From contig CP002098.1 of assembly GCA_000145985.1 (NCBI GenBank), forward strand, positions 904,182-936,181: a stretch of 32,000 bases of DNA, given 5' to 3'. Origin of the DNA: Ignisphaera aggregans DSM 17230 (lineage in GTDB: Archaea > Thermoproteota > Thermoprotei_A > Sulfolobales > Ignisphaeraceae). Positions 1 to 32,000 of the stretch are shown in pieces; within the stretch, counting starts at the first letter, position 1, and every line of letters starts with the position of its first letter. The notes below the pieces were generated by a model that worked only from the letters and a program-made list of their open reading frames with translations, ran no database searches and was not told where the DNA came from. The position numbers were made by a program, and so were the translations under genes.

Positions 1-838
1 TATCGACTATGTGTCATCAACACTTTGTTCAGCTATGAGAAGTATTATTGCACAGAACATTGGTGTAAATATATCTAGTTTCGATATATCTGTAAGTTCA
101 TCTAAAACTGTTTTTATAGGTGATAAATCTTTTGATGAGGGAGCTCTCTCTAGATTAACAACATTGATAACAATGTCGTCACTTATCTTTAGTATTGCGA
201 TAGCCTTATCATTTCAGTATGGAGCTATATCTATTGCTCAGGAGAAGGAGGAGAGAACTCTTGAGATTTTAGCTGTACAGCCAATTTCTAGGAGGGATAT
301 AGGTATCTCTAAGGTTATTGGAGTTCTTGTGCTTGCGCTAACTGAAGCATCTCTATATATAGCATCATGGATGTATTATCTTAGTTCCATAGGATTGGCA
401 AACGGAAACATCTTTATGGGGCTTGGTGCAATGCCTATAGTATTTCTAATGATAGATATAGTTATTGCTATAGTAGCTCTCACAGTATTTGGACTCATAA
501 TAGGGGTATTTGCAAGAGATACAAGAACTGCAAGTATAGTATCTACACCAATTACATTGCTAGCCATACTTATAGGCACTATGATACAATTCATTGGAAT
601 TCCACTAGAACCTTTACAACTGTCTCTATATTCTATCACACTTATAATGGCTCCAATATGTATCATGATATCATTGATGTTAGGCTATATAGTAAGTGCT
701 ATAGGGGTAATAATAATCAATATTGCTATAGCTCTACTACTTCTATACATCCTTGGAAAGATTTTAGAAAGTGAAAAGATGTTTATTGGTATAGGGTTTA
801 TGGATAGATTTATGAGATTTATGAAGAGAAGTAGATAG
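1..838 (+). CDS. ABC-2 family (NatB-like) transporter permease, 5'-truncated at window edge
   Basis: The frame is open from nt 2 (the listed start at 11 is GTG), so the gene probably begins upstream of the window. Multi-pass hydrophobic protein. The loop AQEKEERTLEILAVQPISRRDIGISKVIG resembles the acidic E-x-E...T-x-E...P-x-S-R...K loop of NatB/ABC2_membrane permeases. A similar loop recurs in the permease at 19725-20522. Confidence 0.6.
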   Translation, partial: IDYVSSTLCSAMRSIIAQNIGVNISSFDISVSSSKTVFIGDKSFDEGALSRLTTLITMSSLIFSIAIALSFQYGAISIAQEKEERTLEILAVQPISRRDIGISKVIGVLVLALTEASLYIASWMYYLSSIGLANGNIFMGLGAMPIVFLMIDIVIAIVALTVFGLIIGVFARDTRTASIVSTPITLLAILIGTMIQFIGIPLEPLQLSLYSITLIMAPICIMISLMLGYIVSAIGVIIINIAIALLLLYILGKILESEKMFIGIGFMDRFMRFMKRSR

Positions 839-2345
839 GGTAGTACTGCTTAAGAACTCTTTTAATATCCACCATAGGTGTAAATGTTTTATATGCGTTA
901 TATGCTATCTCTATATATCTATCCCTATCCTCTTCATATAGATCAACTATATATGTAAGTCTCTTTATAAAATCATTATAGTCTTTCTCATCAATTTTTG
1001 CAGCCTCATCACTATTAATATCTATTATCTTATCGAGCTCCTCACCAAAGAACCAACCATTAGAGTTATCCTCTATAAGCTCAAGACTTGCACCATCTCT
1101 TGAGGAAAGTGTTGGAATACCATTTACACCTGCTTTCATCATACTAGTTCCACTAGCTTCCCAACAACTAAATGGTGTAAATAGCAGTAGATCTGATCCT
1201 GATAGGGAATAGTATGCAAATTCTATTCCATAGCTTGGATAGAAGAAGAAGTTGCTTAAAGCTTTTGAGAATTTAACAAATGTTGTTGCTATCTCTTTAC
1301 CCCATTCATCGCTTGGATGAGGCTTTCCTGAAACAACTATAAACACTCTATCCTTTAAATCGCTATTCTCCTCAATAAGCCACTCAATAAAATATGGCCT
1401 CTTATACTTTGTTATCCTCCTAGTCCATGCCAAGATCATTCTATTTCCAACATTCTTACCAGATAATACATTTATAAGAGATATGAATTCTCTCCTTAAA
1501 TTATTTCTATACTCCACAAATCTATTTAGATCAACATTACCTTCAATTCTCTGCCATCTATCTAGATAGATTCCATTAGTTATATAGCTCATCTTAGATG
1601 CATATCTAGGAAAAGTACTTTTTGTCACCTCTAGATGTTTCCTCGATACCGTAAATACTTGTGAGACTTTCTCCATAGCAGCTTCTGTCATAGTCTTAAC
1701 ATTTGGTAACGATATATCTAATACCTCTTCAGCTTCTCTACAAAGCTTTGGATGTCCCCATGGGCCAGGGGTATGGGTAACAAATCTTATATTCATATTA
1801 TCGGGCAATAGATATGGAACTAGTGCTAGATGTGCCTCCTGTATATCTATATATGAGACAGGGGTTGTTTGAGATATCTTCTCAATAATTCTACTTGATA
1901 CTGCTGCAGCTGTTATATAATATGTACATTCATCAGAGTGATGCCTATAGAGATATCTAAATAGTCTTGCTGTATATAGAGGTCTCTTCACCCTATATAG
2001 AACTGCTTTTGCAGAACCAAAGCTATATTCATATAAATCGACCTCGGCTATTAGCTTCCCCTTCCTACTTCTAACATCCATAGACTCTATATATCTTAGC
2101 TTTGATAGAAATGCTAATGTATGTCTATGCCTCACTTCTACATGTCTAGCCTTATTAGCTATATCCCAATCAACATATCCATTTGAATAAAATGGAACTA
2201 TGAGCATATATGGCAAACCAATTTTTCCAGCACCATAAAACTTATCAGCCTCTAAAACCCCTAGACCACCAGCATAATTTGCAGATCCCTCAAATGCTAC
2301 CTCCATAGCAACACTAATAATTATACCCTTATCAGTATTAGCCAT
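819..2345 (-). CDS. alpha-glucan (glycogen/maltodextrin) phosphorylase, short archaeal GT35 type
   Basis: 508 aa with an ATG start. N-terminal YAGGLGVLEADKFYGAGKIGLPYMLIVPFY matches the GT35 SGGLGxLAGD...LGxP motif. C-terminal WEASGTSMMKAGVNGIPTLSSRDGASLE matches the PLP-lysine motif EASGTSNMK...DGAN-E of glucan phosphorylases. Confidence 0.8.
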   Translation of the reverse strand: MANTDKGIIISVAMEVAFEGSANYAGGLGVLEADKFYGAGKIGLPYMLIVPFYSNGYVDWDIANKARHVEVRHRHTLAFLSKLRYIESMDVRSRKGKLIAEVDLYEYSFGSAKAVLYRVKRPLYTARLFRYLYRHHSDECTYYITAAAVSSRIIEKISQTTPVSYIDIQEAHLALVPYLLPDNMNIRFVTHTPGPWGHPKLCREAEEVLDISLPNVKTMTEAAMEKVSQVFTVSRKHLEVTKSTFPRYASKMSYITNGIYLDRWQRIEGNVDLNRFVEYRNNLRREFISLINVLSGKNVGNRMILAWTRRITKYKRPYFIEWLIEENSDLKDRVFIVVSGKPHPSDEWGKEIATTFVKFSKALSNFFFYPSYGIEFAYYSLSGSDLLLFTPFSCWEASGTSMMKAGVNGIPTLSSRDGASLELIEDNSNGWFFGEELDKIIDINSDEAAKIDEKDYNDFIKRLTYIVDLYEEDRDRYIEIAYNAYKTFTPMVDIKRVLKQYYPIYFSS

Positions 2346-2407
2346 AGAGCATCCTATTACAGTTCTCCTAAGTAATACAAATATAAGATGTTAACCAAAA
2401 CAATGAA

Positions 2408-2470
2408 TTGTCTCAGCATGGGGCAGGAGCTCTTCATCAATCAACACCGGCCCAGTTATCATCATCAGAT
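2408..2470 (-). ncRNA. candidate C/D-box sRNA (2'-O-methylation guide), 14-nt spacers
   Basis: Minus-strand read: CUG-AUGAUGA (C, 2465-2459), UAACUGGGCCGGUG (14 nt), UUGA (D' variant, 2444-2441), UUG, AUGAAGA (C', 2437-2431), GCUCCUGCCCCAUG (14 nt), CUGA (D, 2416-2413). The guides are GC-rich within an AT-rich spacer. A TATA-like GTATATAAGG (revcomp of 2492-2501) is centred about 27 nt upstream of the predicted 5' end. It is less certain than its neighbour because the spacers are 14 nt rather than 12 and D' is non-canonical. Confidence 0.5.
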
Positions 2471-2502
2471 AAAACTATATTTTTCTACAAACCTTATATA
2501 CT
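2471..2502. promoter_or_regulatory. back-to-back TATA-like boxes driving the two divergent C/D sRNA genes
   Basis: AAAACTATATTTTTC (2471-2485, plus sense) is centred about 27 nt upstream of the plus sRNA 5' end (~2505). CCTTATATAC (2492-2501, read on minus as GTATATAAGG) is centred about 27 nt upstream of the minus sRNA 5' end (~2470). The spacing fits the archaeal TATA-to-TSS distance. Confidence 0.45.
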
Positions 2503-2504
2503 AT

Positions 2505-2560
2505 ACGATGAAGAACTGTCGAGCGGCTGAAGAATGATGAAGTGGTCCTACACTGAATTT
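2505..2560 (+). ncRNA. C/D-box sRNA (2'-O-methylation guide), canonical archaeal architecture
   Basis: AUGAAGA (C, 2508-2514), ACUGUCGAGCGG (12 nt), CUGA (D', 2527-2530), AGA, AUGAUGA (C', 2534-2540), AGUGGUCCUACA (12 nt), CUGA (D, 2553-2556). It has exact 12-nt spacers and a 3-nt D'-C' loop. The C-box variant keeps G3, A4 and G6, which are needed for the k-turn. It is intergenic, with a TATA-like box upstream and a T-rich tail (AUUUAUU). Confidence 0.8.
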
Positions 2561-2763
2561 ATTGTAGATCTTCTAATTATGACATTCATATATATTCCAT
2601 AAAGTGCTATGATTAGACCTACTAAAGAGATTGCATATATTATTAATAGAAATGGAATATCAATATATATCCTTAGTGATATTATTGCTAAAAGAGTTAT
2701 AAAACATATGAGTATCAATAGAAATCCTGTTATTAGGAGAAACCTAGGGCTATTTATTTGCAT
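2548..2763 (-). CDS. hypothetical small membrane protein (2 predicted TM helices)
   Basis: 71-aa ORF whose ATG (2763) lies 14 nt inside the end of the upstream ABC ATPase gene, an operon-style overlap. It has two long hydrophobic stretches and no recognisable family. AT-rich genomes generate such ORFs by chance, and its 3' end overlaps the plus-strand C/D sRNA. Confidence 0.3.
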   Translation of the reverse strand: MQINSPRFLLITGFLLILICFITLLAIISLRIYIDIPFLLIIYAISLVGLIIALYGIYMNVIIRRSTINSV

Positions 2764-3712
2764 AAAGCCAGCACTTTACATAGTGATTCTTCTTTATTTC
2801 AATTTCAATGGGATCCTTCATACATATATCCATTGCGAAGGGACATCTAGATCTAAATCTACAACCAGGAGGAGGATTAATTAAGCTTGGGGGTTCACCT
2901 GCAGGAGTCTCTCTAAATATTTTCCTATTTCTAGGATCTGGATCAGGAATAGCTTTAATCAACGCTTGTGTATATGGATGTAAAGGTTCTTTTAATAAAT
3001 CTTGTGTTGGAGCTCTCTCAACAAGTTGACCAGCATACATGATAGCTATTTTATCAGAGAAATATTTTGTTGTAGCAAGGTCATGGGTTATATATATGAT
3101 TCCAAGGTTATGAATCTTTTGAAGCTCTCTAAATAGAGTTAGTATTTCTACTCTAACAGATGCATCGAGCATTGAGACTGGTTCATCAGCTACAACAAGT
3201 TTTGGTCTTAATATTAATGCTCTTGCAATAACAACTCTTTGTTGTTGTCCACCTGATAATTGATGTGGATATTTATTGAGGAAATCTTCAACAGGTGTAA
3301 GTCTTACTTCTTCAAGAGCTTTATATATTCTATCTATTCTCTCTTCCTTTTTAATACCATGTATAATTAAAGGCTCTTCCAAAATTCTCTTGATAGTCAT
3401 AAATGGTGGTAGAGCTCCATATGGATCTTGTTGAACATATCCAACTTGTCTCCTATACCACATAAGCTCCTTTCCATCTAAATTAGCTATATTTCTTCCC
3501 TCAAATAGTATTTCTCCCTTTGTCGGTTTATAGAGCCTTAGTACAACTTTTCCAACAGTAGTCTTACCACTTCCAGACTCTCCTACAAGAGCTAAAATTT
3601 CACCTCTATCTAAATCAAAAGAAACATCTTCTACAGCTTTAACATATCCAACAATAGAGAGAAATCTCCTTATTGGATACCACATATATAGATTTCTAAC
3701 ACTTAATAACAT
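2750..3712 (-). CDS. Opp/Dpp-type ABC transporter ATP-binding protein (OppF-like)
   Basis: Walker A GESGSGKTT, signature LSGGQQQR, Walker B LVVADEPVSMLD, H-loop ITHD. The C-terminal Cys-rich oligopeptide-transporter extension is PPPGCRFRSRCPFAMDIC...C. I prefer ATG 3712 (MLLSVRNLYMWY), 1 nt after the upstream stop with a GGGGG upstream. The ORF track extends to a TTG at 3760. Confidence 0.9.
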   Translation of the reverse strand: MLLSVRNLYMWYPIRRFLSIVGYVKAVEDVSFDLDRGEILALVGESGSGKTTVGKVVLRLYKPTKGEILFEGRNIANLDGKELMWYRRQVGYVQQDPYGALPPFMTIKRILEEPLIIHGIKKEERIDRIYKALEEVRLTPVEDFLNKYPHQLSGGQQQRVVIARALILRPKLVVADEPVSMLDASVRVEILTLFRELQKIHNLGIIYITHDLATTKYFSDKIAIMYAGQLVERAPTQDLLKEPLHPYTQALIKAIPDPDPRNRKIFRETPAGEPPSLINPPPGCRFRSRCPFAMDICMKDPIEIEIKKNHYVKCWLYANK

Positions 3713-3713
3713 G

Positions 3714-4676
3714 TTACTTCCCCCCATATAACCAACATCTAACATACACACCTTTCTCAATACTTATTAGAGGAGGCTCCTCCCTCCTACAAATATCCAT
3801 AGCAAAAGGACACCTAGGATGAAATCTACAACCAGGAGGAGGGTTAATCAAGCTTGGTGGTGTACCTTTAATATATGTTATATTCTTATCCTCTCTTAAC
3901 GATGGTACACTTGACAACAATAGCTGTGAATATGGGTGCAAGGGTTTTGTATAGAACGTATCAGCATCACTAAGCTCAACAATTTTACCTGCATACATAA
4001 CACCAACTTTATCTGCTAAATCACTTGCTAGAGCAATATCATGAGTTATGAAAATATAACTAATACCTTTTTCCAATCGTACTCTCTTCAACAAGTTCAT
4101 GATATTAGCTTGTGTTATTACGTCTAAAGCTGATGTAGGTTCATCTAATATTACTATCTTCGGCTCAGTTATGAGAGCCATAGCAATTATTACTCTCTGT
4201 CTCATACCACCAGAAAGCTCAAATGGATATCTATTAATAAATTCATTGGGAATGCCAACATATGTAATCATCTCAATAGCTTTCTTAATTGCTTCATCCT
4301 TACTATAGCCTTTATGATATATTAGTGGCTCTATTAGCTGATCACCAATCTTTATAACAGGATTGAGAGAATTCATAGCTGCTTGAGGAACAAAAGATAT
4401 TTTAGACCATCTAACTCTAGAATTAAGTTCAGCTTCATTTAACTTTGAAATATCCTCACCATCCAAGATAACTTTACCATCATATAGAAATACATTTCTT
4501 GGCAGAAGCTTTAATATTGCTCTCGCCAACGAACTTTTACCACTTCCACTCTCACCAACAATAGCTATACTCTCTCCTCTATCTATCTCAAAGCTAACTC
4601 CATCTACAGCTCTAACAACGCCTTTCAATGTTATATAGTATAGTTTAAGCTGTTCAACTTGCAACATTGTATCCAT
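3714..4676 (-). CDS. Opp/Dpp-type ABC transporter ATP-binding protein (OppD-like)
   Basis: Walker A GESGSGKSS, signature LSGGMRQR, Walker B IVILDEPTSALD, H-loop ITHD, C-terminal PPPGCRFHPRCPFAMDIC motif. The ATG lies 1 nt after the permease stop. Confidence 0.9.
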   Translation of the reverse strand: MDTMLQVEQLKLYYITLKGVVRAVDGVSFEIDRGESIAIVGESGSGKSSLARAILKLLPRNVFLYDGKVILDGEDISKLNEAELNSRVRWSKISFVPQAAMNSLNPVIKIGDQLIEPLIYHKGYSKDEAIKKAIEMITYVGIPNEFINRYPFELSGGMRQRVIIAMALITEPKIVILDEPTSALDVITQANIMNLLKRVRLEKGISYIFITHDIALASDLADKVGVMYAGKIVELSDADTFYTKPLHPYSQLLLSSVPSLREDKNITYIKGTPPSLINPPPGCRFHPRCPFAMDICRREEPPLISIEKGVYVRCWLYGGK

Positions 4677-4677
4677 A

Positions 4678-6096
4678 TCACATCTCCCTTAGCCTTGGAT
4701 TAAATATCCTATCTAGTGCAAAGCCTATTAGAGCAAATCCTAGTGATGTAAGTATTAATAATGCCGATGGTTCTAGAACCCAATAGTAATAACCTTTATA
4801 GAGAGCACCATTATTAAGAGCATCCTCTAGCACTTTACCCCATGTAGGTGCTAATGGATCTCCTACTCCGAGTAGCGCTAATACTGCTTCAAGAAAAACA
4901 AAATCTGGAACTGAGTATATAATTGATGGTAATACTGTTGGTAATACTCGTGGAATTAGATACATAAATATAATTCTAAGATTACCTGCTCCATAAGCTC
5001 TTGCAGCTTCTATATATGGAGACTCTTTTAGCTGGAGGAACATAGCCCTATAGTTCTTAACACCAGAACCTAACATACTTAGAGCTATTATTATTGCAAG
5101 TAACGTCCATATTGTTATTCTATAGATATATGAGATCATCATAACTATTGGAAGGAAAGGCAGAACCATCATAATCTCAGTTAATCTCTGAATAACAGTA
5201 TCTACTAAACCACCATACCATGCACTTATAGCAGCATATATCATTTGAAATAGAACAATACATAGCGAAGCTGTTAGTCCAAAGGCTAAGGCTATCGGTG
5301 TACCCCATAGAATAGGTATAAGTAGATCCCTTCTTAAGTGATCTGTTCCTGCAAGCCCATAGACCTTTCCATAGATTACAAGTTTTGCATCTATATCGTC
5401 ATTCTCATCAAATACTATAGCCTCTACTACCACTCTATAATCGCCCTTTAATACTCTAATTGTATCCTTAGATAGAATAGTATGATCTTCTTGAGCAAAT
5501 AGAGCTTCATTCAATGTTATTGGATAACCTATAGAATTTCCAACTCTTTCCTCAATACTTTCTACTACATTTCTCAACAGTGATTCATCACTCGATATAT
5601 CATATATAAACTCTCTTCTGATTTTTACTTGTTGAATATAATATGAAGTACCGTCAGGCTTTATCCATGTTATAGATGCTAATGGGTAGAAAGATGTATA
5701 TCTAGGTATAATTGATAGCCTAACACCTGTGGGAAAATCATCATAGTTATATGGAATTCTAAAGTCTATTACAATTTTATAAGCTCCCAATTCGCTAACA
5801 AAGGACTTTGTTTTCATTACACTATTAGAATTTACTGATGAATTTATTACTATGGTCTCAGGCAACTTTTTTGGTAGAAATATATTTATCCAGCTTGGTA
5901 ATGCATTTCTTGGATTATCTTGCCAAACTTCTTGTGAATTCCAGATCTTGACTACATAGTCATATGGATATACTATCACTGTATATATAGATATACAAAC
6001 CAATGTTATTAGTATAGCTAAGCCTATTACTGATGCTCTATATGCTCTTGCCATCTCCCTAACTATATTTCCAATATTCTTAATAATAATACTCAT
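4678..6096 (-). CDS. Opp/Dpp-type ABC transporter permease (OppC-like) with enlarged extracytoplasmic N-terminal domain
   Basis: The C-terminal half has a BPD_transp_1-type core with the EAA loop SPYIEAARAYGAGNLRIIFMYLIPR. About 215 non-hydrophobic residues separate TM1 (res ~21-43) from the next TM (~262). ATGA overlap with the upstream permease. Confidence 0.85.
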   Translation of the reverse strand: MSIIIKNIGNIVREMARAYRASVIGLAILITLVCISIYTVIVYPYDYVVKIWNSQEVWQDNPRNALPSWINIFLPKKLPETIVINSSVNSNSVMKTKSFVSELGAYKIVIDFRIPYNYDDFPTGVRLSIIPRYTSFYPLASITWIKPDGTSYYIQQVKIRREFIYDISSDESLLRNVVESIEERVGNSIGYPITLNEALFAQEDHTILSKDTIRVLKGDYRVVVEAIVFDENDDIDAKLVIYGKVYGLAGTDHLRRDLLIPILWGTPIALAFGLTASLCIVLFQMIYAAISAWYGGLVDTVIQRLTEIMMVLPFLPIVMMISYIYRITIWTLLAIIIALSMLGSGVKNYRAMFLQLKESPYIEAARAYGAGNLRIIFMYLIPRVLPTVLPSIIYSVPDFVFLEAVLALLGVGDPLAPTWGKVLEDALNNGALYKGYYYWVLEPSALLILTSLGFALIGFALDRIFNPRLREM

Positions 6097-7169
6097 TCCC
6101 TCCCCACCAACCTTATCCTTGGATCTATCAATACATATACTATCTCCAATATGAATACTGTTATCGCTAATAAATATGCATATATAGTAACAATCCCTAT
6201 TACTACAGGAGGATCATTAGCCGCTATAGCAGTATATAATAGAGACCCTATTCCAGGCCAATTAAATATTCTCTCCGTAACTATAGCACCCATCCATGAA
6301 GCAATTATTGTTAAAGCTAGTTGTGTTATTATAGGTGGCATTGCAGGTCTTAAAATATATCTTCTTTCAATAACCCTAGAAGGAAGGCCCTTAGCTCTTG
6401 CAAGTTCAACATAGTCTTCAGAAGAGAATATTAGGAAGAAAGTTCTCATAGAATATGCATTAAAAACAAAGTAAGCTATAAACCATGATAGCATTGGAAG
6501 TATCATATGCTTTAAAACACTTAGAGCATATAGAAGAGGATCCTGGGGTGGTGGGGCATCAACCATACCTCCATATGGAAGAATTCTTAGGGTTGATGCA
6601 AAAATTATTATAAGGAATATACCATAGAACCATCCAGGCATTGAGGATAGTGGAGATAGTAATACAACTAGTTTATCAAGTTTACTTCCATATCTTCTCG
6701 ATAGATATAGACCTGCAAAAAGTCCTGAAAAGAACAATATAAGTTGTATCGATGTAAAGAGAAGAATTGTTGCAGGTAATCTCTCAAGTATAATTATTCT
6801 AACCTGTTTAGATCCACTATTACTTGTCAATCTCCAAGCTCTACCAAGATTTAATGTTATAGCATCCCAAAGATATCTAAAACTCCTATAATAAAATGGT
6901 TTATCCAATCCTAAAGCCTTCAGAGAATTATTATATCTCTCCATTATGATACTCTGAATAAAAGCTGGATCACGACCCTTTAAACTAGGATCATTTCTCA
7001 CACTCTCAGATATAGCAGCTAAAAGTTCTGCCTTTACAATCTCATCTACCTGTCCACCCATATTAGCAATTAGAATAGTAAGATATATAGCAATAATCGT
7101 AGTAACAGCTAATACCAAAGCTCTAAATATAAGGTATCTTACAGTATTTAAAGCACCTACACCCATCAT
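6093..7169 (-). CDS. Opp/Dpp-type ABC transporter permease (OppB-like)
   Basis: Six hydrophobic segments and the EAA loop EDYVELARAKGLPSRVIERRYILRPAMPP, typical of DppB/OppB permeases. Confidence 0.85.
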   Translation of the reverse strand: MMGVGALNTVRYLIFRALVLAVTTIIAIYLTILIANMGGQVDEIVKAELLAAISESVRNDPSLKGRDPAFIQSIIMERYNNSLKALGLDKPFYYRSFRYLWDAITLNLGRAWRLTSNSGSKQVRIIILERLPATILLFTSIQLILFFSGLFAGLYLSRRYGSKLDKLVVLLSPLSSMPGWFYGIFLIIIFASTLRILPYGGMVDAPPPQDPLLYALSVLKHMILPMLSWFIAYFVFNAYSMRTFFLIFSSEDYVELARAKGLPSRVIERRYILRPAMPPIITQLALTIIASWMGAIVTERIFNWPGIGSLLYTAIAANDPPVVIGIVTIYAYLLAITVFILEIVYVLIDPRIRLVGRE

Positions 7170-7237
7170 TAAATACCTAATATTAAGCTTTATAAAAAAG
7201 TGTTTTGTTTTTGGTTAAAAAATGTTTTGGAGTATAT
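7170..7237 (-). promoter_or_regulatory. binding-protein/permease intercistronic region with oligo-T tract and T6-TATAAAG element
   Basis: Minus-strand read after the binding-protein stop: CATTTTTTAACC (T6 = 7217-7222), then CTTTTTTATAAAGC (7187-7200) about 20-25 nt upstream of the permease ATG. This is consistent with partial termination after the binding-protein gene and/or an internal promoter. It is inferred from sequence only. Confidence 0.3.
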
Positions 7238-10009
7238 TTATCTTCTTTTTATGAAGTATCCTATTGCGAATCCTATTATTAGTAGTACTACTGCTAGTAT
7301 TATTGTTGTTGTCCATTCTGTTACTGTTACTGTTGTTGATGTTGTAACTGTTGTTGGAACTGTAACAGTTGTTGCCATAGTTGATGTAGATACAACAGTT
7401 GTTGTTATAGTAATGGTGGTAGCACCGGGAACAGGTGTTGGCGAAGGAGATGGACTTGGACTTGGGCTAGGTGAAGGACTTGGAGATGGAGATGGACTTG
7501 GCGAAGGAGATGGACTAGGAGTAGGTGCTTTTGTGATTATGAATGTTCCTTTGGCTATAGATGGAATACCAACAAGTTTAGATACTACTATGACTGTAAC
7601 TTCTGCTGGTCCTGGTTGTAGTTTTGCTGTATCTTCTGGTCCTAATGTTATTGTGAATACACCGTCTTTAACTGGTGTTGCTGTACCTGTTATTACTCCT
7701 CCTGGATGTACTAGCATATATTTTACAAAGCTTATATCTTCTAATTTATATGGCTGTCCCTTGAATGTTACTGTAATGTCTATCGATGCACTAGTTCCTA
7801 TGGCTATTGATGGTGGTGGTGATACTTTTACTTCTGCTATCATTGGCTCGCTAAACATTAGCCATTTGTCTGCTGTAAATGGATATTCTCTATATGCTTT
7901 TAATACAACTATTTTTGCTGTAGGATCAACTTTATCTAGATAGAATGGACCGTTTCCTACCCAGAAATGCCCTTTCTCACTATACCACTTCTTTAGATTT
8001 TGATATCTTGTTACCACTTCTTGTTCTGATAGATATTTTCCTAAAACCTCTTTATAGGGAATGAACTTCTCTGAGATAGCTCTATCAAGCATAGATGCTA
8101 ATATATCTAGTGATGGACCTGCAATCATATTCATCCACTCAACCTTTAGAGCATCAGCTTTATCTGATGAAAAGGCAAGCTGTTTTTCTGCTTCAGCTAG
8201 CCATCCAATTGCTAGGACATGCCATGGCCCTGGACCGTAGGCATAGTTGGGATAGAATGCATCTGCAGCTACCTCAGCTATCCACTCTGCATCCATATAC
8301 CATGTATCTGTATAATATTCTATCACAAGAGGATCTTGTGAAACAATTCTAAAACCTCTAAATGTTTCTCTAAATGCTTCAACTGATGGTACCTGGGACT
8401 CGTCGTATATTGGGCTATTAGGATCTGCAACATCAAATGAAAGTATGTACTTCATTATGAAGTCTGCTATACTAAATGTACTTCCGTCATGCCATTTAAC
8501 ATTTCTGAATAGATCATCCTGATAATAGACAACAACCTTTGTAGTAGCATTAGTTATACCCTTCTCTCCACATGTAACAATCTTCATAGCAGTATAGTTC
8601 CAGTCACACCATGCATCAGATGGAACCTTTATCTCATCAGCAAACTTTAGATCAACCCAGTTAAGTGTCTTTGTTACTGGTAATCCTGTTTTTACTGTAA
8701 CCTCTGCCTTCTTTACTGTAGAGGGCCAGTAGAGTCCTGTGTAAGGATCTGGCATTACTGCATATTCTCCTGTAGCTCTAATAATTGTTTGATCGAATAT
8801 CCAGTTAGTACCAGCAATGGGATTCCATGGCTGTGTCAATATATCTGGTATAGCAATTTTAACACTACCGCCAACTCTACCTTCATATCTTAGTGTATGT
8901 GGCCATAATCTTGAGCCAGAGAAACCACCTGCAAGATCATATGCTAATGATATCTCTTTCCTAGATACCCATATAGTCGTTAAATGAACTAGCCATATCC
9001 TTACAGAATCCTTCATTGATAGAATCAATGCTTTTCTCATAAGCTCATCTCTTTCCTCTATACTCTTAAAGTTTCTCATCCATAAAGCTTTAGCTACTTC
9101 ATAGAACTCTGGATCAGGTTTGTATGCCTGCCATAAGGGGTCTGTTCTACCTAGAGGTGTATAGAAATACCCGAAGTTGTCAGCCTCATCTCGAGATACA
9201 ATAGTTGTTATCCAGCCTCCTGTATATAGATGCCACTGTCCCTCAGCAGGGTCACTAGCTATCCATATTGGTGCTAAATCTCTACTCCTTCCATATTTTC
9301 TCTCAACAGTAAATCCGAGTTTCTCAAGCTGTGATGCTGCATAGTCTCCTATCTGCCTTCTAGCATCCTCCGTTCTAATTAAGAATATAATGGTTACAGG
9401 TTCTCCCTTATAGTACCACTTATTTTCAGCTTCATTAAACACAGCTCCAAGTTTCTTCATCTCTTCAAATATAATCTGTTTACCCTTCTCAAAATTATAG
9501 CTATACTCTGTCTCTATCTGATATATAACATCAGCATATCTACCATAATCAGGAAAACTAGGTGCTAATGCTGTATATCTTGGAACAGCTAATCCACCCA
9601 TAATCTCATTGGCTATATAATCTCTATCCACTATATAATTCATAGCCTCTCTTATTCTTGGTACAGCAAATGGATTTAGTTTACCGTTCTTAAATTCTGG
9701 TCCTGAAGGATTAAATGTTAAATCATAGTATAGTCCAAAGGATCTAACATATTTTAGTTCTGGAGAAGCCTTCACCTTTTGAAATAGAGTTACATCTCCA
9801 ATATCGTCAAAATACACTTGAATTTCATTCTTAATCATCATATCCACAGCTTTACTAGCATCTGATTCAACTATAAATACTACTTCATCTACCCATGGAC
9901 CTCTAGGTGCTTGTTGTGCTGATGATCCTGCTATTAGTAGTGGTGATATGCTTAAAACCAATATTATTAGCATTGTTAGTGAGATTAGCTTTTGATTTTT
10001 GAATATCAA
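7238..10009 (-). CDS. ABC transporter substrate-binding protein (family 5, Opp/Dpp-type), surface-anchored, 923 aa
   Basis: N-terminal signal-like segment ([33 protein letters not shown]). A long family-5-like SBP body is followed by an extra ~100-aa beta-rich segment, a (PS)14 linker, a Thr/Val-rich stalk, a C-terminal TM helix and a KRR tail. TTG start at 10009 with AGGTGG (10017-10022) 7 nt upstream. Confidence 0.85.
   Translation of the reverse strand: [923 protein letters not shown]
7441..7530 (-). repeat. coding low-complexity repeat: (Pro-Ser)14 linker with ~60-bp internal direct repeat
   Basis: TTGGCGAAGGAGATGGACT occurs at 7438-7456 and again at 7498-7516. The minus-strand translation is [32 protein letters not shown]. 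Confidence 0.9.
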
Positions 10010-10098
10010 ACAGATACCACCTTTAAGTGTATTAACTATTGAAAGAGCTTTATAACTTTTTAAGAGAGCTTTACGGTAATAATATTTATTGTGGGGAG

Positions 10099-10713
10099 AT
10101 GGTTTTGGAGCTAGTGGATGAGGTTAATAAGCTTAGGAATTATTTTGATAGGATTGATAGTGTTAGGGAGAATCTTGTTAAGAGGTCTAGGGATTTTCTT
10201 CAGCTTTGTAGAAGAGTTGTTCATGGATGTGTTAAGGGTGATAATGTTGATGCTCTTGTTATGTCTTTAGAGAATATGTATAGAGAGCTTGTTGAAACTG
10301 TTAGGAATGTGCCTGAGCTTTTGTATTCTGGTTTGTTCTACTCTATAGCATCCGAGTATGTTGAGGCTATGGAGCTTTATAGCATTATCAAGAATAGAGA
10401 GTTGCTTGGTATAGAGAGGTTAGATGTTCATCCAATACCTTTTGTTCTTGGTTTAGCTGATCTGATTGGTGAGCTGAAGAGGGTTTCTCTTGAGTATGTT
10501 AGGTTGGAGAGATATAGAGAGGCTATGGAGTTTATGGAGATTGCTGAGAATATCTATGATGCTCTAAGCTCATTGAGCTATACAGATGCTGTTATCCCTG
10601 GGTTTAGGAGGAAGATTGATGTTTATAGAAAGGTTATTGATGATTGGAAGGAGCTTATGATAGATCTTATGTCTAGATATGAGCTAAAGAATATTATTAG
10701 AAGGAATGTATAG
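10099..10713 (+). CDS. translin/TRAX family protein (archaeal C3PO-like)
   Basis: All-helical ~204-aa protein. IASEYVEAMELYSI resembles the TRAX QEYVEA acidic motif, and GLADLIGELKRVSLEY resembles the translin/TRAX G-x-ADLTGELMR motif. I prefer ATG 10099 (MVLELVDEVNKL); the ORF track extends to a TTG at 10039 that would overlap the TATA-like element at 10047-10064. Confidence 0.6.
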   Translation: MVLELVDEVNKLRNYFDRIDSVRENLVKRSRDFLQLCRRVVHGCVKGDNVDALVMSLENMYRELVETVRNVPELLYSGLFYSIASEYVEAMELYSIIKNRELLGIERLDVHPIPFVLGLADLIGELKRVSLEYVRLERYREAMEFMEIAENIYDALSSLSYTDAVIPGFRRKIDVYRKVIDDWKELMIDLMSRYELKNIIRRNV

Positions 10714-10715
10714 AG

Positions 10716-11678
10716 CTATCTAAGGTGATAGACATCACCTGCATCAATACTAACTATATCTCTACCTGTATCAATCTGAAGCCTACCAATCTCATCAACA
10801 TCTATAGCTCTACCAATAATCTCCTCACCACTCACTAGAACTACCTTCACCTCTCTCCCCCTAGTCAACAACATCTCTCTATACCTAGATACAATATCTC
10901 TATATCTACCAGTCAACATATATCCATAGTATCTATAAAGTCTTGCAACTATAACTGTTAGGAGGGTTGCCCTAGGAATATATCTACCAACAACATCTTT
11001 TAGAGCTATAGCTATATCCCTAATATCGCTAGGTATATCGTTATTAACATTGATACCTATGCCAATAACTATATGTCTAATTCTATCAGCCTCAACCTCA
11101 CCCTCGACAAGAATCCCACAAACCTTCTTCCCACCGATAATAACATCATTTGGCCATTTAACCCCTGCACCAACACCTAGAAGAATATTTATTGCTTCTG
11201 CAACAGCAAGACTACCAACAATACTAAGAAAATGCAACCTATCTATATATCTAGGCCTCAGCAATATGGAGAACCATAGACCACCTCTAGGAGCGTACCA
11301 CATTCTACCAAGCCTACCCCTACCACGAAACATCTCCTCACATACAACAATACTCCACTCAGAAGCACCGGAATACGCCATCTCCTTAGCTATATCCTGT
11401 GAAGATCTATCACACCTTGGAAAGATAACAATATTTGCTCCAACTCCTACCATCTCTAGAAGCTGTATAGCATCACTAAGATTATCACTCATAGGAAGAA
11501 TATACCCTCTACCGGGAACAGATTTTATGGGGAGACCAAAACTCCTTAGGAAGTCTATAGCCTTGTGAATCAAAGCTCTAGAGACTCCTAGCTCCTGTGC
11601 AATCCTATTCCCATTAACAATATCCCCTACTCTAAGACGCTCCAACAATGCTCTAACAATATAGTTCTCTATATCCAT
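10716..11678 (-). CDS. birA: bifunctional biotin--protein ligase / biotin operon repressor
   Basis: N-terminal HTH (GNRIAQELGVSRALIHKAIDFLRSFGLPI), catalytic GRGRLGRMWYAPRGG (GRGRxGRxW) and KWPNDV motifs, and a C-terminal SH3-like tail. It is divergent from bioY. Confidence 0.9.
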   Translation of the reverse strand: MDIENYIVRALLERLRVGDIVNGNRIAQELGVSRALIHKAIDFLRSFGLPIKSVPGRGYILPMSDNLSDAIQLLEMVGVGANIVIFPRCDRSSQDIAKEMAYSGASEWSIVVCEEMFRGRGRLGRMWYAPRGGLWFSILLRPRYIDRLHFLSIVGSLAVAEAINILLGVGAGVKWPNDVIIGGKKVCGILVEGEVEADRIRHIVIGIGINVNNDIPSDIRDIAIALKDVVGRYIPRATLLTVIVARLYRYYGYMLTGRYRDIVSRYREMLLTRGREVKVVLVSGEEIIGRAIDVDEIGRLQIDTGRDIVSIDAGDVYHLR

Positions 11679-11722
11679 ATAAATCCTAGATACATACCTC
11701 TCTCCAACTTATATTGCTTACT

Positions 11723-11775
11723 ATAAACAGTTTACTAGAAAACCTTATATACTCAAGCCTAGGCTATGTAAACAG
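11723..11775. promoter_or_regulatory. candidate BirA operator elements flanking the bioY TATA box
   Basis: The palindrome TAAAC-A-GTTTA (11724-11734) and a repeat of TAAACAG (11724-11730 and 11769-11775, the latter as TGTAAACAG) flank the TATA-like CCTTATATAC (11743-11752). TGTAAAC/GTTTACA are the half-site cores of the bacterial BirA operator. The arrangement differs from the classical site, so this is tentative. Confidence 0.3.
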
Positions 11776-11790
11776 ATCATGTGGTAAATT

Positions 11791-12441
11791 ATGAGTGGGT
11801 TAACTAGACATACCTCCTATTTAATCATGTCCTTCAGCATTGTTGCTATGGCTATAGGCTCATGGATCTCCTTCTATGTGGGTCCAATACCATATACATT
11901 CCAAAACCTTGGCGTTGTATTAACAGGGCTTTTATTACCACCGAGATATTCCTTTAGTGCTATAGGGCTATATCTACTGCTTATAGCTATCGGTATGCCT
12001 ATAGCTGCTGGTTTTAGGGGTGGTATCCATGTTTTGTATGGATATACAGCTGGATATCTATGGGGATTCCTGCTATCTGCACCACTCCTATCTCTAGTCT
12101 CTAGACGGTATCTCAAAGCTGTTGGGAAGAGCCTTGGAGATATAGATAGGAAGAATGTTGCTATACTCCTTGCACTAGTCTCTATAGCTATGATACCTAC
12201 ATATATTCTTGGGGTGGCTGTTCTCTACATATATATATTCAAATTGCCAACACTGTATAGATGGGCTGAAGCTATATCTCTATACATAGGTATTCCAAAT
12301 ATATCGCCAATAGCTATGAGCTTTATAGTAGGTATGCTTGTTTTTCTACCCCAGGATATATTCATGGATCATCTTATAGCTATTCTAGTTGCTAGAGAGA
12401 TTTATAGGTATCTGTATAGGAGGGGTATAGCTGTTGGGTAG
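11791..12441 (+). CDS. bioY: biotin ECF transporter S component
   Basis: PYTFQNLGVVLTGLLLPPRYS...IGMPIAAGFRGGIHVLYGYTAGYLWGFLLSAP parallels the BioY pattern (TLQ-L-V-LAG..LG......G.P.F.G..GG...L.GPTGGYL.GF). It has six hydrophobic helices and sits next to birA. Confidence 0.85.
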   Translation: MSGLTRHTSYLIMSFSIVAMAIGSWISFYVGPIPYTFQNLGVVLTGLLLPPRYSFSAIGLYLLLIAIGMPIAAGFRGGIHVLYGYTAGYLWGFLLSAPLLSLVSRRYLKAVGKSLGDIDRKNVAILLALVSIAMIPTYILGVAVLYIYIFKLPTLYRWAEAISLYIGIPNISPIAMSFIVGMLVFLPQDIFMDHLIAILVAREIYRYLYRRGIAVG

Positions 12442-13681
12442 AGCTATAATTGTTAGAGATATGTATATAGAGAATATCTATGGGGATAAGATCTTAGATC
12501 CCATAACATTTGAGGTTGGTGAAGGCGATATAGCTCTCATCTATGGTGATTGCGGATCTGGTAAGAGTCTCCTCCTCAAATCTATAGCTGGTATAATACA
12601 TGCTCTATATCCTGGGTTAAAGATCTATGGAGATATATATGTATATGGATATAGACCTATAGAGGCTCTAGAAAAGGGATACACCATCTATATACCACAA
12701 GACATATCCCTCACAATGATAACAACATCTCTTTTAGAAGAGCTAGAGTTCTATGGCATAGATATAGATGACGATATCCTTAGAATGCTTAGTGCTGTAG
12801 ATATAGCTTCGAGACCCATAAACACTTTGTCCGCTGGAGAGAGATATAGAGTAATGCTTGCTCTAGCTCTACATCTAGGGAAAAAGATTGTTCTCATCGA
12901 TGAGCCTTCGGCATATATAGACAGCATATCTATGCCAAAGATAGTCTCTGAGCTAAGGAGATATGCAAAAGAGAATAACGTTACAATAATATTTACTGAC
13001 CATAGAAAAGAGCTATTTGGAGAATATATAGATCTCTATATAGGGCTTGGAGATAAGACGTTTTGTATAGCTGTTGAACCGCATGAAGATTATGATGATA
13101 GCGATATAGTTGTTAGACTTAGCAATATATCTTTTAGCTATAGAGATAGAGAGATTGTTAGAGATCTATCCATAGATATTTGGAGAGGTGATATTGTAGC
13201 TATAGTTGGATCTAATGGCTCTGGAAAAACAACTCTTATCAAACTCATGCTCGGCTTATTAAAGCCTAGGAGAGGTAGGGTTGAGAAACACTATAGAGAT
13301 GCTTTCTATATTCCTCAGCTAACTAGCTATTGGATGATTGGAAGAGATCTCATATCTATACTAAGGGAGTTTGGTATCAATGAGAAGATTCTTATATATA
13401 CGGGTTTATGGGAGAAACATAGCTTTACCCCATATAGCTTAAGTCTAGGTGAAGTGAGGAGATTTGGCATATATATGGCTATATATAGCGATAGAGATAT
13501 TGTTTTTATAGATGAAGCTCTACTCGGACTTGACACAAAATCTATTGAATGTATAAAGAGTTTATTTGAGTGGACTAGAAAAAAGAAGACTAAGGCCATA
13601 GTATTCTCTACACATGACAAAAACCTGGCATATAGCTTCAATCCGACAAAGGTTATAGACCTTGATAAAAACAGTAGCTAG
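12434..13681 (+). CDS. ECF transporter ATPase, fused tandem A-A' (compact, 415 aa)
   Basis: Two ABC cassettes. The first has GDCGSGKS, LSAGERYR, IVLIDEPSAYID and TDHR. The second has GSNGSGKTT, LSLGEVRR, IVFIDEALLGLD and STHD. The TTG start (12434) overlaps the bioY stop; an alternative ATG is at 12461. Confidence 0.8.
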   Translation: MGRAIIVRDMYIENIYGDKILDPITFEVGEGDIALIYGDCGSGKSLLLKSIAGIIHALYPGLKIYGDIYVYGYRPIEALEKGYTIYIPQDISLTMITTSLLEELEFYGIDIDDDILRMLSAVDIASRPINTLSAGERYRVMLALALHLGKKIVLIDEPSAYIDSISMPKIVSELRRYAKENNVTIIFTDHRKELFGEYIDLYIGLGDKTFCIAVEPHEDYDDSDIVVRLSNISFSYRDREIVRDLSIDIWRGDIVAIVGSNGSGKTTLIKLMLGLLKPRRGRVEKHYRDAFYIPQLTSYWMIGRDLISILREFGINEKILIYTGLWEKHSFTPYSLSLGEVRRFGIYMAIYSDRDIVFIDEALLGLDTKSIECIKSLFEWTRKKKTKAIVFSTHDKNLAYSFNPTKVIDLDKNSS

Positions 13682-14258
13682 AAAAATCCTCCCCATAACT
13701 ACTATAGCATTATTACTCATTCTACAGATACTCTATAGAGATATTATCAGCTCTATAGCTATACTCATAGCAATAATTACAATAGTCTATATCTTTAGGA
13801 TGCAGATGGTGAAGACATATATTAGCATTATAGCTATATTCATAGCCATCTACACCACCATAACGATAATCCTCCAGATACTGGCTCTAAACACAGTAGA
13901 TATATATGGTATTGCCATGATATCTATAAACATATTAACAATATCTCTAGGGATGATGACAATTATAACAATTCTCTATAGGCATATAGCAAAAACATTT
14001 ATATGTAGAGAGAAACTAAGGCTATTGCTCATAGCGCTAAAAGCTCTTGAGGGATTACCACAGGTATTAAAAGAGGCTATAGCTATAAACAAGATAAACT
14101 ATAGATCAAGAAAATCACTTAGAAACATCTTTGTATTCTATACAAGGATTATAATGATGATAAATATAAATGTTTTAAACAATTTGATACAATACTATGA
14201 AAGCCTAGTAACAATGATACCAAGTGCAATGAAATGCCATAAGAGATATACCATGTGA
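13662..14258 (+). CDS. putative ECF transporter T component (short, 198 aa)
   Basis: Membrane protein whose TTG start overlaps the ATPase 3' end by 20 nt. LKEAIAINKINYRSRKSL aligns by eye with the coupling-helix region FSEAITTIRLKYGRRGLF of the clearer EcfT at 26486-27247. It is much shorter than typical EcfT, so the call rests mainly on position. Confidence 0.45.
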   Translation: MIKTVARKILPITTIALLLILQILYRDIISSIAILIAIITIVYIFRMQMVKTYISIIAIFIAIYTTITIILQILALNTVDIYGIAMISINILTISLGMMTIITILYRHIAKTFICREKLRLLLIALKALEGLPQVLKEAIAINKINYRSRKSLRNIFVFYTRIIMMININVLNNLIQYYESLVTMIPSAMKCHKRYTM

Positions 14259-14275
14259 ATCTCATGGGCTATAGA

Positions 14276-15016
14276 TCAGTATATATCTTTAAGCTTAATT
14301 TTCATGGCTATTACCATGGTTAAAATTATGGCTAATGCTAATAGATATACTAGTGATGTTAGTAGATCTATGTTGTAGTTAACTCTGCATGATGCACCAA
14401 TGATATTTGCTATATGTGTTGATGGTAAAACTAATGCGAGGTATCTAAATGGTTCTGGGATATACGATGGTGGATAGTATATTGGTGCTAGGAATACTAA
14501 TATGAAGGAAATAACATTGCTTGTTATAACTATTGTATTATAGTCTTTTGAGCTAAGTACTATGGCTATAGTGAAACCTATTGCTGTAGCTATATACCAA
14601 CCAAGTATTAACCCTATTAAGAATAGCAGTATATTGGCTATACTTAGGATGTTGAGTATATAGAGTGTTATTATCATGATTAGTGTAGCTGGAAATGTCT
14701 GTATAGCATTGGAGAGTATCTGTCCTAGGAAATACTCTATAGATGTTATCGGCTTTGACAATAAAACTTCTATTCTTTTAAGCAGTTTATCTACAGCTAG
14801 ATCTTGACAAGCTGTAACCATGGAATTTGATAGTAATGTAAATATCAGTGTACCTATAGCTATAAAAGATCTATTGTATTCAGATGCTATGAGATAGAAT
14901 GGTACAAGTATTGAGAATGGAAGAAATAGTGTTAGATATAAATAGAATATCTTGTTCTTAAGCATCCACTTTGCATATAGCATACCTATGGCGTAGACCC
15001 TAAGAAGATTCACCAA
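14276..15016 (-). CDS. ABC-2 type exporter permease
   Basis: 246 aa with six hydrophobic helices and an ABC2_membrane-like layout. The start (TTG 15016 or GTG 15013) overlaps the stop of the upstream ATPase. Confidence 0.75.
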   Translation of the reverse strand: MVNLLRVYAIGMLYAKWMLKNKIFYLYLTLFLPFSILVPFYLIASEYNRSFIAIGTLIFTLLSNSMVTACQDLAVDKLLKRIEVLLSKPITSIEYFLGQILSNAIQTFPATLIMIITLYILNILSIANILLFLIGLILGWYIATAIGFTIAIVLSSKDYNTIVITSNVISFILVFLAPIYYPPSYIPEPFRYLALVLPSTHIANIIGASCRVNYNIDLLTSLVYLLALAIILTMVIAMKIKLKDIY

Positions 15017-15914
15017 ATCTCAACACCTCTATATATGACTCCTCAAGACTTGGTCTATCAATACTAAAATCAGCTATATACTCTCTATACATCTCAATAA
15101 ACCGCATTATCTTTATAAGCTCATCATCACTACGAACAAATGCCTCTATCTCTGAGTCTCTATAGCTATATCTATCAATTGGCAGAGCATCTATATACTT
15201 ATTGCTAACAAGTTTTATCTTTACCCTATACCTATATCCAAGTCTATTAATAAGATCCTTTGTAGTTCCATTAAAAATAAGACTACCTCTATAGAGAACC
15301 AATACTCTATCAGCATATTCTTTAACTTCATCGAGATAGTGGGTTACAAGTATAGCTATAGCATCATATTTCTTGAGGTAATCCATAACAATACTCCACA
15401 TCCTCATCCTCATCTCGGGGTCTAGACCAACTGTAGGTTCATCGAGAAACAATATCTGTGGAGAACCTATGAATGCTTGTGCAAGAAGTACCCTCTTCTT
15501 ATATCCACCAGATAGATACACTATCTTTTTATCAGCATAGTCACTAAGCATAAAATCCTCTATCAGTCTATTAACCTCTTTCCTAGCTTCACCAAACCTT
15601 AAACCTTTGATCAATGCAAGATAGTATAGATACTCCCTAACCGATAGATATTCATGTAGCTGTGCCTCCTGAGGCATAACACCAAATAAACCCTTTAATC
15701 TAGCTTCATCAGGGGTCATACCATTTATAGATATATAGCCTTTTGAAGGACTAATCTCACCATCCATAACTCTAATAAGAGATGTCTTGCCAGCACCATT
15801 AGGACCTGCTAATATAACTAATCTCTCTCCATAAAGCCTAAAGCTAACACTTCGAAGAGCAATAACACCACCTCTATATATCTTCCAAACATCATCAACA
15901 TATATCTCAATCAC
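15000..15914 (-). CDS. ABC-2 type exporter ATP-binding protein
   Basis: Walker A GPNGAGKTS, signature LSGGYKKR, Walker B LFLDEPTVGLD, H-loop THY, plus a C-terminal accessory domain typical of DrrA/ABC-2 ATPases. GTG start at 15914 with GAGGTG (15922-15927) 7 nt upstream. Confidence 0.9.
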   Translation of the reverse strand: MIEIYVDDVWKIYRGGVIALRSVSFRLYGERLVILAGPNGAGKTSLIRVMDGEISPSKGYISINGMTPDEARLKGLFGVMPQEAQLHEYLSVREYLYYLALIKGLRFGEARKEVNRLIEDFMLSDYADKKIVYLSGGYKKRVLLAQAFIGSPQILFLDEPTVGLDPEMRMRMWSIVMDYLKKYDAIAILVTHYLDEVKEYADRVLVLYRGSLIFNGTTKDLINRLGYRYRVKIKLVSNKYIDALPIDRYSYRDSEIEAFVRSDDELIKIMRFIEMYREYIADFSIDRPSLEESYIEVLRFGESS

Positions 15915-15941
15915 ACTAAAACACCTCTTAGGTAATACCCA

Positions 15942-16835
15942 TCAATAGATGTTCTTTCTACGTGTTCTCAATGCTATATAGAGATATAATACCTTAACCT
16001 TTTTGTCTATAGCATCTCTAAGGCTTTGTATCTCTATGTATGGTATTGCTGATGCTTCTATATAGCTTTTAACTCTATTGATATGATTCCTTATATCTCT
16101 ATAAACATTATCTATATCTACATATATCTCTTCACCTGTTTCAATATCGAAGAACACAATCGATCCTCTATCCAATGGTTTCTCCACCTCCCATCTATAT
16201 ATTGTAAATATTGTTGCTAGAGGTGTCTCCAGGGTTCTAGCTGTATTGATAAGCTGTATGAAGCTCTCTATACTATGTCCATAGTCTATAAATAGTATTA
16301 TAGAATCTATCCTCATTCTCCCCCTTCTTAATAGCTTTACAACTTCATCTAACCTACTTGTCTCTGTCAATGCTCCTCTACATATCGTGTTGACTATAAG
16401 TTCTAGTGCCTCCCTCCCCCTCAACCCATGATATATACTAGCCTTGGCACCCAGAAGCATAAGTGTTATACTGTCTTCCAATCTATGTGCAGTCTCTAGA
16501 ACTAGAGATGCTGTATATATCATAGAACTAATCTTTTCCCCTATAGCCATAGACCTCGATATATCTAGAGCTATAAGCACCTTTGACTTGTGTTCAACTG
16601 TGAAGAGCTTTGTGTATAGCTTTATATCATTTGTATATGGATCTATAGATCTTAGCGATATATTCCAATCTATATATCTATAGTCATCCTCTGGCTGATA
16701 CTCCCTAAAATCTCTATACTCAATCCCTGGACCAAGAAAACGTGTTTTATTTGTTCCTAGCTCTAGTGAAGTTGCATGTATTGTTCCAAGTCTGGAATAA
16801 GCTCTTGCTAATCTACATATATCGCTATTCTGCAA
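15942..16835 (-). CDS. DUF58 family protein (vWA-like, MoxR partner)
   Basis: GPGIEYRDFREYQPEDDYRYIDWNISLRS matches the DUF58 signature (G-x-G-x-E-F...R-x-Y-x-x-G-D-D-x-R-x-I-D-W). It is followed by a vWA-like beta-strand with DxSxS (LIALDISRSM). The TTG start overlaps the upstream gene's stop by 11 nt. Confidence 0.8.
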   Translation of the reverse strand: MQNSDICRLARAYSRLGTIHATSLELGTNKTRFLGPGIEYRDFREYQPEDDYRYIDWNISLRSIDPYTNDIKLYTKLFTVEHKSKVLIALDISRSMAIGEKISSMIYTASLVLETAHRLEDSITLMLLGAKASIYHGLRGREALELIVNTICRGALTETSRLDEVVKLLRRGRMRIDSIILFIDYGHSIESFIQLINTARTLETPLATIFTIYRWEVEKPLDRGSIVFFDIETGEEIYVDIDNVYRDIRNHINRVKSYIEASAIPYIEIQSLRDAIDKKVKVLYLYIALRTRRKNIY

Positions 16836-17676
16836 TAACTATATCACCAACCTTCAATATACTCTTAATCGAGATATCTATATATTCACCTGGAAGCTCC
16901 TCAAAAACCATACTACTCTTTAGAAGATCATAGACATCCTTAGAAGCACCTAACTCTTTTAACATATCCTCAATAGTTTTAGCATAAGATATATCAAGTC
17001 TATTGAATCTATATGGATCTCTAAACTCATATAGCTTCTCATAGATCTTAGAAAAACCTAGCTTCTTCAATGCTGATAGAAATGATATCCAGTTTATATA
17101 TCCCTTCGAACCCCTTACCCTATAGATTCTCACCCCAAAGTCTCTACTCGATACAACTATATCTTCAGCATATCCCAGCACTCCCCTAGATCTACTAACA
17201 ACAAGTTTTCCAATAATATCACTAATCCTATACTGAGGCCTATCACCAGTTGGCAGACCCCTAAAATTTGCTTCTCTAGGTGTCGATAAAAGAACTATTT
17301 TAATCAGCTCCTCTCTATCACCTCTAACAATCTTTGAAATATCTATAAGATCTATCTCATCTACCTCTATAAACCCCTTCACAACCTCTGCCTCTCTATC
17401 AATAGACTTCATAGGTATATCGATCCCCTCCCTCCTAGCAATAGAAATTAATACCTCTAGAGGCTCAGAACCCCTAGCGACACCTCTAGACATTAGAATA
17501 TCTATAAGCTTCTCCACATCCACCCCAATATCATTTATCTTCAACCTATATACAGCTATAATCCTGGGAACACCCAACGAAATATCAAGATCCTTTACAT
17601 ATCCATAGAAAAGCCCTTCACTATCATATATAGCAGCATCTCTTATCTCATCCAAACTATACATCTTTCTAGACAT
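16825..17676 (-). CDS. hypothetical protein with two PRC-barrel-like repeats
   Basis: IRDAAIYDSEGLFYGYVKDLDISLGVPRIIAV and IIGKLVVSRSRGVLGYAEDIVVSSRDFGVRIYRV both fit the PRC-barrel pattern (G-x-x-V-x-x-x-x-G-x-x-x-G-x-V-x-D-[ILV]...). The C-terminal third is helical. I prefer ATG 17676 (MSRKMYSL); the ORF track extends to a TTG at 17697. Confidence 0.45.
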   Translation of the reverse strand: MSRKMYSLDEIRDAAIYDSEGLFYGYVKDLDISLGVPRIIAVYRLKINDIGVDVEKLIDILMSRGVARGSEPLEVLISIARREGIDIPMKSIDREAEVVKGFIEVDEIDLIDISKIVRGDREELIKIVLLSTPREANFRGLPTGDRPQYRISDIIGKLVVSRSRGVLGYAEDIVVSSRDFGVRIYRVRGSKGYINWISFLSALKKLGFSKIYEKLYEFRDPYRFNRLDISYAKTIEDMLKELGASKDVYDLLKSSMVFEELPGEYIDISIKSILKVGDIVIAE

Positions 17677-17728
17677 TGCCAATAGCCCTCTCCACAATAC
17701 TACTTTGAGATATTAAATACTATTGAGC

Positions 17729-17744
17729 AAAACTTATATATTTC
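17729..17744. promoter_or_regulatory. shared TATA-like element between the divergent PRC/DUF58 and MoxR operons
   Basis: AAACTTATATATTTC is centred at ~17738. This is about 27 nt upstream of ~17765 (the MoxR ATG candidates are 17768 and 17780) and, read on the minus strand, about 27 nt upstream of ~17711 (leader to ATG 17676). Confidence 0.35.
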
Positions 17745-17779
17745 TTTCTATAACTATTACAAGGACTATGTGTATTGCC

Positions 17780-18841
17780 ATGGCTATGAAAATAGATATT
17801 GATGATATAAGGAGAAGTATTGAGGAGATATATAGACAGCTGAACAAAGCTGTTATTGGGTATGAAGAGGAGAAGAGGATTATTATAGCATCTCTTCTTG
17901 CTAATGGCCATGTACTTCTAGAGGGTGTTCCAGGTATAGCTAAGACAACTCTTGCAAAAGCCCTAGCTAGATGTCTTGGTTTATCTGAATCTACAGCCCA
18001 TGTATATAACGATATTATCTACAAAGGTTTTTCAAGAATACAATTTACTCCAGATCTCATGCCCGCGGATATAATTGGTACAATGGTTTTTAATCCATCT
18101 ACAAAGAGTTTTGATATTCGTTTAGGACCTGTGTTTACATATATACTTCTTGCAGATGAGATAAACAGGGCTATACCAAGGACACAGTCAGCTCTTCTCC
18201 AAGCTATGCAGGAGAGAGAGGTTACTATAGGTGGAAAAACATATCCCCTAGAGATTAGATCTCAGGGCAAGTTCTTCTTTGTTATAGCTACTCAGAATCC
18301 TATTGAGCAGGAGGGTACCTATCCCCTACCAGAGGCACAGATAGATAGATTTATGGTTAGAGTTATAATGGGCTATCCTAAGACTCTAGAGGATGAGAGA
18401 AAGATTCTTGAGCTCCATATGAAGAGAGTTTCAGAACCTGTAGAAGATGTTGAGAAGATTCTAGATCCTATCTGGATTGTAATGGCACAGGAGTTTATAG
18501 CTAAAAATATTGAGATTGATAGTATAGCTATGAACTATATTGTTAAGATTGTTAGAGCTACAAGACCAGAGATAAATGAGGGGATATCTAAATACTTTGA
18601 ACTTGGTGTAAGTCCTAGAGCAGCTATAGCGCTTATGAGAATGGCAAAGGTTTTTGCAGTTATGAGAGGATCCCAGAGGGTGACAATTGATGATATTGAT
18701 CACGTTCTTTTCTATGTATTTAACCACAGGGTTATACCGAATATGGAGACTGTTATTGATAGGGGAGGAGGTTTTAAGGCTAGAATAGATGTAGTTAGAG
18801 AGGGTCTTGAAATAGCTAAAAAGTTTGCAAGGGGTGGCTAG
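17780..18841 (+). CDS. MoxR-family AAA+ ATPase
   Basis: Walker [13 protein letters not shown], Walker [10 protein letters not shown], and the MoxR signature [22 protein letters not shown]. The C-terminal lid contains [10 protein letters not shown] prefer ATG 17780 (MAMKIDIDD); the first 19 codons of the track ORF lie in the promoter region. Confidence 0.9.
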
Positions 18842-19753
18842 ATGCTAGAGTTTATAGAGGTTTATAAGAGGTATGGAAAGATAGAGGCTCTTAAGGGGGT
18901 AAGCTTTAGAGTTAATGGAAAATTTGTAGCAGCTCTACTAGGTCCTAATGGAGCTGGAAAGACAACTATTATGAAGATAGCTATGGGGTTTGTAAAACCT
19001 GATAGGGGTAGTGTTAGAGTATTGTCTATGGATCCATTTGTAGAGGAGGATAGGGTTAGAAGTCTTATTGGATATCTACCTGAAAAACCTATCTATCCAC
19101 TAAAGATAAGGGTGAAGGATCTTCTAAACTATTTAGCTAGAATTAGAGGTGTTGGTGAAAACGATGTTAATAGGGTTCTAAAGCTTGTAGGACTTGAAGA
19201 CTATTCTGATAGGGAGATAAAATCACTTTCAAGAGGATATCTACAGAGACTTGGACTTGCACAAGCACTTCTCGGAGATCCCCAACTCTTATTGCTGGAC
19301 GAACCTACAGCAAATCTCGATCCTATGGCTAGGCAAGAAATACTAAGACTCCTCAACATTCTTCACAGAGATCTAGATGTATCTATGGTAATTTCATCCC
19401 ATATAATACCAGAGCTACAAGAGATTGCAAACTATGCTATATTTATAGATAGAGGTGTAATTCTTGACCATGGATCTCTTGAGGATCTTGCAAAGAGATA
19501 TAATGTAAAGTCGATTATGTTTATAGAGACAACAAATACTAGAAAACTTATATCAGAATTATCATCTATTGAGTTTGTAGAGGGTATAAATATTGTTGAT
19601 AATGGAATAGAGATTAAGATTGATAGCAGAAATATTAAAGCTGTTGAGAGATATCTTGATGAACTTATTAAAGAGGGGATTATTAGGAGCTATAGATATA
19701 AAACAGCTCAGCTAAGTGATATATATGAAAAACTTGCTTCAGGTAAACATTAA
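18842..19753 (+). CDS. ABC-2 type exporter ATP-binding protein (second copy)
   Basis: Walker A GPNGAGKTT, signature LSRGYLQR, Walker B LLLDEPTANLD, H-loop SSH, plus a C-terminal accessory domain. The ATG directly abuts the MoxR stop (TAG-ATG). Confidence 0.9.
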   Translation: MLEFIEVYKRYGKIEALKGVSFRVNGKFVAALLGPNGAGKTTIMKIAMGFVKPDRGSVRVLSMDPFVEEDRVRSLIGYLPEKPIYPLKIRVKDLLNYLARIRGVGENDVNRVLKLVGLEDYSDREIKSLSRGYLQRLGLAQALLGDPQLLLLDEPTANLDPMARQEILRLLNILHRDLDVSMVISSHIIPELQEIANYAIFIDRGVILDHGSLEDLAKRYNVKSIMFIETTNTRKLISELSSIEFVEGINIVDNGIEIKIDSRNIKAVERYLDELIKEGIIRSYRYKTAQLSDIYEKLASGKH

Positions 19754-20522
19754 GAGGGTCTACATATACCTAGTTTATATTACAAATAAAACACTTCGAT
19801 GGCTAATAGCTCTAATAATCGCCATCACATTTATGTACAGTCTAATGATTTTAAGCGCAATACCATCTATAGCCGTAGGCCCTACTACACCTTCCTATGA
19901 CATATATCCAGGTACAATCATACTTCTAATGGTTATAGAGATGGTCATAGCTTTCATACCATCAACAGTTATAGATGAGATAGAGAGAGGTGAAACAACA
20001 CTCTTTCTTGCACATTCATTGAAAAGAAATGAATATCTATTTGCATGGATATTAGCACTACTTCTATTCCCATTAGCACTCATATTATCACACATTCTAA
20101 CTCTAGTCATCATCTATCCCCCACAAAATATTGCATTAAAGCTCATAGAGAATATGTTATATATGTCTATACAGATAGTAGAACTCATAGTTCTACTATT
20201 CAGTATATCAATTATAACTAGGAGGAAGAATCTATCAGTAGTAATAGGCATTATTATTGCAGTACCACTTCTATTCCTATTACCATTTGCTGGAAGCATG
20301 CTTCAATCTACAAATGATCCAATCTGGTACACTCTACTTGTCCCCATAGCCATATTAAAGCCCTATACATATCATATCTTTACAATTACATCTACATCCT
20401 ATCCATATCCATATAGATCTATCCAGCTTCCAAGTACTACAACAATATATGTAATTGCTATAGTGCTAACCATAGCCATAGCTATAGCTACTTTTATAAG
20501 GTTTATGAAGATAGATCTATAG
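19725..20522 (+). CDS. ABC-2 family permease (second copy)
   Basis: Six hydrophobic helices. The loop VIDEIERGETTLFLAHSLKRNEYLFAWI fits the E-x-E-x-G-T...S-[RK] motif of ABC2_membrane permeases. It overlaps the ATPase 3' end; the alternative GTG start is at 19716. Confidence 0.7.
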   Translation: MKNLLQVNIKRVYIYLVYITNKTLRWLIALIIAITFMYSLMILSAIPSIAVGPTTPSYDIYPGTIILLMVIEMVIAFIPSTVIDEIERGETTLFLAHSLKRNEYLFAWILALLLFPLALILSHILTLVIIYPPQNIALKLIENMLYMSIQIVELIVLLFSISIITRRKNLSVVIGIIIAVPLLFLLPFAGSMLQSTNDPIWYTLLVPIAILKPYTYHIFTITSTSYPYPYRSIQLPSTTTIYVIAIVLTIAIAIATFIRFMKIDL

Positions 20523-21419
20523 GTGATAGACATGCTTAGACCTCTACTAATTATATCAATAGCAACAGTAATAACGATACTAATAGTATTTGCTATAACA
20601 ATAAAATTCTCTCCCGCAGTATACCAAGCATATACAGCAATATCAATGTCGAAGATTCTCGCTATATACCCTAACAACAATAGTATATGTATGCTTTTCT
20701 CAATACAGCTTAGATCTACACAAAGTAGTATTAATCAATTAGATGGCTATAGAGCTATGTATTCATTAAAAATATATCCAATTAATGATCCAACAGGAAC
20801 TGTTTTAAATGGGGTTAGAAGCATAGATATCTATGGATTAACACAACAGACAGCACTATACATAGAATCCTCAATAAAACTTACTTCACCAATTTCATTA
20901 GTTATAGACAGAGAAACCTATACAAAGGTTCTCGCCTTGTTGAAGAGGTTTAGCTTGCTACATACAACTGTACAACATGTTAATCGTAGTGGAAATATGA
21001 TTGCAGTAGAATACAATTTTATTCCACCTATAGAGGTAGTCGTAGCGAATATATGTATGGATAGAAATACGGATCTATCAAATCATCAAATCTATCAACA
21101 TACAACTTGGATTCTATCTATTCATTACAATATAACTGTTACCAATAACACATTGGGAGCACTTATAGAGCTTCTAAATAGTGCAGATACGTCTATAGTA
21201 AATATGGTTCAAGCTGTAATACAAAATCTTTTCTATTTAGATAACACTCTAGTTGTATATCTCAGTCCATCTAAAATGCAGATAGGGAGAGCTATAGCAC
21301 TACTCATAATATTTATCTCTGGTATTGCTATACACAGAATGTATGAACCTCACGAATATAGATCTATTGATTCGTTGATTAGAAGGATAAAGAGGTTTTT
21401 CTATAGGTTAAAAACCTAA
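20523..21419 (+). CDS. hypothetical membrane protein (N- and C-terminal TM helices flanking a ~230-aa extracytoplasmic domain)
   Basis: It starts (GTG 20523 or ATG 20532) immediately after the permease stop. TM helices lie at about res 6-28 and 262-283, followed by a basic tail (RRIKRFFYRLKT). I recognise no family motif. Confidence 0.55.
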   Translation: MIDMLRPLLIISIATVITILIVFAITIKFSPAVYQAYTAISMSKILAIYPNNNSICMLFSIQLRSTQSSINQLDGYRAMYSLKIYPINDPTGTVLNGVRSIDIYGLTQQTALYIESSIKLTSPISLVIDRETYTKVLALLKRFSLLHTTVQHVNRSGNMIAVEYNFIPPIEVVVANICMDRNTDLSNHQIYQHTTWILSIHYNITVTNNTLGALIELLNSADTSIVNMVQAVIQNLFYLDNTLVVYLSPSKMQIGRAIALLIIFISGIAIHRMYEPHEYRSIDSLIRRIKRFFYRLKT

Positions 21420-22350
21420 GGATTGTATATAGGACTCCAGCTATAGCCAGTATATATGGTGTTAATGGTTTTGACATCTCTATCTCTTTATACATAGATA
21501 TCTCCACATTTATATTTGCTATAATTGTATTTATCTTAGATGCTATCGTATTTAAAGTATCTGAAAGCCTGTCAATACTCTCAACGGTAAATTGTTCTCC
21601 ACCTGTCTTACTAGCTATAAGCTTTGTCTCATCTATACCCCTTGGATCCTCACCTATAAAGACTGTGTATATTGGTATTCCAAGTTTGTTATACTCATCT
21701 AGAAGTGGTCTATAGTCCTGAGGATCCCCGGGTAGTCCATCAGTTATAAATACAGTGAATGCAGATACATTTAGTTCTCTATATGGTCTAAGCCATGAAA
21801 GTGCTGTTGAGAGTGCAAAACTATACATAGTTCCTCCACCAGCCTCCATACGATCTATAACCATATCGATATAAGATCTATTGGGTGTTGGTGGTATAGC
21901 ACTTTTTATACTATGACTAAATTCTACTAATCCTATATCAATAGTATTATTGAATAGTGATACCATTGTCCTAAGAGCATATTTAACGCTATCCATGTTA
22001 TCCGCCATACTACCCGATGTATCAACTATTATTACTACAGGTGTCCTAGCATTGAATGATAGTGATGATATTGATGATGACTCTATAGGGATTCTAACAT
22101 ATTCAACAATGCTTATACCTGCTAATGCTACTGCTAATAGAGATGCTATAGCAATCTTTATAAATAGTGTAGAGAGTCTAGAGCTTCTCCTCTGTCTCTC
22201 TCCTCTATAGAAGGATAGATATGTATGGCCCACTCTATACAGCTTTCTATATATAGGCCTTGGGAAAGCTCTATGTGTATAGAATACTATGGCTATCAAT
22301 ATAAGCCCTATCACTATTCCCATCAGCGGATTTTGGATTGTTATCCTCAT
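21379..22350 (-). CDS. vWA domain membrane protein (BatA-like)
   Basis: Two N-terminal TM helices, then a vWA fold with MIDAS residues VVIIVDTSGSMADN (DxSxS), GGGTMY and FITDG, and a C-terminal TM. ATG 22350 is preceded by GGGGGTG and lies 1 nt after the upstream stop. Confidence 0.8.
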   Translation of the reverse strand: MRITIQNPLMGIVIGLILIAIVFYTHRAFPRPIYRKLYRVGHTYLSFYRGERQRRSSRLSTLFIKIAIASLLAVALAGISIVEYVRIPIESSSISSLSFNARTPVVIIVDTSGSMADNMDSVKYALRTMVSLFNNTIDIGLVEFSHSIKSAIPPTPNRSYIDMVIDRMEAGGGTMYSFALSTALSWLRPYRELNVSAFTVFITDGLPGDPQDYRPLLDEYNKLGIPIYTVFIGEDPRGIDETKLIASKTGGEQFTVESIDRLSDTLNTIASKINTIIANINVEISMYKEIEMSKPLTPYILAIAGVLYTILRFLTYRKTSLSF

Positions 22351-22351
22351 G

Positions 22352-23284
22352 CTACACCCCCTCAATTATCGATGCTATAAATAGCACTATAGAGATTATT
22401 ATAGCTATATATGTAGGTGTAAAGTCGTTTCTATAGATATACACCTCTGTTCTACCAAATGCTTTTAGCGATGATACTATGGATTCTCTATAGATATGCT
22501 CTGATACATCTATAGCAACATCTTCTCCAGCTCTATAGCTAGGAACATCTATTAGTGGTATAGAGAATATATTTGCTACATCCCTCAATCTCTGAGCCCT
22601 AGAGTCATCGCCTATGAGGACTATTACCAAGGCAATATCTCTAGATTTAACAAACTCGATAGCATTCTCTATAGGAGTTCCATAGTTTTGTGCACCATCT
22701 GTTATAACTATAATTGCTGTTGGTAGACCTAGAGATGCATAGTTAGCTCCATATATAATTGCATCACCTATAGCTGTATACTTCTCAAATTCAATACTAT
22801 TTAGCATAGATAGACAATCTTCAACAGATATATTCATACCCACTCCTCTACACAGCATCCTAGGTGTAGAGCTGAATACAGCTATAGAAACAATATCCCC
22901 TCTCCTCTGGGCAATCTCAAGAATATTTCTAGTAACATCTAATGCTATACTATACCTCGATCCATATCCATATTGCATACCCATGCTCTTAGATATGTCG
23001 AGCAATATCAAGATATTTGTAACATTTAGATATGTCTCAAGAGCATTGCTATACTCTATTGGTATAACAGTAATAGTCTCGATATATGGCTGAGACATCG
23101 CTATTACTATTGCTATTAACGCGAATATCTTTATTATTGAGAGAAGGTGTATAGCTCTCAAATCCATATCTAGGATAAGCCTCCTAGCTACAGTCTCTCT
23201 ATTCTTCCTAGTTTTCATATATATAGCTAATAGAGATGCTGTTAATGGTATACCTATAGCTATTGCATATGGATTAGAAAACAT
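22352..23284 (-). CDS. vWA domain membrane protein (BatA-like, paralog)
   Basis: The BatA-type N-terminus is MFSNPYAIAIGIPLTASLLAIY. The vWA fold has ILILLDISKSMGMQ (DxSxS), YTAIGDAI and VITDGAQNYG, followed by a C-terminal TM. The start is ambiguous (ATG at 23284, 23296 or 23314; TTG at 23332). Confidence 0.8.
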   Translation of the reverse strand: MFSNPYAIAIGIPLTASLLAIYMKTRKNRETVARRLILDMDLRAIHLLSIIKIFALIAIVIAMSQPYIETITVIPIEYSNALETYLNVTNILILLDISKSMGMQYGYGSRYSIALDVTRNILEIAQRRGDIVSIAVFSSTPRMLCRGVGMNISVEDCLSMLNSIEFEKYTAIGDAIIYGANYASLGLPTAIIVITDGAQNYGTPIENAIEFVKSRDIALVIVLIGDDSRAQRLRDVANIFSIPLIDVPSYRAGEDVAIDVSEHIYRESIVSSLKAFGRTEVYIYRNDFTPTYIAIIISIVLFIASIIEGV

Positions 23285-23288
23285 GATT

Positions 23289-24236
23289 CTAGTCATCTGA
23301 TTCTGGAGGAACATATCCAGCACCACCACCAATACCAGATGGTCCTGACCCTTGCTGTTGGTTTTGAGAATATCTCTTTAGGAGTTCTTCAATGAAATTT
23401 CTAGTTTGTGCTATATCTCTAGAGAGCACACCTTTCGCCTCAATACTATTTATAGAAGCTCTACATTCATTAATAGAACTCTGTATATCTGGTCTATTCA
23501 ACAACGTGTTAATAGTCTCTATATCTATAGAGCTATTCTTTCTAATAGAACATAGAGTATTTAGAAGATCTCTATATGTTGCAACTAATCTCATTATCTT
23601 CTCAAAATTGTTATATGAATCTAGTACAGATCTAACTATATTCCTTGAATTTTCAACAATAATACTGTGGTTCTTTGATAGAAGCTTCTCCCTATCAACG
23701 TTAGAGAGATATAAATATGATTCTGAAAGCCTATATATAACACCTATAACAGTTCTATTAATTTGAAAATACTTTGATAGTGCCTCATCAATATTACAGC
23801 TACGTACATCTACAAGAATTTCTCTCATAATAGGAATAGTGGTGTCTATATCACTAAGAGAGTCTACTATATCTATAGAAGCATTTGATATATATAGATA
23901 GGTCTCTGCAGATCTAGCCAACAACTCTCCTAGCGATCCTGGGGGAAGGTATAGACCTATGGAATACTGCTGAAGATTTTCAACGATAGATACTATCTCA
24001 TCTCTAGATGGAGCTATATAGTCCATACCCCTAGAAACATTTTTAAGTGCATAGGAACTACGGTTTAGATATGCAATAGCATAGACATACTCCTTTAGAA
24101 TATCCCTAATACTACTACTAGAAATAGTCATAGGTGTGTTTCTGACAAAGGTAAACCATATGAATATCACCGATATTGCTATAGCTATACAGAGTATAAT
24201 TAAAGAAATATTCCTCTTATCCAAACGGATAAACAC
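23289..24236 (-). CDS. hypothetical N-terminally anchored helical protein with Gly-rich acidic tail
   Basis: GTG start. One TM (ISLIILCIAIAISVIFIWFTFV), then ~260 aa of predicted helical sequence rich in I/L/S/N/R, ending QQQGSGPSGIGGGAGYVPPESDD. It is the first gene of the vWA operon and has no recognisable family. Confidence 0.55.
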   Translation of the reverse strand: MFIRLDKRNISLIILCIAIAISVIFIWFTFVRNTPMTISSSSIRDILKEYVYAIAYLNRSSYALKNVSRGMDYIAPSRDEIVSIVENLQQYSIGLYLPPGSLGELLARSAETYLYISNASIDIVDSLSDIDTTIPIMREILVDVRSCNIDEALSKYFQINRTVIGVIYRLSESYLYLSNVDREKLLSKNHSIIVENSRNIVRSVLDSYNNFEKIMRLVATYRDLLNTLCSIRKNSSIDIETINTLLNRPDIQSSINECRASINSIEAKGVLSRDIAQTRNFIEELLKRYSQNQQQGSGPSGIGGGAGYVPPESDD

Positions 24237-24484
24237 CTTATTATCACCACAAAATACTATTCATATAGATTAAAGCTATGCTAAGCTTATAATCTTAACC
24301 CCACCATGACTTATATAGGTAATGGTTGATATTCTAACTATATATAGAATAGACCTAGGGTATCTCTATAGACAGTATCTTAATGATTATTGCCATAAGG
24401 TATTTATATTCTTATGATCTAGAACCAAGTTCTATAAAGATTTATATATCTAAGAGAGTCGGTGTAGAGAGGTGGGTGAAGTAC

Positions 24485-25081
24485 ATGTCTCATAGTATAT
24501 CTGTATCCAGACCCCGATACCAGGGCTTTAGAATATCCATACTTAGAGTATCCCTAACAGCATCTCTAACTGCTATAGCAATAGTTCTCCACATATTTAA
24601 GATACCTTTTCCTATAGCTCCATTCCTAAAATTTGATGCTACAGGTATTCCCTTAGCAGTTATAGCTCTGTATAGTGTTGGTGATGCCGCTGTAGCATCT
24701 CTAGTAGTATTGCCTAGCATTATAGCGTTGGGAGCTGATATTATTGGAGCTTCTATGAAGGTTTTAGCAGAGTTTTCAACATTTGTACCCCTTGCACCCA
24801 CATATAGTGTTCTACGCAATAGACTCTCTAGGAGGGGGCTCTATATAGTTGCAATAATGGTATCGCTAGCCTCAAGGGTGGGTGTCATGTCTTTGGCAAA
24901 CTATATAGTAACCCCATATTGGCTTGTAATGACGTATTCATGGCCTTATGATAAAGCATATAGAGTTACACTAATGTATCTTCCAGCTATAGCATCATTC
25001 AATGCAATTGTAGCTCTATATGTTGTGCCAATAGCACTATCCATATATATGATTATAGAGCGTCTGGGGATAAAGCTCTAA
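24485..25081 (+). CDS. ECF transporter S component (RibU/ECF_trnsprt-like), substrate unknown
   Basis: HIFKIPFPIAPFLKFDATGIPLAVIAL resembles the RibU-type I-P-x-P-F-L-K-[LF]-D-x-S-x-[IV]-P segment. It has six hydrophobic helices. ATG 24485 is preceded by GAGGTG (24469-24474). The stop overlaps the ATPase ATG (TAATG). Confidence 0.65.
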   Translation: MSHSISVSRPRYQGFRISILRVSLTASLTAIAIVLHIFKIPFPIAPFLKFDATGIPLAVIALYSVGDAAVASLVVLPSIIALGADIIGASMKVLAEFSTFVPLAPTYSVLRNRLSRRGLYIVAIMVSLASRVGVMSLANYIVTPYWLVMTYSWPYDKAYRVTLMYLPAIASFNAIVALYVVPIALSIYMIIERLGIKL

Positions 25082-26502
25082 TGCTAACTGTAGAGAATCT
25101 ATGGTATAGATATCCAAATAGTGATTGGATACTTAGAGGAGTAAATCTGTATCTAGATAATGAAGATATGCTTCTTGTATTGGGTAGGAGTGGATCTGGA
25201 AAATCAACTCTAGCTATAGCTCTAACAGGTATTGGGGTTCATATATATGGAGGTGAAGTGAAAGGGGATATCTATATCAATGGAAAATCTATTGAGAGTA
25301 TATCAAATAGCATAAATAGGTATATAGCTCTAGTGAGTCAAAACCCATATAACCATTTCATTGAGCATAGAGTTAGAGATGATCTCTATGGATATGCAGA
25401 GAGTATCTATGATGAGAAGGAGGCTAGTGCTATTGTTGAAAATATTGTAAAGCTTATGGATATTGAGAATATCTTAGATAGAAAATTTTTTGAGCTCTCT
25501 GGTGGAGAAGCACGGAGAGCTGCTATAGCAAAGGCATTGATATCTAATCCCAGTGTAATAATACTTGATGAACCTCTTATGTGGCTTGATGACACTGGTG
25601 TGGATTCCCTTAGAAAATCTATTAATATGCTTAAACTACTTGGAAAGTCTATTATAGTTTTAGAGCATAGATTTCTACCCCTTCTAGATCTAGCCAATAA
25701 GATATTTATTCTAAGAGATGGAGTGCTTGAGGAGATATCTAAGGATATGCTAAAGCCTAGAGAAATCCCATTGGAATATAATCATAGGAGATATAATGGA
25801 TTTTCTAAGAAGGAAGAGATTCTGAAGATTAGTAACCTATGGTTTAGATATGATGGTGAATGGATTCTTAGAGATGTGAATATGGTTGCACATCGAGGTG
25901 AACTTATAGCTTTATATGGATTGAATGGCTCTGGTAAATCCACATTACTAAAGATTATATCAGGGTATCTAAAGCCATCTAAAGGCTCTATAAAGATTTT
26001 TGGTAGAGCTATATATCTTCCACAGAATATCAATCTCTTCTTTACTGAAGCTACTGTTAGAGAGGAGATAAATGCTATATGTAAATACAATAGAATTGGA
26101 GATAAATGCCTTGGAAAAGCTATTGAGTTGCTAAGAGATTTACAGCTATATATAGATCTAGATATATCTCCATTTAACCTATCATGGGGACAAAAAATAA
26201 GATTAGCTATAGCACTATCAATGCTTATAGACAATGTAAATATTCTACTTTTTGACGAGCCTTTCACAGGTCTTACATACTATGAGAGATACTGTATAGC
26301 CAAGATAATTAACTCTCTTCCAAAGACCAAGATAGTTTCGTTAAGCTCTAGAGACTCTATACATATACTAGATATAGATGCTCTCTATATCCTCAGCAAT
26401 GGCCATCTAGAGAAGGCTAGTATAAGCGATGATCATATCTCTAAGAGTCAAACACTATCACTTGTAAATATATCTAAGAAACTCTATGGCTATGGTGAAT
26501 AG
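25081..26502 (+). CDS. ECF transporter ATPase, fused tandem A-A' (473 aa)
   Basis: Cassette 1 has GRSGSGKST, LSGGEARR, IILDEPLMWLD and LEHR. Cassette 2 has GLNGSGKST, LSWGQKIR and LLFDEPFTGL. Confidence 0.85.
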   Translation: MLTVENLWYRYPNSDWILRGVNLYLDNEDMLLVLGRSGSGKSTLAIALTGIGVHIYGGEVKGDIYINGKSIESISNSINRYIALVSQNPYNHFIEHRVRDDLYGYAESIYDEKEASAIVENIVKLMDIENILDRKFFELSGGEARRAAIAKALISNPSVIILDEPLMWLDDTGVDSLRKSINMLKLLGKSIIVLEHRFLPLLDLANKIFILRDGVLEEISKDMLKPREIPLEYNHRRYNGFSKKEEILKISNLWFRYDGEWILRDVNMVAHRGELIALYGLNGSGKSTLLKIISGYLKPSKGSIKIFGRAIYLPQNINLFFTEATVREEINAICKYNRIGDKCLGKAIELLRDLQLYIDLDISPFNLSWGQKIRLAIALSMLIDNVNILLFDEPFTGLTYYERYCIAKIINSLPKTKIVSLSSRDSIHILDIDALYILSNGHLEKASISDDHISKSQTLSLVNISKKLYGYGE

Positions 26503-27247
26503 ATTGTCTATTGTTAGAAACTTTGCATATCTATTCATATCTTCAGAGAGAAGTAGGGGTTATGGTATTGCTACAAGAATATCTATACCTATAATACTAC
26601 TATCCTCTCTCTCAATAACCTATATACTTCCTGGGAAAGCTCCTTTAGGAATCCATATACTATTTATTCTCATATATGAATTTATATTGATATGGAGATT
26701 TACAAGAATAAAGAACTTTGTTTCATCTCTAACACTAGTATTGATAATAATCGCCATAGGATTTGCAATAAATATATTATCGCCCTATATAGGTAGTCCC
26801 ATAAGTATTGATCCCCTATCACTAATTGTTTATAGTGCTAGAATGGCTGGAATAATCATTGCTCTCTCAATGATATTCCAATTGATATCATTGAGGGAGA
26901 TAGTCTATATAGCAGAGAGACTAGGGCTTTCAAAACTATCCTCTATAATAACTATAGCATTCTCACAACTACCACTAACAGCAATACAGTTCTCTGAGGC
27001 TATTACAACTATAAGACTAAAATATGGTAGGAGAGGTTTGTTTCTAGCGATAAAGCCTCTAATAATAGAGACAATACTTAACAGTAGATCTATTGCAGAA
27101 TCACTATATCTATATGGTTTGCCAAAGATACAAAAACCAATATTGTTTAATCCTCGTAGAGATTTTCCACTACTAATATCATCTATAGTAGTATCGATAA
27201 CACCTATTGTAATCCCGTTAGAAGTGTATATTCAACCCCTTGGCTAA
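26486..27247 (+). CDS. ECF transporter T component (EcfT/CbiQ family)
   Basis: 253-aa polytopic protein overlapping the ATPase 3' end. The coupling-helix-like segments are SEAITTIRLKYGRRGLF and SRSIAESLYLYGL (A-x-x-x-R/G motifs). Confidence 0.7.
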   Translation: MAMVNRLSIVRNFAYLFISSERSRGYGIATRISIPIILLSSLSITYILPGKAPLGIHILFILIYEFILIWRFTRIKNFVSSLTLVLIIIAIGFAINILSPYIGSPISIDPLSLIVYSARMAGIIIALSMIFQLISLREIVYIAERLGLSKLSSIITIAFSQLPLTAIQFSEAITTIRLKYGRRGLFLAIKPLIIETILNSRSIAESLYLYGLPKIQKPILFNPRRDFPLLISSIVVSITPIVIPLEVYIQPLG

Positions 27248-27319
27248 CCATATCATTGTTTCACAAACAATATACATTTCTATGATGGTGCCCCTAACCA
27301 ATATACTATGGTTATCAGA

Positions 27320-27736
27320 TTATGGGCTATCCAGGCGTTTCCACATTCTTCTGGTTCTAGTATAGAGCTTAGCTATATCTCTAGATAATCTCTCAATCCT
27401 TTCACTGCTAATAATTTTAATACCTTCTATAAGTGCTGATAACACTAGTGGATTTCCCTTTTTAGCCATCGACTCTACCTCTCTATAGCTATAGATAAAT
27501 ATATCTGTACCTCGAACCCCAAGCTCTGTAGCAATAGCAAATCTTTCTAAGACGCCATATTTCTCAGCTTCATCAACAACTATGAGTATATCTATATCGC
27601 TCCACTCACCACCTCTACCCCTACTCCAAGACCCAAATACCACTACAGCCTCTATCTGAGGAAATTTTGCTGAAATCCTTCTAACAACTTCCTCTACAAC
27701 TCTAGCCCAAGATTTTTCAAATGTTTTCTCACCCAC
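27320..27736 (-). CDS. minimal nucleotidyltransferase (MNT) antitoxin-type protein
   Basis: VVVFGSWSRGRGGEWSDIDILIVV is the G-S-x(n)-D-x-D Pol-beta-type nucleotidyltransferase motif. GTG is the only plausible start, giving a 43-nt overlap with the upstream HEPN gene. Confidence 0.85.
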   Translation of the reverse strand: MGEKTFEKSWARVVEEVVRRISAKFPQIEAVVVFGSWSRGRGGEWSDIDILIVVDEAEKYGVLERFAIATELGVRGTDIFIYSYREVESMAKKGNPLVLSALIEGIKIISSERIERLSRDIAKLYTRTRRMWKRLDSP

Positions 27737-28107
27737 TCAATAATCACCTCAGCACCTCTAATAGCTCTCTCAGCAGTATGAATATCATAGTACATACCAG
27801 GATAGCCAGATTCAAAAGCATTGGGATATCTCGATGGTATGTAATGTCTATCAAGCTCTCTCGCAACTACATAGAGTTCTTCATCTATAACAACAATCTC
27901 TTTTAGATAGTCAAAAAGCTCAACTAGGCTATGACCCCATACACTTCTGCCATAAGCATAGAGTAGAGCCTTAAGAGCTTTCTCAGCTGCTTGTTGAGAT
28001 TGAAAACAGCTCCATTCATAATTACCATCCTTAGCACTATCTCGTGCTGCCTTAAGATCTCTCAATGCTTGTGCAAACCACCTTCTAGCTTCTTCAAATC
28101 TTTCCAT
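27694..28107 (-). CDS. HEPN domain protein (toxin-type partner of MNT)
   Basis: 137-aa four-helix protein. The N-terminal ARRWFAQALRDLKAA and the ELDRHYIPSRYPN motif (R-x4-6-H region) are typical of HEPN (PF05168-type) proteins paired with MNT. Confidence 0.85.
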   Translation of the reverse strand: MERFEEARRWFAQALRDLKAARDSAKDGNYEWSCFQSQQAAEKALKALLYAYGRSVWGHSLVELFDYLKEIVVIDEELYVVARELDRHYIPSRYPNAFESGYPGMYYDIHTAERAIRGAEVIIEWVRKHLKNLGLEL

Positions 28108-28215
28108 ATCTAAAACATCCTTTTAATCCACTCTATATCAAGCTCTATAAAACATTACCCTATAGCACTTATAGCCTTTACGCTATTCCAAAAAGTACTA
28201 AAAGTCTATGTTGTT

Positions 28216-28971
28216 TCAAAGGGTTTCTCCAGACCATTCAACTATTTCTTGTACAACCCTAGATTTCGATGTTATTGTTGAGAATACATGGCCTCCCTCA
28301 TCTAGTAGAACTAGTTTCTTCTTCTCTATTCTTAGCCTATTGTAGAATTCTATAGATTGTGTATGTGGAACTACTTCATCGTTTTTAGCATGGATTAAGA
28401 GTGTAGGTGATTCAATGTTTTCAGCTAGATCCATAGCATTTGACTTTAATATTGACTCTACACCCTCCTTCTTCAATCTATATGCACCAAAGACAAAATA
28501 TCCATTAATCTTTGGCAACCTATCTATTGCCTGCTCAAGAAGTTTACCAATATCTATAGCTGGTGCAAGTAGTATAAGACTAGATATCCTATCTTTAAAT
28601 CTATATGCTGTCTTTATAGCTATATGTCCACCCATACTAAGACCTATCAAACCTATTTTCGATGGCCTAAATACATTTTCTACATATCTAATAGCATTTT
28701 CAGCATCCTCTAGGGCATAGTCAAGTTTAAATTCCTCAAATGGTAATGGACTATCTCCATGACATCTAAAATCAAATCTAAGTACAGCTTTTCCATCGCT
28801 ACATAAAGCTCTTGCTATATCTACAAAAAGTCTATTTGCCTCGACTTTATTACCTGTAAATCCGTGGAACATTACTGTAAAAGAGTTGAAGCCTGTTGAA
28901 GGTATGTGAATAACTCCAAAAAGTTCATAATTATTACTCAAAAAAGTTATAGGTTTCTCTATACAGACCAT
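28216..28971 (-). CDS. alpha/beta hydrolase (serine hydrolase)
   Basis: HGFTGN oxyanion region, nucleophile elbow GLSMGGHIA (GxSxG), an acid in HAKNDEVVP and a His in DEGGHVF. I prefer ATG 28971 (MVCIEKPITF); an upstream ATG at 29025 would add a hydrophobic 18-aa extension. Confidence 0.8.
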   Translation of the reverse strand: MVCIEKPITFLSNNYELFGVIHIPSTGFNSFTVMFHGFTGNKVEANRLFVDIARALCSDGKAVLRFDFRCHGDSPLPFEEFKLDYALEDAENAIRYVENVFRPSKIGLIGLSMGGHIAIKTAYRFKDRISSLILLAPAIDIGKLLEQAIDRLPKINGYFVFGAYRLKKEGVESILKSNAMDLAENIESPTLLIHAKNDEVVPHTQSIEFYNRLRIEKKKLVLLDEGGHVFSTITSKSRVVQEIVEWSGETL

Positions 28972-29066
28972 AAAAACCACATATAGAGATAGACTAAGAC
29001 AAATATAAAAATCTATGATATACATAAAAAAGAATATTGTTTTATATCAGATTATAGTTATTATTT

Positions 29067-29300
29067 TTAGAGTATCTTTACCCCTTCTGGACCTATTTCA
29101 TAACATATAAATGCGTTTACAAATGGAGTACATACAGTCTCTCTGCTATTCCTCTTTCTATTACTAATATAGTTTATTACTGAGGTTGCTTCTGATATTC
29201 TTTCCTCTTTAGTAGTCTTATGTTCACCAAATATCTTTGTAATGCTCTTTATCTCTCTAATAGTGTTATTGAGTATTCCAGTTATACTCGCTCTTGCCAT
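29067..29300 (-). CDS. hypothetical small protein
   Basis: 77-80 aa ORF (ATG 29300 or GTG 29309), 41 nt upstream of and co-oriented with the hydrolase gene. No recognisable motif. Confidence 0.3.
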   Translation of the reverse strand: MARASITGILNNTIREIKSITKIFGEHKTTKEERISEATSVINYISNRKRNSRETVCTPFVNAFICYEIGPEGVKIL

Positions 29301-29469
29301 GTCTACCACCTGTTCCGAGTATAGTATACTGATAACACTCTTATATGCTGTGCGGTACTATCAGATATAATATGTTATAATGAGTGTAGCTGTTATACTT
29401 ATTTACCTAGTTTTATCCATATCTATGTATACTATAGCTTTATTTAGTTATGTCTAATTGTTATTTCTG

Positions 29470-30201
29470 GTGAATAGTTTGATTGGACCTATTCATATCA
29501 AGGCAAAGAAGGGTGAAGTAGCTGAGAGAGTTATTATAGCTGGAGATCCTGCTAGAGTAGAACAAGTTGCATCTATGCTTAGTGATGTAAGGCTTGTGAA
29601 TAGGAATAGAGGATTGTTGGTATATACAGGGAAGTATAAGGATGTACCAGTATCTGTAGCTATGCATGGTGTTGGACATCCATCGTCTATGCTCGTAGTT
29701 GAGGAATTAATAATGCTTGGTGCAAAGATTATCATAAGATTTGGAACCTGTGGTGCTATGGTGAAAGGGCTTAGGATAGGTGATATAGTTATACCAACAG
29801 CTGCTGCGTACCATCCTGGTGGAGCTTTCTATCAGTATCTAAGAGATAATGTATGTATGGCATGTGCACCTAATTTCGAGGTTCTTAAAACTCTTGTTGA
29901 AGAAACTATAAAGGCTAATGTAAACTATGTTGTAGGACCTATAGTGAGTAGTGATGCTTTCTATGCAGAGGATCCAGAGTTTGTTAAGAGGTGGACTAGT
30001 AGAGGTATTGTTGCAGTTGAGATGGAGTGTGCAGGTCTATTCATGTTAGGTGCAATGAGAAATATAAAAACAGGTGCACTTCTAATGGTCAGCGATTCTC
30101 TTGTTGAGGAACTAGGCTTTGCCTCTGCAGAAGAGCTTAAGGGATATGTTGATAGAGCTGCAAAGATAGTGTTAGAATCCATATTAAGAGTATCACCCTA
30201 A
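29470..30201 (+). CDS. nucleoside phosphorylase, PNP/UDP family (DeoD/MTAP-I-like)
   Basis: PIHIKAKKGEVAERVIIAGDPARV, HGVGHPS, IIRFGTCGA and AVEMECAGLF are the conserved blocks of hexameric purine/uridine nucleoside phosphorylases. The start is uncertain (TTG 29458, GTG 29470 or TTG 29479). Confidence 0.85.
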   Translation: MNSLIGPIHIKAKKGEVAERVIIAGDPARVEQVASMLSDVRLVNRNRGLLVYTGKYKDVPVSVAMHGVGHPSSMLVVEELIMLGAKIIIRFGTCGAMVKGLRIGDIVIPTAAAYHPGGAFYQYLRDNVCMACAPNFEVLKTLVEETIKANVNYVVGPIVSSDAFYAEDPEFVKRWTSRGIVAVEMECAGLFMLGAMRNIKTGALLMVSDSLVEELGFASAEELKGYVDRAAKIVLESILRVSP

Positions 30202-30262
30202 ATAAAGATAATTATAGTTTTTCTCATAAAATATATATAGTATTTTTATCAAAGAATAATTG

Positions 30263-31105
30263 ATGAAAATGTCTAATAGCATCAAGGATATAATAATAGT
30301 AATCATATTAAGCATATTGGGAGGAATCTTCAAAATACTTGGAGGATTACTTGGAAATTCAAAATCTGTATTTGTAGATGCTATGACCTCTATAGCTAAC
30401 ACCATATCAATTCTATTAATATATAAATACTTTAGGATGAGCTTAGAGCCTCCAGATAGAGATCATCTATATGGTCATCATAGACTTGCCCTAGGAGGAT
30501 CTATATCAACACTACTTCTATATTCATTTGTTGGAGGAATAATCTTGCTAGATATTGTTGAAGGTCTTGGAACTACATATACAGTATATATCTATGCCCC
30601 AATATTCGCTACACTAGGAATGGCTCCATATCTAATAGGTATAGCTATATCTAGAAGGATAGGAGGTTCAGCTATACTCTATGCAAGATTTACAGTTATA
30701 GAGCTTATAGAGGGTTTAACAACAGTATTTGCATCTCTTGGGGGAGTATTTGTTAGCTATATAATAGATTTTGTAGGTGCTATAGCCCTAGCCTCATATC
30801 TATTCATAGAACTTGTGAAAAGCTTTAGAGAAATACTATCATTAGTAAGTGATGAAGCACCAAAAGAAATTGTTGAAAAGGTAAGGGAATCTATAGAGAA
30901 ATATGGTGTAGAATTTGATAAGATTAGAATTAGAAGAATAGTTGAAGATGTTTACCATGGCGATATAGTTTTAAAACTTCCTCCAAATACAGATATTGAA
31001 ACAGCTCATAGAATCGCTGATTCTATAGAAAATGATCTGAAGAAGAATTTAGGGATAGATGTAACTATACATATAGAACCAAATGAGGGAAATGGAAATT
31101 GGTAG
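30263..31105 (+). CDS. cation diffusion facilitator (CDF) family metal transporter
   Basis: TM2 has DAMTSIANTISIL. The motif PPDRDHLYGHHRLA matches CDF D-x-x-H-P-[FY]-G-x-x-R-x-E. The C-terminal cytoplasmic domain is YHGDIVLKLP...AHRIADSIENDLKK...VTIHIEP. ATG at 30263. Confidence 0.8.
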   Translation: MKMSNSIKDIIIVIILSILGGIFKILGGLLGNSKSVFVDAMTSIANTISILLIYKYFRMSLEPPDRDHLYGHHRLALGGSISTLLLYSFVGGIILLDIVEGLGTTYTVYIYAPIFATLGMAPYLIGIAISRRIGGSAILYARFTVIELIEGLTTVFASLGGVFVSYIIDFVGAIALASYLFIELVKSFREILSLVSDEAPKEIVEKVRESIEKYGVEFDKIRIRRIVEDVYHGDIVLKLPPNTDIETAHRIADSIENDLKKNLGIDVTIHIEPNEGNGNW

Positions 31106-31107
31106 AA

Positions 31108-31692
31108 CTATGCCCCTCTAAGCTTTCTCCAAAGCCCATAGCACTGAACTCTCCATACATCTCTAACAATCTTTAGATTATTTTCATCTCTTAACATCTT
31201 ATATAGATATTCAATAGAATTCCTCACAGTTTTAATAGACAGAATATCATCTTCATATGCACATACAGCTTGGAGTACTGCTTCATATAAATCACTATCT
31301 AGATCGTCTAGATATACCTCTATATATCCAAGATCTTGAAACATTTTCCTCGAACCTATATTACCAGATCTTGTTGATGCTACATAGTAACCTAGGGAGT
31401 CTGAGTCAAGGAGTTCTTCTATTGATGATACTATCATCTTACCTATCCCTTTACCCCTATATCTTTCATCAACTGCTACATAGTATATTACACCAATTGC
31501 ATATGGTTTGAGATCCACTTTATAAAATACTCCTACACCTACAACATCTCTATCTAGAGCAACAACACCTCCACATCTACCAATATCTATACATGCAGAT
31601 GCATAGTATGCATGAAACCAGCCCATAGACCTCTCTATAACATTTCTAATAATATCAATACAATCACTATAACATTCCTTGACAATCACCAT
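31108..31692 (-). CDS. GNAT family N-acetyltransferase
   Basis: YVAVDERYRGKGIGKMIV is the GNAT motif A (R/Q-x-x-G-x-G/A acetyl-CoA pyrophosphate loop). I prefer ATG 31692 (MVIVKECY). Confidence 0.75.
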   Translation of the reverse strand: MVIVKECYSDCIDIIRNVIERSMGWFHAYYASACIDIGRCGGVVALDRDVVGVGVFYKVDLKPYAIGVIYYVAVDERYRGKGIGKMIVSSIEELLDSDSLGYYVASTRSGNIGSRKMFQDLGYIEVYLDDLDSDLYEAVLQAVCAYEDDILSIKTVRNSIEYLYKMLRDENNLKIVRDVWRVQCYGLWRKLRGA

Positions 31693-31912
31693 TCTCAACC
31701 TCTATAGCTGAAATATCTGCTACAGTCTTAAATTATTTATTAGGCTAGTATATTTATAGAATATAGTGTAATCTTTTGATGTACTTGGTTTTAGTAGCGC
31801 AAAGCTTATAAACCGGCTTTTATATTTTAAAAGCTCGAGATATAAGTTTTATGGGTGTGAGAATATTTCATCTCTTGATTCCTTGCATAGAGAGCTCTAT
31901 TCAAAGTATATA

Positions 31913-32000
31913 ATGGATTTAGGTAATCCAAATATCTCTGTAAAGATAGAGAATATAGTAGCTACAGTCTCGGTAGATCAAACAATAGATCTAGACTACC
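31913..32000 (+). CDS. tbp: TATA-box binding protein, 5' end only (truncated by window edge)
   Basis: This ORF is not in the supplied ORF track. ATG 31913 opens MDLGNPNISVKIENIVATVSVDQTIDLDY, which matches the N-terminal archaeal TBP repeat (K-I-E-N-I-V-A-[ST]-V-x-[LV]-x-Q-x-[LI]-D-L). The frame runs off the window. Confidence 0.75.
   Translation, partial: MDLGNPNISVKIENIVATVSVDQTIDLDY

Follow-up and report, generated by a model that had tools for sequence, protein, structure and literature searches.

The 202-bp gap between a glycogen-phosphorylase-like gene and a 71-aa ORF of Ignisphaera aggregans DSM 17230 is confirmed as a locus of two box C/D guide RNA genes, ordinary for archaea, that point away from each other. 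The explanation that we favor as a whole, at a probability of roughly 80%, is that these are two independent, divergent C/D sRNA genes whose guides pair with the central domain of nascent 16S rRNA. All coordinates below are positions in the window, i.e., the whole 32,000-nt stretch of DNA that was analyzed (CP002098.1, 904,182-936,181, forward strand), which comes from a genome that is a single contig of 1,875,953 bp with ~35% G+C. The features of the locus are collected in Table 1.

Table 1. Coordinates of the two sRNA genes, their boxes and guides, and the flanking elements in the window.
Feature	Position	Strand	Basis or remark
Carbohydrate-phosphorylase-domain gene (glycogen-phosphorylase-like)	819-2345	-	
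Box C/D sRNA gene, minus strand	2411..2469 (ends approximate)	-	boxes, sub-threshold Rfam, strict motif, ortholog in G015
D box CUGA (minus sRNA)	2413..2416	-	sequence
D guide GCUCCUGCCCCAUG, 14 nt (minus sRNA)	2417..2430	-	16S 612-621 or 23S 3001-3013
C' box AUGAAGA (minus sRNA)	2431..2437	-	identical in G015, G007 and G008
D' box UUGA (minus sRNA)	2441..2444	-	same UUGA in G015 and sister-genus copies; followed by linker uug
D' guide UAACUGGGCCGGUG, 14 nt (minus sRNA)	2445..2458	-	pairs 16S 541-551
C box AUGAUGA (minus sRNA)	2459..2465	-	sequence
Putative TATA-like box UAUAUUUU for plus sRNA	2476..2483	+	predicted from sequence
Putative TATA-like box GUAUAUAA (minus-strand reading) for minus sRNA	2494..2501	-	predicted from sequence
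Box C/D sRNA gene, plus strand	2504..2558 (ends approximate)	+	boxes, sub-threshold Rfam, strict motif, orthologs in G008 and G013
C box AUGAAGA (plus sRNA)	2508..2514	+	sequence; U5 to A variant
D' guide ACUGUCGAGCGG, 12 nt (plus sRNA)	2515..2526	+	core CYGTCGAGCG
D' box CUGA (plus sRNA)	2527..2530	+	sequence; followed by linker aga
C' box AUGAUGA (plus sRNA)	2534..2540	+	sequence
D guide AGUGGUCCUACA, 12 nt (plus sRNA)	2541..2552	+	pairs 16S 669-676
D box CUGA (plus sRNA)	2553..2556	+	inside final 9 nt of convergent 71-aa ORF
71-aa ORF, after OppF-type ABC ATPase gene at tail of Opp-type ABC operon	2548-2763	-	
OppF-type ABC ATPase gene	2750-3760		

The layouts that had been claimed from the letters alone, C-12nt-D'-3nt-C'-12nt-D on the plus strand and the same plan with 14-nt spacers on the minus strand, were read directly at 2508-2556 and 2413-2465, respectively. 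Both RNAs carry the terminal C (RUGAUGA) and D (CUGA) boxes, with one U-to-A change in the plus C box; the resulting AUGAAGA variant recurs in the homologs of G024, G072, G122 and G149. In both, a short loop (k-loop) lies between the internal D' and C' boxes (CUGA-aga-AUGAUGA in the plus and UUGA-uug-AUGAAGA in the minus RNA), and in the minus RNA a G·U takes the place of the expected Watson-Crick pair between C' position 6 and D' position 1. The usual archaeal C/D guide spacer is 12 nt: the plus RNA has 12/12, while the minus RNA exceeds that with 14/14 (14/15 in its ortholog in the congener G015), and its motif of 53 nt lies near the top of the 47-56 range among the 22 candidates in the genome. 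The guides have 50-71% G+C versus 35% for the genome, in agreement with the earlier observation that they are GC-rich in AT-rich surroundings. Moreover, genes for L7Ae, Nop5 and fibrillarin are all encoded in the genome, each above Pfam cut-offs, with fibrillarin adjoining Nop5. Each RNA would bind L7Ae at its C/D and C'/D' motifs, recruiting Nop5 and fibrillarin, and each RNP would pair its two guides with nascent 16S rRNA in the central domain.

A genome-wide scan with a strict motif (C-N10-15-D'-N2-9-C'-N10-15-D) returned 22 matches in the 1.88-Mb genome, both sRNAs among them, whereas the reversed genome and five simulated (first-order Markov) genomes gave zero matches, so that two chance copies 42 nt apart can be dismissed. 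The 20 further candidates all lie outside the window, mostly have 11-13-nt spacers and are presumably unannotated too. When searched against Rfam at gathering thresholds, the whole window gave no match. In E-value mode, on the other hand, both strands aligned end to end with archaeal C/D families only, all sub-threshold: full-length with sR14 (E 4.4e-5), sR17 and snoPyro_CD for the plus RNA, and with sR35 (E 1.3e-3) and sR41 for the minus RNA. The scores in bits against gathering thresholds were 26/38 (sR14), 25.1/36 (sR17), 22.9/60 (sR35) and 22.5/45 (snoPyro_CD), none reaching its threshold because the guides are unrelated to those families.

Both box sets and the guide cores are kept across species and genera, which is the conservation in related genomes that the original prediction had staked itself on. 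In the congener G015 the minus RNA is conserved in synteny: it precedes the phosphorylase ortholog, which shares 74% protein identity, and has the same boxes, UUGA and AUGAAGA included; its pair of guide cores also occurs in G007 and G008 (at other loci) and in a sister genus (G017, G022 and G024), and the D' core CUGGGCCGG is kept in all of these genomes (G015, G007, G008, G017, G022 and G024). Orthologs of the plus RNA with both guide cores occur at non-syntenic loci in the congeners G008 and G013, and its D' core CYGUCGAGCG is kept in 17 genomes from three families; no ortholog was found in the G015 genome, which is only 85% complete. The conserved core CGCUCGAC(A/G)G has no other occurrence in the I. 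aggregans genome. In sum, boxes, spacing, sub-threshold Rfam similarity and conservation support, at the level of sequence, the assignment of both elements as box C/D sRNA genes.

As a side observation, the minus guide modules of the sister genus stand in permuted order (L021 of G022, L022 of G024 and L023 of G017, at ~1450-1570 of each locus): a guide(CUCCCGCCCCA)-CUGA part is followed, after 3-6 nt, by AUGAUGA-guide(GCUGGGCCGGCA)-UUGA, 3 nt and (G/A)UGAUGC. No C or C' box was present within ~40 nt upstream of the first guide at these loci, and TATA-like words lie 10-25 nt upstream. Each could be a C/D gene in circularly permuted form, functional once its RNA is circularized, or what is left of a tandem pair.

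With respect to targets, the four strings given in the original prediction are correct reverse complements of the guides, but none is present in full length in 16S rRNA, 23S rRNA or the 46 tRNAs (with or without introns), and genome-wide they match only their own antisense; spliced tRNA junctions offered no better match for the guides. What survives of the notion of rRNA- or tRNA-targeting guides is pairing through cores of 8-11 bp, and all four conserved cores fit 16S 540-715 in the central domain (16S positions follow the numbering of the I. aggregans 16S rRNA itself). In a single-genome shuffle test, 18 (minus D'), 151 (plus D), 561 (minus D) and 979 (plus D') of 1000 shuffles matched or beat the 16S pairing, i.e., three of the four guide matches were no better than shuffles. 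Scoring that was permissive toward G·U placed two of the four top matches in the 16S region, the other two being at 23S 3000 (minus D) and 23S 2507 (plus D'). Therefore, with the shuffle tests weak for three guides and the unbiased scoring in favor of 16S for only two, the target calls rest on comparative data. By the criterion of at least nine consecutive Watson-Crick pairs over the +5 position to the target (PMC4644070), the minus D' guide has 10 bp and the other three have 6-8 bp. Target sites of double guides usually lie close together (PMC4644070, PMC6009581), and under a double-guide rule that demands sites within 100 nt and a score of 32 (PMC6009581), a hand count put the minus RNA at ~40 and the plus RNA at ~33, so that the other three guides pass by this relaxed rule only.

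The D' guide of the minus RNA forms 10 consecutive Watson-Crick pairs plus one G·U with its 16S site, with G544 at +5, and the paired core is exactly the part that is conserved in relatives. Its D guide forms nine Watson-Crick pairs plus one G·U with 16S 612-621, with G613 at +5, while its orthologs in G015, G007 and G008 form 10-11 bp with 16S GGGGGCGGGA and place +5 on G614. As a double guide, the minus RNA would direct 2'-O-methylation at two sites 69 nt apart, ~G544 (D') and ~G613/614 (D). For the plus RNA, the D guide forms eight Watson-Crick pairs with 16S 669-676 and would direct methylation of G670, the nucleotide at +5. In the 16S of G015 (L044, locus positions 1668-1680), GGGAAGACC stands where I. 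aggregans has GGGAGGACC, and consequently the +5 nucleotide of the plus D guide is A there and not G.

The D' guide of the plus RNA behaves differently from the other three: its complementarity to 16S 704-714 is broken precisely at +5, where an A faces C707. Since 2'-O-methylation requires a Watson-Crick pair at +5, the conserved A·C suggests that methylation at C707 probably does not happen; the prediction of methylation 5 nt upstream of D' and D is accordingly matched by Watson-Crick pairs at +5 for three guides but not for this one. Pairing at this site nevertheless appears to be retained: the 704-714 site is invariant in all relatives recovered, and position 10 of the guide, opposite G712, is limited to C or U, a signature of pairing. 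There are documented cases of a conserved +5 mismatch in guides that still pair, and these have been read as binding without modification (PMC6009581); they occur in 16 of 262 double guides (PMC4644070). Furthermore, a fully complementary sister variant, GU(U/C)GGGCG, exists in G024, G020, G023, G042 and G062, and the two variants never occur in one genome. In other genera, the plus D' guide is combined with guides against 16S GGGGGAGCGAA, 20-30 nt downstream. As judged from these patterns, the plus D' guide probably either binds 704-714 without methylation, 37 nt from the D target, where it would hold or chaperone the rRNA, or would methylate U692 in an 8-bp register.

The second of these options, that the plus D' guide (GUCGAGCG) was retargeted from C707 to 16S CGCUCGGC (689-696, yielding Um692) and that the 704-714 complementarity is historical, is the strongest of the competing explanations, possible though clearly the less probable one. 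Several lines of evidence speak for it: i) at 689-696 the guide forms seven Watson-Crick pairs and one G·U in one run, with a Watson-Crick pair to U692 at +5; ii) relative to the fully complementary GUUGGGCG variant it has two substitutions, and each of them makes for better pairing at 689-696; iii) all 16S sequences recovered from the Ignisphaera family have U at the 692 position; iv) sR26 of Ignicoccus hospitalis is predicted to target the adjacent C714/729 site pair. However, three members of another family, f10 (G072, G122 and G149), have the same guide variant together with a C at 692, leaving a mismatch at both sites. Moreover, the restriction of guide position 10 to C or U fits G712 and not U697 of the 689-696 site, and the double-guide score computed with the latter site comes to 31 by hand count where the rule of PMC6009581 demands 32. 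Two other candidate targets of the plus D' guide were rejected: 23S 2507 is ruled out since the C at guide position 10 of the orthologs would mismatch there, and matches in tRNA D-arms (seven Watson-Crick pairs plus two G·U) are not distinctive.

The GUCGAGCG guide itself has at least three different partner guides within the genus (GUGGUCCUA, AGC(U/C)CCCUAGA and UUCGCUUC(C/U)A) and occupies either the D' or the D position (loci L057 of G001, L060 of G012, L062 of G014 and L058 of G016). These changes of partner are a compact case of guide-module shuffling among sites of the 16S central domain.

For the D guide of the minus RNA, 23S rRNA near 3004 competes with 16S G613, with an extra base and a substitution beside the D box having shifted its specificity; we regard this as unlikely, yet the 23S site is kept as a rival target since its duplex energy is equal to or slightly better than that of the 16S site. 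At 23S 3001-3013 the guide forms 10 Watson-Crick pairs and three G·U, with seven consecutive Watson-Crick pairs over +5, and its 3' end (CAUG, versus CCCA/CCCG in the orthologs) pairs only there. On the other hand, pairing by hand showed that the orthologs of G015, G007 and G008 have D guides with a better fit to the 16S site and that the D guide of I. hospitalis sR110 covers the same 16S site, while the proximity of this site to the D' target (69 nt) is as usual for double guides (PMC4644070, PMC6009581). Thus 16S G613/614 remains the preferred target of the minus D guide.

The TATA-like boxes that had been placed about 27 nt upstream of each RNA were recovered at 2476-2483 and 2494-2501, with centers ~25-28 nt upstream of the presumed 5' ends (~25-27 nt for the plus and ~27 nt for the minus RNA). 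Over the 22 candidates in the genome, TATA-like hexamers are concentrated between -36 and -31 relative to the C box, and the words of both sRNAs fall there. Because each word lies ~25-28 nt from the 5' end of its own gene, it is closer to the start of the other one. The two C boxes are 42 nt apart, which makes a distance of ~35 bp between the predicted 5' ends reasonable. From this TATA spacing, independent promoters that overlap divergently are plausible, and transcription of each RNA would start from its own box; only ~20% of archaeal C/D genes carry such a TATA-like motif (reviewed in PMC7994747). A scan for sigma-70 promoters and terminators found nothing, a bacterial model being irrelevant to an archaeon.

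The divergent pair was seen only here and in none of the other genomes searched: at the syntenic site, G015 has the minus RNA alone, and the plus RNA of G008 and G013 lies elsewhere, unpaired. The pair is therefore a local arrangement, and its limitation to one genome fits the known mobility of C/D genes (PMC7994747). A more ambitious interpretation is that the two RNAs form a co-regulated unit under one compact bidirectional promoter, in which the four guides would clamp four neighboring stretches of 16S 540-715 during folding and one of the contacts is deliberately methylation-dead. The latter element draws on the A·C at +5 in 17 genomes of three families, exclusive of the methylation-competent sister variant. 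We consider this interpretation improbable; were it true, the locus would be a natural on/off pair that sets guide binding against the methyl group. Two independent genes thus remain our reading of the locus.

A function mainly in cis or antisense on the neighboring mRNAs, for one or both elements, is less probable still. In that case the minus RNA would be transcribed together with the phosphorylase gene as its leader, a k-turn bound by L7Ae, and the plus RNA would serve the 71-aa ORF and the Opp operon as a 3' antisense partner. Consistent with this, 66 nt separate the minus RNA from the phosphorylase gene downstream of it on the same strand, a linkage that is kept in G015, and the final 9 nt of the 71-aa ORF, including its stop TAG, are antisense to the D guide and D box of the plus RNA; 5'-sense and 3'-antisense overlaps with genes are recognized categories of C/D RNAs (PMC6009581, PMC7994747). 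However, the stretch from the minus RNA to the start of the phosphorylase gene has a TATA-like word of its own (2380-2387), the antisense overlap of the plus RNA is just 9 nt, and the guide cores are kept in G007, G008 and G013, where synteny is absent; such conservation despite different neighbors points to targets in trans.

As to the 71-aa ORF, its two-helix product has counterparts of 67-80 aa in three congeners (L076, L077 and L078), with weak identity (27-37%) but at a conserved position directly downstream of the OppF-type ATPase gene, and it is probably a real micro-protein gene.

Finally, although neither sRNA has an Rfam gathering match and three guides have only short matches to rRNA, chance look-alikes or decayed pseudogenes that form no functional RNP are highly improbable, given the empty control genomes and the conservation of both box sets and guide cores across species and genera.

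Archaeal annotations routinely miss C/D sRNA genes, and the present analysis adds two for I. aggregans that are missed by Rfam gathering thresholds, together with predicted 16S methylation sites at G544, G613/614 and G670. Both belong to a well-known class of RNAs, as new members not catalogued so far, and they leave the understanding of that class unchanged. They are linked to guide modules common to Sulfolobus and Ignicoccus, and the guide with the A·C mismatch forms, with its fully complementary sister variant, a small natural experiment on binding versus methylation. A search of the available literature for Ignisphaera sRNAs found no publication. All traits of the locus have already been described for archaeal C/D sRNAs, including double guides with sites within 100 nt, reshuffled guides, +5 mismatches and 3'-antisense overlap with an ORF; only the compact divergent promoter and the C707 variant pair are mildly unusual.

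Two of the closest known RNAs come from the RNA-seq set of Dennis et al. 2015 (PMC4644070). The first is sR19 of Sulfolobus acidocaldarius, whose C' box and D guide (AUGAUGU-AGUGGUCCU...) match the G008 ortholog of the plus RNA nearly letter for letter. The D guide of the I. aggregans plus RNA is the same as that of sR19 over 9 nt in identical register, which places +5 on the same 16S nucleotide, the predicted target G691 in the numbering of PMC4644070 and G670 here (mapped by our own position count). On the other hand, the final 3-4 guide bases beside the D box differ from sR19, so that just 8 bp form with 16S in I. aggregans, and sR19 carries an unrelated D' guide, for which no target is predicted. 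The second is I. hospitalis sR110, like the minus RNA a double guide when its sequence is paired by hand: the D' guide pairs with the CCGGCC site of 16S and the D guide with the CUAGGGGGC site, i.e., the same two sites. Unlike those of the minus RNA, however, the sR110 guides follow I. hospitalis rRNA with an offset of one to a few nt, and the boxes are G-rich I. hospitalis variants.

The plus D' guide resembles the sR33-type families of Pyrobaculum (Lui et al. 2018, PMC6009581), in which complementarity is conserved despite a +5 mismatch and the mismatched guide, lying near the target of its partner guide, is read as binding without methylation. In those families the target is 23S C2045 and the mismatch C:U, whereas here they are 16S C707 and A·C; in addition, and unlike sR33, the plus D' guide has a fully complementary sister variant in related genomes. 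Finally, boxes and spacing of the two RNAs align in full length with Pyrococcus sR14 (RF01145), sR17 (RF01144), sR35 (RF01123) and snoPyro_CD (RF00095), but with scores of 22-26 bits, below the gathering values of 36-60 bits, and with unrelated guides. Therefore, the I. aggregans RNAs share the architecture of these families without being members of them.

Follow-up and report, generated by a model that had tools for sequence, protein, structure and literature searches.

The window, by which we mean the whole 32,000-nucleotide stretch of Ignisphaera aggregans DSM 17230 that was analysed (contig CP002098.1), carries eleven genes, here called p1 to p11, that encode a MoxR-type AAA+ ATPase, a DUF58 protein, two vWA membrane proteins, a PRC-barrel protein, components of two ABC systems and two orphan membrane proteins (Table 1). 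p8 is annotated as Igag_0974; from the gene order, the eleven genes would be Igag_0967-0977. The eleven open reading frames and their overlaps, as described in an earlier note on this DNA, were reproduced, and the starts given there for p4 (ATG 17676) and MoxR (ATG 17780) are those of the public gene calls. The genes for p4 and the DUF58 protein overlap by 11 nt, those for p1 and p2 by 17 nt (15000-15016), and the convergent 3' ends of p8 and p9 by 41 nt (21379-21419); the MoxR stop directly adjoins the p6 ATG at 18842. The sequence GAGGTG, at 15927-15922, lies 7 nt ahead of the GTG start of p2 (15914), which itself is 26 nt downstream of the DUF58 gene. The divergent spacer between p4 and MoxR had been described as holding a single TATA-like element; TATA-like stretches are present, but they face both ways and are not clearly one. 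The window is transporter-rich, with a peptide ABC importer, a BioY/ECF set, a second ECF-like set and a CDF protein.

Table 1. Genes and spacer at the p1-p11 locus. Coordinates are positions in the window and are those of the open reading frame list, except for p4 and p5, where the public gene call is given and the longest frame appears under Remarks.
Feature	Coordinates	Strand	Assignment	Remarks
p1	14276-15016	-	ABC-2 permease, DrrB-like	Pfam ABC2_membrane 1.8e-10, ABC2_membrane_3 1.1e-10
p2	15000-15914	-	ABC ATPase, DrrA-like	Pfam ABC_tran 5.7e-26
p3	15942-16835	-	DUF58 protein, ADM27784	Core; Pfam DUF58 7.4e-13
p4	16825-17676	-	Double PRC-barrel protein, ADM27785, 283 aa	Core; Pfam PRC 9e-5; longest frame 16825-17697
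Spacer p4/MoxR	17677-17779	.		103 nt; AT-rich, TATA-like stretches; sequence read
p5	17780-18841	+	MoxR AAA+ ATPase, AAA_3/MRP type, ADM27786, 353 aa	Core; Pfam AAA_3 1.1e-56, AAA_lid_2 8.4e-16; longest frame 17723-18841
p6	18842-19753	+	ABC ATPase	Pfam ABC_tran 9e-26; start abuts MoxR stop
p7	19716-20522	+	Six-TM membrane protein	TM prediction; probable ABC-2 permease, by family members
p8	20523-21419	+	Bitopic 2-TM protein	Topology prediction; third gene of ABC module
p9	21379-22365	-	vWA membrane protein	Core; Pfam VWA 1.5e-16; MIDAS DTSGS
p10	22352-23332	-	vWA membrane protein	Core; Pfam VWA 1.1e-10; MIDAS DISKS
p11	23289-24236	-	TM-anchored helical protein	Core; N-terminal TM anchor; bulk predicted outside

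Positions 15942-24236 are the I. aggregans copy of a gene cluster conserved in hyperthermophilic Thermoprotei, as found by comparing the synteny of the window with that of 11 related loci (L085, L086, L087, L088, L089, L090, L170, L171, L172, L174 and L175) and an outgroup, L173. The related loci were hand-picked through their MoxR homologues and are a sample rather than an exhaustive census; two large collection scans were dominated by generic bacterial MoxR genes. Their hosts include Thermofilum pendens, Desulfurococcales MAGs and one Ignisphaera MAG, and the loci are not near-clonal (MoxR identity 54-73%). Across this set the eleven genes fall into three layers: a core, an ABC module (p6-p8) and the exporter p2/p1. 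The six core genes, for p4, MoxR, the DUF58 protein, the two vWA membrane proteins of BatA architecture (p9 and p10) and p11, were found in 11/11 related loci, including L090 and L175, partial contigs that each cover only part of the cluster, and in the outgroup. The p8/p9 convergent overlap is kept in 9/10 related loci that cover the junction, according to the gene tables. The proposal of a single conserved cluster made up of MoxR/DUF58/vWA, the PRC-barrel protein, the MoxR-linked ABC module and both orphans holds for the 11 other loci, except that L170 has no ABC module. In this cluster, a chaperone-type MoxR/DUF58/vWA module is combined with a new double PRC-barrel protein and a single module resembling an ABC-2 transporter; no description of such a combination was found in the literature.

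Nearly all of the domain assignments made earlier were supported by Pfam, with caveats for p7 and for the term BatA-like. MoxR and its relatives form a distinct Thermoprotei clade (at least 397 bits, with the next group at about 332 bits). The DUF58 protein, for which each of the 11 related loci and the outgroup has an orthologue, has no predicted TM segment and carries a MIDAS-type motif, DISRS, that is kept as Dx[ST]xS in 9/10 DUF58 sequences; it is probably a cytoplasmic, vWA-like partner of MoxR. p4 adjoins MoxR in all loci. Its match to Pfam PRC is close to the cut-off (22.8 bits against 21.2), and 6/9 orthologues also match; that it is a double PRC-barrel protein is borne out by an internal repeat (residues 1-56 against 145-198, E 1.5e-5 with hhalign), by an AF2 model of high confidence (pLDDT 94.2, pTM 0.82) and by the top PDB fold matches of that model in Foldseek, which are the PRC-barrel proteins CdpB1/CdpB2, RimM and MTH1859. 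p4 is a predicted cytoplasmic protein, and its family is small and clade-restricted: 1.84 billion proteins yielded just 59 clusters at 50% identity.

Both vWA proteins share one layout, TM1, a basic loop, TM2, the vWA domain and TM3 (residues 10-28, 69-87 and 301-319 for the TM segments of p9). As had been noted, their DxSxS MIDAS motifs are intact: DxSGS is found in 9/9 p9 sequences and DxSxS in 9/9 p10 sequences, so that, with the DUF58 protein, each cluster has three MIDAS-type motifs. The term BatA-like, however, applies to their architecture and not to their family, as neither matches Pfam BatA and both score 24-31 bits against NCBIfam VWA_BatA_Lepto, far under the cut-off of 380. p11 has no Pfam match. 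It ends in a Gly-rich linker followed by a conserved acidic C-terminus (...GGGAGYVPPESDD), and the tail, ...G.GAGY..P.SDD, is present in 9/10 clade sequences aligned. Orthologues of p11 occur in all complete loci, more weakly matched in L087, L170 and the outgroup; the p11-like protein of the outgroup lacks the acidic tail.

The ABC module is intact in 9/12 loci, dead in two (L087 and L172) and absent from L170 as well as from the outgroup, both of which have the core without any ABC gene. It lies behind MoxR in the window, L085, L086, L088, L089 and L175, and behind DUF58 in L090. In L171 and L174 it forms a unit of its own that converges on the vWA genes, and a DtxR/MntR-type Fe_dep_repress gene precedes the ABC ATPase gene there by 3-40 nt. 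The module p6-p8 thus stays in the cluster through three gene orders and across at least two taxonomic orders. An ABC ATPase is found near generic MoxR genes in 1/67 cases within 1 kb and in 3/67 within 5 kb; the presence of the module in 11/12 loci is far above this background. p6 is 42-53% identical to its orthologues in four loci (BLASTP). An alignment of p6 with four orthologues shows Walker A, the signature, Walker B and the H-loop intact throughout. Orthologues of p6 are intact in 8/11 related loci. The ABC ATPase of L087 and L172 is still in its usual place but lacks Walker A, the signature motif and the H-loop as well as the aspartate of Walker B; judged from these sequences, it is catalytically dead, in one sub-lineage. 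Within NCBIfam, p6 matches GldA best, but its 184 bits fall below the cut-off of 402.6, and p6 is therefore not a GldA equivalog. p7 in the window has no Pfam match and no similarity to p1; only 2/7 family members scanned match ABC2_membrane_3 (2.8e-5) or ABC2_membrane_2 (4e-4). With these matches, six predicted TM segments and a conserved motif, E..G..LYL...L.R.EY, p7 is probably the ABC-2 (NosY/GldF-like) permease of the module. p8, which has no Pfam or PDB match and an AF2 model with a pLDDT of 34, has, besides its two TM segments, a domain of about 224 residues predicted outside and a basic cytoplasmic tail. It has a positional equivalent in every ABC-module locus that covers the region (L175 ends before this position), and sequence similarity was detected in only three of these, indicating a fast-evolving protein. 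Intact ATPase motifs, as seen in 9/12 loci, would fit true export of a small substrate just as well as a structural role.

The second exporter behaves differently. p1 has six predicted TM segments, and the best NCBIfam match of p2 is drrA (184.8 bits, below the cut-off of 312). p2 is 37% identical to p6 and matches only p6-type genes in the related loci (28-34% identity); no orthologue of p1 or p2 was found in the 11 related loci, so that only I. aggregans, of the loci compared, has both exporters. p2/p1 is a lineage-specific neighbour, acquired in I. aggregans only and outside the conserved cluster. Hence, of the suggestion that MoxR and DUF58 are each coupled to an exporter, the part concerning MoxR and p6-p8 stands and the part concerning DUF58 and p2/p1 does not.

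The topology predicted from TM segments and the positive-inside rule is consistent across orthologues. MoxR, the DUF58 protein, p4 and the ABC ATPase would be cytoplasmic, as suggested by topology rules and one experimentally mapped bacterial homologue. The MIDAS domains of the vWA proteins, the p8 domain and p11 probably face the pseudo-periplasm under the S-layer, as the positive-inside rule and the Borrelia protein BB0173 suggest. The outward position of the vWA domains implies that they would not directly touch the cytoplasmic MoxR.

A close parallel is found in the Bat clusters of Bacteroidota and spirochaetes (Borrelia BB0172-BB0176, Leptospira batABD), which are of the MoxR-DUF58-BatA/BatB type and share with the present cluster an AAA_3/MRP-type MoxR, a DUF58 protein and a tandem pair of vWA membrane proteins whose DxSxS motifs are intact. 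The three-TM layout of p9 is that of BB0173, whose TM segments span residues 7-25, 57-77 and 310-328 and whose vWA domain is periplasmic by experiment (PMC5700661); the function of Bat is given as still undemonstrated in the portion available of one account (PMC3557215). Unlike Bat, p9 and p10 lack the Pfam BatA N-terminal domain, the I. aggregans cluster has no TPR/BatC-E proteins, and it has instead the double PRC-barrel protein, the acidic-tailed helical anchor protein and the ABC-2 module, in an archaeal host with an S-layer envelope. Complexes of the ABC-2 type can also serve as mechanotransducers or scaffolds, as NosDFY, GldAFG and FtsEX do; like the module, these combine an ABC ATPase (here p6), an ABC-2-like permease (p7) and a protein with a domain outside the cytoplasm (p8). 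ABC2_membrane_2, matched among p7 orthologues, is the NosY-type family, and p8 has N- and C-terminal TM segments, the topology of GldG; the PDB search and the low-confidence p8 model showed no homology to GldG or NosD. We know of no link of these three systems to MoxR/DUF58. In Euryarchaeota, the arCOG01314 (DUF4350, GldG-like) complex, predicted to act in secretion or membrane remodelling, also combines a COG0714 MoxR with vWA and membrane-anchored proteins with extracellular domains; it has a link to a gliding-type ABC transporter, through the auxiliary component of the latter, and most of the complex is predicted to lie outside the cytoplasm (Makarova, Galperin, Koonin 2015, PMC5898192). 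It differs in that DUF4350, Ig-like and S-layer-like proteins were not detected here with Pfam, and in that the present cluster, from Thermoprotei, has a real ABC ATPase and permease, of which the paper gives no description, as well as p4 and p11, which the euryarchaeal system lacks.

We lean, if slightly, towards the view that the cluster encodes a Bat-like trans-membrane machine with the ABC-2 module as a built-in subunit. The MoxR hexamer would work through the DUF58 protein, its vWA-type adaptor, with p4 serving for scaffolding or targeting, and would remodel those loops and tails of the membrane subunits that lie in the cytoplasm. This remodelling would control how an extracellular vWA complex assembles or which conformation it adopts. 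The MIDAS sites of that complex may bind p11 by its acidic C-terminal tail, a putative pairing, or else a ligand in the envelope. In this view, the ABC-2 module would be a structural or mechanotransducing subunit of the NosDFY/FtsEX/GldAFG kind, and neither a cargo exporter nor a client. In the earlier note, the exporters or their cargo were instead the clients, with MoxR/DUF58/vWA as a chaperone that assembles or activates the transporters. MoxR/vWA pairs do mature specific membrane complexes (NorQD matures cNOR, and RavA-ViaA acts on respiratory complexes), p6 starts directly behind the MoxR stop and p2 closely behind DUF58, and p6-p8 remains intact in most loci despite the rearrangements. 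This possibility is nevertheless unlikely, because the core occurs without any ABC gene in L170 and the outgroup, where the client must therefore be something else; furthermore, p2/p1 is unique to I. aggregans, a dead ATPase is retained in L087 and L172, and the vWA domains are predicted outside, off the face of the ABC ATPase.

It is also conceivable, if doubtful, that the ABC module is a real exporter that delivers the MIDAS metal ion or a reductant to the pseudo-periplasm for the vWA/p11 complex, with MoxR/DUF58 only assembling that complex. A supply of reductant was once proposed for the Bacteroides aerotolerance operon, Bat operons have been linked to oxygen tolerance, and the named hosts of the cluster are anaerobic hyperthermophiles; the ATPase motifs of p6 and its four aligned orthologues, the three MIDAS-type motifs per cluster and the Fe_dep_repress gene in L171 and L174 would all fit. 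Yet the pseudo-ATPase lineages and the members without ABC genes would be left without the supply step, the link to a metal repressor is confined to one sub-lineage, and no substrate-binding or metal-transport family was matched in Pfam or NCBIfam. That an ordinary Bat-like MoxR cluster merely lies beside unrelated ABC genes, as the abundance of transporters in the window might suggest, describes p2/p1 correctly (0/11 related loci), but as a general account is highly improbable: it fails for p6-p8, present in 11/12 loci (nine intact, two degenerate) against 3/67 in the background, and does not explain the conserved p8/p9 overlap. Chance adjacency of p6-p8 to the MoxR cluster was ruled out by synteny. 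A conflict or defence role, finally, is brought to mind by the MoxR-vWA-centred ternary systems reportedly described by Kaur, Burroughs, Iyer and Aravind (eLife 2020), and by a faint match of MoxR to bpMoxR, PF20030 (26.6 bits, cut-off 27). We regard it as extremely improbable: the cluster has no beta-propeller or effector domain, no specific PADLOC match and no defence-system signature, its partners are all membrane or envelope proteins, and its housekeeping surroundings are alike in lineages as divergent as the MoxR identities indicate, unlike those of variable islands.

Among archaeal PRC-barrel proteins, p4 can be compared with CdpB1/CdpB2 and CdvA, in which PRC barrels mediate protein-protein assembly at membranes. 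The p4 model is closest to CdpB1/CdpB2 (8qzo, 8onw) and RimM, and CdvA ranks lower among the matches. For I. aggregans, the available portion of a census of archaeal PRC-barrel proteins names only CdvA, Igag_1520, and does not list p4. Unlike CdpB1/CdpB2 and CdvA, p4 comprises two PRC-type repeats with extra helical and beta elements in its 283 residues, and its gene is tied to MoxR rather than to cdv or ftsZ/sepF genes.

The eleven ORFs of the cluster recorded in the earlier note were all reproduced, and the starts of the double PRC-barrel protein p4 (ATG 17676; ADM27785) and of the MoxR protein p5 (ATG 17780; ADM27786) are identical in the public gene calls. The finer features of the layout were also as described, namely the 11-nt overlap of p4 with the DUF58 protein p3 (ADM27784), the 17-nt overlap of the ABC ATPase p2 with the ABC-2 permease p1, the GAGGTG 7 nt upstream of GTG 15914, the MoxR stop codon abutting ATG 18842, and the convergent overlap of 41 nt. 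Pfam supports AAA_3 for p5 (190.7 bits, cut-off 27; AAA_lid_2, 57.9 bits, cut-off 22.7), DUF58 for p3 (PF01882, 48.6 bits against a gathering score of 23.4), VWA for the membrane proteins p9 (61.5 bits) and p10 (42.5 bits; cut-off 23.8), ABC_tran for p2 (92.2 bits) and for the second ABC ATPase, p6 (91.5 bits), and ABC2_membrane for p1 (41.1 bits, cut-off 26.9); p2 and p1 together thus have the domains of an ABC-2 exporter. In p6, the Walker A, signature, Walker B and H-loop motifs are complete. By NCBIfam, p2 and p6 fall into a DrrA/GldA-like ABC-2 group, below every equivalog cut-off. No Pfam match was found for the window copies of the six-TM protein p7, the 2-TM protein p8 or the TM-anchored helical protein p11. 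Searches of the window with Rfam and a tRNA scan found no Rfam match and no tRNA, and a promoter and terminator scan with bacterial models, which are not informative for an archaeon, gave no more matches than expected from shuffled sequence. The surroundings of the cluster are rich in transporter genes on both sides (see the table).

The earlier note had made conservation of gene order the decisive check. We compared the neighborhoods of ten MoxR proteins of the same clade and one outgroup protein (locus L173), together with a partial metagenome locus (L090), and annotated all fetched loci with profiles built from the window proteins. L090 came from a search of metagenomes with an N-terminal fragment of MoxR specific to the clade, the other matches listed being mostly generic bacterial MoxR. 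The MoxR homologues form a distinct clade (about 345-377 aa, at least 397 bits; the next group lies at about 332 bits and 327 aa), with named members including Ignisphaera, Desulfurococcales, Thermofilum and Infirmifilum. A core of p4, MoxR, DUF58, the two vWA genes and p11 was present in every locus that was long enough, DUF58 being clustered with MoxR in all loci. This includes the outgroup, in which MoxR is 52% identical and the order is p4-like, MoxR, DUF58, transglutaminase-core protein, p11-like, vWA, vWA. Intact copies of the ABC module p6-p8 were found in the window, L085, L086, L088, L089, L090, L171, L174 and L175; L170 and the outgroup lack it. The module occupies one of three positions: 3' of MoxR, 3' of DUF58 (L090), or in a separate unit that converges on the vWA genes (L171, L174). 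The L090 ATPase is 45% identical to p6 and 30% to p2.

In none of the eleven related loci did we find an orthologue of p2/p1, the nearest relatives L085 and L175 (MoxR 71-72% identical) included. The background set consisted of 67 loci of generic, mostly bacterial MoxR genes, flanked on each side by 5 kb or more; they came from a genome scan with a MoxR alignment in which the matches listed were almost only bacterial MoxR at 38-47% identity. An ABC ATPase lies within 1 kb of MoxR in one of these 67 loci and within 5 kb in three. Since ABC genes are this rare near generic MoxR, the MoxR-ABC link is real and specific to the clade, and it concerns a single ABC module rather than two. The proposal that MoxR and DUF58 are each tied to an ABC-2 exporter therefore holds for the MoxR-linked p6-p8, which is kept in most related loci together with the core, but not for p2/p1.

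In L087 and L172, the ATPase keeps its place 3' of MoxR but is without Walker A, signature motif, Walker B aspartate or H-loop, all of which it has lost; next after it lies a shortened membrane protein of 198-212 aa. Judged by its motifs, the ABC ATPase homologue of these two loci is a conserved pseudo-ATPase, and it would provide an example of such a protein kept as a subunit. The p7 protein has six predicted TM segments and the motif E..G..LYL...L.R.EY, and two of seven family members scanned match ABC2_membrane_3 (2.8e-5) or ABC2_membrane_2 (4e-4), which suggests that p7 is probably an ABC-2 permease, unrelated to p1. That p7 is a copy of p1 was ruled out, because the p7 family showed no significant similarity to p1 by hhalign. 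When p2/p1 was compared with p6/p7 as a possible duplicate, p2 and p6 were 37% identical and p1 and p7 had no detectable similarity. The p8 protein (Igag_0974) evolves fast (13-21% identity) and keeps its layout, in which two TM segments, the first of them N-terminal, enclose a middle part of about 190-240 aa, and a basic tail follows the second. A profile search of PDB sequences with p8 gave nothing significant, and its AlphaFold2 model (pLDDT 34) was unusable. In a word-indexed search, the p8 profile found three proteins and a DUF58 query one.

Coordinates of features in the window and in the related loci
Feature	Locus	Coordinates	Remark
DUF58 protein p3	window	15942-16835	
Convergent p8/p9 overlap	window	21379-21419	
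p11 tail, QQGG...G.GAGY..P.SDD-COOH	window	23289-23330	also in orthologues
Peptide ABC importer: SBP_bac_5 protein (923 aa) and two BPD_transp_1 permeases	window	within 2750-14258	
Translin-family gene, BirA, BioY with fused double ABC ATPase and 198-aa membrane protein	window	within 2750-14258	
Second ECF-like set: 232-aa membrane protein, 473-aa double ABC ATPase, 253-aa protein	window	within 24383-27247	
Predicted pseudo-ATPase	L087 (Desulfurococcaceae MAG)	11065-11922	motif loss
Predicted pseudo-ATPase	L172	11068-11916	motif loss
Fe_dep_repress regulator	L171	1729-2148	ABC module its own unit
Fe_dep_repress regulator	L174	2425-2847	ABC module its own unit
Prepilin-peptidase (Peptidase_A24) gene and gene for a 315-aa protein	L170	7320-9069	5' of p4
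Transglutaminase-core protein	L173 (outgroup)	9903-11231	between DUF58 and p11-like gene

The assignment of p4 as a double PRC-barrel protein was upheld. The Pfam match to PRC is marginal (PF05239, 22.8 bits, cut-off 21.2), and six of nine orthologues also match. An AlphaFold2 model built from a 40-member alignment (pLDDT 94.2, pTM 0.82) had best PDB matches by Foldseek that were almost all PRC-barrel proteins (CdpB1/CdpB2, RimM, MTH1859, reaction-centre H subunits and CdvA), with probabilities up to 0.98 and E values of about 1e-2, which are weak because a multi-domain query was compared with single-domain targets. Moreover, hhalign detects homology between residues 1-56 and residues 145-198 of p4 (E 1.5e-5), so that the double barrel stands. 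The p4 profile found nothing significant among PDB sequences. The p4 family is a small one, with 59 clusters (50% identity) in a set of 1.84 billion proteins. In an excerpt from the supplementary text of a published census of archaeal PRC-barrel proteins, CdvA (Igag_1520) is the only entry for I. aggregans; p4 thus adds a PRC-barrel family that this excerpt does not include. In our literature search, MoxR and PRC-barrel were not found together in any paper.

The DxSxS MIDAS motifs reported for the two vWA proteins are present and invariant in nine of nine orthologues of each. DUF58 has a MIDAS-type motif of its own (DISRS), kept as Dx[ST]xS in nine of ten sequences, giving three MIDAS-type sites per cluster, of which one is cytoplasmic and the other two are predicted to be external. 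In the p9 and p10 orthologues, a loop of 17-40 aa with 4-11 Lys/Arg is predicted between TM1 and TM2, and the vWA domain lies between TM2 and a predicted C-terminal TM segment; across orthologues, p11 has a basic N-terminus ahead of a single TM segment and p8 a basic C-terminal tail. From the positive-inside rule, an outward orientation is therefore predicted for the vWA domains, most of p11 and the middle region of p8. MoxR, DUF58, p4 and p6 are without a TM segment. The same three-TM layout has been mapped experimentally in Borrelia BB0173, the vWA domain of which is periplasmic (PMC5700661). The description of p9 and p10 as BatA-like is thus borne out for the predicted architecture, but not by family profiles: PF07584 gave no match at E<=0.01, and the NCBIfam model VWA_BatA_Lepto, with its cut-off at 380 bits, scored 24.5 and 30.8 bits. 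Beyond its N-terminal anchor and helical body, p11 ends in a Gly-rich linker followed by the acidic motif ...G.GAGY..P.SDD in nine of ten aligned clade sequences; the outgroup protein is without this tail. The tail is a candidate ligand of the neighboring vWA MIDAS sites.

The cluster belongs with the Bat-like MoxR/DUF58/vWA systems, and its fixed partners are new. Bat clusters are the closest known system and have the MoxR type, DUF58, tandem vWA genes and the vWA architecture in common with it. Such MRP-type modules are very widespread, and we know of no client or mechanism for them. Here, the fixed partners are a cytoplasmic PRC-barrel protein, a MIDAS pair predicted to face outward, an acidic tail as candidate ligand, and an ABC-2 module that, as read from the sequences, occurs in nature in active, dead and absent states; together they turn a vague question about clients into specific, testable protein-protein predictions. 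Next closest is the euryarchaeal arCOG01314/DUF4350 MoxR-vWA secretion system predicted by Makarova et al. 2015 (PMC5898192), from which the cluster differs in that none of the eleven proteins matches DUF4350. As to GldAFG, p6 is GldA-like and remains below the equivalog cut-off (TIGR03522, 184.3 bits against 402.6), and p8 agrees with a GldG-like auxiliary subunit (ABC_transp_aux/DUF4350 fold) in its 2-TM topology only. In the literature searched, no MoxR/ABC-2/PRC-barrel cluster turned out to be described. Overall, the observation in the earlier note is confirmed and its interpretation partly supported.

One part of that interpretation is the suggestion that the ABC exporters are clients of the MoxR/vWA machinery. 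This is less likely, as the core occurs without the ABC module in L170 and the outgroup and a dead ATPase has been retained in a sub-lineage; the same reasons favor the view that the ABC module is an integrated subunit with a structural or mechanotransducing role, rather than a client or an obligatory exporter. That it truly exports a metal or a reductant is a rival reading of real weight: the ATPase motifs are intact in most lineages, and in L171 and L174 a gene of the DtxR/MntR family lies 3-40 nt 5' of the ABC ATPase on the same strand. Chance adjacency of the ABC genes and the MoxR cluster is less likely in view of the rarity of ABC genes near generic MoxR. A defense role, as in the bpMoxR-vWA-beta-propeller conflict systems, is also less likely: PF20030 stays just below its cut-off here (26.6 bits against 27), and neither a propeller or effector domain nor a specific PADLOC match was found in the cluster.

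We propose that MoxR may act on the cytoplasmic loops and tails of the membrane subunits, with DUF58 as an adaptor and p4 as a scaffold. This action would control an extracellular assembly, at whose MIDAS sites the acidic p11 tail or an envelope ligand could be bound. A further possibility, which we put forward as a long shot, is an unrecognized trans-envelope machine of Thermoprotei, in which a MoxR hexamer, docked via DUF58 and the double PRC-barrel adaptor, and an ABC-2 mechanotransducer would jointly drive binding and release between outward-facing vWA MIDAS sites and the acidic p11 tail, and so remodel the pseudo-periplasm or S-layer. If this were true, MRP-type MoxR/Bat systems would gain their first concrete client and mechanism.

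Several loci have features of their own. The contig of L175 (JAKCEO010000113.1, 6.3 kb) belongs to a MAG labeled Candidatus Geocrenenecus (Nitrososphaerota); its layout, DUF58-p4 / MoxR-ABC-p7, is the same as in the window and its MoxR is 72% identical to the window's, which suggests either horizontal transfer or the mis-binning of an Ignisphaera-like contig. The 315-aa protein of L170 ends in a CxxC...CxxC zinc-ribbon motif. A transglutaminase-core protein like that of the outgroup is also common in bacterial MoxR-DUF58 clusters. Finally, the convergent 3' overlap of p8 and p9 recurs, with lengths of 35-116 nt, in nine of ten related loci whose sequence spans the junction. It is listed for L085, L086, L087, L089, L090, L171, L172 and L174, whichever unit the ABC module joins, L088 being the only locus with the vWA genes turned round. 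This recurrence hints at constrained packing or antisense coupling.
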